From the NCBI GenBank assembly GCA_902765005.1, contig CACWYB010000004.1, forward strand, positions 95,179 to 159,178: a stretch of 64,000 nucleotides of DNA. The letters are read 5' to 3'. The DNA is from an uncultured Eubacteriales bacterium (GTDB taxonomy: Bacteria > Bacillota > Clostridia > Christensenellales > CAG-138). Shown here one piece after another: positions 1-64,000 of this stretch (positions are counted from its first letter, which is position 1; every line of letters begins with the position of its first letter). The notes below the pieces were generated by a model. That model searched no databases, was not told the DNA's origin, and worked only from the letters and a program-made list of their open reading frames with translations. A program made the translations under genes and the position numbers.

Positions 1-1
1 G

Positions 2-166
2 ATGATGAACGGTCACAAGTGGAACACCTTCGTGCTGGATCTGTCCTTCCTGGGCTGGCACATCCTATCCATCCTGACGCTGGGCATCCTGGAGATCTTC
101 TTTGTGACTCCCTACATTCAGGCCACCGATGCGGAGCTCTACATGGCCCTCTGCGACGCCAGGTAA
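2..166 (+). CDS. DUF975-like membrane protein, C-terminal fragment (5' end outside window)
   Basis: Frame 2 is open from the window edge to TAA 164-166. The tail FVLDLSFLGWHILSILTLGILEIFFVTPYIQATDAELYMALCDAR resembles the conserved last TM/aromatic end of DUF975 proteins. A hairpin plus T-run follows. Confidence 0.5.
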   Translation: MMNGHKWNTFVLDLSFLGWHILSILTLGILEIFFVTPYIQATDAELYMALCDAR

Positions 167-198
167 GAGCCAGGCGCAATAAACACCCCATGGCATGC

Positions 199-228
199 AA
201 AAAGCCGCGCTCCGTCCGCGGCTTTTTT
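199..228 (+). terminator. Rho-independent terminator
   Basis: AGCCGCG-ctccgtc-CGCGGCT stem-loop followed by TTTTT. Confidence 0.7.
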
Positions 229-339
229 GCTGGAAGAAAAGTCCATTGCGCAGCGGCGATTAGGGTGATATACTATTTTATTATTTCAAAAACCAGTTGT
301 ATTCCTTCGATCAGGAAAGCGGCGAAAAGAGGTAGCTAT

Positions 340-1230
340 ATGTTCGGAAGAAGACCCGATGGGCGGCGGATCGACAAGATCGATCCCGTCATGAAGATCA
401 CCCCCTATATCATGCAGCAGCGCAGCGACGCCCAGGTGTTCTTAAGGCACCGGGCGGATATGGAGCGCATGTCCGCCTATATCCGGGAGCAGGCGGAAAA
501 GGGGGAGAAGCTCAGCTACATGCAGATCATCGTGGCGGCCTATGTGCGGGCCATCAGCAGCAACCCGGAGATCAACCGCTTCATCATGAACAAGCAGCTC
601 TTCGCCCGAAACAACTGCTCCGCGGCCTTCACCATGCTCAAGGTGCCCCATCGGCCGGACGAGGGGGAGGCGGTGGTGAAGATCAAGTTCGATCTGACCG
701 ACACCATCTACGACGTGCGGGATCGGATGGAGGCCGCCGTGGAGGCCGTCCGGGGGGAGGACCAGGGCCCCGGGTTCATCGACAGGCTCCTTGCCTTCGT
801 GTTCGCGGTGCCGGGCCTGGCCACGCTGATCGTGGCGCTGGTGAAGCTGACGGACCGGTACGGCATCTGCCCCAAGTTCCTCATTGAGGAGCTGCCCTTC
901 CATGTGGGCATGTACATCACCAACACCGCCTCCATCGGCCTGCATGAGGTGAACCATCACATCTACAACTTCGGCGACGTGGGGCTGTTCTTCGGCATGG
1001 GCACCTCGGAGCGGGTGGCCGTGGAGGAGGAGGGGAGCATCCGGCTCAAGCGGTTTTTGCCCATCGGCATCACGGCGGACGAGCGGGTCTGCTCCGGCGC
1101 CCACTATGCTCGGTTCTTCGCGGACATGCGCCGGTATCTGGACCATCCGGAGCTGATGGAGCAGCCGCCCCAATCCGTTCGCTTTGACGAGGGCATGGAG
1201 TATCACGAGCCCAAGGTACAGAAGGCGTAA
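340..1230 (+). CDS. 2-oxoacid dehydrogenase E2-like acyltransferase catalytic-domain protein (stand-alone, non-canonical active site)
   Basis: ORF 19-1230. Start set at ATG 340 after AAAAGAGG, because the upstream part of the ORF crosses a terminator. The C-terminal block GITADERVCSGAHYARFFADMRRYLDHPELM aligns with the E2 DHRxxDG...F motif, but reads DERVCSG. Confidence 0.55.
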   Translation: MFGRRPDGRRIDKIDPVMKITPYIMQQRSDAQVFLRHRADMERMSAYIREQAEKGEKLSYMQIIVAAYVRAISSNPEINRFIMNKQLFARNNCSAAFTMLKVPHRPDEGEAVVKIKFDLTDTIYDVRDRMEAAVEAVRGEDQGPGFIDRLLAFVFAVPGLATLIVALVKLTDRYGICPKFLIEELPFHVGMYITNTASIGLHEVNHHIYNFGDVGLFFGMGTSERVAVEEEGSIRLKRFLPIGITADERVCSGAHYARFFADMRRYLDHPELMEQPPQSVRFDEGMEYHEPKVQKA

Positions 1231-1292
1231 CCTTTCTTTTCGCACCTTTTTCTTTTCCGTGAAAAGAAAAAGGTGCGTGAAAAAGAAAAGCA
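1231..1292. repeat. Solo unit of the CTTTTTCTTTTC/GAAAAGAAAAAG hairpin repeat family
   Basis: GCACCTTTTTCTTTTC-cgt-GAAAAGAAAAAGGTGC is nested inside complementary CCTTTCTTTTC ... GAAAAAGAAAAG flanks. It starts directly after stop 1228-1230. Confidence 0.85.
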
Positions 1293-1316
1293 CATCTATG
1301 ATACTGTAAGTAACGC

Positions 1317-1348
1317 GCGGAAAGCTGGTCGGCTTTCCGCTTTTTTTT
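1317..1348 (+). terminator. Rho-independent terminator
   Basis: GCGGAAAGC-tggtc-GCTTTCCGC followed by T8. Confidence 0.8.
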
Positions 1349-1349
1349 G

Positions 1350-1378
1350 TTGACAGATAAGAGAGGAGGGATTATACT
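1350..1378 (+). promoter_or_regulatory. Sigma-70-type promoter of the ArsR/HMA/CadA operon
   Basis: TTGACA (1350-1355), 17-nt spacer, TATACT (1373-1378). Confidence 0.75.
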
Positions 1379-1404
1379 AACACATGAACAGATGTTCATG
1401 TGTT
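1379..1404. promoter_or_regulatory. ArsR/SmtB-type 12-2-12 operator
   Basis: Perfect inverted repeat AACACATGAACA-ga-TGTTCATGTGTT. It contains the TGAACA..TGTTCA core known for SmtB/CzrA/CadC operators and starts immediately after the -10 box. Confidence 0.8.
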
Positions 1405-1425
1405 TTCGAAAAGGAGGGAGCCGAT

Positions 1426-1824
1426 ATGACCAAGCGGGATCATGCGGAGGTATGCGAGGAACTTTGCACCCACCAGGACATTTTGGATCGGGTGAAACCG
1501 GATATGCCCGACGAGGAGCGGCTCTACGATCTGGCGGAGCTGTTCAAGGTGTTTGGCGACACCACCCGGATTCGGATTTTGTATGTGCTGTTCGAGTCGG
1601 AAATGTGCGTGTGCGACATCGCGGCTCTGCTGAACATGACCCAGTCCGCCATCTCTCACCAGCTCAAGATCCTCAAGCAGGCCCGGCTGGTCCGCAACCG
1701 GCGGGAGGGGAAAACCGTCTTTTATTTCCTGGACGACGACCATGTGCGGACCGTTATCGGTCAGGGCATGGAGCATATCGAAGAAAAACATGGGAGGAGA
1801 AAAAAACATGAAGAAGACCTATAA
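1426..1824 (+). CDS. ArsR/SmtB family metal-responsive transcriptional repressor
   Basis: ATG 1426 follows AAGGAGGGAG. It has the wHTH block LFKVFGDTTRIRILYVL...CVCDIAALLNMTQSAISHQLKILKQARLV and N-terminal Cys residues (CEELC). Confidence 0.9.
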   Translation: MTKRDHAEVCEELCTHQDILDRVKPDMPDEERLYDLAELFKVFGDTTRIRILYVLFESEMCVCDIAALLNMTQSAISHQLKILKQARLVRNRREGKTVFYFLDDDHVRTVIGQGMEHIEEKHGRRKKHEEDL

Positions 1825-2026
1825 GATCGACGTGGACTGCGCCAACTGCGCCAACCTCATGGAGCGGGAGACCAAGAAGACCCCCGGCGTAAAGGACGCC
1901 GTGGTAAGCTTTATGACCCTGAAGATGAAGGTGGAGTTCGAGGACGGAGCGGACGAAGCCGCCGTCATGGCCGACGTGCTCAAAAACTGCAAGAAGGCCG
2001 AGCCCGACTGCGAGATTTATCTGTAA
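1808..2026 (+). CDS. Heavy-metal-associated (HMA) domain protein, DCANCA type
   Basis: ATG 1808 follows GGGAGGAG and overlaps the arsR-like 3' end. The sequence MKKTYKIDVDCANCANLMERE..VSFMTLKMKVEF is the ferredoxin-like HMA fold that usually forms the N-terminus of Firmicute CadA pumps. Confidence 0.8.
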   Translation: MKKTYKIDVDCANCANLMERETKKTPGVKDAVVSFMTLKMKVEFEDGADEAAVMADVLKNCKKAEPDCEIYL

Positions 2027-2035
2027 GGGTTTGTT

Positions 2036-2190
2036 CTGCCGCTTTTTCTTTTCGGTGAAAAGCAAAAGCGGCGGAAAAAGAAAAGCTTAGGAAGGGGGCT
2101 TGGGCTTCATTCCTATTCATATTATCTTTCCTGTGCTTCTCTTTTTTCGGTTCCTTTTTTCGCTTCACCGAAGAGAAAAAAGGAACAAAA
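2036..2190. repeat. Composite three-hairpin repeat (inside the cad operon)
   Basis: GCCGCTTTTTCTTTTC-ggt-GAAAAGCAAAAGCGGC, then GGAAAAAGAAAAGCTTAGGAAG...CTTTCCTGTGCTTCTCTTTTTT, then TTCCTTTTTTCGCTTC-acc-GAAGAGAAAAAAGGAA. Confidence 0.85.
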
Positions 2191-2202
2191 AGAAGGAGTC
2201 CT

Positions 2203-4092
<1,890 letters not shown>

Positions 4093-4102
4093 TAGTATGC
4101 CA

Positions 4103-4241
4103 GATCCATTTTCTTGAAAGAAGAAGGACCAAAAAGACCTTTACCCATACGAAATCGCTCAGGAAGTCTAATGCATTCGTCTTCCTGAGCTTTTCTTTTT
4201 CCGCCGCTTTTTCTTTTCACCGAAAAGAAAAAGCGGCAAAA
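4103..4241. repeat. Composite three-hairpin repeat
   Basis: GATCCATTTTCTTGAAAGAAGAAGGACC, then a central hairpin GCTCAGGAAGtc..GTCTTCCTGAGC followed by CTTTTCTTTTT, then GCCGCTTTTTCTTTTC-acc-GAAAAGAAAAAGCGGC. Confidence 0.9.
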
Positions 4242-4249
4242 CACAAGCA

Positions 4250-4278
4250 TTGAAAACATCATCGCTTTTTGGTATACT
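4250..4278 (+). promoter_or_regulatory. Promoter with extended -10
   Basis: TTGAAA, 17-nt spacer, TGgTATACT. The ATG is 31 nt downstream. Confidence 0.55.
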
Positions 4279-4308
4279 CTACCTATCTTATTCCGGGAGG
4301 GATTGCGC

Positions 4309-4854
4309 ATGAAGTGGCTCATCGCGTCGGACCTGCACGGCTCCGCCTACTACTGCCGGCAGCTGCTGGCGGCCTTCGACCGGGAGGCGGCGGACCGGAT
4401 GCTGCTCCTGGGGGACCTTTTGTACCACGGCCCCCGGAACGACCTGCCTCGGGACTACGATCCCAAGGCGGTGACGGCCCTGCTGAACGAGCGCCAGCGG
4501 GACATTTTGGCCGTTCGGGGCAACTGCGACGCGGACATCGATCAGGTGGTCCTCCAGTTCCCCATCCTGGCGGACTACGCCCTGTTCTCGGAGGCCGGGA
4601 AGCTCATCTTCGTCACCCACGGGCACCTGTTCAACCTGGAGCATCTGCCGCCCCTGCACGAGGGGGACATCCTGCTTCACGGCCACACCCACGTGCCCGC
4701 CTGCCAGGAGCAGGGCGGCGTTATCTACCTGAACCCGGGCTCCCTGTCCATGCCCAAGGAGGATTCCCCCCACAGCTACATGACCCTGGAGGATGGGCTT
4801 TTCCTTTGGAAAACGCTGGAAACCGGGGAGATCTTCCGCACCTATCGCCTGTAA
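4309..4854 (+). CDS. YfcE-family metallophosphoesterase (phosphodiesterase)
   Basis: ATG 4309 lies 8 nt after GGGAGG. Motifs seen: SDLHGS, GDLLYHGPRN, RGNCD, VTHGH, LHGHTH. Confidence 0.8.
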   Translation: MKWLIASDLHGSAYYCRQLLAAFDREAADRMLLLGDLLYHGPRNDLPRDYDPKAVTALLNERQRDILAVRGNCDADIDQVVLQFPILADYALFSEAGKLIFVTHGHLFNLEHLPPLHEGDILLHGHTHVPACQEQGGVIYLNPGSLSMPKEDSPHSYMTLEDGLFLWKTLETGEIFRTYRL

Positions 4855-4977
4855 CCTATTTTGTTCTTCCCCATACCACGGGCTTCGGCTCCCGTGGTAT
4901 ATATTTTATGTTTGCAATTGAGGGGCCGTAACGCTATACTGATACTGCATCACCTGATATATCGGAAAGGAACCCAC

Positions 4978-6753
4978 ATGAATCCAAGACATCCCGGAAA
5001 ACAAAGCGTGCGGCTGCTGGCGGCCCTGCTTTCCCTCATCCTGCTGGCGGGCAGCGCCTTTGGGCCGGCCCGGACCCGGGCTGACCAGGGCCCTGACCCC
5101 ACCGCGGCTCCCGCTACGCCCACACCCGCCCCCATCCAGGGCGGAGAGGATGTGATCCTGGGCGGTCGGGACGCCACGGGCTATCAGGGCGTCATCGCCA
5201 CGGGCCGGGCCGAGTGCACGGAGATCGGCCTCAACATCCTGAAAAACGGCGGCAACGCTGTGGACGCGGCGGTGGCCGTGGGCTTCGCTTTGGGCGTGTG
5301 CGAGCAGCAATCCTCCGGCATCGGCGGCGGCGGGTTCATGACGCTGCGCCTGGCGGACACGGGGGAGGTCGTCTTCATCGATTTTCGGGACCGGTCCGCA
5401 GCCGCTGCTTCCCTGGACATGTGGACCGTCAACCCGGACGGCTCCGTGGCCAACGAAGAGAATAAGATCGGCGGCAAGGCCGTGGCGGTCCCCGGGGAGG
5501 TGAAGGGCCTGCTCTATGCCCTGGAGCGATACGGCACCATGAGCAGGGAGGAGGCCATGGCCCCGGCCATAAAGATGGCGGAGGAGGGCTTCACCGTGTC
5601 CCACATCACCAGCCGGGACATCAAGGACGCCTACCGGGCCATCATCCGGTACGACAGCACCTCCGAAATCTACCTGGACGAGGACCTGATGCCCTTCGAG
5701 GCGGGGGACATCATCCGGAATCCCGATTTGGCGGCCACCTTGCGCCTCATCGCCGAGAAGGGGGAGGAGGTCTTTTACCGGGGCGAGATCGCCGAGAAGA
5801 TCGTCGCCACCGTCCAGGCCGACGGGGGCTGCCTCACCCTGGAGGACTTTGCCAACTACGACATCCACGTGACCGAGCCCGTTCACGGAACCTATCGGGG
5901 CTACGACATCTACAGCTCCAACCTGCCCAGCTCCGGCGGCACCATCATCATCGAGATGCTGAACATCCTGGAAAACTTCGACGTGGCCGCCCTGGATATG
6001 GAGAGCCCGGAATACTTCCACCTGCTTTCCGAGGTCATGAAGCTCTGCTATGCCGACCGGGCCAAGTATATGGGCGACCCGGAGTATGTGGAGGTGCCCG
6101 TGGCGGGCCTGGTCGACAAAGCCTATGCCCAGGGGCTGGCGGACAAGATCGACCTGAAAAATTCCCAAACCTATGGGGCCGGGGACCCCTGGCCCTTTGA
6201 GTCCGATTCCACCACCAGCTATTCCATCCTTGACGCGGCGGGAAACATGGTGGCCGTGACCAAGACAGTGGACGCCACCTTCGCTTCGGCCCTGGTGGCG
6301 GAGGGCACGGGCATCCTGCTCAACGACACCCTCTTCGACTTTTCCACTGACCCCAGCAGCCCCAACGTGGTGGCGGGGAACAAGCGTCCCTTGAGCTCCA
6401 TGAGCCCCACCTTGGTCACGAAGGACGATCAGCCCTTCCTGGCCCTGGGCGCCCCCGGCTCCACCCGGATCATCAGCGGTGTGTTCCAGGTCATCACCAA
6501 GGTCATCGACCACGGCCTGGATGTGCAGGACGCCATCGACGCCGTCCGCATGCACGACGACTTCGGCACGCTGATCCTGGAGCGCCGGGTCAGCGACGAG
6601 ACCATAGACACCCTGCGGCAGATGGGCCATGAGATGAACGTGAGCGAGGTATGGTTCACCTTTCCCTGCGTGCAGGCGGTCCAGCGCCTGCCGGACGGCA
6701 CCCTGCGGGGCGCGGCGGACCCGCGGCGGGACGGCCAGGCGGCGGCCTATTGA
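4978..6753 (+). CDS. ggt: Gamma-glutamyltransferase family protein, Sec-type signal peptide
   Basis: Start set at ATG 4978 (MNPRHPGKQSVRLLAALLSLILLAGSAFG). GGT blocks seen: GGNAVDAAVA and SGIGGGGFM. The nucleophile Thr lies in DSTTSYSILD. At the oxyanion position it reads GAPGS where its paralog reads GSPGG. Confidence 0.85.
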   Translation: MNPRHPGKQSVRLLAALLSLILLAGSAFGPARTRADQGPDPTAAPATPTPAPIQGGEDVILGGRDATGYQGVIATGRAECTEIGLNILKNGGNAVDAAVAVGFALGVCEQQSSGIGGGGFMTLRLADTGEVVFIDFRDRSAAAASLDMWTVNPDGSVANEENKIGGKAVAVPGEVKGLLYALERYGTMSREEAMAPAIKMAEEGFTVSHITSRDIKDAYRAIIRYDSTSEIYLDEDLMPFEAGDIIRNPDLAATLRLIAEKGEEVFYRGEIAEKIVATVQADGGCLTLEDFANYDIHVTEPVHGTYRGYDIYSSNLPSSGGTIIIEMLNILENFDVAALDMESPEYFHLLSEVMKLCYADRAKYMGDPEYVEVPVAGLVDKAYAQGLADKIDLKNSQTYGAGDPWPFESDSTTSYSILDAAGNMVAVTKTVDATFASALVAEGTGILLNDTLFDFSTDPSSPNVVAGNKRPLSSMSPTLVTKDDQPFLALGAPGSTRIISGVFQVITKVIDHGLDVQDAIDAVRMHDDFGTLILERRVSDETIDTLRQMGHEMNVSEVWFTFPCVQAVQRLPDGTLRGAADPRRDGQAAAY

Positions 6754-6794
6754 GTGGAAACAACTTGTATAAAAAAGATATAAAGGAGAAAAAC

Positions 6795-7247
6795 ATGAAG
6801 ACCGGCGAAGAGCATTTTCAGGATTATTTGGACTCTCTGGAGAAGAAGCACATGCAGGATCTGGGCCTGTCCCTTATGGCCTCGGCCTATTCCAACTATG
6901 CCCCGGCCCAGGCCATCCTGGGGCGCTACCACCTGCTGGGGGAGGTCTTTCCCCGGGATCTGCCCGATGCCCTAAAGTGGCTGGAGAAGGCCGTGGCGCA
7001 GGACTACGCCCCGGCCATGACCACCCTGGCCGCCATGTATATGTTCGGCGACGGGGTGAAGGTCAACGGCAAGAAGGCGGTGGAGCTGCTCACCCGGGCC
7101 ATCGAGCTGGGGGACGGGGAAGCCCTGTTCGTGCGGGGCGTGTGCAGCGAGAAGGGCATCGGCGTCAGCAAGGACCCGCAGGACGCCAAAGCTTGGTACG
7201 AGAAGGCCGCCCAGAAGGGCATTACCGAGAGCGCCCTTATGGCGTGA
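6795..7247 (+). CDS. Sel1-like repeat (SLR/TPR) protein
   Basis: ATG 6795 follows AAGGAGAAAAAC. It carries repeated A..WLEKAA.QGY..A / AKAWYEKAAQKG Sel1 motifs and has no signal peptide. Confidence 0.7.
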   Translation: MKTGEEHFQDYLDSLEKKHMQDLGLSLMASAYSNYAPAQAILGRYHLLGEVFPRDLPDALKWLEKAVAQDYAPAMTTLAAMYMFGDGVKVNGKKAVELLTRAIELGDGEALFVRGVCSEKGIGVSKDPQDAKAWYEKAAQKGITESALMA

Positions 7248-7403
7248 GGTAAAGAAACCGGAAAGGAATCCCCTTGGCGGGGACGCCCCAAAAAACACTT
7301 GACAAACGGGTGTAACACCGCCAAAATATAAATACGGGATTATATACCTTCTGCCTAACGATTTAGGCTCAAGGCCATCTTGCGAAGCTGTTGGAGTTGG
7401 CAT

Positions 7404-8546
7404 ATGCTCATTCAGAACGGAAAACTGCTGCTGGACGACGACTTTGTCTATCGGGATCTGCGGATCGAAGGGGACAGGATTGTGGAGATCCTGCCCTATG
7501 GCTCCCAGCCCCGCCAGGGGGAGCAGACCATGGATGTCTATGGGATGGCCATTACCCCCGGCTTCATCGATCTGGAGGTTCATGGGTCCCTGGGCCGAGA
7601 TTTTTCCGATGCGGACCCGGAGGGCATGAAGGTCATTTCCAAATCCCTGCTGCGGGACGGGGTCACCGGGTATCTGGCGGCGGTGAACGCCTTCCCTGAG
7701 GACGTTCTGACGGAAACCTATGAAGCCCTGGGTCAATGGATGGACGACCCTCAGCCGGGCATGGCCCGCATGCTGGGCGTCCATATGCGGGGGCCCTTCA
7801 TTTCGCCGGCGGCGGCGGGCTGCCAGGACGAGGCCTATGTGAAGGATCCGGACCTGGACCTGTTCCGGCGGCTGAACGACCTGTGCGGGAAACGGGTCAA
7901 GTTGCTGACCACATCCCCGGAGCTTGCGGGGGCCAGGCATTTCATTCAGGAAGCGGCCAAGGAATGCTTCGTTTGCCTGGGCAATTCCAACGCAGACTTT
8001 GACACCGCCCGCATGGCCTACGCCTACGGCGCCCGGGGCATGACGGACCCCTTCCACAACACGGGCACTTTCTCGGCGGAGGATCCGGGCCTCATCGGCG
8101 CCGGCATGGACGTGGCGGAGGCCATCCTCATCAACTTCACCGATGAGGAATCCATCCATCCCGCCACATTGCGAATGCTGATGCGGGGAAATTTCCGCCG
8201 ACTCTGTTTCATCAGCGGCAAAACCGCCTTTGCGGGCTTGCCCAATGGGGTTTATGAGATCGAACACCACCAGGTGAAGAAGTCCATGACCAAGGCGGCT
8301 TTTGAGAACGGACAAGATGCAGGAAGCGTGATGGGGCTTCACACGATTTGCAGAAAGGTCATGAACATGAGCGGCATTCCAGTGCCATTGCTGTTCAAAA
8401 CGGTGACGGAGATACCTGCCCGCATTTTGGGAGTCTTTGATGAGGTGGGCAGCATTGAGGTCGGCAAACGAGCGGACCTCGTCATGTTGGATTTTCATGA
8501 ATATGCCGTGGAACATGTGTTCCTCAGCGGGAAACAGGTTTTTTAA
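7404..8546 (+). CDS. NagA-fold amidohydrolase-like protein with degenerate active site
   Basis: ATG 7404 follows GGAG. Collinear NagA blocks are present (PGFIDLEVHG, LGVHMRGP, LTTSPE, LGNSNAD, SIEVGKRADLVMLD). The positions of E. coli NagA E131/H195/D273 read R/N/G. Confidence 0.6.
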   Translation: MLIQNGKLLLDDDFVYRDLRIEGDRIVEILPYGSQPRQGEQTMDVYGMAITPGFIDLEVHGSLGRDFSDADPEGMKVISKSLLRDGVTGYLAAVNAFPEDVLTETYEALGQWMDDPQPGMARMLGVHMRGPFISPAAAGCQDEAYVKDPDLDLFRRLNDLCGKRVKLLTTSPELAGARHFIQEAAKECFVCLGNSNADFDTARMAYAYGARGMTDPFHNTGTFSAEDPGLIGAGMDVAEAILINFTDEESIHPATLRMLMRGNFRRLCFISGKTAFAGLPNGVYEIEHHQVKKSMTKAAFENGQDAGSVMGLHTICRKVMNMSGIPVPLLFKTVTEIPARILGVFDEVGSIEVGKRADLVMLDFHEYAVEHVFLSGKQVF

Positions 8547-8562
8547 GAAGGGAGACGGGGAT

Positions 8563-9075
8563 TTGAAGCTTGGATTCGGTGAGCTCCTTATAATATTCGT
8601 GGTGATCCTGTTCATCATCGGGCCGGACAAGATCCCTTCCTTTGCCAAGAAGCTGGGGGAGGGCTTGCGGGCCTTTCGGAGCGCCACCAGCGATGTGACC
8701 AAGGAGATCAAGGAAAATGTGGTGGATCCGCTCAATGAGGCCCAGGCTCCGTTGCGGGAGGCCATGGAGCCCCTCACGGAGATGAAGGAGGAGATCAACA
8801 AGAGCGTGCGCGACATCAAGAAGGATGTGGCGGGCCTGAACAACGTGAACGCCCCCAAGAAGACCATCGAGGTGGGGGAGAGCGGCCCGGAGGAGGGGGA
8901 AGCGGCCCCGGCTCCGGTGAAGAAGATGAAGACCATCCATGTCTACGACAGCAACCTGGAGGAAGCCATGAAGGCGGAAGCCCCCAAGGCGGAGGCAGCC
9001 TCGGCGCCGGAAAAGACAGAATCCCCGGCGCAGGAAGCGCCCGCAGAAGCCCCCTCCGGCGAGCAGGCGGAATAA
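8563..9075 (+). CDS. tatA: TatA/TatB-family twin-arginine translocase subunit (long, TatB-like)
   Basis: TTG 8563 follows AAGGGAGACGGGG. LKLGFGELLIIFVVILFIIGPDKIPSFAKKLGEGLRAFR gives the TM plus amphipathic helix signature. A long acidic Ala/Pro tail follows. Confidence 0.75.
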   Translation: MKLGFGELLIIFVVILFIIGPDKIPSFAKKLGEGLRAFRSATSDVTKEIKENVVDPLNEAQAPLREAMEPLTEMKEEINKSVRDIKKDVAGLNNVNAPKKTIEVGESGPEEGEAAPAPVKKMKTIHVYDSNLEEAMKAEAPKAEAASAPEKTESPAQEAPAEAPSGEQAE

Positions 9076-9115
9076 CCCATCCAACGGAACTTTTTGCAAA
9101 GAAGGAGAAAAGAAC

Positions 9116-9283
9116 ATGAGACTCGGAACCAATGAACTCATCATCATCTTGGTCATCGTGCTGCTGATCGTGGGCCCCACCCAGATCCCCAAGCTGGCCA
9201 AGCTCTTCGGCAAAGCCTCCAAGAAATTCAAAGAAGGCATAAACAACGAAGAAGAAGATGGCGAAAAGTCCAAAGAAAGCTGA
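9116..9283 (+). CDS. tatA: TatA twin-arginine translocase subunit (55 aa; absent from the supplied ORF track)
   Basis: ATG 9116 follows GAAGGAGAAAAGAAC. It reads MRLGTNELIIILVIVLLIVGPTQIPKLAKLFGKASKKFKEG... with stop TGA 9281-9283, and its 3' end overlaps the tatC start. Confidence 0.8.
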   Translation: MRLGTNELIIILVIVLLIVGPTQIPKLAKLFGKASKKFKEGINNEEEDGEKSKES

Positions 9284-10076
9284 GCAGTCGCTGACAGAGT
9301 CGGAGCGCCTGGAGAAGGAGGCCGCTCAGACCGGCGGGTCCATGCCCCTCACCGGCCATCTCAAGGAGATGCGCAACCGGATCGCGGTGGTCCTGGTCGC
9401 CTTCGTGGCTTTCAACGTGGTGCTCATCACCCGAGCCCAGGTGCTGGTGGGCTTTCTCACGGACATGGGGGCGGCCTATGGATACAAGTTTATCTATATC
9501 TCCCCCTCCGAGCTGCTGCTGCAGCAGTTCAAGGCAGCCATCACGGCCAGCTTCATCCTGTGCATCCCGCTGATCCTCTATGAGATCTTCGCCTTCATGA
9601 AGCCGGGCCTCACCCGCAAGGAGAAATCCGGCATCCGTTTCGGGCTGATCTTCGGAGTGGTGTTCTTCGCCGCCGGCGCGTTCTTCGCCTATAAGATCGT
9701 CCTCCCCTTCATGCTCCAGTTTCTCATCAAACAGGGGCAGGGCACGGACTATGTGGCTTCGGTCAGCATCGCGAACTATATCAGCTTCCTGCTGCTGATC
9801 TTCACCATCTTCGGATTCATCTTCGAGATGCCCCTGGTCAGCGTCATTTTGAGCCGGCTGGGCATCCTGACCCCGAAGATCATGCGCAAGATCCGGGGCG
9901 GCGCCATCATCGTGATCTTCATCGTGGCGGCCATCATCACCCCCCCGGACATCTTTTCCCAGGTCATGGTAGCGGTGCCCATGGTGCTGCTGTATGAGCT
10001 GAGCATCGGCCTTTGCATCCTCTTCCAGAAGCGCAAGAAGGCGGCCGAGGAAGCCCAGGAGGAAGAGGAGGATTGA
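9258..10076 (+). CDS. tatC: Twin-arginine translocase subunit TatC
   Basis: 272 aa with six predicted TM segments. The TatC N-terminal motif is present (PLTGHLKEMRNRI). ATG 9342 is an alternative start. Confidence 0.85.
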   Translation: MAKSPKKAEQSLTESERLEKEAAQTGGSMPLTGHLKEMRNRIAVVLVAFVAFNVVLITRAQVLVGFLTDMGAAYGYKFIYISPSELLLQQFKAAITASFILCIPLILYEIFAFMKPGLTRKEKSGIRFGLIFGVVFFAAGAFFAYKIVLPFMLQFLIKQGQGTDYVASVSIANYISFLLLIFTIFGFIFEMPLVSVILSRLGILTPKIMRKIRGGAIIVIFIVAAIITPPDIFSQVMVAVPMVLLYELSIGLCILFQKRKKAAEEAQEEEED

Positions 10077-10184
10077 CCCAAGGGGCATGCCCCCACCCAA
10101 AACGAACTATAATCTCTTGTCCGTCCATATCTGCCAGGCAGCTTTGTTCCATCAAGAGATTATAAATACAAAGGAGGAAACACA

Positions 10185-12032
10185 ATGAGCAAAAAGGACA
10201 TTTCCCGCCGTTCGTTCCTGAAGGGAACCGCGGCAGCCGGCGCCTCTTTGGCGGCGGCCTCCCTGTTGCCCCGGATCACCATGGCTGAGGATGAGCCGAC
10301 TTCCGAATTCAAGTGGGAGCGCGGCGTCTTCACCGATGAGGAGACGGGCTGGCAGCTGTGCGACCTGGAGACCGGTGAGCTGAATCTGGAAGGCCGTGGC
10401 GCCAACGGCGCCAACGCGGCGGTGGCCGCGGGCACGCCCTGGGCAGCCAAGGCTGGTCTGGACGTCCTGAAGAAGGGCGGCAACGCGGTGGATGCGGCGG
10501 CGGCCGTGGCCTTTGCCATTTCCGTCACCGAGCCCCAGGCCTCCGGTATCGGCGGCGGCGGCTTCATGACCATGCGCGCGGCGGACGGCACCATCAACTT
10601 CATCAACTTCCGTGAGTGCGCTCCTGAACTCTGCGACCAGAGCTTCTGGCCCGTTGTACAGGATCCCGAGACCGGCCGCTACAGCGTGGTCGGCGGCGCC
10701 AACGGCAAGGGCGGCCGTGCCATCGGCGTGCCCGGCACCGTAGCCGGCATGGCTTATGCCGTGGAGAAGTTCGGTTCTCTGCCTCTGGCTGATGCGGTCC
10801 AGCCCGCCATCGACCTGTGCGAGAACGGCTTCTACATTGGGCCCACCACCGGTGTTTCTCTGGAATCCGCCTACACCAACATCGTGGCTTATCCCGAGTT
10901 CGCCTCCATCTACACCCTCCCCGAAGAGGCTGCGGATGAGCTGGGCCGGTTCACCTACTTCACCGGCGACCTGTTCAAGAACACCCAGCAGGCCAAGGCC
11001 CTCAAGCTCATCCAGGAGCAGGGCCGCGACGGCTTCTACAAGGGCGAGCTGCAGGATGCCATGATCAAGGCTTCCAACAAGTACGGCGGCGTCTTCCAGC
11101 CCAAGGACTTCGAGGAGTATGAGGCCGACCTGCGGGAGCCCGTCCAGGGCACCTTCATGGGCAAGACTGTCATCTCCAGCCCCCTGCCCTCCTCCGGCGG
11201 CACCTGCATCATCCAGCTGCTCAACGTGCTGGAGGCCTTCGGTGTGGATAAGCTGAAGGAGTATGGCCACAACAGCGTGGAGTACATCCATGTTCTGTCC
11301 GAAGCCATGAAGCTGGTCTATTCCGACCGCTCCAAGTACCTGGCCGCCAACACCGAGGATGCCTTGGTAAAGGCCCTCATGGACAAGGAGTATGCCAAGT
11401 ACCTGGCCTCCCTCATCAAGATGGACAGCTGCCTCACCCCCGAGGCCCACGATCCCTTCCAGTATGAGCACCAGGATACCACCTCCTTCGCCGTGGCGGA
11501 TAAGGATGGCAACATCGTTTGCGTCACCTTCACCATCAACGGCTACTTCGGCAGCTACGTTGCCCCCGATGGCTACGGCTTCCTGCTGAACAACGAGATG
11601 GCTGACTACGACAGCAACCCCAACAGCCCCAATGCCATCGGCAAGGCCAAGTATCCTCTGTCCTCCATGAGCCCCACCATCGTGCTCAACGAGGATGGCA
11701 GCCCCTTCCTGGCCATCGGTTCCCCCGGTGGTGCCACCATCATCGTCGCCGTGCTCCAGATCATCCTGGACACCGTGCTGTTCGGTATGGATATGCAGGA
11801 AGCCGTTGAGCAGCCCCGTATCGCGGACAACGCTTCCGCCAACCTCCGCTATGAGACCCGTATTCCTCAGGAGACCATCGACGCGCTGGTCGCCCTGGGC
11901 CACAAGGTCACTCCCTACAGCGGCGATTGGGATCGCAGCTCCGGCTCCTGCCAGGGCGTCCTTTACGCTGCTGATGGCACGCTCCATGGCGGCGCCGATC
12001 CTCGTCGTGACAACAAGGCCTTTGCCTTCTAA
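10185..12032 (+). CDS. ggt: Gamma-glutamyltransferase family protein with twin-arginine signal peptide
   Basis: The N-terminus MSKKDISRRSFLKGTAAAGASLAAASLL..TMA matches S-R-R-x-F-L-K. GGT blocks seen: GGNAVDAAAA, SGIGGGGFM, nucleophile Thr in QDTTSFAVADKDGN, and GSPGGATII. Confidence 0.9.
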   Translation: MSKKDISRRSFLKGTAAAGASLAAASLLPRITMAEDEPTSEFKWERGVFTDEETGWQLCDLETGELNLEGRGANGANAAVAAGTPWAAKAGLDVLKKGGNAVDAAAAVAFAISVTEPQASGIGGGGFMTMRAADGTINFINFRECAPELCDQSFWPVVQDPETGRYSVVGGANGKGGRAIGVPGTVAGMAYAVEKFGSLPLADAVQPAIDLCENGFYIGPTTGVSLESAYTNIVAYPEFASIYTLPEEAADELGRFTYFTGDLFKNTQQAKALKLIQEQGRDGFYKGELQDAMIKASNKYGGVFQPKDFEEYEADLREPVQGTFMGKTVISSPLPSSGGTCIIQLLNVLEAFGVDKLKEYGHNSVEYIHVLSEAMKLVYSDRSKYLAANTEDALVKALMDKEYAKYLASLIKMDSCLTPEAHDPFQYEHQDTTSFAVADKDGNIVCVTFTINGYFGSYVAPDGYGFLLNNEMADYDSNPNSPNAIGKAKYPLSSMSPTIVLNEDGSPFLAIGSPGGATIIVAVLQIILDTVLFGMDMQEAVEQPRIADNASANLRYETRIPQETIDALVALGHKVTPYSGDWDRSSGSCQGVLYAADGTLHGGADPRRDNKAFAF

Positions 12033-12056
12033 TCAACCCTCAAACGACCGAAACCA

Positions 12057-12081
12057 GGCCGCCCACCTTCGGGTGGGCGGC
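12057..12081 (+). terminator. GC-rich hairpin after ggt (no clear U-tract)
   Basis: GGCCGCCCACC-ttcg-GGTGGGCGGCC followed by CATTCC. It may be an attenuating or processing hairpin rather than a full terminator. Confidence 0.4.
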
Positions 12082-12107
12082 CCATTCCAAAGAAGGAGAG
12101 TATCGAA

Positions 12108-12992
12108 ATGAAAAAGATTCTTTCTCTCGTACTGGCCCTCATCATGCTGTCTGCTCTTGTGGCCTGCGGCAGCAAATTCGAGGCCGCTGACGCTGACGAT
12201 GTGGCCGCCCTCAACACCCGGATCGCTGTGCTCGAACAGAAGCAGAAGGATATGGAGGAGAAGGCAGCCCTTTCCACGCGGATCGCTGTGCTGGAAGAGA
12301 AGGTGAAGGAGCTGGAGGAGAAGGGCGTTCCCGTAGCGTACGTCCCCGCAGCGCAGACCCAGACCGTGGCTCCCGTGGAGTCCGCTCCTGAGGCCGAGGC
12401 GCCTGCCGAACCCGCCGCTGAACCCGCCGCGGAGCCCGCTGCCGAGACCGCTGCGGAACCCGCTGCCGCGACCGCTTCTTCCGGCGGTCTGCCTGCCGTC
12501 ACCCCCGGCAGCCTTGCTGGCAAAGCCGCTCTTCTGACCAGCGTTGGCCAGAGCGCGGATGTGGACGTGGTCGCCACCCTGTGCAAGAAGATCAAGCTGG
12601 ACGTGTATCAGAACAGCACCATCAAGGCGGAAGAACTGACCAACAAGTATCAGGTCATCATCCTGGCCGTCGGCGGCTCCAACAAGGGCCTGGGCGCGGC
12701 TGGTATCGATGCTGACCAGGAGCTGGCCCGGACGAGCGCCCTCATCGCCAAGGCCAAGGAGCTTGGCATGACCATCGTCGCCATGCATACCGGCGGCGCT
12801 GACCGGCGCGGCACCCTGTCCGATTCCTTCATCAAGCCCGCCTTTGCAGCGGCCGATATCGCCATCATCGTGGAAAGCGGCGATGCGGATCACCTGATGT
12901 ACGACATCCTGGCAGCCAACAACACGCCCACGGCGTATGTGGCCAAGGCTGCCGATGCTCGCAACATGCTGAAGGAACTCTTTGGCCTGTAA
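12108..12992 (+). CDS. Lipoprotein: duplicated coiled-coil segment, AEPA linker, uncharacterised alpha/beta C-terminal domain
   Basis: Lipobox LSALVAC|G. There is an internal duplication NTRIAVLEQKQKDMEEK / STRIAVLEEKVKELEEK, then AEPAAEPAAEPAAETAAEPAA. I cannot place the ~170-aa C-terminal domain (VIILAVGGSNKGLG..IVAMHTGGADRRG) in a named family with confidence. Confidence 0.6.
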   Translation: MKKILSLVLALIMLSALVACGSKFEAADADDVAALNTRIAVLEQKQKDMEEKAALSTRIAVLEEKVKELEEKGVPVAYVPAAQTQTVAPVESAPEAEAPAEPAAEPAAEPAAETAAEPAAATASSGGLPAVTPGSLAGKAALLTSVGQSADVDVVATLCKKIKLDVYQNSTIKAEELTNKYQVIILAVGGSNKGLGAAGIDADQELARTSALIAKAKELGMTIVAMHTGGADRRGTLSDSFIKPAFAAADIAIIVESGDADHLMYDILAANNTPTAYVAKAADARNMLKELFGL

Positions 12993-13046
12993 AACAACCG
13001 CCTGACGCGGGATCAACCCCGCATCAAGCGTATAAGGAGAAGAAAC

Positions 13047-14333
13047 ATGACACCGTATGTGATTACATTCGTACTCATGCTGGGCGTGTTCATGGTGGGA
13101 TGCTTCGCGTTGAAGTGGCCTGTGGGCGTGTCCATGATGGCGGCGGCGGTTATCGGCGCCATCGAGGGCGGCCTGGGCACGGAAACCATTCGCATGATGG
13201 TGGAGGGTGAGTTCGGCTATGTGGACACCATCCTCACCATTGCCAGCGCCATGGTCTTCATGAAGGTCATCGAAGACTCCGGCGGCCTGGACGCTCTGTC
13301 CAGCCTCATCATTGAGAAGTTCCACAAGGTTCCGGCTATCCTGCTGATCCTCATCATGTTCATCATCATGTTCCCGGGCATGATCACCGGCTCCTCCACG
13401 GCGGCGGTGCTCTCCGCCGGTTCCATCATGGCACCTGTGCTCATGCTCATGGGCTGTGACGCGGTGACCGCCGGCTCCATCATTGCCATGGGCGGCCTGC
13501 TGGGCATGATCGCTCCGCCTGTGAACACCGCGGCTCTGATCATCTGCGCCGGTATCGACGTGCCCTATGTGGGCTTCACCGGTCCGTTGCTTCTGTTGAC
13601 CTTCCCCCTGGCCATCATCATCGTGCTGCTGCTGGGTCTTAGGAAGGTGAAGAACCTGGACTATGAGAAGCTCAAGCCCGCTCTGGAAAAGCAGGACGCC
13701 GTCCGCAAGCAGTACGGCTTCAAGATCTATCTGCCCTTCATCGTTCTGGTCATCCTCATGATCTTCTTCAAGGTCCTGAAGGTCACCGAAGATCTGGGCA
13801 TGCCGGTCATCTTCCTGCTGTCTGCCTTCGTGGGCCTGTTCACCGGCAGAAAGATCAACGTGCTCAAAACCGTTCCCGAGGCCATCCGTACGGCGACCCC
13901 CGTTATGGCTATCCTCATGGGCGTGGGCATGTTCATCGAGGTCATGACCGCCACCGGCGTCCGCGGCCTCATCGTGATGACCTGCCTGAGCCTGCCTTCC
14001 ATCCTTTGGCTCATCGTGGCCTGCACCAGCATCCCCCTGTTCGGCGCGGTGTCCTCCTTCGGCGCCTGCTCCGTGCTGGGCGTGCCCTTTGCGTACATCT
14101 ATGCCTCCTATCTGGGCGGCAACGCGGTGGTGGTCCTGGCGGCCATCAGTCTGATCGCCTCCGTGGGCGACATGATGCCTCCCACGGCTCTGGCCGGCCT
14201 CTTCGCCGCTCAGGTCACGGGCGTTAAGCAGTACACAAAGATCCTCAAGAAGTGCATCATCCCCATCGTGATCCTGCTGGCCTGGGCCGCCTTCTTCCTG
14301 GCGAAGTCCAAGCTCATCGCAGGTCTGTTCTAA
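13047..14333 (+). CDS. DctM-like TRAP-type large permease (orphan, no DctP/DctQ nearby)
   Basis: 428 aa and polytopic. The pattern MVEGEFGYVDTILTIASAMVFMKVIEDSGGLDALS...MFPGMITGSSTAAVLSAGSIMAPVL follows the DctM/ion-transporter superfamily layout. Confidence 0.6.
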   Translation: MTPYVITFVLMLGVFMVGCFALKWPVGVSMMAAAVIGAIEGGLGTETIRMMVEGEFGYVDTILTIASAMVFMKVIEDSGGLDALSSLIIEKFHKVPAILLILIMFIIMFPGMITGSSTAAVLSAGSIMAPVLMLMGCDAVTAGSIIAMGGLLGMIAPPVNTAALIICAGIDVPYVGFTGPLLLLTFPLAIIIVLLLGLRKVKNLDYEKLKPALEKQDAVRKQYGFKIYLPFIVLVILMIFFKVLKVTEDLGMPVIFLLSAFVGLFTGRKINVLKTVPEAIRTATPVMAILMGVGMFIEVMTATGVRGLIVMTCLSLPSILWLIVACTSIPLFGAVSSFGACSVLGVPFAYIYASYLGGNAVVVLAAISLIASVGDMMPPTALAGLFAAQVTGVKQYTKILKKCIIPIVILLAWAAFFLAKSKLIAGLF

Positions 14334-14346
14334 GGAGGAAGCAGCT

Positions 14347-14502
14347 ATGACATTCACTACGATCATTTATCTTGCTATTGCTGTGATGGTCTTTGCCAGC
14401 GTCCTCTACAATATGCTCTTCAAGGAAACCAAGGTCGTGGATAAGATCAGCTGTGCGATGATCCTGGTCTGCTTGATCCTTCGGATCTTCATGATCAAAT
14501 AA
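14347..14502 (+). CDS. 51-aa two-TM membrane micro-protein (absent from the supplied ORF track)
   Basis: ATG 14347 follows AAGGAGGAAGCAGCT. It reads MTFTTIIYLAIAVMVFASVLYNMLFKETKVVDKISCAMILVCLILRIFMIK with stop TAA 14500-14502. It is tightly packed between the permease and the next gene's RBS. Confidence 0.5.
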   Translation: MTFTTIIYLAIAVMVFASVLYNMLFKETKVVDKISCAMILVCLILRIFMIK

Positions 14503-14514
14503 GGAGGTAGAGCA

Positions 14515-15654
14515 ATGAAGAAAAAAGGCATTATCAGCACCTGTATCATTCTGGCCATCGCCATCGTCTGCACGGTGATCGCCGGCACCAGCTTCTATAA
14601 CAAGCGCAACTTCAAGGAAGACATCGTGACCGAAGGCAGCGCCGTCACCCGGACCTACAAGCTTTCCACCTACAACAAAAACCTGAAGGGCACCATCGCC
14701 AACGTGGATATCTACGTGCTGGAGGGCAAGGAGCCCGGTGGCAGCATCCTAATCCTGGGCGGCACCCATGCCAATGAGCCTGCGGGCCATATGGCGGCCA
14801 TCGTGATGCTGGAGCAGCTTACGGTGGAGAAGGGCACGGTCTATGTGATCCCGCAGATCAACATGTCCGGCCTGTCCCACAACGACCCCCTGGAGGGCCA
14901 GCCCCAGTTCATACACTTCACCACCAAGGACGGCAGCGTGCGGACCTTCCATTTCGGCTCCCGTGCCGCCAACCCCATCGATCAGTGGCCCGATCCGGAC
15001 ATCTACACCCATAAGCCTTCCGGCCAGGGTCTGTCCGGCTCCGAGACCCGGAACCTGAACCGGTGCTATCCCGGCCAGAAGTACGGCACCCTGTCCGAGC
15101 AGGTGGCCTACGCAGTGACCAACATGATCAACACCGAGAAGATCGACATGGAGATCGACCTGCATGAGTCCAGCCCCGAATACGCGGTGAACAACGCCTG
15201 CGTGGCCCATGAGCGGGCCATGGCCATCGCCGCCGAGGGCGTGCTGAACCTGGAGATGGACGACATCAGCATGCGTCTGGAGCCCTCGCCCGTGACCCTC
15301 CACGGCCTTACGCACCGGGAGCTGGGCGACTTCACGGACACCTACGCCCTGCTCCTTGAGGTGGGCAACCCCTCTCAGGGCCGGTTCCGGGGCTACACGG
15401 ATGAAAAGCTGGTCATCACCGGCGAGGATCCCTGCTACGTCATCGCCCAGAAACTGGGCCTGCTGTACGTGGATTACAGTGCCGGCAACTTCCCCCTCTC
15501 GCTGCGCGTGGCCCGTCACGTGGCCGGCTGCGCGGCCTTCATCCAGGCCTATAACGACAGCCTGGACGACGACGCCCGTGCCATCATCATCGACAACGTG
15601 CCCGATTATCATGAAATGGTGGAGACCGACGATCTGGGCCTGTATCTTCGGTAA
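14515..15654 (+). CDS. Succinylglutamate desuccinylase/aspartoacylase (AstE/AspA, M14-like) family zinc hydrolase, membrane-anchored
   Basis: It has an N-terminal TM (IISTCIILAIAIVCTVIAG). Zinc motifs seen: GGTHANEPAG (HxxE) and IDLHES. Confidence 0.7.
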   Translation: MKKKGIISTCIILAIAIVCTVIAGTSFYNKRNFKEDIVTEGSAVTRTYKLSTYNKNLKGTIANVDIYVLEGKEPGGSILILGGTHANEPAGHMAAIVMLEQLTVEKGTVYVIPQINMSGLSHNDPLEGQPQFIHFTTKDGSVRTFHFGSRAANPIDQWPDPDIYTHKPSGQGLSGSETRNLNRCYPGQKYGTLSEQVAYAVTNMINTEKIDMEIDLHESSPEYAVNNACVAHERAMAIAAEGVLNLEMDDISMRLEPSPVTLHGLTHRELGDFTDTYALLLEVGNPSQGRFRGYTDEKLVITGEDPCYVIAQKLGLLYVDYSAGNFPLSLRVARHVAGCAAFIQAYNDSLDDDARAIIIDNVPDYHEMVETDDLGLYLR

Positions 15655-15668
15655 GCCAATCACCAGGC

Positions 15669-15700
15669 AAAGGGGCGGCGAGTCATCGCTGTCCCTTTTT
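15669..15700 (+). terminator. Imperfect hairpin plus T-run
   Basis: GGGGCGGCGA-gtca-TCGCTGTCCC (8 of 10 positions pair) followed by TTTTT. Confidence 0.4.
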
Positions 15701-15815
15701 CTATTCGCAAAAAGATTTCTCTTGAGATGACCCGGTCCGGACAAAAGAAAAACTGGACAGAGAACACACGGAAGATTACAATAAAAAATAACGAAAACGT
15801 TTCTGCGAGATCGAA

Positions 15816-16985
15816 ATGGATAGAACCGAGATACTCATTCTGATACTGTCCCTGCTCCTCTTTGCGCGGTTGGTTTGGGAAGCCCTTCGAGCCCGCAAGG
15901 ATCGGAAGGCTGTTTCCCATGTGGTCTATGTGAACGGCACCCGGGGCAAGTCCACCGTCACCCGGATGATCGCCGCGGGCCTGTCCGCCGGGGGGCATCG
16001 GGTCCTGTGCAAAACCACCGGCACTCTGCCCATCGCCATCCATCCCAACGGCCGGCAGGAGCTCATCGAGCGAAAAGCCCCGGCCAACATCCGGGAGCAG
16101 CTCACCTATCTGCATAAGGCGGCCAAGGAGCAGGCGGATATTCTGGTCATCGAATGCATGGCCCTGCAGCCCGAGTATCAGCGGGTGTCCGGGCGGGACA
16201 TGCTCGCCTGCGACGTGGGCGTCATCACCAACGCCCGGCTGGACCACATGGACGTCATGGGCCAGACCCGGGAGGAGATCCTCACCTGCCTTATGGAAAT
16301 GCTCCCCAAGGACGGAAAGATCTTTACGGCGGAGCGGGATTTTCCCGCCATGCTGGAGAAAAAAGCCCGGGAGCTGGGCAGCGCTCTGACCATCACAGAC
16401 CCGGCGTCCGTGGAAGATATCCCCGGGGCCATGGAGCTGGACTTCCCCGAGAACGTGGCCCTGGCCCTGGCGGTCTGCCAGGGGCTGGGGGTGGATCGAC
16501 CGACCGCCTTTGAGGGCATCCGTCATTTCGTGCGGGACCCCTTCGCTCTGTCCGTTTTCTCGGGGAAAAACCTGACTTTCGTCAATGCCCTTTCCGCCAA
16601 CGACGTGAGCTCCACCCAGATGATCTATGAGAAGACCCGGGGCCCGGCAGAGGAGGAGTTGGTCATCCTCATCAACAACCGGGGGGACCGTCCCGCCCGG
16701 GCCCGGGACATGGCCCGGCTTTGCCGGGTGATGCAGCCTAAAAGGATCTGGCTCCTGGGGGACGAGCAGCAGGCCCTGTCCCGGCTGTGCCGGCGGGCGG
16801 CGCCGGAGGCGGACATACAGGGGTTCCAAAGGGCGGAGCAGATCCCCCTTGAAAGCCAGGCGCCCCGGCTGATCCTGGCGGTGGGGAACATCAAAAATGA
16901 GGGCATGCGCCTGGTGGAGCGGGCCCAGCGGGAGCTGCAGGAGAAGCCGGTCATGAAGGAGGCGGAGAAGAGCCGTGTACAGTAA
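15816..16985 (+). CDS. pgsB: Poly-gamma-glutamate synthase PgsB/CapB
   Basis: It has an N-terminal TM followed by the Mur-ligase P-loop VYVNGTRGKSTVTRMI. At 389 aa it is collinear with PgsB (IECMALQPEYQ, ITNARLDHMDVMG). Confidence 0.9.
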   Translation: MDRTEILILILSLLLFARLVWEALRARKDRKAVSHVVYVNGTRGKSTVTRMIAAGLSAGGHRVLCKTTGTLPIAIHPNGRQELIERKAPANIREQLTYLHKAAKEQADILVIECMALQPEYQRVSGRDMLACDVGVITNARLDHMDVMGQTREEILTCLMEMLPKDGKIFTAERDFPAMLEKKARELGSALTITDPASVEDIPGAMELDFPENVALALAVCQGLGVDRPTAFEGIRHFVRDPFALSVFSGKNLTFVNALSANDVSSTQMIYEKTRGPAEEELVILINNRGDRPARARDMARLCRVMQPKRIWLLGDEQQALSRLCRRAAPEADIQGFQRAEQIPLESQAPRLILAVGNIKNEGMRLVERAQRELQEKPVMKEAEKSRVQ

Positions 16986-17397
16986 GATCGTCATCGTGGG
17001 CGTGTTGATCGCCGTTCTATATTCCGAGATAACGGGCCTTTCCACCGGCGGCCTGGTGGCTCCGGTGTACTTCGCCCTGAGCTTGAACGACCCCTGGCGC
17101 ATCGGCTACACCCTGGCCATCATCCTGGGGGTCTATGGCCTTGACAGGCTCCTGAGCCGGTTTTTGATCCTTTACGGCAGGCGGCTCTTCGCCGTGAATG
17201 TGATTTTGAGCTTCGCCCTCACCTATCTGGTGGGCCTTTCGGGGGTATTGCCCTTCGGCATCCGGATCATCGGCTACCTGGTCCCCGCCCTGATCGTGCG
17301 GGATCTGCAGCGGCAGGGCTTTGTGAAAACCGGCATCTCCCTGGGGGCGGTCACGGCCCTGTGCGCCCTGTGCCTTATGTGGGTGGGCATGCTATGA
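16975..17397 (+). CDS. pgsC: Poly-gamma-glutamate synthesis membrane protein PgsC/CapC
   Basis: GTG 16975 overlaps the pgsB end. It is 140 aa with 4 TM segments. The blocks EITGLSTGGLVAPVYFAL, ILYGRRLFAV and GYLVPALIVRDLQRQG match PgsC. Confidence 0.9.
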   Translation: MYSKIVIVGVLIAVLYSEITGLSTGGLVAPVYFALSLNDPWRIGYTLAIILGVYGLDRLLSRFLILYGRRLFAVNVILSFALTYLVGLSGVLPFGIRIIGYLVPALIVRDLQRQGFVKTGISLGAVTALCALCLMWVGML

Positions 17398-18482
17398 GCG
17401 GCAAGCGGCTGGCTCTACAATGGGGGTGCTTGGCCCTCTCCCTTCTTTTGGTCCTGGGAGCAGGCATTCTCGCCCGGCGCCAAAGGCGGCTGCCCTATGC
17501 TCAAAAGATGGAGGAAGCGGCCCGGCTCCATGAGCAGGCGACGGCCCTCATCCGGGAGGAGAAGGCGAGGCGTGGCGTGGCCCTTGCAGCGGAGGATACC
17601 CTGGGCATCGGCCTGCTGGGCTACGATTTCACCGCCATCATGACCACCGCCGCCGGCCTGGAGGAAAAGCGCACCAGCCAGCTGCCAGACTTTGCCGCCC
17701 TCTGCGTCCGCTACTTTTCGGAGGCGGGTCTGCAGCCCGGGGACCCGGTGGGCGCCAACTTCTCCGGCTCCTATCCGGGGCTCAATCTGGCCGCCCTTTG
17801 CGCCGCGGAGGTCATGGGCTTGGACCTGCGCTATTCCACCTCCGTGGGCTCCTCTAAATATGGGGCCAACAACCCGGAGTATACCTTTCCCGAGATGGCC
17901 AAAACCCTCTATGACGCCGGCCTTATCTCCGCCCTGCCCGTGCTGGTCACCATGGGCGGCGGGGGCGACATGGGTTACAATATGATGGCCTATGTGCTGG
18001 AAGAGGAGGAGGATCTGCAGGCGGTGGAGGCCCTGAAGCGCCGTTTGGCGGCGGCGGACCTCACCCCGGCGGCCATCGAAAGCTTTGGGCAGGATATTGA
18101 GCTCCATGAGCGGCTCTACGGAAACATCAAGGCCTTCGTGAACGCCGGGGGCAACAGCCTGGGCCTGGGCTCCTCCGACAACACACGCATGCTCTCCCTG
18201 GGCAGCGGACTTCTTGCGCCGCAGCCCATCCAGATCAGCCCCAACAGCGGCCTTACGGAGCGATATTTTGCCAAGGGCATCCCCACCATCCACCTGCTGA
18301 ATGTGCGCGCCCTCTGCACCGAAAGCGGCATCCCCTTCGACCCGAAGACCCTGCCGGCCATCGGCGCCGCCGCCATGTACTATGGGGGCACCTACGCGCC
18401 CCTTTCCCTCCTGGCCCTGCTCCTTGCCACGGGGGGAGCGGCCGGATTCTTTCTTTTGAAGCGAAGGGAGGCGAAGCCATGA
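17394..18482 (+). CDS. Poly-gamma-glutamate system accessory protein, paralog 1 (bitopic: N- and C-terminal TM)
   Basis: ATGA overlap with pgsC. From memory it resembles the 'poly-gamma-glutamate system protein' family that accompanies pgsB/pgsC when pgsA is missing. The C-terminal TM plus KRREAKP tail is seen directly. Confidence 0.65.
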   Translation: MSGKRLALQWGCLALSLLLVLGAGILARRQRRLPYAQKMEEAARLHEQATALIREEKARRGVALAAEDTLGIGLLGYDFTAIMTTAAGLEEKRTSQLPDFAALCVRYFSEAGLQPGDPVGANFSGSYPGLNLAALCAAEVMGLDLRYSTSVGSSKYGANNPEYTFPEMAKTLYDAGLISALPVLVTMGGGGDMGYNMMAYVLEEEEDLQAVEALKRRLAAADLTPAAIESFGQDIELHERLYGNIKAFVNAGGNSLGLGSSDNTRMLSLGSGLLAPQPIQISPNSGLTERYFAKGIPTIHLLNVRALCTESGIPFDPKTLPAIGAAAMYYGGTYAPLSLLALLLATGGAAGFFLLKRREAKP

Positions 18483-26024: not shown

Positions 26025-27131
26025 ATGAAGGAAACCCTGCGCCCCGGCGACCACGGCCGGGCGGTGAAGGAGCTGAATGAGGAGCTGCGTGCCCTGGGCT
26101 ACGAGGCGGGAGCCGCCGATCGGTTCACCCAGGCCACGGCCCGGGGTCTCTATGCCCTCCAACAGGACCGGGGTCTGCCCGCCACCGGGGAGGGGGACGG
26201 CCGCACCAGGAGCCTGCTGTTTCTCCTGTCCTGCAACGACCCGGGGGAAGCCTTCTACGGGGATGCGGACGGGGACGGTCAGCTCACCGTGAAGGACGTG
26301 GGCGTGATCCTCAGGAGCGTCATCGCCGGCAAGAGAGCTCCCACTGTGGCCCTGGACGCGGACGGCAGCGGCAAGGTGGACCTGAAGGACGCCCTGTATC
26401 TTATTAAGTGCCTGACGGGCCGGACAGCACCCAAGCCCAACGCCCCCTGGATCGACCGGGCCGAGGGCCTGGGGGAGGACGCGAAAAAGGCTGTGAACGA
26501 GGCGCTTTTGACCGTGTCGCCCCTGCGGCGGCAGCTGGTGGAGGCGGCCCTGCCCTTTAGCTACGACCCCCACGGCGCCGAGACAGCGGCCTTTCCCAAG
26601 AGCCTGTATATCTGGGGCGCCAACCTCTACGGCCCGGACAAAGCCCTCTACTGCCCCACCTCCGCCGGGGTGGAGCTGCTCGCCGCCCGCAAGCCTGCCT
26701 TCTTCACCGGCGGCCGCCGGGAGATGATGCTCTCGGCCATCCAGAACGCCGCCGCCCTGAGCATGCCTCTCTCCGGGGCGGATTGCTCCGGGGCCATCGT
26801 GGGCTTGTGGCGCAAGTTCGATCTGGTGGAGCCCGCCTTCGACGCCATCGCCAACCGGCTCCTGCAGCCGCCCCTGTCCCGGCCCATTGCCCGGGAGGAG
26901 CTGCTCCCCGGGGACCTGGTGGGCTTCGACGGCCACATCGGCCTCTACGCCGGAGCGGGCCGGGTCATCGAGTGGGTGGGCGGCGCCTTCGGCTGCCAGC
27001 TGACCCGGCTTCAGGGCCGCTGCTGCTGGTCCTTCACGGAGCAAAAGCTCATCCCCATGCAGAAGGACTTTGAAGTCTTCGCCCGACCCTTCTTCTTCAT
27101 TGACGGGGAAGGGGAAAACAGATATAATTAA
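26025..27131 (+). CDS. PG-binding domain / dockerin-like Ca-binding repeats / NlpC-P60 cysteine peptidase, no signal peptide
   Basis: The N-terminal block LRPGDHGRAVKELNEELRALGY..GLYALQQDRGL matches PG_binding_1. DADGDGQLTVKD and DADGSGKVDLKDALYLIKC are dockerin/EF-hand-like. The C-terminal region has ADCSGAIVGLW...GDLVGFDGHIGLY, typical of NlpC/P60 Cys...His. Confidence 0.7.
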   Translation: MKETLRPGDHGRAVKELNEELRALGYEAGAADRFTQATARGLYALQQDRGLPATGEGDGRTRSLLFLLSCNDPGEAFYGDADGDGQLTVKDVGVILRSVIAGKRAPTVALDADGSGKVDLKDALYLIKCLTGRTAPKPNAPWIDRAEGLGEDAKKAVNEALLTVSPLRRQLVEAALPFSYDPHGAETAAFPKSLYIWGANLYGPDKALYCPTSAGVELLAARKPAFFTGGRREMMLSAIQNAAALSMPLSGADCSGAIVGLWRKFDLVEPAFDAIANRLLQPPLSRPIAREELLPGDLVGFDGHIGLYAGAGRVIEWVGGAFGCQLTRLQGRCCWSFTEQKLIPMQKDFEVFARPFFFIDGEGENRYN

Positions 27132-27173
27132 CTTTTAAGATCGGGTCTTGTTCGGACCGGAAAGGAAAACACG

Positions 27174-28091
27174 ATGGAAAAAGTAGGTATTGCCATCATT
27201 GGCGGCGGTCCGGCGGGCCTGGCGGCAGGCATCTACGCTGCGCGGGGCGGAGCAAACGTGAAGCTCTTTGAGGAGATGTTCCCCGGCGGGCAGATCGTGA
27301 AGACCCATCGGGTGGAGAACTATCCCGGCATGACCGGCGGCCCCGACGGCTACGCTCTGGCGGCGGCCCTGGAAAAGCATGCGGCGGAGTTCGAGCTGCC
27401 CGTGATCTACGGCGGGGTGAGCGATCTAAAGCTGGCGGAGGATAAAAAGACCTTTTCCGTCAACGGGGAGGCCTATGAAGCGGACGCCGTGATCCTCTGC
27501 ATGGGCGCGGGCCCCCGAAAGCTGGGGAACCCCGAGGAGGATAGGTTCGTGGGGGCGGGCATCAGCTATTGCGCCACCTGCGACGGGGCCTTCTACCGGG
27601 GCAAAGACGTGGCCATCGTGGGCGGCGGCGACACCGCTGTATCCGATGCCCTGTATCTTTCCGCTCTCTGCCGCAAGGTGTATCTTATCCACCGGCGGGA
27701 CGCCTTCCGGGCCGCGGCCACCCTGGTGGACCGGGTGAAGCGGGCCGAGAACGTGGAGCTGGTGCTGGATTCCACCGTGGCCACCCTCATCGGGGAGGAC
27801 AGGCTCACCGGCGTCACCGTGGAGAATAAGTTCACGAAGGAGCGGCGCACCCTGGAAGTGAACGGCCTGTTCGTGGCCGTGGGCATCCTGCCCCGGAACG
27901 AGCTGGTGGCGGGGCAGATCGAGCTGGACGAGGGCGGCTTCATCGTCACCGACAAGAACATGCAGACCAATATCCCCGGCGTTTTTGCCGCCGGCGACAT
28001 CCGCAACACCCCCCTCAGGCAGGTGGTCACTGCCTGCGCCGACGGGGCCATCGCGGCCACCAAAGCCGTGGAATATGTGGGGATGAAATAA
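27174..28091 (+). CDS. trxB: Thioredoxin-disulfide reductase
   Basis: IIGGGPAGLAAGIYAAR, the redox CATCDG motif, and IVGGGDTAVSDALYL. Confidence 0.9.
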   Translation: MEKVGIAIIGGGPAGLAAGIYAARGGANVKLFEEMFPGGQIVKTHRVENYPGMTGGPDGYALAAALEKHAAEFELPVIYGGVSDLKLAEDKKTFSVNGEAYEADAVILCMGAGPRKLGNPEEDRFVGAGISYCATCDGAFYRGKDVAIVGGGDTAVSDALYLSALCRKVYLIHRRDAFRAAATLVDRVKRAENVELVLDSTVATLIGEDRLTGVTVENKFTKERRTLEVNGLFVAVGILPRNELVAGQIELDEGGFIVTDKNMQTNIPGVFAAGDIRNTPLRQVVTACADGAIAATKAVEYVGMK

Positions 28092-28732
28092 TGCTGTTAT
28101 CCGAAGACAAGCGAAAGGAAGCCCTGCGCATCCTATCCGAGCTGTATCCGAACCCCCGGCCGGAACTGCTGTACGAAAGTCCCTATGAGCTGCTGGTGGC
28201 GGTGATGCTCTCCGCCCAGTGCACGGACAAGCAGGTGAACAAGGTGACGCGGGAGCTGTTCAAAGTGGCCAACACCCCCCGGCAGATGATCGCCCTGCCG
28301 GAGGAGAAGCTCATGGACATGATTCACTCCTGCGGGTTCTTCCGCATGAAGGGGAAGCATATTTTGGAGACCTCCCGCATCCTGGCGGAGAAATACGGCG
28401 GGGAGGTGCCCGCGGATCGGGACACCCTGACGGAGCTGCCAGGCGTGGGCAGGAAGACCGCCAACGTGGTGGTGAGCAACGCCTTCCATATCCCGGCCAT
28501 CGCCGTGGACACCCATGTGTTCCGGGTGAGCAATAGGATCGGCCTGGCCGAAGCCAAGACCGTGGAGAAGACCGAGGAGCAGCTCATGGCCCACATCCCC
28601 CAAGAGGACTGGACCGACGCTCACCATTGGCTCATCTTCCACGGGCGTCGGGTGTGCTCGGCCCAGCGGCCCAAGTGCACGGAATGCCCCTTGAATGGGC
28701 TGTGCGATTTCTATACGAGAAAGGAACAATAG
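28091..28732 (+). CDS. nth: Endonuclease III
   Basis: HhH-GPD block LPGVGRKTANVV, catalytic Lys/Asp context, and a C-terminal CX6CX2CX5C [4Fe-4S] cluster (CSAQRPKCTECPLNGLC). Confidence 0.9.
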   Translation: MLLSEDKRKEALRILSELYPNPRPELLYESPYELLVAVMLSAQCTDKQVNKVTRELFKVANTPRQMIALPEEKLMDMIHSCGFFRMKGKHILETSRILAEKYGGEVPADRDTLTELPGVGRKTANVVVSNAFHIPAIAVDTHVFRVSNRIGLAEAKTVEKTEEQLMAHIPQEDWTDAHHWLIFHGRRVCSAQRPKCTECPLNGLCDFYTRKEQ

Positions 28733-30004
28733 ATGGATTTTTTGGATAAGGTCCGCATCGTGGTCAAGGCGGGCAACGGCGGCGACGGCTGCTCCGCCTT
28801 CCACCGGGAGAAGTTTGTTATGAAGGGCGGCCCCTCCGGCGGCGACGGCGGCAACGGCGGCAGCGTCGTTTTCTATGCCGACCCCCGGCTCAACACCCTG
28901 CTGCCCTTCCGCTTCCAGCGGTTCTACCGGGCGGAGAACGGCGGCAAGGGACAGATCGAACTGAAGCGGGGCAAGGACGGGGAGGACATGGTCATCCATG
29001 TGCCCGTGGGCACCGTGGTGCGGGATCGGGAGACCCAGGCCATCGTGGCGGACATGTCTGAGCCGGAGCGGAAGAAGGTGGTTCTTCGGGGCGGCCGGGG
29101 CGGCAAGGGCAACGCCCGCTTCGCCACCCCCACCAAGCAGGCTCCCCAGTTCGCCCAGAACGGCATCAAAACCGAGGAACGGGAGATGGAGCTGGAGCTG
29201 AAGACCATCGCGGACGTGGGCATCATCGGCCTCCCTTCCGTGGGCAAGAGCTCCATTCTTTCCGTGCTCACGGCGGCAAAGCCCAAGATCGCCGCCTATC
29301 ATTTCACCACGTTGACCCCCAACCTGGGCGTGGCGGAGCATAAGGGCAAGAGCTTCGTTATGGCGGATATCCCCGGCCTCATCGAGGGGGCCGCGGAGGG
29401 GGCGGGCCTGGGCCACGACTTCCTTCGCCACATCGAGCGGACCAGGCTCCTCATCCACGTCATCGACGCCTCTGGCATGGAGGGTCGTGACCCGGTGGAG
29501 GATTTCCATAAGATCAACGAGGAGCTGACCAAGTTTTCTCCGGCCCTGGGGGAGCTGACCCAGATCGTGGCGGCCAACAAGATGGACCTGCCCGAGGCCC
29601 AGGAGAACCTGGACAGAATCCAGGCGGCCCTGGACGAGGAGGGGTACACGGTCTATCCCGTGTCCGCCGCCACGGGAGAGGGGTTCGAGGGGATGCTGGA
29701 CGCCGTGATCCAGTTTCTCGACCTGCTGCCGCCGGTGCTGGTGTATCCGGAGACGGAGCTGGAGGTGGCGCCCCGGTATGAAAAGGGGTTCACCCTCACC
29801 CGGGCGGACGACGGGGCCTACGTGCTTTCCGGCGGCGAGGTGGACAAGCTCCTGGACTCCACCGACCCCAACAACGAGGTGAGCATGCGCCGGTTCCAGC
29901 AGATGCTCATCAAGACCGGCATGATCTCCGCCCTGCGGGAGGCGGGCGCCCACGAGGGCGATACCATCCGCTTAGGGGAATGGGAGTTCGATTTTGTGGA
30001 ATAG
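28733..30004 (+). CDS. obg: GTPase Obg/CgtA
   Basis: FLDKVRIVVKAGNGGDGCSAFHREKF..GGPSGGDGGNGG (Obg fold). G motifs seen: GLPSVGKSS, DIPGLIEGA, NKMD. Confidence 0.92.
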   Translation: MDFLDKVRIVVKAGNGGDGCSAFHREKFVMKGGPSGGDGGNGGSVVFYADPRLNTLLPFRFQRFYRAENGGKGQIELKRGKDGEDMVIHVPVGTVVRDRETQAIVADMSEPERKKVVLRGGRGGKGNARFATPTKQAPQFAQNGIKTEEREMELELKTIADVGIIGLPSVGKSSILSVLTAAKPKIAAYHFTTLTPNLGVAEHKGKSFVMADIPGLIEGAAEGAGLGHDFLRHIERTRLLIHVIDASGMEGRDPVEDFHKINEELTKFSPALGELTQIVAANKMDLPEAQENLDRIQAALDEEGYTVYPVSAATGEGFEGMLDAVIQFLDLLPPVLVYPETELEVAPRYEKGFTLTRADDGAYVLSGGEVDKLLDSTDPNNEVSMRRFQQMLIKTGMISALREAGAHEGDTIRLGEWEFDFVE

Positions 30005-30019
30005 AGGAATGTATTGAAA

Positions 30020-30165
30020 GCCCGATCCTTTTTCTTGAAAGAAAAAGGACCAAAAAGAACTTTAGGAAGATAAAAGGCAAACGAACATAGCAAGGCATTC
30101 TTCCTAAGCTTTTCTTTTTCCGCCGCTTTTTCTTTTCACCGAAAAGAAAAAGCGGCAAAGAAAAA
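30020..30165. repeat. Composite three-hairpin repeat (archetype copy)
   Basis: GATCCTTTTTCTTGAAAGAAAAAGGACC, CAAAAAGAAC, a TTTAGGAAG..CTTCCTAAG hairpin, CTTTTCTTTTT, then GCCGCTTTTTCTTTTC-acc-GAAAAGAAAAAGCGGC. Confidence 0.9.
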
Positions 30166-30211
30166 AACACTTGACCTTCCCCCAGCGGGAGGGTGTATAA
30201 GGAGAATAAAC

Positions 30212-30487
30212 ATGACCGGAAAAGAAAGAGCTGCCTTCCGCAAGCAGGCCAACACCCTGACCCCCATCTTCCAGATCGGCAAGGAGGGCCTGTCGGGCAA
30301 CATGCTGGCGGGCATCGACGGGGCGTTGAACAACCGGGAGCTCATCAAGCTCACAGTCCTGGAAAGCTGCGACGAAAGCGCCAAGGACCTGTGCGACACC
30401 ATCTGCCGCGCCCTGAACGCGGAGCCCATCCAGTGCATCGGACGAAAGATCGTCATCTACCGCCAGAAGCCGGAGGAGGACCGATGA
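30212..30487 (+). CDS. yhbY: YhbY-like CRM-domain RNA-binding protein
   Basis: LTGKERAAFRKQANTLTPIFQIGKEGLSGNMLAGIDGALNNRELIKL is the YhbY/CRS1 signature. Confidence 0.85.
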   Translation: MTGKERAAFRKQANTLTPIFQIGKEGLSGNMLAGIDGALNNRELIKLTVLESCDESAKDLCDTICRALNAEPIQCIGRKIVIYRQKPEEDR

Positions 30488-30954
30488 CGGGCGGCTGGGC
30501 GGAGATCTTCGCCCTTCTGAAGGCCTGGCGCTGGCGGGAGCTCCTCTATACGCCCACGGAAAACGGCATCCTCCAGTTCCTGCGCTACCTTATCGTGGGG
30601 GGCTGCGCCTTTCTGGCGGACTTCTGCACGGTGTGGCTGTTGAAGGAGCTGGGCCTGCACTACCTGGTGGCCGGCGTCTTCGGCTTCATCCTGGGCGTCA
30701 TCGTCAACTACATCCTCAGCAAGACCCTTGCCTTCTCCGGCAAGAAGGCCAACATGAGCCGGGAAGCGGAGTTCATGGTGTTCGTGATCATCTCCCTCAT
30801 CGGCCTGGGGCTCACGGAGCTGCTGATGTGGGTCTTCACCGACGGCCTGGGCCTCTTCTACCTGCTCTCCAAGGCCATCGCGGCGGTCATCGTGCTGCTG
30901 TGGAACTTCTTCGCCAAAAAATTCATGTACCGAAAGAAACCAAACAAGGAGTAA
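30484..30954 (+). CDS. GtrA-family membrane protein
   Basis: ATGA overlap with yhbY. It contains QFLRYLIVGGCAFLADF...NYILSKTLAF...WNFFAKKFMY and 4 TM segments. Confidence 0.8.
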   Translation: MTGGWAEIFALLKAWRWRELLYTPTENGILQFLRYLIVGGCAFLADFCTVWLLKELGLHYLVAGVFGFILGVIVNYILSKTLAFSGKKANMSREAEFMVFVIISLIGLGLTELLMWVFTDGLGLFYLLSKAIAAVIVLLWNFFAKKFMYRKKPNKE

Positions 30955-30959
30955 AGGGT

Positions 30960-31669
<710 letters not shown>

Positions 31670-31673
<4 letters not shown>

Positions 31674-33259
31674 AACAGGTTCTCCCCCTCATCCGCATCC
31701 AGCTGATGGAATACTTCCCCTTCGCCGCCGTGAAGAACACCACGGACGCGGGGGCCAAGAAGCGCGCCAAGCGCCGGCTCACATCCACTTTCGTGCTCTT
31801 CGGCGCCTGCGTGTACATGTCTGCGGTCTACAGCATGGGCATGCTGGATGGTCTGAACGGCACCGGGTATCTGCTGATCCCGGCCCTCATGCTGGTCATG
31901 GGCTCGGTCCTGGGCGCTATCACCACCCTGACCAAGGCCGGCCCGGCCCTCTTCTCCGCCGCCTCCCTGGATCCGCTGCTGGCGCTTCCCCTGCCCCGGC
32001 GGACGGTGATCCTCTCCCGCGTCTTCTCCCTCTATTTTGAAGAGCTGCTCATCCACGCGGGCATGCTCCTCACCGCCGGCGTCTGCTGCCAGATCCGCGT
32101 GGGCGCCCTGCCCGCCGCCTTCTGGCCGGTGCTGGTGCTCACGGTGTTCTTCGCTCCCCTGCTGCCGCTGGGCGTCGGCGGCCTTATCGGCCTGTTCGTG
32201 GCCATGCTCACGGCCCGGATGAAGAACAAAAACCTCTTCACCACCGTGTTCTCCATGCTCTTTCTGCTGCTGGTCATGTTCTTCTCCTTCAACGCGGGCA
32301 CCATGTTCAGCGACATGTCCTCCATTGCCGGGAGCCTGCAGACCCGCCTCTTCAGCCTCTATCCCCCGGCTCGCCTCTTTTGCCAGGGCCTGAGCGGAGA
32401 TTCCTTGTCCTTCCTGCTCTTTGCCCTCATCTCCCTGGCGGCCCTGGGGCTGCTGTGCTTCGTGGCGGTGAAGGGCTTTGCCTTCTTCTACGGCGCCATC
32501 AATGCCACCGCCAAGGGCGCCGCCTTCCGCATGGGCCGGCAGAAGCGCTCCGGCGCCTTGCTGACCCTGTGTAAGAAGGAGCTCAAGCAGAAGCTGAACA
32601 CCCCTGTTTGGATGATGAACACGGATATGGGCACCGTCATGGCCATCCTGGCCGTCGTGGCGTTGGCGGTGGCCGGCCGCGGCGCGGTGGGCGAAGTGCT
32701 GCAGGAGGTTTTCGGCATCGCCTCCGGCAGCCTGGGGCTCTTCTTCGGCCTCATCATCGGGGCCATCCAGTGCGTGAGCTTGACCGCCTCCGCCGCCGTG
32801 TCCATGGAGGGCAAGGGCCTCTGGCTCATCAAGTCCCTGCCTATCGGCGCGAACACCTGGCTGCGGAGCAAGCTCCTGGTGAGCATGCTTCCCCCGGCTC
32901 TGGGCGGCCTTGTCTGCGGCCTGGTTTTGACCATCGCCTGGGGCCTGCCCGCCTGGAACGTTCCGCTCATCTGGGGCATCAGCGTTCTGTTCGGCTGGGC
33001 TTTCTCCGTGGTGGAGCTGTCCCTTGGCCTCCACTTTGCCCGCTTCGACTGGGAAAACCCCGCCGAAGTGGTGAAGCAGGGGGGCGGGGTGCTGCTGAGC
33101 ATGCTCATCACCATGCTGGTCATGGGCGCCGGTGCGGCCCTGGTCATCTTCCTGGGCGCCTGGGGCGCAGCGGCGCTGTGCCTGCTGCTGTTGCTCGTCG
33201 CATGGCCGATTCGGCTGATCATGGGAAAGCGGGCGGAGAAAATGCTCACGAAGCTTTAA
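31670..33259 (+). CDS. Polytopic ABC-exporter-type permease (uncharacterised family)
   Basis: ATGA overlap with the ATPase gene. It is 529 aa with about 12 hydrophobic segments. Confidence 0.6.
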
Positions 33260-33266
33260 TAATTTC

Positions 33267-33296
33267 GTGACAATTTGTACACATGAATGGTATACT
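33267..33296 (+). promoter_or_regulatory. Promoter with extended -10 upstream of cdaA
   Basis: GTGACA, 18-nt spacer, TGgTATACT. Confidence 0.45.
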
Positions 33297-33337
33297 ATAA
33301 GTAGCTGCAATCTTTTGTAAATCGCAGGTGAGGACAC

Positions 33338-34195
33338 GTGAGCTTTGAGGAAATCTTAAAAACGCTGGGAAGCGGCCTGGGCCAGTTCGGCTGGAACGAC
33401 CTTCTCGACATCATCATCCTGACGGTGCTGCTCTACAAGCTCATCGTCTGGACCAAAGATACCCGCGCCTATGAGGTCATCAAGGGCGTGGGCCTGCTCA
33501 TTCTGTTCTCCGTGGCGGCCCAGTTCCTCAGCCTCTACACGCTGAACTGGCTGCTCAGCTCCATCCTCCAATCCGGTACCATCTTCATCGTCATCTTCAT
33601 CCTCTTCACCCCCGAGATCCGCCGGGTGCTGGAGCGGCTGGGCCGCAGCGGCAAGGCCATCGGCAAGCTTATCAACGAGGCCGGCAACATGGGCGTGGAG
33701 GATCTGGTGGACGACCTGCATAAGACCATCCTTCGCCTGAGCAAGCGCCGGGTGGGCGCCCTCATCGTCTTTGAGCAGAAGACGGGCCTGGGAGACATCA
33801 TCAGCACCGGCACGGCCATCGAGGGCCTGATTTCCGGTCCCCTCATCGAAAACATCTTTGAGCCCAACACGCCCCTCCACGACGGCGCAGTGATCTGCCG
33901 GGGCACCACCCTGGTGGCGGCGGCCTGTTTCCTGCCTCTTTCCGAGGAGACGGGGGTGGCCCGGGAGCTGGGCACCCGGCACCGGGCAGCCCTGGGCGTG
34001 TCCACGGTGTCCGACTGTCTGGCCCTGGTGGTCTCCGAGGAGACCGGCGCCATCTCCCTGGCCCAGGACGGCAAGCTGGTCCGCTATATGGACAGCGTGG
34101 CCCTGCGGAATTTCCTGGAGAGCGTCTTTTTGCGGCGGGGCACCGGCGGCCTTTCCTTCGGCAAGAACCATGCCCGCAGGAAGGAGGAGAAGTAA
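33338..34195 (+). CDS. cdaA: Diadenylate cyclase CdaA
   Basis: GTG start. It has three N-terminal TM segments and a DAC domain (GALIVFE, PLHDGAVI, GTRHRAALG, VVSEETG). Confidence 0.92.
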   Translation: MSFEEILKTLGSGLGQFGWNDLLDIIILTVLLYKLIVWTKDTRAYEVIKGVGLLILFSVAAQFLSLYTLNWLLSSILQSGTIFIVIFILFTPEIRRVLERLGRSGKAIGKLINEAGNMGVEDLVDDLHKTILRLSKRRVGALIVFEQKTGLGDIISTGTAIEGLISGPLIENIFEPNTPLHDGAVICRGTTLVAAACFLPLSEETGVARELGTRHRAALGVSTVSDCLALVVSEETGAISLAQDGKLVRYMDSVALRNFLESVFLRRGTGGLSFGKNHARRKEEK

Positions 34196-34198
34196 GCC

Positions 34199-35497
34199 AT
34201 GAAACGCAGGTTTTTCACTCGAGCCATGCTGGACAGGCTCAAGGGCATCTTCACCCGGAACGTGGGCCTGAAGATCATCGCCTTGGTCTTCGCCCTTCTG
34301 CTTTGGGCCTATGTGCTGGTGGCCCTGAACCCGGTGCGCTCCAAGTCCATCGACGGGGTGCCCATCACCCTGGAGGGCTATACTGACCTTCTGAGCCGGA
34401 ACCTGATTTTGGTGGATTCCGACCTGGGCCTGGCCAACGTGGAGGTCAACGCCACCATCACCAATCATTCCGACCTGGACGAGAGCCGGGTCAACTGCCG
34501 GGCCTCCCTGGGCACCATCTCCGCCGCGGGGAGCTACCGGCTGCCGCTGAGCGCCACGGTTCAGTCCAACCTGGGCACCGTGGCCTCCGTCACCCCCACC
34601 CATGTGACCGTGGAGGTGGACAATCTGATCGTGAAGACCGTCCCTGTGACATTGGTCTTCCGGGGCGCCCTCCCCGAGGGATATGAGGTGGTCAGCGAGA
34701 GTGTGACCAGCAGCATCACCATCGAAGGCGCTGCCCGGTACATCAGCCCCGCGGTCCGAGCCGAGGCCATCGTGGACTTGACGGACAGGACCAGCAACGT
34801 GGAAGAGGCCGTGGACGTGACCTTCTACGATAAGAACGACAACGAGCTCACCGTGGTCACCCGAAGCCAGAACACCCCCAACGTGACCGTGCGGCTCACC
34901 CTGTCCGCCTACAAGCGGGTGACCGTGCAGCAGGCCGTTTCCCTGGCGGACGACACCTACTTCACCCTCAGCAGCGAGGTCACTCCCGGCACCGTGATCC
35001 TCTATGGGCCCAGCGAGACCTTGGCAGCCATCGACACCGTCTCCACGGAAACGCTGGTGCTGCCGGCGGAGGAGGACATCCTTTCCCGGCAGCTGTCCCT
35101 GGTGCTGCCCGAGGGCGTGTCTTTGCGGCGGGGCCAAAGCAGCCTGGTCACCGTTTCCGTCACGGTAACGGAAAAGACCGGGGAGCGGACGCTGGACATC
35201 CCCCTCACCTATCAGCGCATGAAGCGGGATCTGACCCTGGCGGACGGCGCCCCCACCTTCGTGACCGTGGTGGCCTCCGGGCCCGAGCGTCAGCTGGATC
35301 AGCTGACGGTGGATCAGTTCACTGCCCAGGTGGATCTCTCCACCTACGGGGCCGGGGAGTGGGAGCTGGTGCCTGTGTTCCAGTGGTCCGGCAGCGGCCG
35401 CCTGCCCGATCTTACGGTCGGCCTGCGGGAGGAGCGGATCACGGTGACCCTCAACAGCACCGCCGAACCGGAGGCGACCATCGCCCCTACCCCCTAA
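34199..35497 (+). CDS. cdaR: CdaR (YbbR-domain) regulator of CdaA
   Basis: It has an N-terminal TM (LKIIALVFALLLWAYV) followed by repeated YbbR-like beta domains. It sits directly downstream of cdaA. Confidence 0.85.
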   Translation: MKRRFFTRAMLDRLKGIFTRNVGLKIIALVFALLLWAYVLVALNPVRSKSIDGVPITLEGYTDLLSRNLILVDSDLGLANVEVNATITNHSDLDESRVNCRASLGTISAAGSYRLPLSATVQSNLGTVASVTPTHVTVEVDNLIVKTVPVTLVFRGALPEGYEVVSESVTSSITIEGAARYISPAVRAEAIVDLTDRTSNVEEAVDVTFYDKNDNELTVVTRSQNTPNVTVRLTLSAYKRVTVQQAVSLADDTYFTLSSEVTPGTVILYGPSETLAAIDTVSTETLVLPAEEDILSRQLSLVLPEGVSLRRGQSSLVTVSVTVTEKTGERTLDIPLTYQRMKRDLTLADGAPTFVTVVASGPERQLDQLTVDQFTAQVDLSTYGAGEWELVPVFQWSGSGRLPDLTVGLREERITVTLNSTAEPEATIAPTP

Positions 35498-35511
35498 CGA
35501 ACAGCAAGCTG

Positions 35512-35540
35512 CCCGGCCGCCGGATGGCGGTCGGGTTTTT
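35512..35540 (+). terminator. Rho-independent terminator
   Basis: CCCGGCCGCC-ggat-GGCGGTCGGG followed by TTTTT. Confidence 0.75.
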
Positions 35541-35558
35541 ATTCGAGGAAAAACGCTC

Positions 35559-37172
35559 ATGATACCTGTGATGATCCCCGCTCTCAAGCGGTCGCTGGAC
35601 GACACAGAGGAATCCTTCCGCCTGTCCGTCGCCCGCCAGCTGAATGTGGACGCCGGCGACATCGGCCGGGTGCGTATCCTGCGGCAGGCGGTGGACGCCC
35701 GCAAAAAGGAGGAGGTCTTCTTCAGCGTACATTGCCTGGTGGACCTGCCTCCCAAGGCGGCCCGCCGGATCCTTGCGGACAGGAAGCTTCACGCCCAGCC
35801 CTATGCCCCGGAAAAGGAAACGCCCCTTGTCCACGGGACCGCCCCCCTCAAGGGCCGGGTCCTGGTGGTGGGCATGGGTCCGGGGGGCCTGTTCGCCGGC
35901 TGGCTTTTGGCCCGGGAGGGCTATCGACCCCTGGTCATCGACCGGGGCAAGGCCATGGAGGATCGGGTCCGGGACGTGGAGGCTTACTGGCAGACGGGCC
36001 GCGCCGATCCGGAGAGCAACCCCCTCTTCGGCGAGGGCGGGGCGGGCACCTTCTCCGACGGCAAGCTCACCGCCCGCAGCAAGGACCCCCGCTGCAGCAC
36101 GGTGCTGGACGCCTTCCTTGCCTGCGGCGCCCCGGAGGAGATCGGCTTTCTCGCCAAACCCCATGTGGGCACGGACAAGCTCCGCCAGGTGGTCAAAACC
36201 CTCCGGCAGCAGATCGTTTTCCTGGGCGGCCAGGTGCGCTTCTCCACCCGCCTGGAATCTATCCACACCCAGGACGGGGCCGTCAGCGCCGTGACCCTGG
36301 TCCATGAGGGCCAGCGGGAAAAGGTGCCGTGCGGGGCCCTGGTCCTGGCCATCGGCCAGGGGGCCCGGGACACCTACAGATACCTTTTCGACAGCGGTTT
36401 TGCCATGGCCCCCAAGCCCTTTGCGGTAGGGGTCAGGGCGGAGCATCCCCAGGCCCTTATCAACGAGAGCCAATACGGGCCCTTTGCCGGTCACCCCAGG
36501 CTGGGGGCGGCGGACTATAAGCTCACCTGCCAGGCTCAGGGCCGGGGGGTCTATTCCTTCTGCATGTGCCCGGGGGGCTTCGTGGTGGGCGCCGGGGCAG
36601 GGAAGGGGCAGATGGTGGTCAACGGCATGAGCAACTTCGACCGGGCCGCCCAAAACGCCAATGCCGCCCTGGTGGTCCAGGTGTTCCCGGAGGACTTCGG
36701 CAGCCACCCCCTGGACGGCATGGCTTTCCAGCAACGGCTGGAGCAGGCCGCCTGGGATCTGGGGGGCGGGGAAGGGCTGGCCCCCGCCTGCCGGTTGGAG
36801 GATTTCATGAAGGGCCGGGCCACCGCCCGGTTCGGGGCCGTTTCGCCCAGCTTTCGCCCCGGGGTCAGAGGGGCGGATCTGAACGGGTGCCTGCCGCCCT
36901 TCGTGGCGGACGGGCTTCGGGAGGCCCTGGTCACCTTCGCCCGGCAGATCAAGGGCTTCGATATGCCTGACGCGGTGCTCACCGCCGTGGAATCCCGCAC
37001 CAGCGCCCCTCTGCGCATCCTGCGGGATGAAACCATGCAGTCCCCCACCCATCGGGGGGTATACCCGGTGGGAGAGGGGGCGGGCTACGCCGGGGGCATC
37101 GTCTCCTCCGCGGTGGACGGGCTGAAGGCGGCGGAAGCCATCATTTCCCATTTTCAGCCGGAAGCACGGTGA
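35559..37172 (+). CDS. FAD-dependent protein (COG2509-like uncharacterised dehydrogenase)
   Basis: Dinucleotide fold [34 protein letters not shown], and CMCPGG. Confidence 0.75.
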
Positions 37173-37254
37173 AATTCGTCTAAAATTCAAAATAATCATC
37201 AACAAAACCGTTTTTCTATTTCCTTTTCCGCGCGCGTATGGTATATACAGAGGT

Positions 37255-40200
37255 ATGAAAAAGCAACTGTGTCTCTTCATAGCCCTCGTCATGGTTGCGG
37301 GGCTCATATCGTTCCCGGTCAGCACCTTCGCCCAGGATGACCCCGTGCGGGTCCTGCTGAGCACGGAGGGACGGGATGTTTTGACCTTGACCCTTTCCGG
37401 CACCTATACCGCCAACGGCGTCACCCTCACCGGCGGTACATTGACGGTGGCCGTGTCCGGCATGGACGTGGTGGCGACCCACGATCAGCAAGGAGAGCTG
37501 TTCACCGGGGAACGCTTCACCCTGTCCGCCGCCGCGGAAGCCGGGGAGGACGCCTGCTTCACCCTGGCCACGGCCGGGGCCAAGGAGCGTCAATACAAGG
37601 GCGACGTGACCTTCGATGTGTCCGCCGGCGCCGTGCGGGCGGTGAACACCGTGGGCATGGAGGCCTATATCGCCGGGGTGGCCGTGCCCGAGGTGGGCAA
37701 GAACGCCGCCGAAGCCCTGCTCAAGGCGGCCATGGTGGCGGCCAAGGGCTATGCCCTGGCGGAGATGGGCGTCAGCGGCAGCAAGGCCTATGACGTGGAC
37801 GATACCTCCGCCGATCAGGTCTACAACGGCTATTTCCCCACGGCGGATCGGGTCAACGCCTGCGCCGCGGAGGTGGCGGGGGAGACCCTGCTCTACAACG
37901 GCCAGCCCATCAAGACCCACTACGGCTCCAGCAACGGCGGTGTCATCCTGACACCCAAGGCCAAGTGGGGCGGCGGCCAGGCCTATTCCGGCGCCTACGA
38001 GTGCAAGTTCGATCCCTTTGACATCACCCGCACCGAGGTGGTGAACCTGATGATCCCCGTCACGGGGAACGCCCCTGAGACCCTGCCCGAGAAGCTCTAT
38101 GAATACCTGCTGTCCAAGGCCGGCGGCGACGCCATTTTGGCCATCGACGCCCTGGAAGGCTACTGCAGCAAGAGCGACGCGCCCGCGGGCTACGCGCCCC
38201 AGGATGGCTTCACCGCCACGCTCCAGGTGCGCCGGGGGGCTTCCGCCGCCACGGAAACGGTGCAGGTGACCTTCGACGAGCTGTCCAAGAACAAGATCGT
38301 CCTGAGCGACAACAGCGTCCGCTTCGCCACCCAGGTGAGCAGCGGCAGCTGGCTCCTCTGCTGGGGCCAGAGCAAGGGCTCCCGGGTGGGCCTGTCCCAG
38401 AAGGGGGCGGCCCGCATGGCGGATCTGGGCTACAGCTATGCGGACATCCTCAAGTTCTACTATCCCAACGCCGTCCTGACCCGCAGCGACGGGACCGTGG
38501 TCCCTTCCCAGGCTGACCTTTCCACCGCCGCCGTCATGCAGAAGCTGCAGAGCGCGGGGAATCGGAGCATCACGACCACCGGCTATGTGAACGCCGAGAA
38601 CGTGCAGCTCATGAGCAAGGCCTCCTCCAGCGCGGATGTGTGCGCCCGGCCCACCACGCTCAGCCGCTTTGGCATCTATCAGAAGCAGGGGGATTGGTAC
38701 TTCGGCATCGACCTTACCACCGGCGTTCAGGGCTGGGTCCACAAGAGCCAGCTCACCGAGGGCGAGCCTCCCGCCGACCTGCCCACCCCCACCAGCACCC
38801 CCAGCCCCTATGTGAACCTGTCCAGCAGCGTTCTCCACGCCCCGGAGGATCAGCCTGACGACACCGTCATCGGCACCGTCAACACCGACGGCGTGAACGT
38901 TCGTCAGGAGCCCTCCAAGGACAGCGAGAAGCTGGCCCAGTGCAACAAAGACGACCAGGTCTACATCTTCCACCGCACCGGAGACTACTACTACGTGCAG
39001 CTCCCCGGCACGGAGATCAAGGGGTATATCCTGACCAAGTATGTGGACACGGAGAACGAGCAGGATATCCCCGAGGTCACCCCCGAGCCTACGGAGGAGC
39101 CCACGCCGACCCCCACCGAGGAGCCCACGCCGACCCCCACGGAGGAGCCTACGCCAACCCCCACGGAGGAGCCTACGCCGACTCCCACGGAGGAGCCTAC
39201 GCCGACTCCCACGGAGGAGCCCACGCCGACCCCCACGGAGGAGCCCACGCCGACCCCCACGGAGGAGCCCACACCGACCCCCACGGAGGAGCCTACGCCG
39301 GCCCCCACGGAGGAGCCTACGCCGACTCCCACGGAGGAGCCTACACCGACCCCCACCGAGGAGCCCACGCCGACCCCCACGGAGGAGCCCACGCCGACCC
39401 CCACGGAGGAGCCTACGCCGACCCCCACGGAGGAGCCTACGTCGGCCCCCACGGAGGAGCCTACGTCGGCCCCCACGGAGGAGCCTACGCCGACCCCCAC
39501 CGAGGAGCCCACGCCGACCCCCACGGAGGAGCCCACGCCGGCCCCCACGGAGGAGCCTACGCCGACCCCCACGGAAGAGCCTACGCCGGCCCCCACGGAG
39601 GAGCCCACGCCGGAGCCCACGGAAGAGCCTACCCCCGAACCCACCCCTGTCCCCACGGACACTCCGTCGCCCGCGCCTACGGACACCCCGTCGCCCACGC
39701 CCAGCGGTCCGCCCAAGGAGCCCACCCAGGAGATGATCGACAAGGCCGTGAAGGGCAAGCTCATCAAGAGCGGCGTCAACATGCGGGAAGGCCCCAGCAC
39801 CAGCTATAATCTGGTGGACAGCGGGCTAAAGAGCGGCACCGTGGTCACGGTCTACGGGTCCTACGGGTCCTTCTACTTCCTCCGGGTGGACAGCACCAAG
39901 AAGTATGGCTACATCTCCAAGCAGTTCATCCGGCTGGATACGGACGACGACGATGACGACGAGCCCGAGCCCACCAAAAAGGCCACGGCGGAGCCGGCCA
40001 TCCGGCTGAGCCAGGGCGATGTGAACGGGGACGGCCTGGTTTCCGCCGCGGACGCGGCCCTGGTCATCCGCTATGACGCCGGCCGCATCGATCTAAGCGA
40101 CGCCCAGCTCAAGGCCGCCGACATGGACGGGGACGATCAGGTCACCACCATGGACGCCAAGGCCATCCTGCGCTACGTGGCCAGCCGCATGATCCGGTAA
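37255..40200 (+). CDS. Secreted SpoIID/LytB-domain protein with SH3-like domains, long PT-rich repeat linker and C-terminal dockerin
   Basis: Signal peptide [26 protein letters not shown]. SpoIID block seen ([34 protein letters not shown]). SH3b-like segments flank about 23 EEPTPTPT units. The C-terminus carries [20 protein letters not shown]...[19 protein letters not shown]. Confidence 0.8.
39088..39640 (+). repeat. 24-nt in-frame tandem repeat (EEPTPTPT), about 23 copies
   Basis: GAGGAGCC(C/T)ACGCCGAC(C/T)CCCAC(G/C) is reiterated head to tail. Variants PAPT, SAPT and PEPT are present. Confidence 0.95.
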
Positions 40201-40214
40201 AGATACGCGTAAAA

Positions 40215-40247
40215 GCTCCCGTCGCCTCGGGCGGCGGGGCTTTTTTT
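40215..40247 (+). terminator. Rho-independent terminator
   Basis: GCTCCCGTCGCC-tcg-GGCGGCGGGGC followed by T7. Confidence 0.7.
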
Positions 40248-40269
40248 GCGGATCGGCCGTGAAAAAAGC

Positions 40270-40297
40270 TTGCGTCGGCGAAAAAATGTGATATACT
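40270..40297 (+). promoter_or_regulatory. Promoter with extended -10 upstream of typA
   Basis: TTGCGT, 16-nt spacer, TGaTATACT. Confidence 0.45.
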
Positions 40298-40348
40298 ATT
40301 ACGGTTTTCAACAAGCACTACGGTATATATCTTTTTCGAGGAAAAACA

Positions 40349-42080
40349 ATGGAAATCAGAAACGTTGCGATCATCGCCCATGTTGACCATGGCAAAACCA
40401 CCCTGGTGGATCATCTGCTGCAGGACGCCGGCGTGCTGCGCCGCAGCGAGGTGGGCGTGGATCGAGTTATGGACAGCGGCGATCTGGAGCGGGAGCGGGG
40501 CATCACCATCCTCTCCAAGAACACCGCCGTCAGCTACGGGGACGTGCGCATCAACATCGTGGACACCCCGGGCCACGCCGATTTCGGCGGCGAGGTGGAG
40601 CGCATATTGCAGATGGTGGACGGCGTGCTCCTGCTGGTGGACGCCTTTGAGGGCTGCATGCCCCAGACCCGCTTCGTGCTGAAAAAGGCCCTGGAGCTGG
40701 GGAAGGTGCCCGTGGTGGTCATCAACAAGGTGGATCGCAGCGACGCCCGCCCCGACGAGGTGGTGGACGAGACCTTGGAGCTGTTCATCGAGCTGGGCGC
40801 CACCGCCGAGCAGCTGGATTTCCCCATCGTCTATGCCTCCGCCCGCAACGGCATGTCCGGATATGAGGTGGACCGGCTGGAGCACAGCATGAAGCCCATC
40901 TTTGACACCATCCTCAAGTACATCCCCGCCCCGTCCATGGACGACACGGCGCCGCTACAGATCCTCTTCTCCACCATCGACTACGATGATTACGTGGGCA
41001 AGATCGGCGTGGGCCGCATCGAGCGGGGAATCGCCCGCCGGGCCCAGAGCATCGTTCTCTGCGGCGGCGAAAACAACAAGGTCCGCCCCGCCAAGATCAC
41101 CCGGCTCTATCGCTTCGAGGGCCTGCACCGGGTGGAGGTGGAGGAGGTCCATGCCGGCGACATCGTCTGCATGGCCGGCGCCGATGATCTGAACGTGGGC
41201 GAGACCGCCTGCGATCCAAACTGCGTGGAGCCCATGCCCTTCGTGCACATCGATGAGCCCACGGTGAGCATGCTCTTCAAGGTGAACGACAGCCCCTTCG
41301 CCGGCAAGGAAGGCCGGTATGTGACCAGCCGCAACATCCGGGAGCGGCTCTTCAAGGAGGTCAAGACCAACGTGTCCATGCGGGTGGAGGAGACCGAGTC
41401 CACCGACACCTTCAAGGTCAGCGGCCGGGGCGAGCTGCATCTGTCCATCGCCCATGGAGGAGCTGACGGTGGACGTGCCCACGGAGTTCATGGGCCCGGT
41501 CATGGAGAAGCTGGGCGCCCGCAAGGGCGAGATGACGGACATGACCGCCATCGGGGACCTGAGCACCCGGGTGAAGTTCCTCATTCCCGCCCGCGGCCTG
41601 ATGGGCTATCGGAGCGAGCTTCTGACCGACACCAAGGGCAACGGCGTCATGAGCCATATCTTCGCCGGGTACGACACCTACAAGGGGCCCATCGAGAGCC
41701 GCAGCAGCGGCAGCCTGGTGGCCCACGAGACCGGGGACACCAGCAGCTATGGCCTGTTCTATGCCCAGGACCGTGGCCGGCTCTTCGTTGGCCCGGGGAT
41801 CCCGGTGTATGAGGGGCAGATCGTGGGCGAGAACGCCCGGGACGAGGACATCGTGGTGAACGTGTGCAAGAAGAAGCACGTGACCAACATGCGGGCCGCC
41901 GGGTCCGACGAAGCGCTGCGCCTCACGCCGCCGGTGATCTTCACCCTGGAGCAGTGTTTGGAGTTCATCGCCGACGACGAACTGGTGGAGGTCACGCCCA
42001 AGAGCATCCGCATGCGTAAAAAGATCCTCTCCAAGGAGCAGCGCATGAAGCTGGCGGCCCGGGGGATCAAGGATTTTTGA
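40349..42080 (+). pseudogene. typA: typA/bipA translational GTPase interrupted by an internal deletion plus frameshift (or assembly error)
   Basis: From 40349 to about 41450 the sequence is clear TypA ([28 protein letters not shown] ... GRGELHLSI). Homology resumes in another frame at 41454 (EELTVDVPTEFMGPVMEKLGARKGEM ... DDELVEVTP) and runs to 42080. About 30 residues normally lying between these blocks are missing. Confidence 0.75.
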
Positions 42081-42096
42081 TTTAAGCTTTTTATCT

Positions 42097-42245
42097 GCAC
42101 CTTTTTTCTCTTTAGTAAAGAGAAAAAAGGTGCCCAAAAAAGAGAAACGCAGGAAGGGAGCGGCTTTACTCGCCGGTCCCTCTTTTGTTTTCCTGGCTTT
42201 TCTTTTTGCGCCGCTTTTTCTTTTCGCCCGAAAAGAAAAAGCGGC
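42097..42245. repeat. Composite repeat, mixed module types
   Basis: GCACCTTTTTTCTCTTTAgTAAAGAGAAAAAAGGTGC, CCAAAAAAGAGAAAC, a degenerate central segment, CTTTTCTTTTT, then GCCGCTTTTTCTTTTC-gccc-GAAAAGAAAAAGCGGC. Confidence 0.85.
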
Positions 42246-42301
42246 ATAAAAGAAGCCCCAAAGAGCCATCCTAACTCCATTCCATGGAAGGAGGTTTTCA
42301 A

Positions 42302-42466
42302 ATGGAAAAGAAACAGACCATCGGCTGCGACGTGACCAGCTGCGCCTACAACCACCAGGGCCAGCGATGCGACCTGGATCACATCGAGGTCAGCAGCCGC
42401 TGCCAGGACTGCGGCCGGGAAAACGAGAGCCTGTGCGCGTCCTACCGCTGCGAAACCGAAAGATGA
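42302..42466 (+). CDS. DUF1540-like small Cys-rich protein
   Basis: ATG 42302 follows GGAAGGAGG. It reads MEKKQTIGCDVTSCAYNHQGQRCDLDHIEVS... Confidence 0.65.
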   Translation: MEKKQTIGCDVTSCAYNHQGQRCDLDHIEVSSRCQDCGRENESLCASYRCETER

Positions 42467-42488
42467 ATACCTGCCCCGCATAGGGGCC

Positions 42489-42520
42489 GGCGCCTCTTCC
42501 TGGAAAGGGGCGCCTTTTTT
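42489..42520 (+). terminator. Rho-independent terminator
   Basis: GGCGCCtcTTCC-tg-GAAAggGGCGCC followed by T6. Confidence 0.75.
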
Positions 42521-42586
42521 GTTGCCCGCGGGCCATGACGAAACCACAAAATGTTGGACGAAGGCACAATTTATTTCCTATTATAG

Positions 42587-42615
42587 TTTACAAACACAAC
42601 AACATATGGTATAAT
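42587..42615 (+). promoter_or_regulatory. Promoter upstream of recF
   Basis: TTTACA, 17-nt spacer, TGgTATAAT. Confidence 0.65.
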
Positions 42616-42642
42616 GCTGTATTCTTCTGGGGGTATGGGCTT

Positions 42643-45722
<3,080 letters not shown>

Positions 45723-45751
45723 TAGCGTAATAGCGCAGAGGTTTTAGATAT

Positions 45752-48217
<2,466 letters not shown>

Positions 48218-48339
48218 ATCAGCCCATTGCGGCGGGAATGTATACAGAGTGTAAAATCTGACCCCCGCCCATTGGAAGGAGCTCCCCCTGTATGCTATGA
48301 TACAGCGAACGACTATTATTCAGGAAACGAGGAAAGGGA

Positions 48340-51300
48340 ATGAAGCGTAGGCGCGCGCAAGCGGCGTTGGTCAAGCCTGCCGTAGCGATCATATTGGTGC
48401 TGCTGCTCATCATCGGGGTGAGCTGGGCCTCCTGCCACAAGAAGAAGGCAGCCCAGACCACCGAATCGGTCCAGCTGACCACGGACATTGTCATCAGCGA
48501 GATCATGGCCAGCAACACGGGCATCGTCTCCGACGGAGCGGGGAACCACCCGGACTATGTGGAGATCCACAACACCTCCGCCCATGAGCAGGACATCTCC
48601 GGCTGGGGCCTCTCCGACCGGGAGGATAGGCTCTGGGTCTTCCCCGACAGAACGGTGCTGCCCCCTGACGGCTATATCCTGGTCTGGTGCACCGGCGAAG
48701 AGGTGGAAAACGCCCTCATCGCCGACTTCAAGCTCAGCGCCGGGGACGTGATCCGGCTCACCAACGCCGGCGGCGAGCCCCTGTTCACCATGGAGATTCC
48801 CTCCATCTACACCGGCTATACCCTGAGCTGGGACGACGTGGGCAAGCAGTACACCCAGATGCTGCCCTCGCCCCTGTTTCCCAACACCCCGGCCGGCATC
48901 GCCGCCTATGAGGAGAGCCGGAAGCTGGGCGAAAACAACACGCCGCTCAGCGTGGGTACCACGGCCCAGCACAACGGGGTCTATATCTCCGAGCTCATGG
49001 CCCGCAACGGCACCACCACCGCCGGTCCCAACGGCCTGTATCCGGATTGGATCGAGCTGTTCAACACCACCAACGGCCCTGTGGACCTCTCCGGCTGCGG
49101 CCTGAGCGATGACATCCGCAAGCCCTATACCTACACCTTCCCTGCCGGCACCACCATCGGCGCCGGGGAGTATCTGCTCCTTTGGTGCATGCCCGAGGCG
49201 GTGGAGGGCTATATCTCCCTGCCCTTCAACCTGTCCGGCAGCAAGGGCGATTCCCTGATCCTGGTGGATCAGAACGGCGGCATCCTGGATATGTGCGAGT
49301 TCGGCGCCCAGGAGAAGGACTACAGCCTGATCCGCGGCTACACCGCCACTGGCGAGCTGGACACGGCCGCCGGCTTTGTCTCCTCCGACAAGCCCACCCC
49401 CGGCTATCCCAACACCACCGCCGGCTACAACGCCTTCGACAAGCAGCGGAACCCGGACGTGGGCGTCCACGACATCACCTTCTCCGAGGTCCTGTCCGAC
49501 GGCTACCGCTACAAGCTGGACAGCAAGGGCGTGCCCGACGACGACGATCAGGGCAAGTGGGTGGAGCTCTACAACCGCTCCGATCAGAGCGTGGACCTAT
49601 CCGGCTACTCCCTCTCAGACAACGAGAAAAAGCCCACGAAATGGGTTTTTCCTGAGGGAACGAGTATCGCCGGGAAAGGATATCTCATCCTCTACATGAG
49701 CGGCAGCCTCCCGCTGGAGGGCCAGAAGGAGAGCACCGTCACCGCCGAGATGAAGGCGCGGACGCTGAACTTCTCCGTTTCCGCTCAGGGGGAGACACTC
49801 TATCTCTACGACAACAACAGCACCCTCATCGATCGGGTGAGCGTGCCTGCCTGCACGGCCTGCGTGTCCTACGCCAAGGTGGGGGACACCTGGGGCCTGT
49901 GCGACACCCCCACCCAGGGAGCGGCCAACACCGCACCGCTGAAGGGTACGGCCTACTGCCACGCCCCGGAGGCCTCTTTGGCCAGCGGCGTTTACCACGG
50001 CACCCAGACCGTGAGCATGGAGATCCCCGCCGGGACCTACGTGACCTACACCCTGGACTGCACCACCCCCACGGAATCCTCCACCCGGTATCGGGCCGGG
50101 GAGCAGCTGACCTTCAGCCAAAACGCCGTGCTGCGGGCCCGGGCGTTCAGCGAGGACGGGAGCCTGTATAAGAGCCCGGTGATCTCCAACACCTACATCA
50201 TCGTAGGCGACACCCAGACCACTGACGCCCACGACTCCACTCTCCCCGTGTGCTTCCTGGTCACGGATCCGGACAATCTGTTCAACGTGGATTACGGCAT
50301 CTACGTGGTGGGCAGCCACTACCAGGGCAAGACCGCGGCCACGGAGTGGACCACCCCGGCCAACGACCGAAAGCTGGGGGCCAACTACAACCAGCGGGGC
50401 CGGGAGTGGGAGCGGCAGGCCCATTGGACCTACACCAGTCCCGGGGGACAGGGAGTGCTCTTTGAGCAGGATCTGATGATCCGCATCTTCGGCGCCTTCT
50501 CCCGCTACCAGAAGCAGCGAAACTTCGCCCTCATCGCCCGCAAGGGCTTCGGCGGATCCACCTTCGACTATCCGTTCTTCGCCAACAGGCCCTTTGAGAG
50601 CTATGAATCGCTGGTGCTCCGCTGCTCCGCCAAGGACGCCGTGGCCACCAAGATCCGGGACATCCTGATCACCGGCCTGGTGGAGGACGCGGGGCTGGAC
50701 ACCTGCATTCAGGCCTATGTGCAGACCGCCCTGTATCTCAACGGCCAGTACTGGGGATGCTACAATCTCAGGGAGAAGGTGAGCCGGGCGTTCCTGGCCC
50801 AGCACTACTCCGTCACCAACAAGGACAGCATCGATGTGCTCAAGGGCAACGGCGTGTACGTATCCGGGAATCCCTCGTGCGTGGACGACTATAACGCCCT
50901 CATCAAGTACTGCGAGAACAAGAACTGCGATTTGAGCAACTACGGGGACTATGAGTACGTCTGCTCCCAGATCGACGTGGAGAACTACGCCCTCTACTGC
51001 GCGGTGGAGGTCCTGGTGGGCAACAACGACTCGGGCAACATCAAGTGGTGGCGCTCCAGCGAGAAGGACAACAAGTGGCGCTGGATCCTCTACGACTTCG
51101 ACGATGCCATGGCCCGGAACGACGAGAAGGAGGACGCCTACACCAACGGCTATCGGCGCGACTTCTTCACCAAGTATTTCAACCCCAAGGGGCATGGCGC
51201 CGGCCAGGGCTTTTCCACGGTCCTCTCCCGGTCCCTGCTGAAGAACAACGACTTTGTGGAGATCTTCCTGCGGGCCTGCGCCCAGGTGGTGGACGCTTTT

Positions 51301-51546
51301 GCTCCCGAGAAGATCACCGCCAAGGTGGACGCCCTCTCCGGGAACATCGCCTCGGAGATCGAGTGGGATTTCCCCCGCTGGAGCCTGACGGTGAAGAACT
51401 GGAAAGCCCATCTGAACAACGTGAAGGGCTATGCCACCCACTACCAGGAGTACTACTTCAAGTATCTGAAGGCGTACATCAAGAAGAACACCAACTATAA
51501 GCTGACGGACCAGAAGATGCTGGATATCTTCGGCCGAACCGAGTAA
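48340..51546 (+). CDS. Membrane-anchored protein with three lamin-tail (LTD) domains and a CotH kinase-family domain
   Basis: Signal anchor AVAIILVLLLIIGVSWA. There are three LTD-like units (ISEIMASN..PDYVEIHNTS..ISGWGLSD; ISELMARN..PDWIELFNTT..LSGCGLSDD; FSEVLSDG..KWVELYNRS..LSGYSLSDNE). The C-terminal half shows CotH-like blocks (LRCSAKD..IRD, LNGQYWGCYNLREK, WRWILYDFDDAM). Confidence 0.75.
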   Translation: MKRRRAQAALVKPAVAIILVLLLIIGVSWASCHKKKAAQTTESVQLTTDIVISEIMASNTGIVSDGAGNHPDYVEIHNTSAHEQDISGWGLSDREDRLWVFPDRTVLPPDGYILVWCTGEEVENALIADFKLSAGDVIRLTNAGGEPLFTMEIPSIYTGYTLSWDDVGKQYTQMLPSPLFPNTPAGIAAYEESRKLGENNTPLSVGTTAQHNGVYISELMARNGTTTAGPNGLYPDWIELFNTTNGPVDLSGCGLSDDIRKPYTYTFPAGTTIGAGEYLLLWCMPEAVEGYISLPFNLSGSKGDSLILVDQNGGILDMCEFGAQEKDYSLIRGYTATGELDTAAGFVSSDKPTPGYPNTTAGYNAFDKQRNPDVGVHDITFSEVLSDGYRYKLDSKGVPDDDDQGKWVELYNRSDQSVDLSGYSLSDNEKKPTKWVFPEGTSIAGKGYLILYMSGSLPLEGQKESTVTAEMKARTLNFSVSAQGETLYLYDNNSTLIDRVSVPACTACVSYAKVGDTWGLCDTPTQGAANTAPLKGTAYCHAPEASLASGVYHGTQTVSMEIPAGTYVTYTLDCTTPTESSTRYRAGEQLTFSQNAVLRARAFSEDGSLYKSPVISNTYIIVGDTQTTDAHDSTLPVCFLVTDPDNLFNVDYGIYVVGSHYQGKTAATEWTTPANDRKLGANYNQRGREWERQAHWTYTSPGGQGVLFEQDLMIRIFGAFSRYQKQRNFALIARKGFGGSTFDYPFFANRPFESYESLVLRCSAKDAVATKIRDILITGLVEDAGLDTCIQAYVQTALYLNGQYWGCYNLREKVSRAFLAQHYSVTNKDSIDVLKGNGVYVSGNPSCVDDYNALIKYCENKNCDLSNYGDYEYVCSQIDVENYALYCAVEVLVGNNDSGNIKWWRSSEKDNKWRWILYDFDDAMARNDEKEDAYTNGYRRDFFTKYFNPKGHGAGQGFSTVLSRSLLKNNDFVEIFLRACAQVVDAFAPEKITAKVDALSGNIASEIEWDFPRWSLTVKNWKAHLNNVKGYATHYQEYYFKYLKAYIKKNTNYKLTDQKMLDIFGRTE

Positions 51547-51558
51547 AGGAAGGCAGCC

Positions 51559-52245
51559 ATGGAATACAGGCATGAAATCAAATACCTGATCAGCCTGGGG
51601 GAGGCGGAATATCTGGCCACCCGGCTGCGGCTCACCCTGTCCCAGGACCCCTACGCCGTCAAGAACGGAGGGACCTACTTCATCCGCAGCCTCTACTTCG
51701 ACACGCCCTTCGAGCGGGCCGTGGAGGAGAAGACGGACGGCGTGGCGTTTCGGGACAAGTACCGCATCCGCATCTATGATATGTCCGACAAGACCATCAA
51801 GTTCGAGCGCAAGCACAAGAACGGCCAGTTCATCGGCAAGCAGAGCCTGCTCCTTACCCGGCAGCAGACCGAGGCCATCCTGGCCGGGGAGTACGGCTTC
51901 CTCCTCCATCGAAAGGAGGACTTCGCCGCCGAGCTCTATGCCGCCCTTCGAACCGAGGGCTGGCGGCCCCGGGTCCTGGTGGATTACGATCGGGAGCCCT
52001 TCGTCTTCCCCCTGGAGGACGTGCGCATCACCATCGATCGGAACATCCGCACAGGCCTTCGCTGCACGGACCTGTTCAACCCCCATGCGCCCACCTTCCC
52101 CGCCACGGAGTTTGAGGACGCTTGCATCCTGGAGGTGAAGTTCGACCGCTACCTGCCCGGGTACGTGCGCTCCCTCATCCAGGTGGACGCGGCCAGCCAC
52201 ACGGCGGCCAGCAAGTATCTCTTCTGTCGTCAGTTTGATTTTTAA
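51559..52245 (+). CDS. VTC-domain (polyphosphate polymerase-like, triphosphate tunnel) protein
   Basis: MEYRHEIKYLIS..., YFIRSLYFDT, YRIRIYD, and KFERKHK alternating basic beta-strands, as in VTC/CYTH tunnel domains. Confidence 0.7.
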   Translation: MEYRHEIKYLISLGEAEYLATRLRLTLSQDPYAVKNGGTYFIRSLYFDTPFERAVEEKTDGVAFRDKYRIRIYDMSDKTIKFERKHKNGQFIGKQSLLLTRQQTEAILAGEYGFLLHRKEDFAAELYAALRTEGWRPRVLVDYDREPFVFPLEDVRITIDRNIRTGLRCTDLFNPHAPTFPATEFEDACILEVKFDRYLPGYVRSLIQVDAASHTAASKYLFCRQFDF

Positions 52246-52278
52246 TATATTGCGCAAACGCAGGAAAAGGAGAAAACA

Positions 52279-52935
52279 ATGGACAACGTATTTCAGTACA
52301 TCTTCCAGCTGCAGAACTATCAGCCCATGCTCACCATTCTCACGGTGCTGGCCGCCTTCCTGGTGGGGCTCTATGTGTTCTTCATCTACCGGATCACCTT
52401 CGCCGGAGTTATCTATTCTCGGACCTTCAACCTGAGCCTGGTCATGCTCTGCATGGTCACGGCCACGGTCATCATGTTCATGGCCAATAACGTGAAGCTG
52501 TCCTTGGGCATGGTGGGCGCTCTGTCCATCGTCCGTTTCCGCACCGCCATCAAGGACCCCATCGACACGGTCTTCATGTTCTGGGCCATCGCCGAGGGCA
52601 TCGCCCTGGGCGCGGGCTACTTCATTGCCGGCATCATCGCCGCCGTGTTCATCGGCCTGTGCATGATCCTCATCTCCGTCATCAAGGGCCGCGCCACTAT
52701 GCCCTATCTGCTGATCCTCCACTATGACGAGGGCGCCAGCAAGCAGATCAAGCAGATGGTGGCGCAGCTGCCCCAGGGCCGGATCAAGTCCAAGACCGTC
52801 CAGCGGGAGGGCATCGAGATGACCGTGGAGCTGCGTATCCGCCAGAGCGAGACCGGCTTCGTGGACAAGTTTATGCGTGTGGAGGGCGTGTACGACGCCA
52901 CCCTCATTGCGCACCAGGGCGACATGATCTCTTAA
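52279..52935 (+). CDS. DUF4956-family membrane protein
   Basis: Strong RBS AAAAGGAG. It has 4-5 TM segments, with the hallmark LGMVGALSIVRFRTAIKDP. Confidence 0.7.
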   Translation: MDNVFQYIFQLQNYQPMLTILTVLAAFLVGLYVFFIYRITFAGVIYSRTFNLSLVMLCMVTATVIMFMANNVKLSLGMVGALSIVRFRTAIKDPIDTVFMFWAIAEGIALGAGYFIAGIIAAVFIGLCMILISVIKGRATMPYLLILHYDEGASKQIKQMVAQLPQGRIKSKTVQREGIEMTVELRIRQSETGFVDKFMRVEGVYDATLIAHQGDMIS

Positions 52936-52956
52936 CAGAGGAAGCATGGAAAGCCC

Positions 52957-53095
52957 GCAGCTTTTCTTGAAAGAAAAGCTGCCTAAAAGAACTTTCAGAA
53001 GGGGATGAGGCTTGCGGACCATCCCAGGCATCCCCTTCTGACTTTTCTTTTTCGGTTCCTTTTTCTTTTCTTCCGAAAAGAAAAAGGAACAAAAA
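52957..53095. repeat. Composite three-hairpin repeat
   Basis: GCAGCTTTTCTTGAAAGAAAAGCTGC, AAAAGAAC, TCAGAAGGGGATG..CATCCCCTTCTGA, CTTTTCTTTTT, then GTTCCTTTTTCTTTTC-ttcc-GAAAAGAAAAAGGAAC. Confidence 0.9.
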
Positions 53096-53124
53096 ATCTA
53101 TCCCTACAGTGAGGTGGTTTTTTC

Positions 53125-54213
53125 GTGGACGCAGATCCCAGTAGCATTCCCATACGGCTGCAGCTGAACGAATCCGTTCCGGAGGCGGCGGGGCGCAGCC
53201 CCGCAGGCCTTATTCTGTTCTTTTTGGCGCTGCTTCTCTTCAGCGCTTTCTTTGCCGGCAGCGAAACGGCCCTGTCTACCGTGAACCGCATCCGCATGAT
53301 GAGCTATGCGGACGACGGGGATCGGCGGGCCCGCCGGGTCATCTATATCCTGGACCACTTCGAGGAAGCCCTGTCGGCCATCCTCATCGGCAACAACATC
53401 ATGCACATCGGCAGCGCGGCTCTGGCCACGCTGACAGCCACCCGCCTGTGGGGCGAAGGAGCCGTGGCGGCCACCACCGTGGTGACGGCCCTTTTGGTGT
53501 TCCTGGCGGCGGAGATGATCCCCAAATCCTTCGCCAAGGCCTGCTCCGAGCGGTTCGCCCTCTTCTGCGCCACGCCTCTGCTGCTGCTCATGAAGGTGCT
53601 CAAGCCCTTCATCCACCTGTTCACCGGCGTGAGCCGGGCCCTCAAGCGCCTGGCCCGCATCCCGGAGGAGGAGGACCCCACGGTCACCGAGGACGAGCTC
53701 CACGACATCATCGACTCCATCATCCCCGATGAGGAAAACGGCGTGGACGAGGACACCGCCGAGCTGGTCCAAAGCGCGCTGGAATTCACCGAGACCCCGG
53801 TCCGGGACGTGTTCACCCCCTGGAAGGAGGTCACCGTCATCCGCCGGGACATGTCCCCCAAGGCGATCGTGGCCCTCATCGAGGGCACCATCCATTCCCG
53901 CCTGCCTGTGGTAGACGGGGAGGGGAACGTGGTGGGCATGCTCCAGATCCGAAAATACCTGAAATCCTACATCCAGCGCCAGGGCCATGTGTCTTTGAGC
54001 CGGGTTATGGATAAGCCCACCTTCGTCTCCGCAGGCGCCCCCATCGACGAGCTGCTGGACACCCTGTCGAGCCAGCGGGTCCACATCGCCATCGTCCGGG
54101 ACGCGGACGAAAAGCCCCTGGGCATCATCACCGTGGAGGACATTTTGGAGGAACTGGTGGGCGAGATCTACGACGAGGACGACAGCACACCCCCGGGAGG
54201 TGGCGAGCTATGA
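53125..54213 (+). CDS. CNNM/DUF21 plus CBS-pair membrane protein (no CorC_HlyC domain)
   Basis: GTG 53125 lies 7 nt after GAGGTGG. It has FFAGSETALS..., LIGNN, and a CBS pair. Confidence 0.75.
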   Translation: MDADPSSIPIRLQLNESVPEAAGRSPAGLILFFLALLLFSAFFAGSETALSTVNRIRMMSYADDGDRRARRVIYILDHFEEALSAILIGNNIMHIGSAALATLTATRLWGEGAVAATTVVTALLVFLAAEMIPKSFAKACSERFALFCATPLLLLMKVLKPFIHLFTGVSRALKRLARIPEEEDPTVTEDELHDIIDSIIPDEENGVDEDTAELVQSALEFTETPVRDVFTPWKEVTVIRRDMSPKAIVALIEGTIHSRLPVVDGEGNVVGMLQIRKYLKSYIQRQGHVSLSRVMDKPTFVSAGAPIDELLDTLSSQRVHIAIVRDADEKPLGIITVEDILEELVGEIYDEDDSTPPGGGEL

Positions 54214-55496
54214 TCGTGAACTTCCTGCTCATCCTGGGCTGCATCCTTCTATCCGCCTTCTTCTCCGGTTCCGAGATCGCCTATTCCGCCGCCCAGGAGC
54301 TGCGGCTGGAGCACGCGGCAGAGGAGCGGGGCGGGGCCTACGCCCTGGCCCTGAAGGTGAAGAAAAGCTTTGAAAAGGCCCTCATCTCCATTCTGGTGGG
54401 CAACAACCTGGTGAACATCGGCGCCTCCGCCCTGGCCACGGTCATCGCCGTGGGCCTTATGGGGGATAAGGGCGCCTGGGTGGCCACGGCCGTCATGACC
54501 GTGCTTATCATCACCTTCGGGGAGATCTCCCCCAAGATCATGGCCAGCGCCCAGCCCGAGCGATTCAGTGCGGTGGCGGCGGTGCCTCTTCGGCTCTGGA
54601 TGGGCCTCACATGGCCCCTGACCTGGCTGCTGGAGAAGCTGTTGCACCTCATCTCCCGTCTCTGGGAGCGGGGGCAGAACAGCGGCCCGGCCGTGACGGA
54701 GGACGATCTGGAGACCATCATCGAAACCGTGGAGGACGAGGGCGTGGTGGACGAGGACACGGCGGACCTGCTGCAAAGCGCCCTGGACTTCGGCGACGTG
54801 CTGGCCTACGAGGTCATCACCCCCCGGGTGGACCTGGTGGCCATAGACCTGGACGACACCCGGGAGCAGATGCTGAAGGTGGCCTTCGCCTCCCCCTACA
54901 CCCGCATCCCGGTCTATCAGGAGACCATGGACAACATCGTGGGCATCCTGCACCTCAACCACCTCTACAAGGCCCTGGTCCAGGACCCGGACGCGGACAT
55001 CGAAGGGCTGCTCCTGCCGCCCATCTTCGTCCACAAGACCATGCCGCTCGATGACGTGTTCAACACCATGCGCAAGAAGAAGGGCCATATGGTCATCGTG
55101 ACCGACGAGTACGGCGGCACTATGGGCGTCCTCACTATGGAGGACGTGCTGGAGCAGCTGGTGGGGGACATCTGGGACGAGTCCGACGAGATCGAGGAGG
55201 AGTTTGTGGAGGTGAAGCCCCACACCTTCGAGGTGGACGGGGACATGCGCCTGGAGGATTTCTTCGCCGAGTTCGATAAGGACGAGGAGGAGATGGACGA
55301 CGACAACGCCACCGTGGGCGGCTGGGCTGTGGAGATGCTGGGGGGCTACCCCAAGCTGCGGGAGAGCTTCACTTTCGAGGATCTGACCGTCACCATCCTC
55401 AAGCGAAACAACCTGCGGGTCCTGCGCCTGCTGGTGGAGCAGGACCCCAATTGGGTGGATGAGGACGAGGTGGAGGACGATTTGATCGACCAGTGA
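54210..55496 (+). CDS. CNNM/HlyC-CorC family transporter (DUF21 + CBS pair + CorC_HlyC)
   Basis: ATGA overlap. It has FFSGSEIAYS, LVGNN, a CBS pair, and a C-terminal transporter-associated domain. Confidence 0.8.
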   Translation: MIVNFLLILGCILLSAFFSGSEIAYSAAQELRLEHAAEERGGAYALALKVKKSFEKALISILVGNNLVNIGASALATVIAVGLMGDKGAWVATAVMTVLIITFGEISPKIMASAQPERFSAVAAVPLRLWMGLTWPLTWLLEKLLHLISRLWERGQNSGPAVTEDDLETIIETVEDEGVVDEDTADLLQSALDFGDVLAYEVITPRVDLVAIDLDDTREQMLKVAFASPYTRIPVYQETMDNIVGILHLNHLYKALVQDPDADIEGLLLPPIFVHKTMPLDDVFNTMRKKKGHMVIVTDEYGGTMGVLTMEDVLEQLVGDIWDESDEIEEEFVEVKPHTFEVDGDMRLEDFFAEFDKDEEEMDDDNATVGGWAVEMLGGYPKLRESFTFEDLTVTILKRNNLRVLRLLVEQDPNWVDEDEVEDDLIDQ

Positions 55497-55533
55497 CCCT
55501 GAGCAAGGGCACGGCTGTTTTCGGGAGGCAACA

Positions 55534-56337
55534 ATGGGTTGGATATGGATACCGGCGGCGCTGGGTGCCCTGTGGCTGTTTCTCATCGCCCCGGGCCGGG
55601 CAGGTAAAGCCGCCCGGGCGCCCTTTGAGGGCCGGGCCTATGCTCACAGGGGGCTCTATGAGCTGGATCAGTCCGTGCCGGAAAACTCCCTGCCTGCTTT
55701 CCGTCGGGCGGTGGAGCATGGCTATGGGGCGGAGCTGGATGTGCAGCTGACCAAGGATCAGCAGATCGTGGTTTTTCATGACGACAGCATGCTCCGGGCC
55801 TGCGGGGTGGAGAAAGCCATCCGCGATTTCACCTATGCCGAGCTGCAGCAGATCCCCCTTTTCAAAACGGAGCAGCGCATCCCCCTCTTTTCGGAGGTGC
55901 TGCAGATTTTCGATGGCCGGCAGCCCCTGATCGTGGAGCTCAAATACGGTCCGGACGCCCCGGCGCTTTGCGAGGCCACCCGAGCCATGCTGGCAGGCTA
56001 TGCCGGTCCGGCCTGTGTGGAGAGCTTTCACCCGGCCATGGTCCGCTGGTTCAAAAAGCATGATCCCCAACGCCTCCGGGGTCAGCTCTCCGAGGCCGCT
56101 TGCTTCTCAAAAAAGACCCTGCCCCTGCCCCTGGCGTTCATGATGAGCCGGCTGCTCACCAACTGCCTGACCCGGCCCCAGTTCATCGCCTATCGGGTGG
56201 GGCCCAAGCCTCTCAGCGTCAGGATAGCGGAGGGCATGGGCGCCATGAAGGTCCTCTGGACCGCCCGGGAGCCGGAGCGGCACGCCGCCCGCATGGGCCA
56301 AAACCACGCCGTCATCTTCGAGGGCTATCGCCCATAA
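55534..56337 (+). CDS. Glycerophosphodiester phosphodiesterase family protein, N-terminal TM
   Basis: RBS GGGAGG. It has AHRG...ENSLPAFRRAVEHGYGAELDVQLTKD..VVFHD. Confidence 0.8.
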   Translation: MGWIWIPAALGALWLFLIAPGRAGKAARAPFEGRAYAHRGLYELDQSVPENSLPAFRRAVEHGYGAELDVQLTKDQQIVVFHDDSMLRACGVEKAIRDFTYAELQQIPLFKTEQRIPLFSEVLQIFDGRQPLIVELKYGPDAPALCEATRAMLAGYAGPACVESFHPAMVRWFKKHDPQRLRGQLSEAACFSKKTLPLPLAFMMSRLLTNCLTRPQFIAYRVGPKPLSVRIAEGMGAMKVLWTAREPERHAARMGQNHAVIFEGYRP

Positions 56338-56359
56338 GGGTGTTTCCTGCATTTTTCTG

Positions 56360-56388
56360 TTGCCAGCGCCCCCTGGATTCGGTATACT
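56360..56388 (+). promoter_or_regulatory. Promoter upstream of the MotA/ExbB-like operon
   Basis: TTGCCA, 17-nt spacer, TATACT. Confidence 0.5.
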
Positions 56389-56409
56389 GCTCTACAGGAG
56401 GGAAAAGAC

Positions 56410-56919
56410 ATGTCCGTGTTTCAGGTGATCCTAAAGAACCTGCTGGGGTTCGACCTCATCATCTTTGTGGCCGCGGCTTTGAACGGGGTCTGCTACTATC
56501 TGGCCCGCAGAAACGCCAACGCCCTCTATCGCAAACTCCATATGATCGTCTTCGTTCCCTCCCGGCGCAGCGACCCGGAAAGCGTGTCCCGGGCCATTCG
56601 GGACATCGATGAGGAGCAGGTGGTGGCCATGCGCAAGCGGTCCGAAAGCCTGTATTCCGTCTTTGTCAATGTCACCGCCATCTTCCCCCTGCTGGGCATT
56701 TTAGGCACGGTGGTGTCCCTTTTGCCCATGGTCTCCGAGCTGGCCGACATGCAAACCAACTTCTTCGCCGCCCTCACCTCCACCTTTTGGGGGCTGGTGT
56801 TCGCCATCCTCTTTAAGCTCCTGGATGGCTTCCTCTCCTCCCGCATGGAGGACAACGACAAGGCCGTGAACCTGCTTTTGGAGCGCCGGGAGCTCCTGGC
56901 GGAAGGGCAGCAAGGGTGA
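56410..56919 (+). CDS. MotA/TolQ/ExbB-family proton-channel protein (169 aa, 3 TM)
   Basis: TM1, a cytoplasmic loop, then the TM2/TM3 block AIFPLLGILGTVVSLL...AALTSTFWGLVFAILFKLL typical of ExbB/TolQ. Confidence 0.75.
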   Translation: MSVFQVILKNLLGFDLIIFVAAALNGVCYYLARRNANALYRKLHMIVFVPSRRSDPESVSRAIRDIDEEQVVAMRKRSESLYSVFVNVTAIFPLLGILGTVVSLLPMVSELADMQTNFFAALTSTFWGLVFAILFKLLDGFLSSRMEDNDKAVNLLLERRELLAEGQQG

Positions 56920-57497
56920 AGCGGCGGGAGATCTTCATAGAGCTCACGTCCCTGCTGGACGTGATCCTCATCATGCTGTTCATTCTGCTCACCCAGGCCA
57001 AAGCCAGCACCGCCCAGGCCCTGGACACAGCCGCCCTGGCCGAGAGCAGTGCGGAGCAGCTGCAGACGGAGCTGTCCGCCGCCTATAGCGAGCAGGATGC
57101 GCTGCGGGAACAGATCAGCGTCCAGGCGGAGCGGGCGGACGCCCTGCAGCGGCAGCTGTGGACGCAGAACCTTGTTTTGGACAATTCCCTGCTGCTCACC
57201 GTCAGCGTGGACAGCACCGGCAGCATTCGCCTGGAAACGGAGGGAGAGGGGTACACCGTCATCGCCTACGATTGGCAAGACGACACCTACGCCCAGAACC
57301 GGCTCCGGGCCTTGGCCCTGGAGAAGCTGAACAATACGGAGCGGGAGGCGGTGTTCCTGGTTTTTCAGTTCGACCGAGCCAGCATCTACCATGCGGAGTA
57401 CGACATGATCGAAACCATCATTCAGGAAGTGAAACAGCAGGCCCGGGAGCGGGATATCCCTCTCTCGGTCCTGGAGCTGGATATATTCGAAGCATAG
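56916..57497 (+). CDS. ExbD/TolR-like TM-helix protein with coiled coil (Asp-containing TM)
   Basis: GTGA overlap with the upstream gene. IELTSLLDVILIMLFILL mirrors the ExbD/TolR TM with its conserved Asp. An Ala/Gln/Leu-rich coiled coil and an alpha/beta domain follow. Confidence 0.55.
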   Translation: MKRREIFIELTSLLDVILIMLFILLTQAKASTAQALDTAALAESSAEQLQTELSAAYSEQDALREQISVQAERADALQRQLWTQNLVLDNSLLLTVSVDSTGSIRLETEGEGYTVIAYDWQDDTYAQNRLRALALEKLNNTEREAVFLVFQFDRASIYHAEYDMIETIIQEVKQQARERDIPLSVLELDIFEA

Positions 57498-57518
57498 ACC
57501 CATAAGGAGGAGCAGGAT

Positions 57519-57980
57519 ATGGAAAACAATACGCGGAGCCCCAAAAGAAATCGCCATACCGGAGGCAAGGTTGCCGGCGGCGCCGTGCTGCTGGCGCTGC
57601 TGCTGGCCGGCGGTCACTTCGGCCTGGGCATCGGCCGGGAGGGCGGCGGTCTGCTGACGGGGGAGGCTCTTCAGGCGGTGACCGAAACCGCTCAGGAAAC
57701 CGTTGCCGAAACGGCGGAAAAGGTTCAGGAGAAGGTGGAGGAGGTCGTCACGCCCCAGGAACAGGATGATGGGGTGCTGACCATCACCGTGAAGGAGGAC
57801 AAGCTCCTTTACGAGGGCAAGGACGTGTCCCTTTCCCAGCTGGAGCAAAATCTTTTGAAGGAGTATAAGATCGACTCCACCACCGTAGAGCTGGTGGACG
57901 ACCACGCCATCAAGGCCGCCTACGACGAGGTGACGGCCCTGCTGCAGAAGCTGAACATCCCGTTTCGTGAGGGGAAATAG
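57519..57980 (+). CDS. Bitopic protein with ExbD-like C-terminal domain
   Basis: RBS AAGGAGGAG. It has a basic N-terminus, a TM (GGAVLLALLLAGGHFGL) and an acidic linker. VLTITVKEDKLLYEGKDVSLSQLEQNL...VELVDDHAIKAAYDEVTALLQKLNI resembles the ExbD periplasmic domain pattern. Confidence 0.5.
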   Translation: MENNTRSPKRNRHTGGKVAGGAVLLALLLAGGHFGLGIGREGGGLLTGEALQAVTETAQETVAETAEKVQEKVEEVVTPQEQDDGVLTITVKEDKLLYEGKDVSLSQLEQNLLKEYKIDSTTVELVDDHAIKAAYDEVTALLQKLNIPFREGK

Positions 57981-57997
57981 AGCAGTAGGCTGATTAT

Positions 57998-58133
57998 GCG
58001 ACTTTTTCTCTTTATACAAAGGAGAAAAAGTCGCCCAAAAAGAGAAACTTAAGAAGAGGTACAGCTTTCGCACAGAAAGAAACACCTCTTCTTAACGTTC
58101 TTTTGAGCCCCTTTTCTTTCAAGAAAAGGGGCT
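57998..58133. repeat. Composite repeat in inverted orientation
   Basis: GCGACTTTTTCTCTTTAtacAAAGGAGAAAAAGTCGC, CCAAAAAGAGAAAC, TTAAGAAGAGGT..ACCTCTTCTTAA, then AGCCCCTTTTCTTTCAAGAAAAGGGGCT (the reverse complement of the CTTGAAAG hairpin type). Confidence 0.9.
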
Positions 58134-58150
58134 TGGCTTTTGATCTGTTC

Positions 58151-58672
58151 CTATAAAAGATGAATCCAATACCGTTCCAAGTCCCTATCCAGCTCCGGCT
58201 CGTGGACGATGGACTCAAAAACGCCGCCATTGTGAAGGATGGTCCGGCGGCTGCCCTCGTTGCCTTGGATGCAGCAGATGAGCACATCGCGGATGCCCAG
58301 CTCCCGGCAGCGGGGCAGGGCGGCCTTCAGCATGGCGGTGGCGTAGCCCTTTTTGCGCTCGTCGGGGCGGACGCTGTAGCCGATGTGTCCCGCGTATTTT
58401 TCCAGATACGCGTTGAAATAATGCCGGATCTGCAGCATGCCCACCACCTTTTGGTCCGCCTCCCGCACATAGATATACTGGGTGGCCGGGACCATGCCCT
58501 CCGGTACATTCTTCGGGTCCTTGCCGGCCAGGGACTTCTCGATCCACGCCTCTGGGCTCTCGCACCGCCTGAGACCCCCGGTGCCGTCCATGGACCCGCC
58601 CTCATCCAAAAAAGCCTGTCGGTAGGCCCAAATCTCTTGGGCGTATGTTAAACAAGGTTCCATCAGCAGCAT
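58151..58672 (-). CDS. GNAT family acetyltransferase
   Basis: Start chosen at ATG 58672, 9 nt after AAGGAGGA, which lies within the upstream gene's 3' end. It has IRHYFN..GHIGYSVRPDERKKGYATAML. Confidence 0.7.
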   Translation of the reverse strand: MLLMEPCLTYAQEIWAYRQAFLDEGGSMDGTGGLRRCESPEAWIEKSLAGKDPKNVPEGMVPATQYIYVREADQKVVGMLQIRHYFNAYLEKYAGHIGYSVRPDERKKGYATAMLKAALPRCRELGIRDVLICCIQGNEGSRRTILHNGGVFESIVHEPELDRDLERYWIHLL

Positions 58673-58673
58673 G

Positions 58674-59510
58674 TCAAGCATCCTCCTTTGCCAAACGGTA
58701 AATCAGGTCAGGGATGGCCCGGCCCCGGGCGTTGCGATAGGCCATGTTCGGCTCCTCCCTCCCTAACAGAGGCGCCCCGGTGGCGGAATTGTCCGACACC
58801 GCCAGCAGCGCCACGGCAGGGACTTCAAACAGGTCCGCCAGCTGGTAGAAAAGGGCCGTTTCCATCTCGATGAGCTCCGCTCCCGCGGCTTTGATCTCAT
58901 GGAGATGGGAATACTCCAGGGCGATGGAATCGGTGCAGAACACCTTCGCCCGATGGATAGGGTACCCCAGTCGTTGCCCTACCTCAATCACCCGGTCCAC
59001 ATAGCCGATATCCGGGGGATAGACGGGGGAGAAGGGGGAAAAGGGGGCCAGCGTTTCCTGGAAATAGGCGCCGGCATAGCTGCCCTGGAGGCAGACATCC
59101 GGGGTGCAGACGCTGCCAACGGGAAGGGCGGGGACGAGGCTCCCCACGGCTCCGGCAAAGAACAGCTTTTTGAACCGCAGCTCCGCGCAGATCAGTATGT
59201 GGTCCAGCACGTTACAGGCCCCGGAGGCGGTTTGGGCCCAGGCGATCTTCACGCCCTCCTTCTCCACCAGGAACCCGGAGAAATAGGCGTGCTGGGCAAG
59301 CTGGGCCACATTGAAGGACGGGTCCAGAATGGTCTTGTCGGGCTTCCAGCCGGGGGCCACCACCAGGGCGTCATATAAGGCGTCCGGCTCAAAGCCGAAG
59401 CACTCTCGGCTCATGACGCCGGCGTTGTACCTCTTCATGTTCTCAAGGGCCTCCCGCAGACGCGCCTTCACAAAAAATCCCTCCGTTTCAGGTTTTTTCG
59501 AGTATAGCAT
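58674..59510 (-). CDS. Nucleoside phosphorylase superfamily (PNP_UDP_1-like) protein
   Basis: FFAGAVGSL and AELIEMETALFYQLA (EMEsaa-type motif). Confidence 0.6.
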   Translation of the reverse strand: MLYSKKPETEGFFVKARLREALENMKRYNAGVMSRECFGFEPDALYDALVVAPGWKPDKTILDPSFNVAQLAQHAYFSGFLVEKEGVKIAWAQTASGACNVLDHILICAELRFKKLFFAGAVGSLVPALPVGSVCTPDVCLQGSYAGAYFQETLAPFSPFSPVYPPDIGYVDRVIEVGQRLGYPIHRAKVFCTDSIALEYSHLHEIKAAGAELIEMETALFYQLADLFEVPAVALLAVSDNSATGAPLLGREEPNMAYRNARGRAIPDLIYRLAKEDA

Positions 59511-59569
59511 CTGGCATCCCTTCTGTCAACCAAAGGAAAAAGCAAGGCCGCAGCCTCGCTCAAAAGGGA

Positions 59570-60919
59570 TCACGGTCGGGACAGACCCTTCTTCCGCCGG
59601 TTCTGCAAATACCAGTAGAACAGGAAGCACACGGCGATCTCCGCCACCGTGGAGCAGGGGACGGCCAAACCGATGTGAAACAGCTCTCCCGTGGCCCGGG
59701 CCATGTACCAGGCCACCGGCACCCGGATCAAAAAGGCGGCCAGGATCCCCTGGATCATGACAAAGCCCGTGTGGCCGAGACCGTTGAAAAAGCCGATGAA
59801 GCAGAACAGGAAGCAGGTGAACAGGCAGTCGATGGCGTAGGCCTTCAGATACTCGAACCCCGCCGCCACCACGCCGGCGTCCTTGGAGAAGATGGCGCAC
59901 AGCAGGTCTCCGTGGAAGAAAGCCAGATAGAACATGGCCGCGCCGAAAAGGGTGGACAGCCCGATGGCGATCTTCAGCCCCCGCACGGCCCGCTCGTCCT
60001 TGCCCGCCCCGTGGTTCTGGGCCACATAGGCGCTCATGGCCTGCATGAAAGCGGCGGGCAGCAGCATGATGAAGGCGCACACCTTCTCCGCCACCCCCAC
60101 CCCGGCGGAGGCCATGAGCCCCAGCTTGTTTACGATGGCCAGGATGATGAGGAACGACAGCCCCACCAGCAGGTCCTGCAGGGCGATGGGCGTGCCGTAG
60201 GCGGCGATGCGGCGGAGCACCGGCCCGTGGAGGCGCACATCCTTTCCCGTGAAGGAGAAGGGGAGACCGCTGCGTTTGAGCAGGAGCAGGGAGACGATCA
60301 CGCTGACGGTCTGGGAAAACACCGTGGCCAGGGCCGCCCCGGCCGCGCCGAGACCGAAGCCTTTCACCAGGATCAGGTCCCCCACGATGTTGCACACGCT
60401 GGCGATGGCCACGGTCACAAGGGGCGTGTTGGAATCCCCCATGCCCCGCATGACGCTGCCCAGCACGTTGTAGGCCACGATCATGATATACCCGGCCCCG
60501 CAGACGGAAAGATACCGACGGGTCTGGTCAAAGGCCTCCCGGGGGGCGTTCATGGCGGTGGCCAGGGCCCCGGAGAAAAGGGGCACCAAAATGGTCAGAA
60601 GCGCGCCCGCCCCCAGAAAGAGCAGGATGCTGGTGCCCACGATGCGCCCCAGGGCCTCCCGGTCCCCTTCGCCCAGCTTCTGCCCCAGCAGAATGGTGGT
60701 GCCCATGGAGAAGGAGCTGACCAGGCCCGTGATGGTCATCATGAGCTGGGAGCCCACGGCCACCCCGGACACATCCGCCGCCTGGGCGTACTTGCCCACG
60801 ATCACCAGATCCACCGCCCCATACAGGGCCTGCAGGAACAATGCCAGCAGAATGGGCAGGCAGAATTTGAGCAGGGGTCCGGCAATGGGGCCTTTGGTGA
60901 AATCCGTTTCGTGATGCAT
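59570..60919 (-). CDS. MATE family efflux transporter
   Basis: 449 aa with 12 TM segments. The N-terminus FTKGPIAGPLLKFCLPILLALFLQALYGAVDLVIVG is typical of MATE. Confidence 0.88.
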   Translation of the reverse strand: MHHETDFTKGPIAGPLLKFCLPILLALFLQALYGAVDLVIVGKYAQAADVSGVAVGSQLMMTITGLVSSFSMGTTILLGQKLGEGDREALGRIVGTSILLFLGAGALLTILVPLFSGALATAMNAPREAFDQTRRYLSVCGAGYIMIVAYNVLGSVMRGMGDSNTPLVTVAIASVCNIVGDLILVKGFGLGAAGAALATVFSQTVSVIVSLLLLKRSGLPFSFTGKDVRLHGPVLRRIAAYGTPIALQDLLVGLSFLIILAIVNKLGLMASAGVGVAEKVCAFIMLLPAAFMQAMSAYVAQNHGAGKDERAVRGLKIAIGLSTLFGAAMFYLAFFHGDLLCAIFSKDAGVVAAGFEYLKAYAIDCLFTCFLFCFIGFFNGLGHTGFVMIQGILAAFLIRVPVAWYMARATGELFHIGLAVPCSTVAEIAVCFLFYWYLQNRRKKGLSRP

Positions 60920-61106
60920 ATAGCCTCCTAAACAAAAGACCGGATAAGAGAACGAGCGTTTCAGCCCGTAGTCTTATCCGGCGCGTCATTTCCATTGAAT
61001 GAGTTGCCCTCCGACAAACACACGCATCATACCCGAAAGAGGCCCCCTTTGTCAAGGCTTTCGGAACGGTAACCGCATTTTTCCTGTAGTAAAGGGAGGC
61101 GGTCTG

Positions 61107-61115
61107 TGGTATAGT
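61107..61115 (+). promoter_or_regulatory. Extended -10 (TGgTATAGT) placed 6 nt before the ATG, possibly giving a leaderless mRNA
   Basis: The -10 hexamer ends at 61115 and the ATG is at 61122. The only good SD-like sequence (AGGGAGG, 61093-61099) is 22 nt upstream, which is too far. Confidence 0.35.
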
Positions 61116-61121
61116 GATATC

Positions 61122-62423
61122 ATGAAGAAACTGTGCATCCTGACCTGCCTGCTCCTGCTGCTCCTTGCCTGCGGGCAAAGGACGGCGGAGGACCCAATCG
61201 CATACATTCCCGCTGACGCCACCGCCATGGCGGGCGCCACCGCCGCCGCTGAAACGCTGGCCCCGGCCCCCACCGCCGCGCCCCTGTTCACTCCGGCGCC
61301 CACAACGGAACCCACTCCCGAGCCCACCCCCACGCCGGAGCCCACGCCGGAGCCTACGCCCACCCCCGTGCCTCTGGAGGTGCTGGTCAGCCAATACGTG
61401 GCCGGCATGACGGACCGGGAGAAGATCGGCCAGCTGGTCATGTTCGGCTTCTCGGGCACCAAGACCGTGTCCACGGAGTTCGCTAAGATCATGGAGGACT
61501 ACGCCGTGGGCAACGTGATCCTCTACGGCACCAACATCCTTCGGGACAACGGCGACGGAGGCTTCGACCGCTGCGCCCAGCTCACCGCGGACATCCGGGC
61601 CCATAACGCCACAAGCATCCCGCTCCTCATCAGCACGGACGTGGAGGGGGGCAACGTGACCCGCTTCCGCTGGCGGAACAAGACCCTTTCCGCGGAGGCC
61701 CTGGGCGAAGCGGACGACCCGGATGCCGCCCGGCTCCAGTTCGAGCGCATCGCCACCGCCCTCTACGACGTGGGCATCAACACGGATCTGGCCCCCGTGC
61801 TGGACGTGGCCGCCGCCCCCCACAAGACCTTTTTAGGCCGCCGCATCATCAGCAGCGATGAGCAGATCGCCGCCCGCATCGGCATCGCCTCCATGGAGGG
61901 CCTGCAAAACGGCGGGTGCCTGTCCATTGTCAAGCATTTTCCCGGCCACGGGGCCACCTCCGCCGACTCCCATAACGTGACTCCCGTGGTGAAAAAGAGC
62001 CTGGAGGCCCTGCAGGATTACGAGCTCTTCCCCTTTGAAAAGGCCGTGGCCGCCGGGGTGGATGGGGTCATGGTGGCCCACATCTTCTATCCTCAGGTCG
62101 ACCCGGACTATATCGCCTCCCAAAGCCGCCTCTTCATCACGGAGATCCTCCGGGAACAGATGGGCTTTGCCGGGGTGGTGGTGGCGGACGACTTCCGCAT
62201 GAACGGCCTTCGCTCCAAGGCCAGCCTGGAAACGGCGGCGGTCCGGTTCATCCTGGCGGGGGGCGATATCATCATCTGCGGCGCCAACCACAGCTACCAG
62301 CGGTCCATCCTCAAGGGCCTCACCAGCGCCGTGGCCGACGGCACCATTTCCCAGGATCGGCTGAACGAAAGCGTGGTCCGCATCCTTCTGGCCAAGATGA
62401 AGGTTACGGACTGGGCCCCCTGA
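61122..62423 (+). CDS. Glycoside hydrolase family 3 N-terminal-domain lipoprotein (NagZ-like beta-N-acetylhexosaminidase)
   Basis: Lipobox LLLLACG, a [21 protein letters not shown] linker, then GQLVMFGF, STDVEGG and KHFPGHG. Confidence 0.8.
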   Translation: MKKLCILTCLLLLLLACGQRTAEDPIAYIPADATAMAGATAAAETLAPAPTAAPLFTPAPTTEPTPEPTPTPEPTPEPTPTPVPLEVLVSQYVAGMTDREKIGQLVMFGFSGTKTVSTEFAKIMEDYAVGNVILYGTNILRDNGDGGFDRCAQLTADIRAHNATSIPLLISTDVEGGNVTRFRWRNKTLSAEALGEADDPDAARLQFERIATALYDVGINTDLAPVLDVAAAPHKTFLGRRIISSDEQIAARIGIASMEGLQNGGCLSIVKHFPGHGATSADSHNVTPVVKKSLEALQDYELFPFEKAVAAGVDGVMVAHIFYPQVDPDYIASQSRLFITEILREQMGFAGVVVADDFRMNGLRSKASLETAAVRFILAGGDIIICGANHSYQRSILKGLTSAVADGTISQDRLNESVVRILLAKMKVTDWAP

Positions 62424-62440
62424 CCCGGCGCACGCGCACA

Positions 62441-62472
62441 AAAAAGCAGACGCCTGAAAGCGTCTGCTTTTC
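62441..62472. terminator. Bidirectional Rho-independent terminator
   Basis: AAAA-AGCAGACGC-ctgaaa-GCGTCTGCT-TTT, lying between convergent genes. Confidence 0.8.
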
Positions 62473-62474
62473 TG

Positions 62475-63146
62475 TTAAAAATCATCCCGAGGCTCCCGGT
62501 GCCGGGTGACCCAGCGCAAGTCGTAGGGCCGCTTCCCGTCGTAAGGCCGGTCCGGCAGGGTGAGCACGGTGCGCTCCCCCACATTGATCACCTTCGTCTC
62601 CCCATAGGATCGCTCCCGGGGGTGCAGGGGGTAGCCCCGCAGGTGGATGTGGCCGTGGAGCAGATACTGGGGATGATAGCGGTCCAGGAGCTTCAGCAGG
62701 CACTCGAAGCCCCGGTGCGGCAGGTCCGCCTCGTCGCCCACTCCCTTAGGCGGCGCATGGGTCACCACCAAATCCACGCCCCCGGCCCGCCAAAGGGCAA
62801 ACCGGAGCCGGGCGATCCGCCGGGCCATCTGCTGCTCGGTATACTGAAAGGGCGCGTCGGGCCGATAGCGAAGGCAGCCCCCCAGGCCCAAGATGCGCAC
62901 GCCCCGGTAGACGATGAGGGCGTCGTCGATGCAGTCGCACCCCTCCGGCGGGCGGGTGGCGTACCCCTCGTCGTGGTTCCCGTGGACATAGAGCACCGGC
63001 GCCCGGCCCATGGTCACCAGAAAGGAAAGATACTCCGCCTTCAGATCCCCGCAGGAGAGGATCAGATCATATTCCTTCAGCCGCCCGGGCTGGTATTTGT
63101 CCCAGAAAGCGGCGCATTCCTCATCCGCAACGGCCAGCACCCGCAT
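62475..63146 (-). CDS. Metallophosphoesterase
   Basis: Start at ATG 63146 (MRVLAVAD). Motifs seen: SCGD, VHGNHD, VTHAPP, HGHIH. Confidence 0.8.
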   Translation of the reverse strand: MRVLAVADEECAAFWDKYQPGRLKEYDLILSCGDLKAEYLSFLVTMGRAPVLYVHGNHDEGYATRPPEGCDCIDDALIVYRGVRILGLGGCLRYRPDAPFQYTEQQMARRIARLRFALWRAGGVDLVVTHAPPKGVGDEADLPHRGFECLLKLLDRYHPQYLLHGHIHLRGYPLHPRERSYGETKVINVGERTVLTLPDRPYDGKRPYDLRWVTRHREPRDDF

Positions 63147-63156
63147 AGCATTCGCC

Positions 63157-64000
63157 CTATCCTTCCAGCGGCAGATTCTCCGGATGCAGCCCCAGCTCCC
63201 GGACCAGGGCCCGGGACATGGGCAGCAGCTCCTCATAGGCGGGGATGCTGCCCTCCACCGCGTCCGAAAGGTAGTCCATGGTCAGGATCTCCCGGGAGGA
63301 AAGGTCCCGGCTGCCGTCGTTGCGCACCGCCCCGGCCTGGTCCGTCAGCGCCCGTTTGAAGGGCAGCAGGGACCCGGCTTTGATCTGCTCCATAACGGAG
63401 CTTGCCAGGGTGCGGATGCCCTCGGGCACCAGCTCCGTCATCTCCACGTCGATAACGCCGCTGTCCATGCCCCACCAGTAGTTGATGGCCTCGGGGGCCT
63501 CCTTCTTGCCGTTCCAGCTCCCCGACAGGACGGCCCGGGCCACGTTCTCATAGAGCTTGCCCCACATCCAGCAGGGGGAAGCCAGGGGGTTCAGTCGGCC
63601 CGCCGCGTCGATGAGGTAGGTGCCGTATTCCCCCATGCCCATGTAGTGGACGTTGGGCACGGGCACGTCCCGGTTGGAGATCACCAGGGCGCCCCGGTCG
63701 ATGAGCTTCTGCACCGCGTTGCCCTCCGTGCAGCTCCACTCCAGCAGGATCCGGGCCCGGGGGTTGGTCATCCGGGCGCCCAGGCTGAAGGCATTGATGG
63801 AGGCGGGCACCCCCAGGATGGGGTAGGAGGCCACGTAGCCGATGGTGTCGTTCTTGGCCATGGCCCCGGCGATCATGCCCGTGATGAACTTGCCCTCATA
63901 GATGCGGCAGTAGTAGCTGCGAACGCTGGAAAGGGCGTTGCCGGCGGAGCAGTTGAGAAAGTGGATCTTGGGATATTTCACCGCCGCCTTCAGGGTGCTC
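63157..64000 (-). CDS. BMP-family (PnrA/Med-like) substrate-binding protein, C-terminal part (5' end outside window)
   Basis: The frame stays open to the window edge. It has GKFITGMIAGAMAKNDTIGYVASYPI and NAFSLGAR. Confidence 0.65.
   Translation of the reverse strand, partial: STLKAAVKYPKIHFLNCSAGNALSSVRSYYCRIYEGKFITGMIAGAMAKNDTIGYVASYPILGVPASINAFSLGARMTNPRARILLEWSCTEGNAVQKLIDRGALVISNRDVPVPNVHYMGMGEYGTYLIDAAGRLNPLASPCWMWGKLYENVARAVLSGSWNGKKEAPEAINYWWGMDSGVIDVEMTELVPEGIRTLASSVMEQIKAGSLLPFKRALTDQAGAVRNDGSRDLSSREILTMDYLSDAVEGSIPAYEELLPMSRALVRELGLHPENLPLEG

Follow-up and report, generated by a model that had tools for sequence, protein, structure and literature searches.

The intergenic locus at 30020-30165 of the window, by which we mean the whole stretch of 64,000 nucleotides analyzed here, folds into three hairpins (-51.7 kcal/mol, z = -5.96; 0 of 200 shuffles equal), as the first-pass annotation had proposed. 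The annotation had listed eight such repeat loci. All of them lie where it placed them and all are intergenic (Table 1). The elements are modular and A/T-rich, with a GC content of 0.33-0.46 compared with 0.62 in the window. Allowing at most one mismatch, CTTTTTCTTTTC matches 20 times in the window, whereas 0.11 matches are expected from shuffles, and repeat finding retrieves the families (D3, D4, D5, D7, D8, D17). Every copy in the window starts 0-21 nt after a stop codon, in agreement with the earlier description, and the elements touch the stop codon once the conserved outer flank (A)GGAA..ATTGAAAGC is included. The element, abundant but so far unannotated, occupies about a third of the longer intergenic regions here.

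The copies vary in composition. The annotated mixture of module types at 42097 consists of hairpin C on the left and hairpin B on the right, and the copy at 1231 is indeed a solo hairpin B, with tracts alongside. The locus at 23884-24285 is a tandem array of a 178-nt unit in about 2.25 copies. The copy at 57998 is inverted, as described, but it is not the only one: 2036-2190 is 'inverted' too and contributes a fourth module type. The locus 2 element lies inside an operon (copZ-copA) and ends 13 nt before the start codon of the P-type ATPase gene, and the gene after locus 7 starts at 53125.

Table 1. Parts of the eight repeat loci, in window coordinates.
Feature	Coordinates	Strand	Details
Locus 1, outer tract, T-rich CCTTTCTTTTC	1231..1241	+	imperfect (9/11) match to Hoogsteen-type strand
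Locus 1, solo hairpin B	1241..1277	.	CGCACC-TTTTTCTTTTC-cgt-GAAAAGAAAAA-GGTGCG, 17 bp
Locus 1, purine third-strand tract GAAAAAGAAAAG	1279..1290	+	12/12 mirror of arm GAAAAGAAAAAG
Locus 2, left module	2038..2085	+	hairpin B, one mismatch (2038-2072); mirror tract GAAAAAGAAAAG (2074-2085)
Locus 2, central domain, variable	2086..2135	.	50 nt
Locus 2, right module	2136..2186	+	pyrimidine third-strand tract CTTCTCTTTTTT (2136-2147), 12/12 parallel match to arm GAAGAGAAAAAA; hairpin C' (2149-2186)
Locus 3, left module	4103..4137	+	degenerate hairpin A (4103-4130); tract AAAAAGA (4131-4137)
Locus 3, central hairpin	4157..4190	.	GCTCAGGAAG...CTTCCTGAGC
Locus 3, right module	4190..4237	+	CTTTTCTTTTTCC (4190-4202); hairpin B (4203-4237)
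Locus 4, array start, truncated hybrid hairpin	23888..23915	.	
Locus 4, array copy 1	23959..24093	+	hairpin A (23959-23986); tract AAAAAGAA (23987-23994); central hairpin (24013-24046); CTTTTCTTTTG (24046-24056); degenerate hairpin B (24058-24093)
Locus 4, array copy 2	24137..24271	+	hairpin A (24137-24164); tract AAAAAGAA (24165-24172); central hairpin (24191-24224); CTTTTCTTTTTG (24224-24235); hairpin B (24237-24271)
Locus 5 (the flagged locus), conserved outer flank ATTGAAAGCCC	30013..30023	+	
Locus 5, left module	30024..30059	+	hairpin A (30024-30051); tract AAAAAGAA (30052-30059), 8/8 mirror of arm AAGAAAAA
Locus 5, central hairpin, variable	30060..30108	.	CTTTAGGAAG...CTTCCTAAG, 49 nt
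Locus 5, right module	30109..30156	+	pyrimidine tract CTTTTCTTTTTC(C) (30109-30121), doubling as T tract of the central hairpin; third-strand tract CTTTTCTTTTTC is a 12/12 parallel match to GAAAAGAAAAAG; hairpin B (30122-30156)
Locus 6, left module	42097..42147	+	hairpin C (42097-42133); tract AAAAAAGAGAAA (42136-42147), 12/12 mirror of arm AAAGAGAAAAAA
Locus 6, central hairpin	42148..42196	.	49 nt
Locus 6, right module	42197..42245	+	CTTTTCTTTTT (42197-42207); hairpin B (42210-42245)
Locus 7, left module	52957..52991	+	hairpin A variant GCAGCTTTTCTT/AAGAAAAGCTGC (52957-52982); tract AAAAGAA (52985-52991)
Locus 7, central hairpin	52995..53041	.	TCAGAAGGGGATG...CATCCCCTTCTGA
Locus 7, right module	53042..53090	+	CTTTTCTTTTTC (53042-53053); hairpin B, foot GTTCC/GGAAC (53054-53090)
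Locus 8, left module	57998..58047	+	hairpin C, one T.G pair (57998-58034); tract AAAAAGAGAAA (58037-58047)
Locus 8, central hairpin	58048..58095	.	CTTAAGAAGAGGT...ACCTCTTCTTAA
Locus 8, right module	58097..58133	+	GTTCTTTTG (58097-58105); hairpin A variant (58106-58133)

A full element consists of a module, an R' tract, a variable central hairpin (47-52 nt), an H tract and a second module. Each module contains a homopyrimidine 5' arm, a loop and an A-rich homopurine 3' arm, closed by a covarying G+C foot, and is accompanied by a third tract. On one strand the third tract is the mirror of the purine arm (Y-R-R', 'class II'), and on the opposite strand it is a parallel pyrimidine copy (H-Y-R, 'class IV'); it is neither a direct copy of the purine arm nor its Watson-Crick complement. 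For example, GAAAAGAAAAAG goes together with the mirror AAAAAGAAAAG, and the other strand carries CTTTTCTTTTTC. All eight window loci, and at least 181 modules elsewhere, have a Y arm, an R arm and a third tract. The first-pass annotation, whose description lacks the mirror relation, had two Y tracts competing for one R tract by Watson-Crick pairing. We found that the extra tract is the poorer partner in such pairing, and that the mirror relation wins.

Among the 248 hairpin sides with a flanking tract in the matches listed, the mirror score exceeded the direct-copy score at 188, compared with 27 for the reverse. We obtained the same result with 148 unique modules from the matches listed (63 distinct arms), a set unselected by the search pattern: mirror prevailed over direct 122 to 6, with 20 ties (sign test p 3e-29), and when tracts were permuted among hairpins, the observed score was reached in none of 1000 permutations. 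Mirror matches extend up to 14 nt and include complex G patterns, such as GAAAGGAAAGAGAAG with AAGAGAAAGGAAAG. In mixed elements the tract follows the adjoining hairpin and not the partner across the center, as seen at 42097, and at locus 7 both the hairpin A arm and its tract have A4 instead of A5. At the level of sequence, these comparisons show that the mirror rule for a third strand in the major groove holds and is under selection. Because the third tract is the exact Hoogsteen-type mirror partner of the adjoining arm and changes with it over 63 types, the architecture corresponds to an intrastrand triple-helix motif: three consecutive homopurine/homopyrimidine blocks, of which blocks 1 and 2 are antiparallel Watson-Crick partners and the third is the mirror or parallel copy. 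We infer that the modules adopt a triple-helix fold.

Potential triples (T/U.A-T/U and C+.G-C) form runs of 7-14, mostly 11-12, a length that lies within the 6-15-nt stem limit used in ITxF searches, which also allow loops of 1-6 nt (PMC4666352). Among the matches listed, 45 of 48 pairs have their tracts on the inner side, facing the center of the element, and 86 of 102 solo modules have a tract on one side only. The connection made by foot and free linker is short and regular: a 4-bp foot with a free linker of 1 nt was found 81 times and a 5-bp foot with a 2-nt linker 42 times among the matches listed, and footless modules have a free linker of 3-11 nt. The second connection spans 5-9 nt with the foot counted as loop and 0-3 nt with the foot paired. 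Perfect hairpins (at least 9 bp) outnumber imperfect ones 427 to 13 among the matches listed; with just 13 imperfect hairpins, the polarity of G.U versus A.C mismatches has no power to separate RNA-level from DNA-level selection.

In line with the earlier proposal, the G+C feet covary: 27 aligned elements show compensatory changes, with 2, 6 and 6 double changes in columns 6-8/38-40 and 3 and 4 in the foot of hairpin A. The central stems are different in each copy yet still fold (mean z -3.5). The suggestion that structure rather than sequence is conserved holds for the feet and the central hairpin, but not for the flanking modules, in which the sequence is conserved too. A T tract lies directly 3' of the folding central domain, and the element can be read as a terminator on either strand in that a hairpin is followed by a T tract both ways, but not as one that is strong everywhere. 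The central hairpin with CTTTTCTTTTT or GTTCTTTT is terminator-like by position; its loops are large, its base is A/U-rich, and the consensus terminator scan did not call the central hairpins. In several copies, the 13-30 nt between the element and the next start codon hold no more than a ribosome-binding site, so termination there cannot be efficient, and some copies lie within operons. Canonical G+C-rich terminators occur elsewhere in the window, one of them directly after the solo module at 1231.

Outside the window, copies occur in at least 108 genome stretches and at least 120 metagenome stretches, and the comparison among carrier genomes was made on stretches of 8 kb. The family is widespread and previously undescribed, and it occurs at the ends of genes in uncultured Clostridia of gut and rumen. 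Among the matches listed, 43 lie between tandem genes, 30 between convergent and 4 between divergent ones, against 171, 64 and 49 background gaps, respectively; with metagenome loci added and clustered, the matches listed comprise 44 convergent, 49 tandem and 5 divergent loci. The median distance from stop codon to element is 23 nt among the matches listed, none of which lies convincingly inside coding sequence. The 13 apparent overlaps with genes affect only the ends of open reading frames, which were called from the most upstream start codon. The orientation of A/B pairs relative to genes shows a weak bias or none. Where the two genes are in tandem, the long B module takes the distal position in 31 cases versus 18 among the matches listed (one-sided p ~0.04), which places class IV on the sense strand more often, and solo modules show no orientation bias (12 vs 9, among the matches listed). 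Look-alike modules occur in archaea, in rRNA spacers and a tRNA intron; transcription of the two rRNA spacers would yield the purine (class II) version.

Comparison of orthologous sites, at which the flanking genes are 75-89% identical, reveals how the elements change. These sites retain an element whose center is unrecognizable, and the tract H and module B are nearly identical: a single linker base separates the right module at 4103 from its counterpart in the related genome L031. Against this background we observed a flip (2036 versus L031), module swaps (57998 versus L065 and 2036 versus L038), the tandem duplication of 178 nt at 23884 and, at 1231, a clean indel of 59 nt, the entire module being missing from the orthologous site in L031.

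The first-pass annotation did not recognize a described REP, BIME or MITE family here, but a related kind of repeat is known (PMC4666352). Rfam (release 15) gave no match in the window at the gathering threshold; the best permissive matches were generic hairpin and leader models at less than half the threshold, and none fell on modules in 18 other loci. A literature search with the tract sequences and for PIT elements returned no description of the family. Among known repeats, those most closely related to it are the intrastrand-triplex repeats that in E. coli and other Proteobacteria go by the names PIT, BoxC or TMECO (Hoyne/Maher 2000; Holder et al. 2015, PMC4666352). Like the present modules, these have three blocks on one strand, Y-loop-R-loop-R' (class II, with class IV on the other strand), lie in many copies exclusively between genes, show little preference for either strand, often occur as two inverted copies, combine highly conserved stems with variable loops, and differ in their loci between related genomes. 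By contrast, TMECO is G/C-rich (CCCTCNCCC/GGGNGAGGG), whereas the present family, being A/T-rich, suits the T.A-T type. Holder et al. took A/T-rich motifs as mostly due to chance (PMC4666352). The TMECO/BoxC consensus CCCTCNCCC-N3-6-GGGNGAGGG-N3-GGGNGAGGG does not occur in our modules, and their A/T-rich arms (CTTTTTCTTTTC and others) bear no resemblance to it. Because the TMECO arm is its own mirror, mirror covariation cannot show there and covariation is uninformative, whereas the present family offers at least 63 asymmetric covarying arm variants. The present modules further differ in bearing a G+C foot, in being paired around a terminator-like hairpin of fixed length, in hugging stop codons where TMECO more often lies upstream of genes, and in belonging to Clostridia, with look-alikes in archaea, rather than to Proteobacteria.

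Other known systems share parts of this design. REP/BIME sequences of Enterobacteria and Pseudomonas are likewise extragenic palindromic units that form high-copy mosaics at 3' ends and between operon genes in either orientation; REP/BIME units stabilize upstream mRNA against 3' exonucleases and cause weak termination. The present units differ in being homopurine/homopyrimidine with a third mirror tract, and their consensus has no GTAG-type head. As in H-DNA, R, a 5-8-nt spacer and R' form a perfect 7-14-nt mirror repeat, of the length (at least ~10 nt, with a short spacer) seen in GAAAAGAAAAAG-CGGCG-GAAAAAGAAAAG. H-DNA, however, needs no inverted repeat, whereas here the Watson-Crick partner lies on the same strand together with a loop and foot, an arrangement required for a single-strand fold. 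If the modules act as RNA, they would resemble the ENE elements of PAN, MALAT1 and transposon RNAs in their U.A-U-rich triples with isolated C+.G-C, about 10-12 in number, near 3' ends. ENEs clamp a 3' A tail in a U-rich internal loop; we found no such loop clamping a downstream A-rich tract, but H-Y-loop-R in one hairpin, and neither sequence nor Rfam relates the two. Bidirectional intrinsic terminators share the A tract and T tract around a central hairpin and the enrichment between convergent genes; they lack the two additional hairpins whose arms set the tract sequences, and many present copies lie inside operons, just before the next start codon. Both ends of an element are palindromes of related sequence, but, in contrast to MITEs, 28 elements showed no consistent target-site duplication.

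We tentatively favor a role of the elements as structured, partly terminating 3'-end punctuation in RNA. The elements would be mosaics of 'triplex modules', and with the order module-R'-center-H-module a polymerase coming from either side meets a hairpin, an A tract, a hairpin with a T/U tract and an H-Y-R module. In the transcript, the central hairpin and U tract would act as a weak to moderate bidirectional intrinsic terminator, and the distal H-Y-R module, predicted to be the only triplex class that forms in RNA, would fold as a U.A-U-rich triple helix, a very stable barrier to 3'-to-5' exonucleases and read-through. Transcript ends would be punctuated and stabilized, and the next gene would not always be silenced. 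Selection may keep the family uniform, in combination with frequent exchange between copies through recombination or gene conversion. A-rich arms with isolated G should favor the pyrimidine (T.A-T) motif, and pyrimidine-type triplexes form in RNA whereas purine-type ones do not (PMC4666352, its references 42 and 43). Counting against the RNA model, which in an RNA-only form predicts an orientation bias, are the weak bias of pairs and its absence in solos, as well as the class II strand transcribed in the archaeal rRNA spacers. In its favor, a linker of 1-3 nt over 4-6 bp suits the deep groove of A-form helices, a situation known from loop 1 of H-type pseudoknots, and class IV lies more often on the sense strand in tandem pairs. 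Against it, neither terminator nor promoter activity and no stable triplex in vivo were seen for the triplex repeat of E. coli (PMC4666352), and a functionless insertion under purifying selection would likewise end up enriched at 3' ends. A stronger proposal, which we consider possible but on balance unlikely, is that the elements form, where transcription units end, an RNA triple helix that occurs naturally and is widely conserved in prokaryotes, protects 3' ends and tunes read-through; its 5' U-rich strand would occupy the major groove of a U-A hairpin (H-Y-R, 11-12 triples). Such an element would be a bacterial, and possibly archaeal, counterpart of the eukaryotic and viral ENE/MALAT1 triple helices, backed by the first large-scale 'Hoogsteen covariation' in genomes.

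The modules could instead act in DNA, a rather unlikely reading that nevertheless deserves weight. Negative supercoiling behind RNA polymerase, the lagging-strand template or repair would open the duplex, and both strands would fold, as H-DNA or as an intrastrand triplex of the PIT/TMECO kind, with effects on supercoil absorption, polymerase stalling or recombination; PIT/TMECO has been tied to local genome instability. Near-random orientation to transcription, as in TMECO (PMC4666352), fits this, and each locus inherently presents both classes, II and IV, on opposite strands, in A/T-rich islands of a 0.62-GC genome that are visibly unstable between related genomes. However, short inverted repeats rarely extrude when the complementary strand is present, and for TMECO the duplex form prevailed in vitro and in vivo footprinting gave no triplex (PMC4666352). 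H-DNA requires a mirror repeat only, not a hairpin with a covarying foot; a 1-3-nt linker probably cannot span a 4-6-bp foot in B-form DNA; and stop-codon adjacency with orthologous retention fits a role in the transcript better.

We regard it as improbable that the elements are selfish non-autonomous mobile repeats (REP/BIME- or MITE-like), whose hairpin and tract would be the recognition structure of a putative single-stranded DNA transposase or recombinase encoded elsewhere, and whose gene-end location would reflect only where insertions are tolerated. The many copies, the near-identical modules across many genomes, the presence/absence polymorphism of the solo module, both orientations at one site, mosaic module combinations, tandem arrays and depletion from divergent (promoter) regions are all as expected of such repeats, and BIMEs show the same kind of mosaic and gene-end location. 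Against this, the first-pass annotation saw no transposase or RAYT gene in the window, the 16 flanking genes that we scanned are all ordinary, with no RAYT among them, no target-site duplication was consistent across the elements, and no known transposase reads an 11-12-nt Hoogsteen relation. No match occurred among 2.9 million viral contigs scanned, so the element is not phage-borne. Moreover, modules remain nearly identical where flanking genes have diverged by 11-25%; near-identical modules beside a decayed center are unlike inert insertions, unless gene conversion is constant. Far less probable still are ordinary bidirectional intrinsic terminators, the extra tracts being merely their A and T tracts, or double-stranded DNA protein-binding or uptake sites, with the mirror as incidental low complexity. 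In favor of these readings, A tract, central hairpin and T tract follow one another as in the classic bidirectional terminator, convergent gene pairs are enriched, and the uptake sequences of other bacteria are often inverted pairs in terminators. Yet mirror over direct at 122:6 across 63 arm types, the permutations that never match and the covariation all speak against these readings: an A/T tract would need no G/C positions of the neighboring hairpin, the flanking hairpins have no T tract after them, and a mirror copy is ruled out as a third half-site, since the surface that it offers in duplex DNA is a different one.

In vitro, triple helices are familiar, but evidence for their selective maintenance in prokaryotic genomes is thin; in the one studied bacterial family, PIT/BoxC/TMECO, the arms are their own mirrors and comparative analysis is silent. 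The present family supplies dozens of naturally occurring 'compensatory' variants with coordinated changes in all three strands, the type of evidence that established RNA secondary structures. It offers a cheap test system for whether bacteria use triple helices for transcript ends and stability or for DNA shape, and is relevant to calling genes, predicting operons and assembling genomes of uncultured Clostridia from gut and rumen.

Two further candidates within the elements were considered. A small peptide behind the RBS-like GAGGAAG followed by ATG/ATT in the hairpin A flank was rejected: the frame relative to the hairpin differs between 30020 and 23884 and the starts are unconserved. A promoter within the element is not supported: for TTGAAA (in the hairpin A flank and loop) and ATAAT (in the center), we saw no partner hexamer at the right spacing. 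The promoter-like matches of the scan fall in the linker between the array copies.

Beside each Y-loop-R hairpin (a pyrimidine arm, a loop and a purine arm, with a G+C foot closing the stem) lies a third tract that reads as the purine arm backwards, being neither a repeat of that arm nor its complement, a relation that the first-pass annotation had overlooked. A third strand in the major groove of a Y-R duplex requires a mirror repeat of the homopurine tract: a purine third strand runs antiparallel and forms A.A-T and G.G-C triples, and on the complementary strand a pyrimidine third strand runs parallel and forms T.A-T and C+.G-C. The tract CTTTTCTTTTTC of the flagged copy (30109-30120) matches GAAAAGAAAAAG (30141-30152) in parallel at 12 of 12 positions and is imperfect as its Watson-Crick partner.

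A first sample covered 248 hairpin sides flanked by a tract; the mirror match was the better in 188 and the direct match in 27. In the full sample, 427 perfect hairpins among the matches listed yielded 148 unique modules of non-B types, with 63 distinct purine arms in all; the hairpin B search pattern had not selected these types in the matched loci. Among these listed matches the mirror match was the better in 122 modules and the direct match in 6, 20 being tied (sign test, 3e-29), or 49 versus 4 counted per distinct arm. When tracts were reassigned to other hairpins, the observed match was reached in 0 of 1000 permutations. The longest mirror matches extend to 14 nt with irregular G patterns, and at 42097, where module types are mixed, each tract matches its adjoining hairpin and not the tract pairable across the centre. 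Of 48 hairpin pairs, 45 carry their tracts on the inner side and only three show outer-side tracts; of 102 solo modules, 86 have a tract on one side only. Replication-based processes yield direct or inverted repeats and are not known to yield mirror repeats; we therefore read the mirror rule as reflecting selection for a three-stranded fold. This putatively selected triple-helix architecture is the family's defining feature.

Twenty-seven B-to-A elements from 20 genomes were alignable end to end. A T-rich lead is followed by a foot, CTTTTTCTTTTC, a loop, GAAAAGAAAAAG, the opposing foot, 1-2 nt and AAAAAGAAAAG; then come the central domain, GTTCTTTTGG, a foot, CCTTTTCTT-TC-AAGAAAAGG, its foot and the flank GCTTTCAAT. 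The hairpin feet covary. The central domain measures 47-52 nt in 27 of 27 elements and combines a semi-conserved outer stem (CTTAAGAAG/CTTCTTAAG) with an apical stem that is unlike in every copy, even in orthologues, its pairing retained (mean z -3.5). The flanking hairpins are spaced by 73 nt (5-95%: 70-80). The predicted triplex segment spans 7-14 nt, mostly 11-12, and is connected to its third strand by a foot of 4-6 bp and 0-3 free nt or, in footless cases, by a free linker of 3-11 nt. An unpaired ATAAT/ATAAA block recurs in the central domain (30060-30108 in the flagged copy, columns 55-107 of the alignment) ~11-15 nt past the purine tract in many genomes.

In the window, CTTTTTCTTTTC is matched with at most one mismatch 20 times (0.11 expected), and 15 of these matches lie inside the eight loci, facing each other as hairpins (seven pairs and one extra in an array). 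Repeat finding clusters the copies together, all perfect pyrimidine/purine hairpins of the window fall within the eight loci, and for the flagged copy (30013-30165) folding gives three hairpins (z = -5.96), as it does for all copies on both strands. The eight-locus repeat of the first-pass annotation is thus real, and its placement after stop codons is upheld, the loci being intergenic and 0-21 nt past a stop codon. Because the outer flank beside hairpin A is conserved, the elements effectively abut that codon. They form A/T-rich islands, with a G+C of 0.33-0.46 versus 0.56-0.68 across the window.

A wider search had also been proposed, and scans with the hairpin B pattern retrieved at least 108 stretches from genomes and at least 120 additional ones from metagenomes; viral contigs scanned for the same pattern gave 0 matches. 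The genome matches listed come mostly from uncultured rumen/gut 'Clostridiales', Oscillospiraceae, Christensenellales and Angelakisella. Parts of the window share synteny, at 75-89% identity, with four related genomes. Elements are kept at orthologous sites, yet swapped, flipped or, for the solo module, absent (see table), and imperfect hairpins are rare (13 versus 427 perfect among the matches listed), so the sites are persistently occupied. The modules are near-invariant through selection, conversion between copies, or both, and the element loci are recombinationally active.

Module types, element loci and related features (window coordinates unless a stretch from another genome, L, is named)
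Feature	Position	Description
B module		purine arm GAAAAGAAAAAG; adjacent tract, one side: (G)AAAAAGAAAAG; opposite strand: CTTTTCTTTTT(C)
A module		purine arm AAGAAAAA; adjacent tract AAAAAGAA
A module, A4 variant	52957	purine arm AAGAAAA; adjacent tract AAAAGAA
C module		purine arm AAAGAGAAAAAA; adjacent tract AAAAAAGAGAAA
C' module		purine arm GAAGAGAAAAAA; adjacent tract CTTCTCTTTTTT
Hairpin A outer flank	30005-30023, 52936-52956, 23869-23887; also L stretches	(A)GAGGAAG-N3-5-ATTGAAAGC(CC); looks like ribosome-binding site plus start codon; reading frame downstream not conserved
Solo module	1231	L031: clean absence of 59 nt directly after TAA
Element B..C'	2036	L031: flipped, C'..B; L038: left module different
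Element	4103	L031: same element; H+B module differs by one linker base; compensatory changes in hairpin A; centre unrelated
Element	23884	tandem duplication within the window
Element C..A	57998	L065: A..B
Archaeal three-tract motif	L095 712-763; L077 1023-1067; L067 7026-7065, 7141-7190; L068 ~66-117	
Module clusters	L047 1-200, 2444-2781, 5802-6136	at least three modules of differing types per few hundred bases

Arms in the L047 clusters, from a Clostridia genome of 0.51 GC, include GAAAGGAAAGAGAAG, GAAAAGAAAGAAAAG and GAAAAGAAAAAG, and every arm has a mirror tract of its own; hairpins GATCCGACGGAT..ATCCGTCGG are interleaved, and a tRNA gene is nearby. In Oscillospiraceae S33_Bin3 and Angelakisella (L027 ~7040-7200, L042, L083, L097, L102), a B-type module with the foot CTT/AAG sits inside a longer dispersed repeat, between a G+C-rich hairpin, CTGGGGC..GCCCCAG, and CGGCCAAAGTATTTACA...AAAATCTGCGCAATTTGG. 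This is a different composite around the same B module, and it had no match in Rfam.

Crude gene calls from third-position G+C placed 77 elements among the matches listed, 43 in tandem, 30 in convergent and 4 in divergent gaps (background 171/64/49); with metagenome loci added and near-duplicates clustered, the listed matches gave 49, 44 and 5. They are therefore 3'-end elements, which are not always strong terminators. At 2036-2190, an HMA-domain (CopZ-like) gene and a P-type ATPase gene flank the element, an ArsR-family gene lies upstream, and 13 nt separate the element's end from the ATPase start. Element 52957-53095 ends 30 nt ahead of the next start codon, the sole signal seen in the gap being an RBS-like GAGGTGG, and in several other genomes the distance is 22-25 nt. 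A consensus terminator scan did not call the central hairpins; canonical G+C-rich terminators occur in the window too, one of them 27 nt past solo module 1231.

What the sequences establish is the three-strand rule, the placement, the turnover and the hairpins; the mechanism given here is inferred. The element is symmetric, so each direction of transcription ends in an H-Y-R module (pyrimidine third tract), after the hairpin and U-tract. Going by pseudoknot geometry, a 1-3-nt linker across a 4-6-bp foot would fit into the deep groove of A-form duplexes. RNA can form triplexes of the pyrimidine motif but not of the purine type (PMC4666352). The pyrimidine motif is the one that the A-rich arms, with their isolated G, would suit. 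On these grounds we favour a role in the transcript, where the element would cause partial bidirectional termination and the H-Y-R triple helix could block exonucleases and read-through, a net effect that may be likened to that of REP/BIME elements.

The case for RNA over DNA is weak, and a role in DNA, like that proposed for the E. coli repeats, is a live alternative. In tandem gene pairs among the matches listed the long B module is distal in 31 versus 18, solo modules show no orientation bias relative to genes, and G.U wobble polarity could be read on the 13 imperfect hairpins only. A selfish element served by some putative enzyme is likewise a live candidate. Target-site duplications were sought at the elements and none was found, and a MITE was rejected, no consistent duplication appearing in 28 elements.

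Catalogues of intrastrand triplex motifs are available from Hoyne/Maher and Holder et al. (PMC4666352). PIT/BoxC/TMECO of E. coli resembles the present family in its Y-R-R' order, intergenic location, lack of strand bias, frequent inverted pairs and variable loci (PMC4666352); we rejected identity because the sequences differ. Unlike TMECO, the present family is A/T-rich in a G+C-rich genome, has asymmetric, covarying arms and a paired foot, joins a terminator-like hairpin in a composite of fixed geometry, is tightly tied to stop codons and differs in host range. Holder et al. regard A/T-rich motifs as mostly chance (PMC4666352). The resemblance to BIMEs is only loose. The Rfam comparison suggested earlier found no family for the repeat, nor did a literature text search for element sequences find a description. 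The family is real, abundant and undescribed, of an intrastrand triplex kind that is itself known but poorly understood, and is of high interest for nucleic-acid structure and for annotating gut and rumen Clostridia.

The arrangement CTTTTTCTTTTC-loop-GAAAAGAAAAAG, a 7-11-nt linker and AAAAAGAAAAG also occurs in archaeal genomes labelled Altiarchaeales, Micrarchaeota and one unclassified. The L095 copy sits in the 16S-tRNA(Ala)-23S spacer, 9 nt past the tRNA, and the L077 copy within an apparent intron in the spacer tRNA's T-loop. L067 has the motif beside tRNA-Thr, together with a second variant (GAAAGAAAAG and AAAAGAAAG) that follows the mirror rule too. A similar linker, TGYTTCASCCC, is common to L067, L068 and L095. 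These rRNA-spacer and tRNA sites are certainly transcribed, and the sense strand in L095 and L077 carries the purine (class II) version.

Elsewhere in the window, typA/bipA is split into two overlapping frames (40349-41812, GTP_EFTU domains; 41454-42080, EFG_C and BipA_C) by a frameshift, pseudogene formation or a sequence error. Between element 42097-42245 and a RecF/SMC-like gene sit an unlisted small Cys-rich ORF (42301-42474; 57 aa, MEKKQTIGCDVTSCAYNHQGQRCD...), which has a good ribosome-binding site, and, after it, a canonical terminator (42489-42514). About 30 units of a 24-nt tandem repeat (38953-39792) encode a Pro/Thr/Glu-rich linker in a 981-aa SpoIID/SH3/dockerin protein (37255-40200), and a shorter similar stretch lies in another gene (61287-61370). 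Two paralogous genes of ~620 aa each (4861-6753 and 10185-12032) share stretches that are 78% identical (5227-5358 versus 10455-10586).

Follow-up and report, generated by a model that had tools for sequence, protein, structure and literature searches.

A CotH, VTC and DUF4956 gene trio in a rumen Clostridia bacterium as a possible module for polyphosphate synthesis and extracellular use

In the pel operons of Gram-positive bacteria, genes encoding CotH, VTC and DUF4956 proteins (plus a DUF4832 protein) were found to be contiguous, the trio having the gene order of the present locus (Whitfield et al., bioRxiv 10.1101/768473). The trio occurs in non-sporulating streptococci and bifidobacteria (bioRxiv 10.1101/768473; bioRxiv 10.1101/2024.04.20.589940). 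In S. intermedius, the pel-operon CotH, VTC and DUF4956 genes are SIR_1594-1592, and the trio was not found outside pel operons (bioRxiv 10.1101/2024.04.20.589940). When each of these three S. intermedius genes was deleted, neither aggregation nor Pel production changed significantly, polyphosphate (polyP) lying outside the readouts. The C. perfringens locus NELoc-2 (CP4_0463-0468) had also been described as carrying the trio, with no assigned function. Its membrane protein was annotated as 'tubulin/FtsZ' in 2010, and the counterpart on a Planococcus maritimus plasmid is labelled DUF4956. In addition, a recent study described extracellular polyP of unexplained, PPK1/PPK2-independent origin in Gram-positive bacteria, and that of B. 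cereus withstands exopolyphosphatase as though both ends carried a cap.

Here, we analysed a three-gene locus of an uncultured rumen Clostridia bacterium, contained in a 64,000-nucleotide stretch of DNA (the window). An earlier note on this DNA had reported three tightly spaced + strand genes for proteins of 1068, 228 and 218 aa, and the ORF list matched its coordinates and sizes exactly (48340-51546, 51559-52245 and 52279-52935), with intergenic gaps of 12 and 33 nt. Pfam upheld all the assigned families (three lamin-tail domains (LTDs), CotH, VTC and DUF4956), and the accession given for DUF4956, PF16316, was right. The note had described gene 1 as three LTDs and CotH, both of which are present, and had missed a CHB_HEX_C_1/Fn3_assoc module at residues 548-619. 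The observation of the gene trio was thereby confirmed. The features of the locus are as follows.

48272..48301, + strand: candidate sigma-70-like promoter within the 122-nt gap that follows gyrA (TTGGAA, 18 nt spacer, TG-extended TATGAT)
48340..51546, + strand: gene 1, 1068-aa signal-anchored LTD x3 / CHB_HEX_C_1 / CotH protein (Pfam)
48376..48432, + strand: N-terminal hydrophobic segment, residues 13-31, after MKRRR; predicted signal anchor or signal peptide
48478..48777, + strand: lamin-tail domain 1, residues 47-146 (segment scan, E 1e-15; pI 4.2)
48961..49302, + strand: lamin-tail domain 2, residues 208-321 (segment scan, E 3e-18)
49474..49845, + strand: lamin-tail domain 3, residues 379-502 (segment scan, E 1e-19)
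49981..50196, + strand: CHB_HEX_C_1 / Fn3_assoc module, residues 548-619 (Pfam and segment scan)
50479..51444, + strand: CotH atypical-kinase domain, residues 714-1035 (Pfam PF08757, E 1e-42)
51022-51030, + strand: CotH catalytic-loop codons N895/D897
51094-51096, + strand: CotH metal-binding D919 codon
51559..52245, + strand: gene 2, 228-aa soluble VTC / triphosphate-tunnel protein, like the Vtc4 catalytic domain (Pfam)
52279..52935, + strand: gene 3, 218-aa DUF4956 membrane protein (Pfam PF16316)
52516..52566, + strand: invariant DUF4956 motif G80-D96 (GALSIVRFRTAIKDPID), in the turn between helices 3 and 4
52959..53090, + strand: three strong hairpins 3′ of gene 3, with a T-run after the second (folding)

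The ATG of gene 1 at 48340 is preceded by the ribosome-binding site AGGAAAGGGA. The promoter candidate is a consensus match only, 2 such sites being found against 1.0 expected. The downstream hairpins (free energy -72 kcal/mol, z = -7.1), for which an Rfam search gave sub-threshold matches only, are likely the end of the transcription unit. Altogether, the predicted promoter-like site, the ribosome-binding sites, the short gaps and the terminal hairpins indicate that the three genes are one transcription unit.

The linkage of the trio was analysed in 80 related genome loci and in a second sample of 80 more distant metagenome loci with a different VTC subfamily. In the related loci, which occupy four different, unrelated chromosomal contexts, DUF4956 directly followed VTC in 79 out of 80, the sole exception ending at a contig edge, and the order of the trio was the same wherever the contig allowed it to be tested. 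The LTD-CotH gene always lay directly upstream of VTC in the clade of the window, 76 of these 80 loci carried a gene 1 orthologue of the same architecture, 990-1150 aa long, and the link of the pair to CotH extended down to 31% CotH identity. The trio was also co-localised on 2 plasmids, and DUF4956 followed VTC in 3 out of 3 plasmid matches. In the metagenome sample, DUF4956 followed VTC in 70 out of 70 testable loci, and the third gene encoded a Cthe_2159-like beta-helix protein in 32 loci, CotH in 8 and neither of them in at least 11. These results show that VTC and DUF4956 are an obligate pair and that the extracellular third gene varies. Since the pair often occurs without an extracellular partner, CotH is dispensable for the role of the pair. 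What is conserved is therefore VTC with DUF4956, and not the whole trio that the earlier note had treated as a module.

Comparison with the described loci revealed several differences. Pel families gave no match in any ORF tested, either in the window or within 10 kb in relatives, and the window locus also lacks the DUF4832 hydrolase of the pel-operon trio. Because no Pel family lies near its trio loci, this clade is a counter-example to a trio restricted to pel operons, and the locus represents a known, uncharacterised module in a form that does not depend on pel; the claim that the trio had no demonstrated function was correct, and the trio itself had already been described in pel operons and NELoc-2. 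In gene 1, the three LTDs and CHB_HEX_C_1 are N-terminal to the kinase, whereas the pel-operon CotH carries a C-terminal FN3 domain. NELoc-2 and the Planococcus plasmid likewise have adjacent genes for VTC, a 222-226-aa membrane protein and CotH. Their order is VTC, DUF4956, CotH, a ~690-aa protein, a HEAT-repeat protein and a chitin-synthase-like GT2, the last three being absent after the window trio, and their CotH is short (472-497 aa) and devoid of LTDs. The cassette of Paenibacillus cellulosilyticus and the 32 metagenome loci combines the same pair with a large 3′ partner of a carbohydrate-binding family, which is a beta-helix protein (PF14262) and not a kinase as here. Our literature search found no paper describing this VTC / DUF4956 / Cthe_2159-like cassette.

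The VTC protein (PF09359, E 5e-34) shares its tunnel-domain fold with the yeast VTC complex (Vtc4/Vtc3/Vtc1; 3g3q, 7ytj, 8i6v). Its AlphaFold2 model (pLDDT 85) adopts a triphosphate-tunnel fold that matched, best of all PDB entries, 3g3r and 3g3q, the catalytic domains of yeast Vtc4 (E 1e-11, TM 0.71), ahead of Vtc2 and of hydrolase/cyclase tunnel enzymes. A sequence profile gave the same preference (Vtc4 E 1e-14, Vtc2 3e-7, Vtc3 7e-5). R4, K8, R69, R71 and K85 aligned to Vtc4 R196, K200, R264, R266 and K281, and Y143, R145, R156 and E192 to Y359, R361, R373 and E426; all nine phosphate-binding/catalytic residues were invariant in VTC homologues of just 24-35% identity. The earlier note had named the loss of the tunnel Lys/Arg residues, or a lack of co-localisation, as grounds for rejecting its proposal. 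The residues are kept and the trio is co-localised in 80 genome loci, on 2 plasmids and in the published literature, so both preset computational tests were passed. We know of no demonstration of polyP synthesis by a VTC-domain protein from bacteria, which counts against a polymerase.

Gene 3 matched DUF4956 with E 3e-9 (37.4 bits, cut-off 30.6). Five helices are predicted (15-40, 48-71, 76-90, 94-111 and 115-136), followed by a C-terminal domain (141-211) with a predicted beta-alpha-beta-beta-alpha-beta order that resembles ACT and NapD folds. The GALSIVRFRT hallmark singled out in the earlier note is present, and its core (G80, A81, S83, I84, R86, F87 and R88), together with A90, D93 and D96, is invariant among homologues 21-35% identical. 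The positive-inside rule predicts that this motif faces the cytoplasm. DUF4956 is the most conserved of the trio, being 97-98% identical in related genome loci where VTC is 89-92%. Confidence in the model was only moderate (pLDDT 69, and under 50 around the motif), and no pore was seen in the monomer.

The gene 1 protein begins with MKRRR, ~19 hydrophobic residues and then LTD 1, a layout common to 18 out of 18 homologues inspected, and its sequence fits an extracytoplasmic body behind a signal anchor or signal peptide. Every CotH partner inspected carries an N-terminal signal or anchor, and streptococcal CotH orthologues were found in secretomes (bioRxiv 10.1101/2024.04.20.589940). The SWASC in the N-terminal segment resembles a weak lipobox. 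Pfam detected LTD (PF00932, E 1e-54) in three stretches, whose boundaries were set by scanning segments of the protein one by one. The gene 1 profile also matched the equivalent region of the beta-hexosaminidase structure 6q63, and secreted glycosidases carry modules of the CHB_HEX_C_1 type at their C-terminus. The kinase domain shares homology with the Bacillus spore-coat Ser/Thr kinase CotH; its profile matched B. cereus CotH (5jd9) with E 5e-14 over 319 residues, N895/D897 and D919 corresponding to chain residues N222/D224 and D247, and B. subtilis D228 (catalytic) and D251 (metal-binding) are conserved. N895, D897 and D919 were invariant in trio CotH proteins of just 18-19% identity, and both catalytic aspartates were kept across 18-88% identity. 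Bacillus CotH is intracellular (mother cell), lacks a signal sequence and LTDs, and uses ATP to phosphorylate CotB and CotG, whereas the gene 1 protein has a predicted extracytoplasmic location and its gene is linked to those of VTC and DUF4956.

Based on these features, we infer a polymerase activity, translocation of its product and a donor and substrate for CotH, with the locus acting as a self-contained, membrane-spanning polyP module; we give this reading a probability of roughly 0.4. The soluble VTC protein would be a Vtc4-type enzyme making polyP from ATP at the inner membrane face. DUF4956, with its ~5 TM segments, cytoplasmic ACT-like domain and basic RFR motif, would dock the polymerase and pass the growing chain across the membrane. 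As in yeast, there is a genetic coupling between a predicted polymerase and a membrane protein with several TM segments, suggesting a logic of synthesis and translocation. In contrast to yeast, the two are on separate polypeptides, there is no SPX domain, and the Vtc1-type (DUF202) three-helix channel is replaced by the unrelated DUF4956, for which no homology to DUF202 was detectable. The split yeast-VTC analogue of the earlier note may thus hold at best as a functional analogue of the Vtc1/3/4 channel, not as a homologue. Because the module would sit in the cytoplasmic membrane of a bacterium, its product would leave the cell, unlike that of yeast VTC. There, the anchored LTD3-CHB_HEX-CotH enzyme may act on the emerging polymer and phosphorylate a cell-surface or matrix substrate, glycan or protein, most likely with polyP as phosphoryl donor, since the extracellular space offers no ATP pool. 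Counting against this reading, we know of no protein-kinase-like enzyme that uses polyP as donor, and no natural VTC-DUF4956 fusion was found among the 150 best family representatives. The missing homology of DUF4956 to the Vtc channel, its moderately confident and poreless monomer model, the frequent occurrence of the pair without an extracellular partner, the acidic LTDs and the S. intermedius mutants without a significant phenotype also count against it.

Exported polyP could instead be the product itself, a surface or matrix polyanion that the partner binds, anchors, trims or transfers, with no separate phosphoacceptor. This is unlikely, although it would accommodate the genomes with the pair alone, the predominance of the non-kinase beta-helix carbohydrate-binding partner (32 loci against 8 with CotH), the apparently capped B. 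cereus polyP, and the placement of the trio in exopolysaccharide clusters of other taxa (pel, the GT2/HEAT cassette and a GT2/GT4/pyruvyl-transferase cluster). However, the intact Asp pair of CotH argues for catalysis and not binding alone, and the acidic ectodomain (computed net charge -29 to -92) would bind a polyanion poorly without bridging cations. The LTDs are themselves strongly acidic (computed pI about 4.1-4.6), so polyP binding by charge is improbable.

Somewhat less probable still, polyP may stay in the cytoplasm, with DUF4956 as an MgtC-like anchor or regulator sensing ligands through its ACT-like domain, and CotH merely co-regulated and using another donor. As in MgtC/SapB, the N-terminal half of DUF4956 is hydrophobic and precedes a cytoplasmic ACT-like domain, and its G-x-x-R-T and W-x-x-A-x-G-x-x-x-G-x-G pattern looks reminiscent of MgtC. 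The resemblance to ACT and NapD folds, a faint collinear Pfam MgtC match in three homologues and the lack of homology to the Vtc channel point in this direction. CDD also assigned the S. intermedius protein to MgtC in the preprint, whose suggestion is essentially this one (bioRxiv 10.1101/2024.04.20.589940). Nevertheless, the analysis did not establish homology to MgtC/SapB: the match to MgtC in Pfam (E 0.2-1) was far below cut-off, and hhalign against E. coli YhiD gave a probability of 0.5%. The repeated joining of the pair to extracytoplasmic proteins of two unrelated folds would also be left unexplained, and bacterial cytoplasmic polyP is made by PPK1, soluble or peripheral, without a known dedicated polytopic partner.

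We consider it improbable that the VTC protein works as a hydrolase or cyclase of the tunnel fold (a tripolyphosphatase, an NTPase or an adenylyl cyclase) and that its product acts as a signal to or through DUF4956. Such enzymes make up the majority of the characterised triphosphate-tunnel proteins of bacteria, and ygiF, CyaB-like proteins and a Sulfolobus TTM were among the structural matches. The bacterial VTC proteins carry R4-x-E6-x-K8, keeping one glutamate of the canonical ExExK (E6) where Vtc4 has Thr. Against this, the first Glu is Arg, as in Vtc4 R196, the mapped Vtc4 phosphate-binding residues are invariant, and both sequence and structure clearly rank Vtc4 first, with the inactive Vtc2/3 and every hydrolase behind it. 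Finally, a classical mother-cell, ATP-dependent spore-coat CotH in incidental synteny with VTC/DUF4956 is very improbable, for although CotH was defined in spore formers and the window encodes a SpoIID-domain protein, gene 1 encodes a signal anchor and a glycosidase-type module in addition to three LTDs, the linkage holds through four genomic contexts and to 31% CotH identity, and non-sporulating streptococci and bifidobacteria carry the trio.

Altogether, the interpretation of the earlier note is partly supported. The trio looks like a machine that makes polyP and uses it outside the cell, and the locus bears on the question of PPK-independent extracellular polyP.

Reading-frame and Pfam analyses of the window recovered the three + strand genes that the earlier note had described, with identical coordinates and sizes, and its assignment of their products to the CotH, VTC and DUF4956 families was also borne out.

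Genes of the trio (open reading frames and Pfam)
48340-51546, + strand, gene 1, protein with three lamin-tail domains (LTDs), a CHB_HEX_C_1 module and a CotH domain, 1068 aa
51559-52245, + strand, gene 2, VTC protein, 228 aa
52279-52935, + strand, gene 3, DUF4956 protein, 218 aa

The trio is contiguous, with intergenic gaps of 12 and 33 nt. The gap after gyrA contains a promoter-like site with an extended -10, a purine-rich ribosome-binding site precedes each gene, and three strong hairpins, one of them with a T-run, are found 3′ of gene 3 (window 52959-53090). The 190-nt spacer that separates the DUF4956 gene from the CNNM genes folds into these three long, near-perfect hairpins (free energy -72 kcal/mol, z = -7.1). 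We read it as a terminator stack, although a repeat element is conceivable. A riboswitch was also looked for in this spacer, but the only Rfam matches were sub-threshold ones driven by the hairpins. NCBIfam held no specific model for any of the three proteins and single-sequence PDB searches with each of them returned nothing useful; the Vtc4 and CotH structures were reached only by profiles that included distant homologues, narrower CotH profiles having failed.

Using the VTC protein alone as query, we retrieved 80 loci from one-genome-per-species contigs. DUF4956 was located directly 3′ of VTC in 79 of them (the contig of the exception ends 213 nt past VTC) and an LTD-CotH gene directly 5′ of VTC in 76 (the contigs of the four exceptions begin at VTC), counts that are not independent because the loci belong to a single clade. 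The nearest relatives of the window were rumen and gut Clostridia metagenome-assembled genomes, some labelled Christensenellales, whose VTC proteins were 89-92% identical. Across the 80 loci, identity to the window ranged over 52-92% for VTC, 55-98% for DUF4956 and 31-88% for the CotH domain, and complete CotH ORFs encoded 990-1150 aa. Pfam-labelled contigs placed the intact trio in four settings: following recF-gyrB-gyrA, the arrangement of the window; preceding recF-gyrB-gyrA; flanked by a MoxR/transglutaminase pair and asnA; and flanked by pckA and a methyltransferase gene. In none of the four was a Pel family present within 10 kb of the trio, which, together with the diversity of settings, marks the trio as a portable, self-contained cassette.

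Several features of the surroundings were also recorded. The trio adjoins the gyrase genes on either side, 3′ of gyrA in the homologous loci L001-L043 and 5′ of recF in L044-L073, which suggests a rearrangement that kept it near them. In L001-L008, identity to the window was 97-98% for DUF4956, 89-92% for VTC, 82-88% for the CotH domain and 84-94% for GyrA, DUF4956 being as constrained as GyrB (96-97%). Next after the trio come two CNNM/CBS (CorC-type) genes in tandem, for divalent-cation transporters (window 53125-55496, +), as they do in the closest relatives L002-L005, L007, L008 and L015 and in the more distant L016 and L018. Since polyphosphate (polyP) chelates Mg2+ and Mn2+, a functional link between the CNNM genes and the trio is conceivable, and the arrangement may equally be plain synteny. 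Further on (55534-57497, +), a glycerophosphodiester phosphodiesterase gene precedes MotA/ExbB-like and ExbD-like genes, although the genome is of Gram-positive type. Elsewhere in the window, a 981-aa protein (37255-40200, +) has a SpoIID domain and several bacterial SH3 domains and ends in a type I dockerin; it is unusual for a domain that remodels the cell wall to be paired with an anchor of the cellulosome type. Six long ORFs had no Pfam match (6972-8936, 10152-11987, 12033-14366 and 15660-17102, all -; 17361-18482 and 18479-19564, both +); some may be wrong-strand shadows in GC-rich DNA and others unannotated genes.

A third homologue search, with a mixed profile, returned the window's own clade again, and breadth came from plasmids and a metagenome scan. 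On pNP95 of Pseudobutyrivibrio xylanivorans, CotH, VTC and DUF4956 sit within a polysaccharide-synthesis cluster. On a plasmid of Planococcus maritimus, the order is VTC, DUF4956 and CotH, then a 689-aa protein, a protein with HEAT repeats and a chitin-synthase-like GT2, which matches the Clostridium perfringens NELoc-2 cassette as published in 2010, where the membrane protein was mis-annotated as tubulin/FtsZ. On a Paenibacillus cellulosilyticus replicon, VTC and DUF4956 are followed by a Cthe_2159-type beta-helix carbohydrate-binding protein in the place of CotH. The metagenome scan, seeded solely with the three distant plasmid VTC proteins, gave 80 further loci, whose ORFs we searched with profiles of our own. 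DUF4956 came directly after VTC in 70/70 of those in which the contig continues, whereas the partners varied: a Cthe_2159-like neighbour in 32, CotH in 8 and both in one. At least 11 loci with long flanks had neither, the neighbours checked there being the housekeeping genes nrdD, glgB, MscS, RNase J and gyrA. The co-localisation anticipated in the earlier note was therefore found for VTC and DUF4956, in 79/80 genome loci and 70/70 testable metagenome loci. Its trio, conserved as such in the window's clade, gave way as the constant unit to the VTC-DUF4956 pair, an obligate pairing with two or more kinds of optional extracytoplasmic partner, CotH among them.

The two partners are not mutually exclusive, since in the metagenome locus L133 (3-5565) CotH lies 5′ and a Cthe_2159-like gene 3′ of the same pair. 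In two unrelated loci (L084, 7712-9822, -; L117, 5718-7740, -), a probable response-regulator gene and a histidine-kinase gene, of which only the kinases were identified by Pfam, stand divergently just 5′ of the pair and may be a dedicated regulator. The vicinity of the trio includes NAGPA/phosphodiester-glycosidase genes, some with dockerin, and a GT4, both in one complete genome of Christensenellaceae-like type (L085, 2614-4823 and 19770-20714) and on the Pseudobutyrivibrio plasmid (L082, 1-2231), which hints at phosphodiester-linked surface glycans in those organisms.

We favour a reading in three steps, with a probability of roughly 0.4. The VTC protein would polymerise polyP at the inner face of the membrane, DUF4956 would dock the VTC protein and pass the chain outward, and the surface-anchored CotH enzyme would act on the chain, most plausibly using it as phosphoryl donor because ATP is lacking outside the cell. 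The analysis itself establishes the folds, the conservation of catalytic residues, the obligate VTC-DUF4956 linkage and the partners' extracytoplasmic signature; polymerase activity, translocation, and the donor and substrate of CotH are what we infer from these, and the likeness to the yeast VTC complex is one of analogy alone. The pair's recruitment of extracytoplasmic proteins with two unrelated folds, together with its place inside exopolysaccharide loci in other taxa, argues that some product of the pair reaches the outside. The frequent lack of a partner shows the pair to have a function of its own. PolyP might itself be the end product, with the extracellular proteins acting as anchoring or processing factors; the CotH domains of the trio do keep their catalytic residues, and we consider this alternative unlikely.

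A still less likely alternative is that polyP stays in the cytoplasm and DUF4956 is an MgtC-like regulator. The gene 3 protein matched DUF4956 (PF16316) with 37.4 bits against a cut-off of 30.6. Its model, of moderate quality (pLDDT 69), contains five helices (15-40, 48-71, 76-90, 94-111 and 115-136) followed by a C-terminal beta-alpha-beta-beta-alpha-beta domain. By the positive-inside rule, the N-terminus is predicted outside and both the GALSIVRFRTAxxDxxD turn, a GALSIVRFRT-type motif invariant in distant DUF4956 members, and the C-terminal domain inside. Foldseek gave weak matches to ACT and NapD folds for the small C-terminal domain only; the membrane part has no solved relative. Kinship with MgtC, as put forward for the orthologue in streptococci, is faint and could not be confirmed: MgtC/SapB (PF02308) matched collinearly in 3/3 DUF4956 homologues at E 0.2-1, far under the cut-off, and hhalign of DUF4956 against YhiD, of the MgtC family, was not significant. 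DUF202, the yeast Vtc1-type channel, gave no match for DUF4956 even at E up to 10, and nothing links the two. A sequence match to mercuric reductase was dismissed as due to chance.

The DUF4956 family comprises 5997 representatives at E up to 1e-3 (about 6000 at 50% identity), nearly all of them free-standing and 180-240 aa long, and the best 150 of the 5997 included no true VTC-DUF4956 fusion. In the window, the two genes share a reading frame 33 nt apart (51559-52935), and P0122, a 97%-identical relative, was predicted as a single protein of 354 aa that contains the two domains; this fusion of a VTC fragment to DUF4956 is probably an artefact of assembly or gene calling, since the VTC C-terminus is missing and the contig is a single one of 2.2 kb. 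P0363, which is joined to a citrate-synthase fragment, looks like an artefact of the same sort.

That the VTC-domain protein might be a tunnel enzyme other than a polymerase is improbable. The gene 2 protein is a single VTC domain (PF09359, E 5e-34), and its confident AlphaFold2 model (pLDDT 85) predicts an eight-stranded beta-barrel tunnel nearest to Vtc4. The best PDB matches in Foldseek were the yeast Vtc4 catalytic domain structures 3g3r and 3g3q (E 1e-11, TM 0.71), Vtc4 outranking the Vtc2 domain, which is inactive, and every tunnel-fold hydrolase or cyclase in the list, and a profile of six diverse bacterial VTC proteins ranked Vtc4 (E 1e-14) above Vtc2 (3e-7) and Vtc3 (7e-5). In the alignment, R4, K8, R69, R71, K85, Y143, R145, R156 and E192 of gene 2 correspond to Vtc4 R196, K200, R264, R266, K281, Y359, R361, R373 and E426 (numbering fixed from the alignments, chain index + 185 giving the last seven), which we take to be the functional tunnel residues of the Vtc4 structure reported in 2009. 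All nine are invariant among homologues of 24-35% identity, so that the tunnel Lys/Arg residues whose absence would have counted against the earlier note are kept. S218-K219-Y220 is also invariant, the segment of Vtc4 S457/K458 not being confidently covered by the PDB alignments. The yeast VTC complex has a DUF202 (Vtc1-type) channel and an SPX domain, whereas gene 2 has only its VTC domain and DUF4956 as neighbour.

In the gene 1 protein, Pfam placed the LTDs at residues 47-146, 208-321 and 379-502, a CHB_HEX_C_1/Fn3_assoc module, absent from the earlier list of domains, at 548-619, and CotH at 714-1035 (E 1e-42; 147 bits against a cut-off of 23.8; 318/322 profile positions). At the N-terminus, MKRRR and a stretch of some 19 hydrophobic residues precede the first LTD, a layout common to 18/18 orthologues inspected, from which the body of the protein is predicted to be extracellular. 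A profile from the CotH domains of distant trios matched Bacillus cereus CotH (5jd9) at E 5e-14 across 319 residues, with N895/D897 of gene 1 aligned to the catalytic-loop N222/D224 of the 5jd9 chain and D919 to D247. The D224-D247 spacing of 23 residues equals that of D228-D251 in Bacillus subtilis CotH, the catalytic and metal-binding Asp, and mutating these inactivates the kinase. N895, D897, D919 and E812 are invariant in trio CotH proteins as little as 18-19% identical to that of the window, and D897 and D919 in every trio CotH that was aligned. The ectodomain is acidic, and the idea that the LTDs tether polyP or DNA was rejected on charge (LTD pI 4.1-4.6). Gene 1 keeps both Asp residues of B. 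subtilis CotH. A classical spore-coat CotH is barely credible, its location being at odds with the predicted N-terminal signal anchor and extracytoplasmic domain set.

Related gene clusters have been reported. Among the accessory genes that directly adjoin the pel operons of Gram-positive bacteria, Whitfield et al. (bioRxiv 10.1101/768473) listed cotH, a gene for a poly-phosphate polymerase, DUF4956 and DUF4832. A Streptococcus intermedius preprint (bioRxiv 10.1101/2024.04.20.589940) modelled the three trio proteins, noted the Vtc4-like tunnel, suggested that polyP is cytoplasmic because other VTC subunits are missing, and did not find the trio outside pel operons; its single-gene deletions had no significant aggregation or Pel phenotype, polyP being outside its readouts. 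Elsewhere in the literature, the trio genes appear in expression tables only, and we found no paper demonstrating a function of the trio or describing VTC-DUF4956 with Cthe_2159. The window shares the contiguous trio with the pel-associated cluster but not its neighbours pelDEA(DA)FG and, often, DUF4832: no window ORF tested matched Pel or DUF4832 families, neither of which occurred within 10 kb of the trio in relatives, and the trio is flanked by recF-gyrB-gyrA and the two CNNM genes. Likewise, the 690-aa protein, HEAT protein and chitin-synthase-like GT2 that follow the trio in NELoc-2 (CP4_0463-0468) were absent from the window ORFs tested, and phmmer with the Planococcus proteins of these types found none in the 80 metagenome loci. 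Lacking their defining neighbours, the locus belongs to neither cassette and is a pel-independent, LTD-decorated form of a known, uncharacterised module.

On the current view, PPK1 and PPK2 are the only enzymes with which bacteria make polyP. VTC is regarded as a eukaryotic system, and a 2023 review surveyed its distribution in eukaryotes only. According to a 2026 preprint, abundant extracellular polyP in the B. cereus group needs neither PPK1 nor PPK2, its source and export route being unknown; as, by the same account, B. cereus has no VTC4 homologue, the source there is something else. A wider proposal, which we advance as possible though rather doubtful, is that VTC-DUF4956 is a third, PPK1/PPK2-independent bacterial route to polyP, coupling synthesis and threading across the cytoplasmic membrane in one step, as the yeast vacuolar VTC does, but through an unrelated channel. 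Interchangeable CotH or Cthe_2159-like partners would exploit the chain, and in this clade polyP would fuel extracellular protein or glycan phosphorylation, ATP being unavailable there.

In other Firmicutes, the pair is a concrete and widespread candidate for a PPK-independent polyP pathway, and its association with surface kinases points to a way in which bacteria could phosphorylate extracellular substrates. Judged by its gene content, the pel-free operon shows a module apparently independent of Pel and redirects the search for a phenotype to polyP rather than aggregation. Because the trio is also present in the virulence-associated NELoc-2 and in biofilm (pel) loci, its function would be relevant to disease as well as to gut and rumen ecology. 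With this locus, the idea of a bacterial system of VTC type that makes and exports polyP becomes open to direct test.

What the first reader, a model, noticed from the sequence alone, without database searches (positions are those of the whole stretch)
56410..57980. MotA/ExbB-type proton channel with ExbD function split over two bitopic proteins in an apparently monoderm genome
Three coupled genes follow a TTGCCA-17-TATACT promoter:
- A minimal 169-aa, 3-TM ExbB/TolQ-like channel.
- A 193-aa protein (GTGA overlap) whose single TM, LTSLLDVILIMLFILL, carries the ExbD/TolR-type Asp. A long Ala/Gln/Leu-rich coiled coil and a globular domain follow.
- A 153-aa protein with a TM lacking Asp, an acidic linker, and a C-terminal domain shaped like the ExbD periplasmic domain.

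Ton/Tol stators energise outer-membrane processes. The rest of the window looks Gram-positive in style, with sporulation-type SpoIID and lipobox and dockerin proteins, so the target of this motor is unclear. Candidates are wall-associated machinery, secretion, or a defence or gliding-type function.

No flagellar, Ton-receptor, Tol-Pal or Zorya-like partner genes are adjacent.
Basis: partly seen in the sequence, partly recalled or inferred. Interest (0 to 1): 0.6.

Follow-up and report, generated by a model that had tools for sequence, protein, structure and literature searches.

The report
Orphan ExbB/ExbD-type motor trio, monoderm Clostridia
Three tightly linked genes in a single-membrane rumen bacterium encode a stripped-down relative of the proton-driven ExbB/ExbD (Ton/Tol) motors of double-membraned bacteria, kept under selection as a stand-alone unit although the outer membrane such motors normally serve is absent, so what it drives is unknown.

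Summary
A sigma-70-like promoter precedes three co-directional genes.
- A (169 aa) has three TM segments and scores above the Pfam MotA_ExbB cut-off. It keeps both ExbB channel threonines.
- B (193 aa) starts in a GTGA overlap with A. It has an invariant ExbD/TolR-type TM motif with the Asp, a heptad-phased coiled-coil stalk, and a ~100-aa α/β head with no family assignment.
- C (153 aa) has a TM without Asp and a low-complexity acidic linker. Its C-terminal domain best matches the E. coli ExbD periplasmic domain.

The trio recurs as a unit with unrelated flanking genes in rumen and gut Clostridia MAGs. A and B co-occur exactly in 10 of 17 genomes of the genus. In two congeners lacking the trio, a NUDIX-type gene follows the conserved upstream gene instead. 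dN/dS is 0.10-0.35.

Four genomes of the genus lack Omp85, LpxC, TonB_C and TonB-dependent receptors, so the host is monoderm.

My best reading is an ion-driven 5:2-type A5B2 motor whose output lies outside the cytoplasm. B would be a rigid stalk reaching the wall and C a TonB/TolA-like tether. The load is unknown.

I rate it a new variant of a known kind. It is unannotated and uncharacterised, and of moderate to high interest.

The parts
56360..56388 (+). sigma-70-like promoter, TTGCCA-17 nt-TATACT
   Evidence: 10 of 12 consensus positions matched. It is the only such site in 55400-58800. Function is not shown.
56399..56404 (+). Shine-Dalgarno AGGAGG, 5 nt before the ATG of gene A
   Evidence: Read from the sequence.
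56410..56919 (+). Gene A: 169-aa minimal ExbB/TolQ-type channel subunit with 3 TM segments and a short cytoplasmic part
   Evidence: Pfam MotA_ExbB scores 48.2 bits against a cut-off of 22.9. There are three TM-like segments. P93, G96, G99, T100, V101, T125 and G128 align with the E. coli ExbB/TolQ TM2-TM3 signature; T100 and T125 fall on the GTVWG and ALLAT threonines that I recall as ExbB T148/T181. It is the only PF01618 hit in the genome.
56916..57497 (+). Gene B: 193-aa ExbD/TolR-like axle subunit. It has a TM with invariant Asp15, a coiled-coil stalk (about residues 28-89) and an α/β head (91-189)
   Evidence: Its GTG start overlaps the stop of A (GTGA). Pfam ExbD scores 22.8 bits, below the 25.4 cut-off, but 28 of 31 family members match. 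The motif (E/D)LT(S/P/A)LLDV is present in 118 of 124 full-length representatives. The AF2 model has pLDDT 86. The stalk length varies in steps of 7 residues and shows an a/d heptad pattern.
57504..57510 (+). Shine-Dalgarno AAGGAGG for gene C
   Evidence: Read from the sequence.
57519..57980 (+). Gene C: 153-aa bitopic protein. It has a basic N-terminus, a Gly/Ala-rich TM without Asp, an acidic low-complexity linker and an ExbD-fold C-terminal domain (86-152)
   Evidence: In the AF2 model the domain has pLDDT above 90 and residues 13-77 are below 50. The best Foldseek matches are the E. coli ExbD periplasmic domain, 8vgd_B and 8p9r_A. The Pfam ExbD match is weak (residues 70-145, E 0.025; 6 of 19 members match). 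The motif DDHAIK and G15, K17, V18 are invariant.
57998..58034 (.). Perfect 13-bp inverted repeat (GCGACTTTTTCTC / GAGAAAAAGTCGC) just after gene C, with no T-run after it
   Evidence: Read from the sequence. It was not reported by the terminator scan.
58103..58136 (+). Terminator-like hairpin between the trio and the convergent GNAT gene
   Evidence: 15-pair stem, 6 G-C pairs, T-rich tail.

Best explanation
The three genes encode an ion-driven (probably proton-driven) envelope motor of the ExbB/ExbD-TolQ/TolR class, adapted to a cell with no outer membrane.

**Proposed parts (inferred)**
- A forms the pentameric channel ring.
- Two copies of B sit in its pore with their TM Asp as the ion-binding site.
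- The two B helices continue outside the membrane as a parallel, heptad-phased coiled coil. At the standard 0.15 nm rise per helical residue this stalk would be roughly 9-13 nm long, with a globular head at its tip.
- The head places the tip at or in the peptidoglycan layer.
- C is anchored by its own TM helix beside the ring. It carries an ExbD-fold domain on a flexible linker and occupies the place TonB or TolA has in Ton and Tol.

**Proposed action (inferred)**
- Ion flow turns the A ring relative to the B axle.
- The mechanical output is therefore outside the cytoplasm: either rotation or tension of the B stalk, or pulling on C.
- The load would be a wall-associated partner not encoded next to the operon.

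**Shown versus inferred**
- Shown: family membership of A; the ExbD-type TM of B; the ExbD fold of C; the fixed trio; purifying selection; a monoderm host.
- Inferred: the 5:2 stoichiometry, wall contact of the B head, association of C with the ring, and the pulling mechanism.
For: **A is an ExbB/TolQ-type subunit**
- It scores above the Pfam MotA_ExbB cut-off and keeps the aligned ExbB/TolQ channel threonines.
- Its cytoplasmic parts are only about 48 and 29 residues long. That leaves no MotA-type or ZorA-type cytoplasmic output surface.

**B is an ExbD/TolR-type axle**
- The TM motif with Asp is near-invariant across 118 of 124 full-length representatives.
- hhalign aligns it with ExbD residues 18-42, Asp on Asp.
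- Translational coupling of A and B by a 4-nt overlap recurs in L004, L007, L017 and L018.
- In 112 of 114 close family members, the spacing from Asp15 to the head differs from the window's only by multiples of 7 residues (73, 80, 87, 94, 101, 108). A clear a/d heptad pattern is present. AF2 predicts one continuous helix over residues 2-89 at pLDDT about 90. Together these indicate a rigid stalk that keeps its register.

**C resembles the third partner of Ton/Tol**
- Its C-terminal domain has the ExbD fold.
- Its linker varies in length and composition, including TQAP repeats in L018.

**The three genes behave as one unit**
- The trio keeps the same order with unrelated flanking genes.
- A and B co-occur in exactly the same genomes of the genus.
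- dN/dS against four close orthologous loci is 0.10-0.13 for A, 0.24-0.33 for B and 0.19-0.35 for C.

**The host is monoderm**
- Omp85, LpxC, TonB_C and TonB-dependent receptor barrels are absent, while the diderm control genomes all ring.
Against: - No complex prediction or experiment was possible, so the stoichiometry and the contacts of C are untested.
- The B head has no detectable ExbD, OmpA, LysM or other wall-binding signature. Its best fold matches are weak RNase H-like or RuvC-like hits, so wall binding is a guess.
- No candidate load is encoded nearby in any locus examined.
- The system is rare and patchy: 1 other genome of 398 in the class, 0 of 400 in the phylum sample, and absent from three 92-97% complete congeners. 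It is therefore dispensable.
- B stalk length and C length show no obvious correlation in the few paired loci available.
Confidence: 0.55

Rival explanations
1. It is a Zorya-like envelope sentinel or abortive-infection module. Perturbation of the wall by a phage would be sensed through the B stalk and head or through C. The channel would then open and depolarise the cell, with no separate effector.
For: - Presence and absence vary between species of one genus, and in two congeners lacking the trio a NUDIX-type gene follows GDPD at that position.
- The taxonomic spread is rare and patchy.
- B gives weak TM-level hits to ZorB models.
Against: - No significant PADLOC hit for A, B or C.
- A has no ZorA-like long cytoplasmic tail, and no ZorC, ZorD or ZorE-like effector is present.
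- The flanks are housekeeping genes, about 8 kb from recF-gyrB-gyrA.
- Synteny is conserved within the genus, and GC content matches the genome.
Confidence: 0.12
2. It is an energiser for uptake or export through the thick wall. A substrate-binding or secretion component encoded elsewhere would be worked on by C or B, making it a true Ton analogue for nutrient capture or protein release.
For: - The architecture parallels ExbB-ExbD-TonB in gene order, in an anchored third protein with a flexible linker, and in the ExbD fold.
- MATE or EamA transporters lie downstream in some loci.
- Earlier scan notes report other MotA/ExbB-like pairs of Clostridia beside importers. These are unchecked leads, not evidence.
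Against: - No transporter, binding protein or surface receptor is consistently adjacent. The flanks differ in every context examined.
- The MATE gene of the window lies on the opposite strand, beyond two other genes.
Confidence: 0.15
3. It acts during sporulation. At that stage a Firmicute transiently has two membranes around the forespore, and a Ton/Tol-like motor could span the intermembrane space.
For: - The window encodes SpoIID-domain and CotH-domain proteins.
- One homologous locus lies near SpoIIE and a sigma factor gene.
Against: - The promoter is of the housekeeping sigma-70 type.
- Neighbourhoods are not consistently sporulation-related.
- Close relatives of the same genus lack the trio.
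- Whether the genus sporulates was not tested.
Confidence: 0.06
4. It is a vestigial, non-functional remnant of an ancestral Ton/Tol system. PMC12204202 suggests this for Ton components occasionally seen in monoderms.
For: PMC12204202 states that Ton systems seen in monoderm Clostridia are likely non-functional. The trio is dispensable in congeners.
Against: - All three frames are intact, with dN/dS of 0.10-0.35.
- The ion-binding motif is near-invariant across about 120 diverged representatives.
- Heptad-phase conservation in the stalk argues for a mechanical constraint.
- The B head and the architecture of C are derived features, not decayed ExbD or TonB.
Confidence: 0.03

Closest known systems
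ExbB-ExbD-TonB (Ton system) and TolQ-TolR-TolA (Tol system) of diderm bacteria
   Same: - A is a 3-TM ExbB/TolQ-type subunit with both channel threonines.
- B has the ExbD/TolR TM motif with the essential Asp, and its gene is translationally coupled to A.
- The third gene encodes an N-terminally anchored protein with a variable linker and a small C-terminal domain.
- The C-terminal domain of C has the ExbD periplasmic fold.
   Different: - There is no outer membrane, no TonB_C domain, no TonB-dependent receptor and no LPS marker LpxC.
- The cytoplasmic domain of A is much shorter than in E. coli ExbB or TolQ.
- B has a 60-90-residue coiled-coil stalk and a head unrelated in sequence to ExbD.
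- The ExbD-fold domain sits on the Asp-less third protein.
exbB-exbD1-exbD2 operons with two ExbD paralogues (for example Xanthomonas, Bacteroidota; cited from my own knowledge, not tested here)
   Same: One ExbB-type gene is followed by two ExbD-related bitopic genes.
   Different: Here only the first partner keeps the TM Asp, and only the second keeps a recognisable ExbD periplasmic fold. The host is monoderm.
GldL-GldM / PorL-PorM gliding and type IX secretion motor of Bacteroidota
   Same: The concept is the same: a 5:2-type motor whose dimeric axle subunit extends as a long rigid shaft (18 nm for GldM, PMC9389320) to deliver work outside the cytoplasmic membrane.
   Different: - There is no sequence relation to GldL or GldM, since A is PF01618.
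- The shaft is a simple coiled coil, not a four-domain stack.
- No gliding or T9SS genes are present.
ZorA-ZorB core of Zorya anti-phage systems
   Same: It is a MotA/ExbB-superfamily channel with an Asp-bearing bitopic partner. It stands alone, is non-flagellar and is patchily distributed.
   Different: There is no long ZorA cytoplasmic tail, no OmpA-like wall-binding domain in B, no effector genes and no significant PADLOC match.
Flagellar stator MotA-MotB / PomA-PomB
   Same: The TM2-TM3 of A gives weak hits to MotA, MotP and PomA models (E 5e-7 to 2e-5, far below the cut-offs). The partner carries an Asp in its TM.
   Different: - A has 3 TM segments rather than 4, and no torque-generating cytoplasmic domain.
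- B has no plug or OmpA-like domain.
- No second PF01618 gene exists in any of the 17 genomes of the genus, so there is no flagellar stator.

Membership tests
MotA/TolQ/ExbB proton channel family (PF01618), protein A | Profile match above the curated cut-off | tested here: met
   48.2 bits against a cut-off of 22.9, residues 55-149. The whole-genome search gives the same hit.
MotA/TolQ/ExbB proton channel family (PF01618), protein A | ExbB/TolQ topology (3 TM) and conserved TM2/TM3 channel residues (the ExbB threonines I recall as T148 and T181) | tested here: met
   Three TM-like segments. T100 and T125, plus P93, G96, G99 and G128, are invariant in an alignment with E. coli ExbB and TolQ.
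MotA/TolQ/ExbB proton channel family (PF01618), protein A | Pentamer around a dimer of the partner (5:2) | not testable with these tools
   No multimer prediction was available.
ExbD/TolR (PF02472), protein B | Profile match above the curated cut-off | tested here: not met
   The window protein scores 22.8 bits against a cut-off of 25.4. 28 of 31 family members match at E below 0.01, best 4.2e-6. The signal comes from the TM region; the head alone gives no ExbD hit.
ExbD/TolR (PF02472), protein B | Single N-terminal TM with the conserved Asp (E. coli ExbD D25) | tested here: met
   Asp15 is invariant. The motif is present in 118 of 124 representatives. hhalign aligns B 8-32 with ExbD 18-42, Asp on Asp.
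ExbD/TolR (PF02472), protein B | ExbD/TolR-type periplasmic domain | tested here: inconclusive
   The head has the same β-β-β-α-β-α-β order as the ExbD-fold domain of C. However, its top 50 Foldseek hits are RuvC, YqgF and uS11-type folds with none to ExbD, and sequence profiles find nothing.
ExbD/TolR (PF02472), protein C | ExbD/TolR-type periplasmic domain | tested here: met
   The best Foldseek hits are 8vgd_B, 8p9r_A and 8vgc_A: TM-score 0.63-0.69 on the target, rmsd about 3 Å over 72 residues, probability 0.99-1.0, but E only 0.02-0.04. Pfam ExbD matches weakly at residues 70-145.
ExbD/TolR (PF02472), protein C | TM Asp | tested here: not met
   The TM reads VAGGAVLLALLLAGGHFGL with no acidic residue. 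The His is replaced by Tyr or Leu in relatives.
Ton system | TonB (TonB_C domain), TonB-dependent outer-membrane receptor, outer membrane | tested here: not met
   PF03544, PF00593, PF01103 and PF03331 are absent from G000 and three congeners, one of them 97% complete. Control genomes ring.
Tol-Pal system | TolA, TolB and Pal partners | not tested
   Only the absence of outer-membrane markers was tested. None is adjacent.
Zorya | ZorA with a long cytoplasmic tail, ZorB with a wall-binding domain, ZorC/D or ZorE effectors | tested here: not met
   The C-terminal tail of A is about 29 residues. There is no significant PADLOC hit and no effector-like neighbours.
Flagellar stator MotAB | 4-TM MotA with a torque-generating cytoplasmic domain, OmpA-like MotB C-terminus, flagellar genes | tested here: not met
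   A has 3 TM segments and is 169 aa. NCBIfam MotA-type hits score 22-29 bits against cut-offs of 237-394. There is no OmpA hit in B. Flagellar genes themselves were not searched.

The most novel reading that the evidence does not exclude
This would be a genuine mechanical analogue of Ton/Tol, or of the GldM shaft, for a Gram-positive envelope. It would be a 5:2 proton motor whose only output is an extracellular, register-locked coiled-coil axle (B) plus a tethered ExbD-fold partner (C). It would do work on the cell wall or on a wall-bound protein, and would be the first such non-flagellar motor function defined in a monoderm.
Probability: 0.3. Interest if true: 0.85.

Novelty: new variant of a known kind. 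Interest (0 to 1): 0.62.

Why it matters
ExbB/ExbD-class motors are understood as machines that carry energy from the inner to the outer membrane.

[quoted passage not shown] PMC12204202 dismisses such genes in monoderms as likely non-functional.

This trio bears on that question in four ways.
- It is complete, compact at 1.6 kb, and under purifying selection.
- It has all the ion-pathway residues.
- Its stalk keeps a fixed heptad register while its length varies.
- No outer membrane is present.

It therefore gives a concrete, clonable system for asking what a Ton-like motor does in a single-membrane cell. It also adds a new partner architecture to the motor superfamily: the coiled-coil ExbD-like axle and the Asp-less ExbD-fold protein. 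B and C carry no Pfam annotation in most members; the few public names seen were 'hypothetical protein', 'DUF5320 domain-containing protein' and one JGI 'biopolymer transport protein ExbD'.

Tried and rejected
- **PDB profile search with the B alignment.** It returned only coiled-coil noise (SNAREs) and no ExbD or TolR.
- **hhalign of B against C.** Only a 20-column match in the last helix and strand, E 0.09, so homology of the two globular domains is not shown.
- **hhalign of C against E. coli ExbD.** The register is right but the match is insignificant, E 0.56.
- **Pfam scan of ten B heads alone.** No ExbD hit and nothing else meaningful.
- **RNase H or RuvC-like nuclease reading of the B head.** Rejected. 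The match is weak (TM-score about 0.4). Strand 1 (LLLTVSV) has no catalytic Asp. The domain is extracytoplasmic by the positive-inside rule.
- **PADLOC scans.** No defence family matched. The weak PDC-S57 and ZorB hits have E above 0.002.
- **Horizontal transfer signature.** None. The GC of the trio is 0.59-0.61 against 0.609 for the genome.
- **Correlation of B stalk length with C length.** There were too few reliably paired loci and no trend (window 193/153, L007 192/158, L004 203/142, L017 208/163, L018 254/190). The result is inconclusive.
- **dN/dS for the distant loci L004, L017 and L018.** Saturated, or my automatic CDS choice was unreliable. I did not use these values.
- **Literature searches.** No paper on this family was found.
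- **Third Foldseek job.** Not used. It could only repeat the same whole-chain query.
Full report
**1. What is there**

On the + strand, a sigma-70-like promoter (TTGCCA-17-TATACT, 56360-56388) is the only such site in 3.4 kb. It is followed by AGGAGG and three genes.
- A: 56410-56919, 169 aa.
- B: 56916-57497, 193 aa. Its GTG start overlaps the TGA stop of A as GTGA.
- C: 57519-57980, 153 aa, with its own AAGGAGG.

A perfect 13-bp inverted repeat (57998-58034) follows. A terminator-like hairpin (58103-58136) then separates the trio from a convergent GNAT gene.

The flanking genes are two CNNM/CorC proteins, a membrane-anchored GDPD, a GNAT, a PNP-like phosphorylase, a MATE transporter and a GH3. 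recF-gyrB-gyrA lie about 8 kb upstream. No flagellar, Ton, Tol-Pal or Zorya partner is adjacent.

**2. Protein A**

A scores 48.2 bits on Pfam MotA_ExbB, against a cut-off of 22.9. It has three TM-like segments.

Aligned with E. coli ExbB and TolQ, fetched from NC_000913, A keeps the TM2/TM3 signature. P93, G96, G99, T100, V101, A121, L122, T125, G128 and L129 are all retained. T100 and T125 fall on the two ExbB channel threonines, in the GTVWG and ALLAT motifs. That these are T148 and T181 is from my own knowledge.

The stretch between TM1 and TM2 is about 48 residues and the C-terminal tail about 29. Both are far shorter than in ExbB or TolQ. A therefore offers little cytoplasmic surface for an output.

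A is the only PF01618 gene in the genome. No genome of the genus has a second one, so it is not a flagellar stator.

**3. Protein B**

The N-terminus MKRREIFIELTSLLDVILIMLFILL is nearly invariant in the family.
- The motif (E/D)LT(S/P/A)LLDV occurs in 118 of 124 full-length cluster representatives.
- hhalign places B 8-32 on ExbD 18-42, Asp15 on Asp25.
- Pfam ExbD scores 22.8 bits for the window protein, just under the 25.4 cut-off, and matches 28 of 31 members.

AlphaFold2 (31-sequence alignment, pLDDT 86) gives one continuous helix over residues 2-89 and a β-β-β-α-β-α-β head over 91-189.

The helix beyond the membrane shows a clear a/d heptad pattern rich in Ala and Leu. Family members differ by insertions of 7, 14, 21 or 28 residues. 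In 112 of 114 close relatives, the spacing from Asp15 to the conserved Thr95 is 73, 80, 87, 94, 101 or 108. Length is free, but the angular register between the ion site and the head is kept. That is what one expects of a rigid dimeric shaft.

At 0.15 nm per helical residue, the stalk would be about 9-13 nm long (inference).

The head has no family.
- Ten heads scanned alone give no Pfam hit.
- A profile search of the PDB finds nothing.
- The best Foldseek matches are weak RNase H-like folds (RuvC, YqgF, uS11; E from 7e-4, TM-score about 0.4).

It carries a conserved aromatic and polar set: Y118, W120, N128, Q151, Y152, D153, R154, Y158 and Y162. This could be a ligand site, but that is speculation.

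**4. Protein C**

C has a basic N-terminus with invariant G15, K17 and V18, and a Gly/Ala-rich TM without any acidic residue. A low-complexity acidic linker follows. In a relative it is replaced by TQAP repeats. The C-terminal domain carries the invariant motif DDHAIK.

AF2 models residues 86-152 at pLDDT above 90 and the linker below 50.

Foldseek ranks the E. coli ExbD periplasmic domain first (8vgd_B, 8p9r_A, 8vgc_A, 8pek, 2pfu). The TM-score is 0.63-0.69 on the target, rmsd about 3 Å over 72 residues, and probability 0.99-1.0. The E-values are only 0.02-0.06. Pfam ExbD matches residues 70-145 weakly.

So the ExbD TM sits on B and the recognisable ExbD periplasmic fold sits on C. In gene order and build (anchor, flexible linker, small domain), C stands where TonB or TolA stands.

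**5. The trio is a unit under selection**

The same order A-B-C, with the A/B 4-nt overlap, recurs with unrelated flanking genes.
- Transketolase and RpiB upstream, MATE downstream (L004).
- DUF3793 upstream, a deacetylase downstream (L007).
- RNase H upstream, Mfd downstream (L017).
- A reverse transcriptase upstream, UPRTase downstream (L018).
- A very diverged low-GC version in L022.

Within the genus:
- B is present in 10 of 17 genomes, and A in exactly the same ten.
- Synteny GDPD-A-B-C-GNAT-PNP is kept in two congeners (L016, L013).
- In two congeners lacking the trio (G015, G003), a 160-aa NUDIX-type gene directly follows GDPD. In G015 it sits between GDPD and GNAT.

dN/dS against four close orthologous loci is 0.10-0.13 for A, 0.24-0.33 for B and 0.19-0.35 for C. 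GC content matches the genome.

**6. Distribution**

| Sample | Genomes with a B match |
|---|---|
| Own genus (including own genome) | 10 of 17 |
| Other genera of the family and order | 0 of 24 |
| Class sample (excluding own genome) | 1 of 398 |
| Phylum sample (excluding own genome) | 0 of 400 |

In protein collections, the word-based search found 1006 A-type, 308 B-type and 217 C-type clusters at 90% identity. The exhaustive profile search of 1.84 billion representatives found 501 B relatives at E up to 1e-3, 138 at up to 1e-10 and 37 at up to 1e-30. Nearly all listed hits are 170-235 aa.

Named members come from Lachnospiraceae and 'Clostridiales' MAGs, mostly labelled 'hypothetical protein'. 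A congener is the rumen MAG RUG10656. Several of the samples are rumen assemblies.

**7. Envelope**

Omp85/BamA, LpxC, TonB_C and TonB-dependent receptor barrels are absent from the window's genome (77% complete) and from three congeners (68%, 93% and 97% complete). The diderm control genomes were all detected. The host is monoderm and has no Ton machinery.

**8. How it most likely works**

Shown:
- A is an ExbB-family channel subunit with an intact ion pathway.
- Its partner B carries the ExbD ion-binding helix.
- The third partner C carries the ExbD fold.
- The three are inherited and selected together in a cell without an outer membrane.

Inferred:
- A5B2 assembles like ExbBD or TolQR.
- Ion flow through Asp15 turns the ring relative to the B dimer.
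- Because A has almost no cytoplasmic domain, the work is delivered outside.
- The B coiled coil is a rigid, register-locked stalk that puts its head at the wall. It would act either as an anchor (the stator, as TolR and MotB are anchored) or as a turning shaft (as proposed for GldM, PMC9389320).
- C rides on the ring like TonB or TolA, and its ExbD-fold domain is pulled through its flexible linker.
- The load is not encoded nearby and remains unknown.

I give this reading about 0.55. Of that, the A-B motor core is about 0.85, and any particular output mechanism is no more than about 0.3.

**9. Rivals**

- **Zorya-like sentinel or abortive-infection channel (0.12).** The patchiness fits. The lack of PADLOC hits, tail, effectors and defence-island context does not.
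- **Energiser for an uptake or secretion component encoded elsewhere (0.15).** This is an elaboration of the main reading with a defined load.
- **Sporulation-stage role (0.06).**
- **Vestigial remnant, as PMC12204202 suggests for monoderm Ton genes (0.03).** This is contradicted by the selection and invariance data.

**10. Comparison and novelty**

The trio works like, and its A subunit belongs to, the ExbB/TolQ branch of the MotA/ExbB superfamily. These are the 'generic ion transporters' of PMC12505986.

It is not a Ton, Tol, Zorya, flagellar or Gld system, because defining parts of each were tested and are absent.

New here:
- the coiled-coil-stalked ExbD-like axle with an unassigned head;
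- the Asp-less protein carrying the ExbD fold;
- their fixed association in monoderm Clostridia.

No paper describing the family was found. Earlier notes of this scan describe the same kind of trio in other genomes and reach similar conclusions. I treat them as agreement, not as evidence.

**11. Limits**

- No multimer prediction was available.
- There is no cultured carrier or experiment.
- The Foldseek E-values for C are modest, since the domain is small.
- The AF2 alignments were shallow (31 and 19 sequences).

Noticed in passing
L026 2319-2801 and L025 2319-2801 (genomes G015, G003 of the same genus): In two congeners without the trio, a 160-aa gene directly follows GDPD. It carries a NUDIX-box-like motif (GGGLEAGEDEGTCCVRELAEETG, read by eye). 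In G015 it lies between GDPD and the convergent GNAT gene, so this slot holds alternative cargo.
   Followed up: partly
window 48340-52935: A 1068-aa protein with three Lamin-tail domains, a CHB_HEX_C domain and a CotH kinase domain is followed by a VTC-domain protein and a DUF4956 protein. This may be a CotH-VTC-DUF4956 cluster. Its function was not examined.
   Followed up: no
window 37255-40200: A 981-aa protein combines a SpoIID domain, several bacterial SH3 domains and a C-terminal type I dockerin. This is an unusual pairing of a wall-remodelling domain with a cellulosome-type anchor.
   Followed up: no
window 53125-55496: Two tandem CNNM/CBS (CorC-type) paralogues overlap by 4 nt. Only the second has the CorC_HlyC C-terminal domain.
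   Followed up: no
window 42535-48217: recF, gyrB and gyrA lie in a row, so the trio sits in the origin-proximal core of the chromosome.
   Followed up: no
L018 7307-7879: In this Lachnospiraceae-type locus, the acidic linker of protein C is replaced by about 12 tandem TQAP/PTQA repeats, a proline-rich spacer reminiscent of TonB.
   Followed up: partly
L022 969-2607 (genome G162, low GC): A very diverged version of the trio: A 177 aa, B about 246-259 aa with DLTPLLDIV and a longer Lys/Glu-rich stalk, and C 121 aa. The family therefore extends further than the E-value thresholds used for the tallies.
   Followed up: partly
window 57998-58034: A perfect 13-bp inverted repeat lies directly after the stop of gene C, with no T-run on either strand. 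It may be a transcript-stabilising or attenuating hairpin.
   Followed up: no
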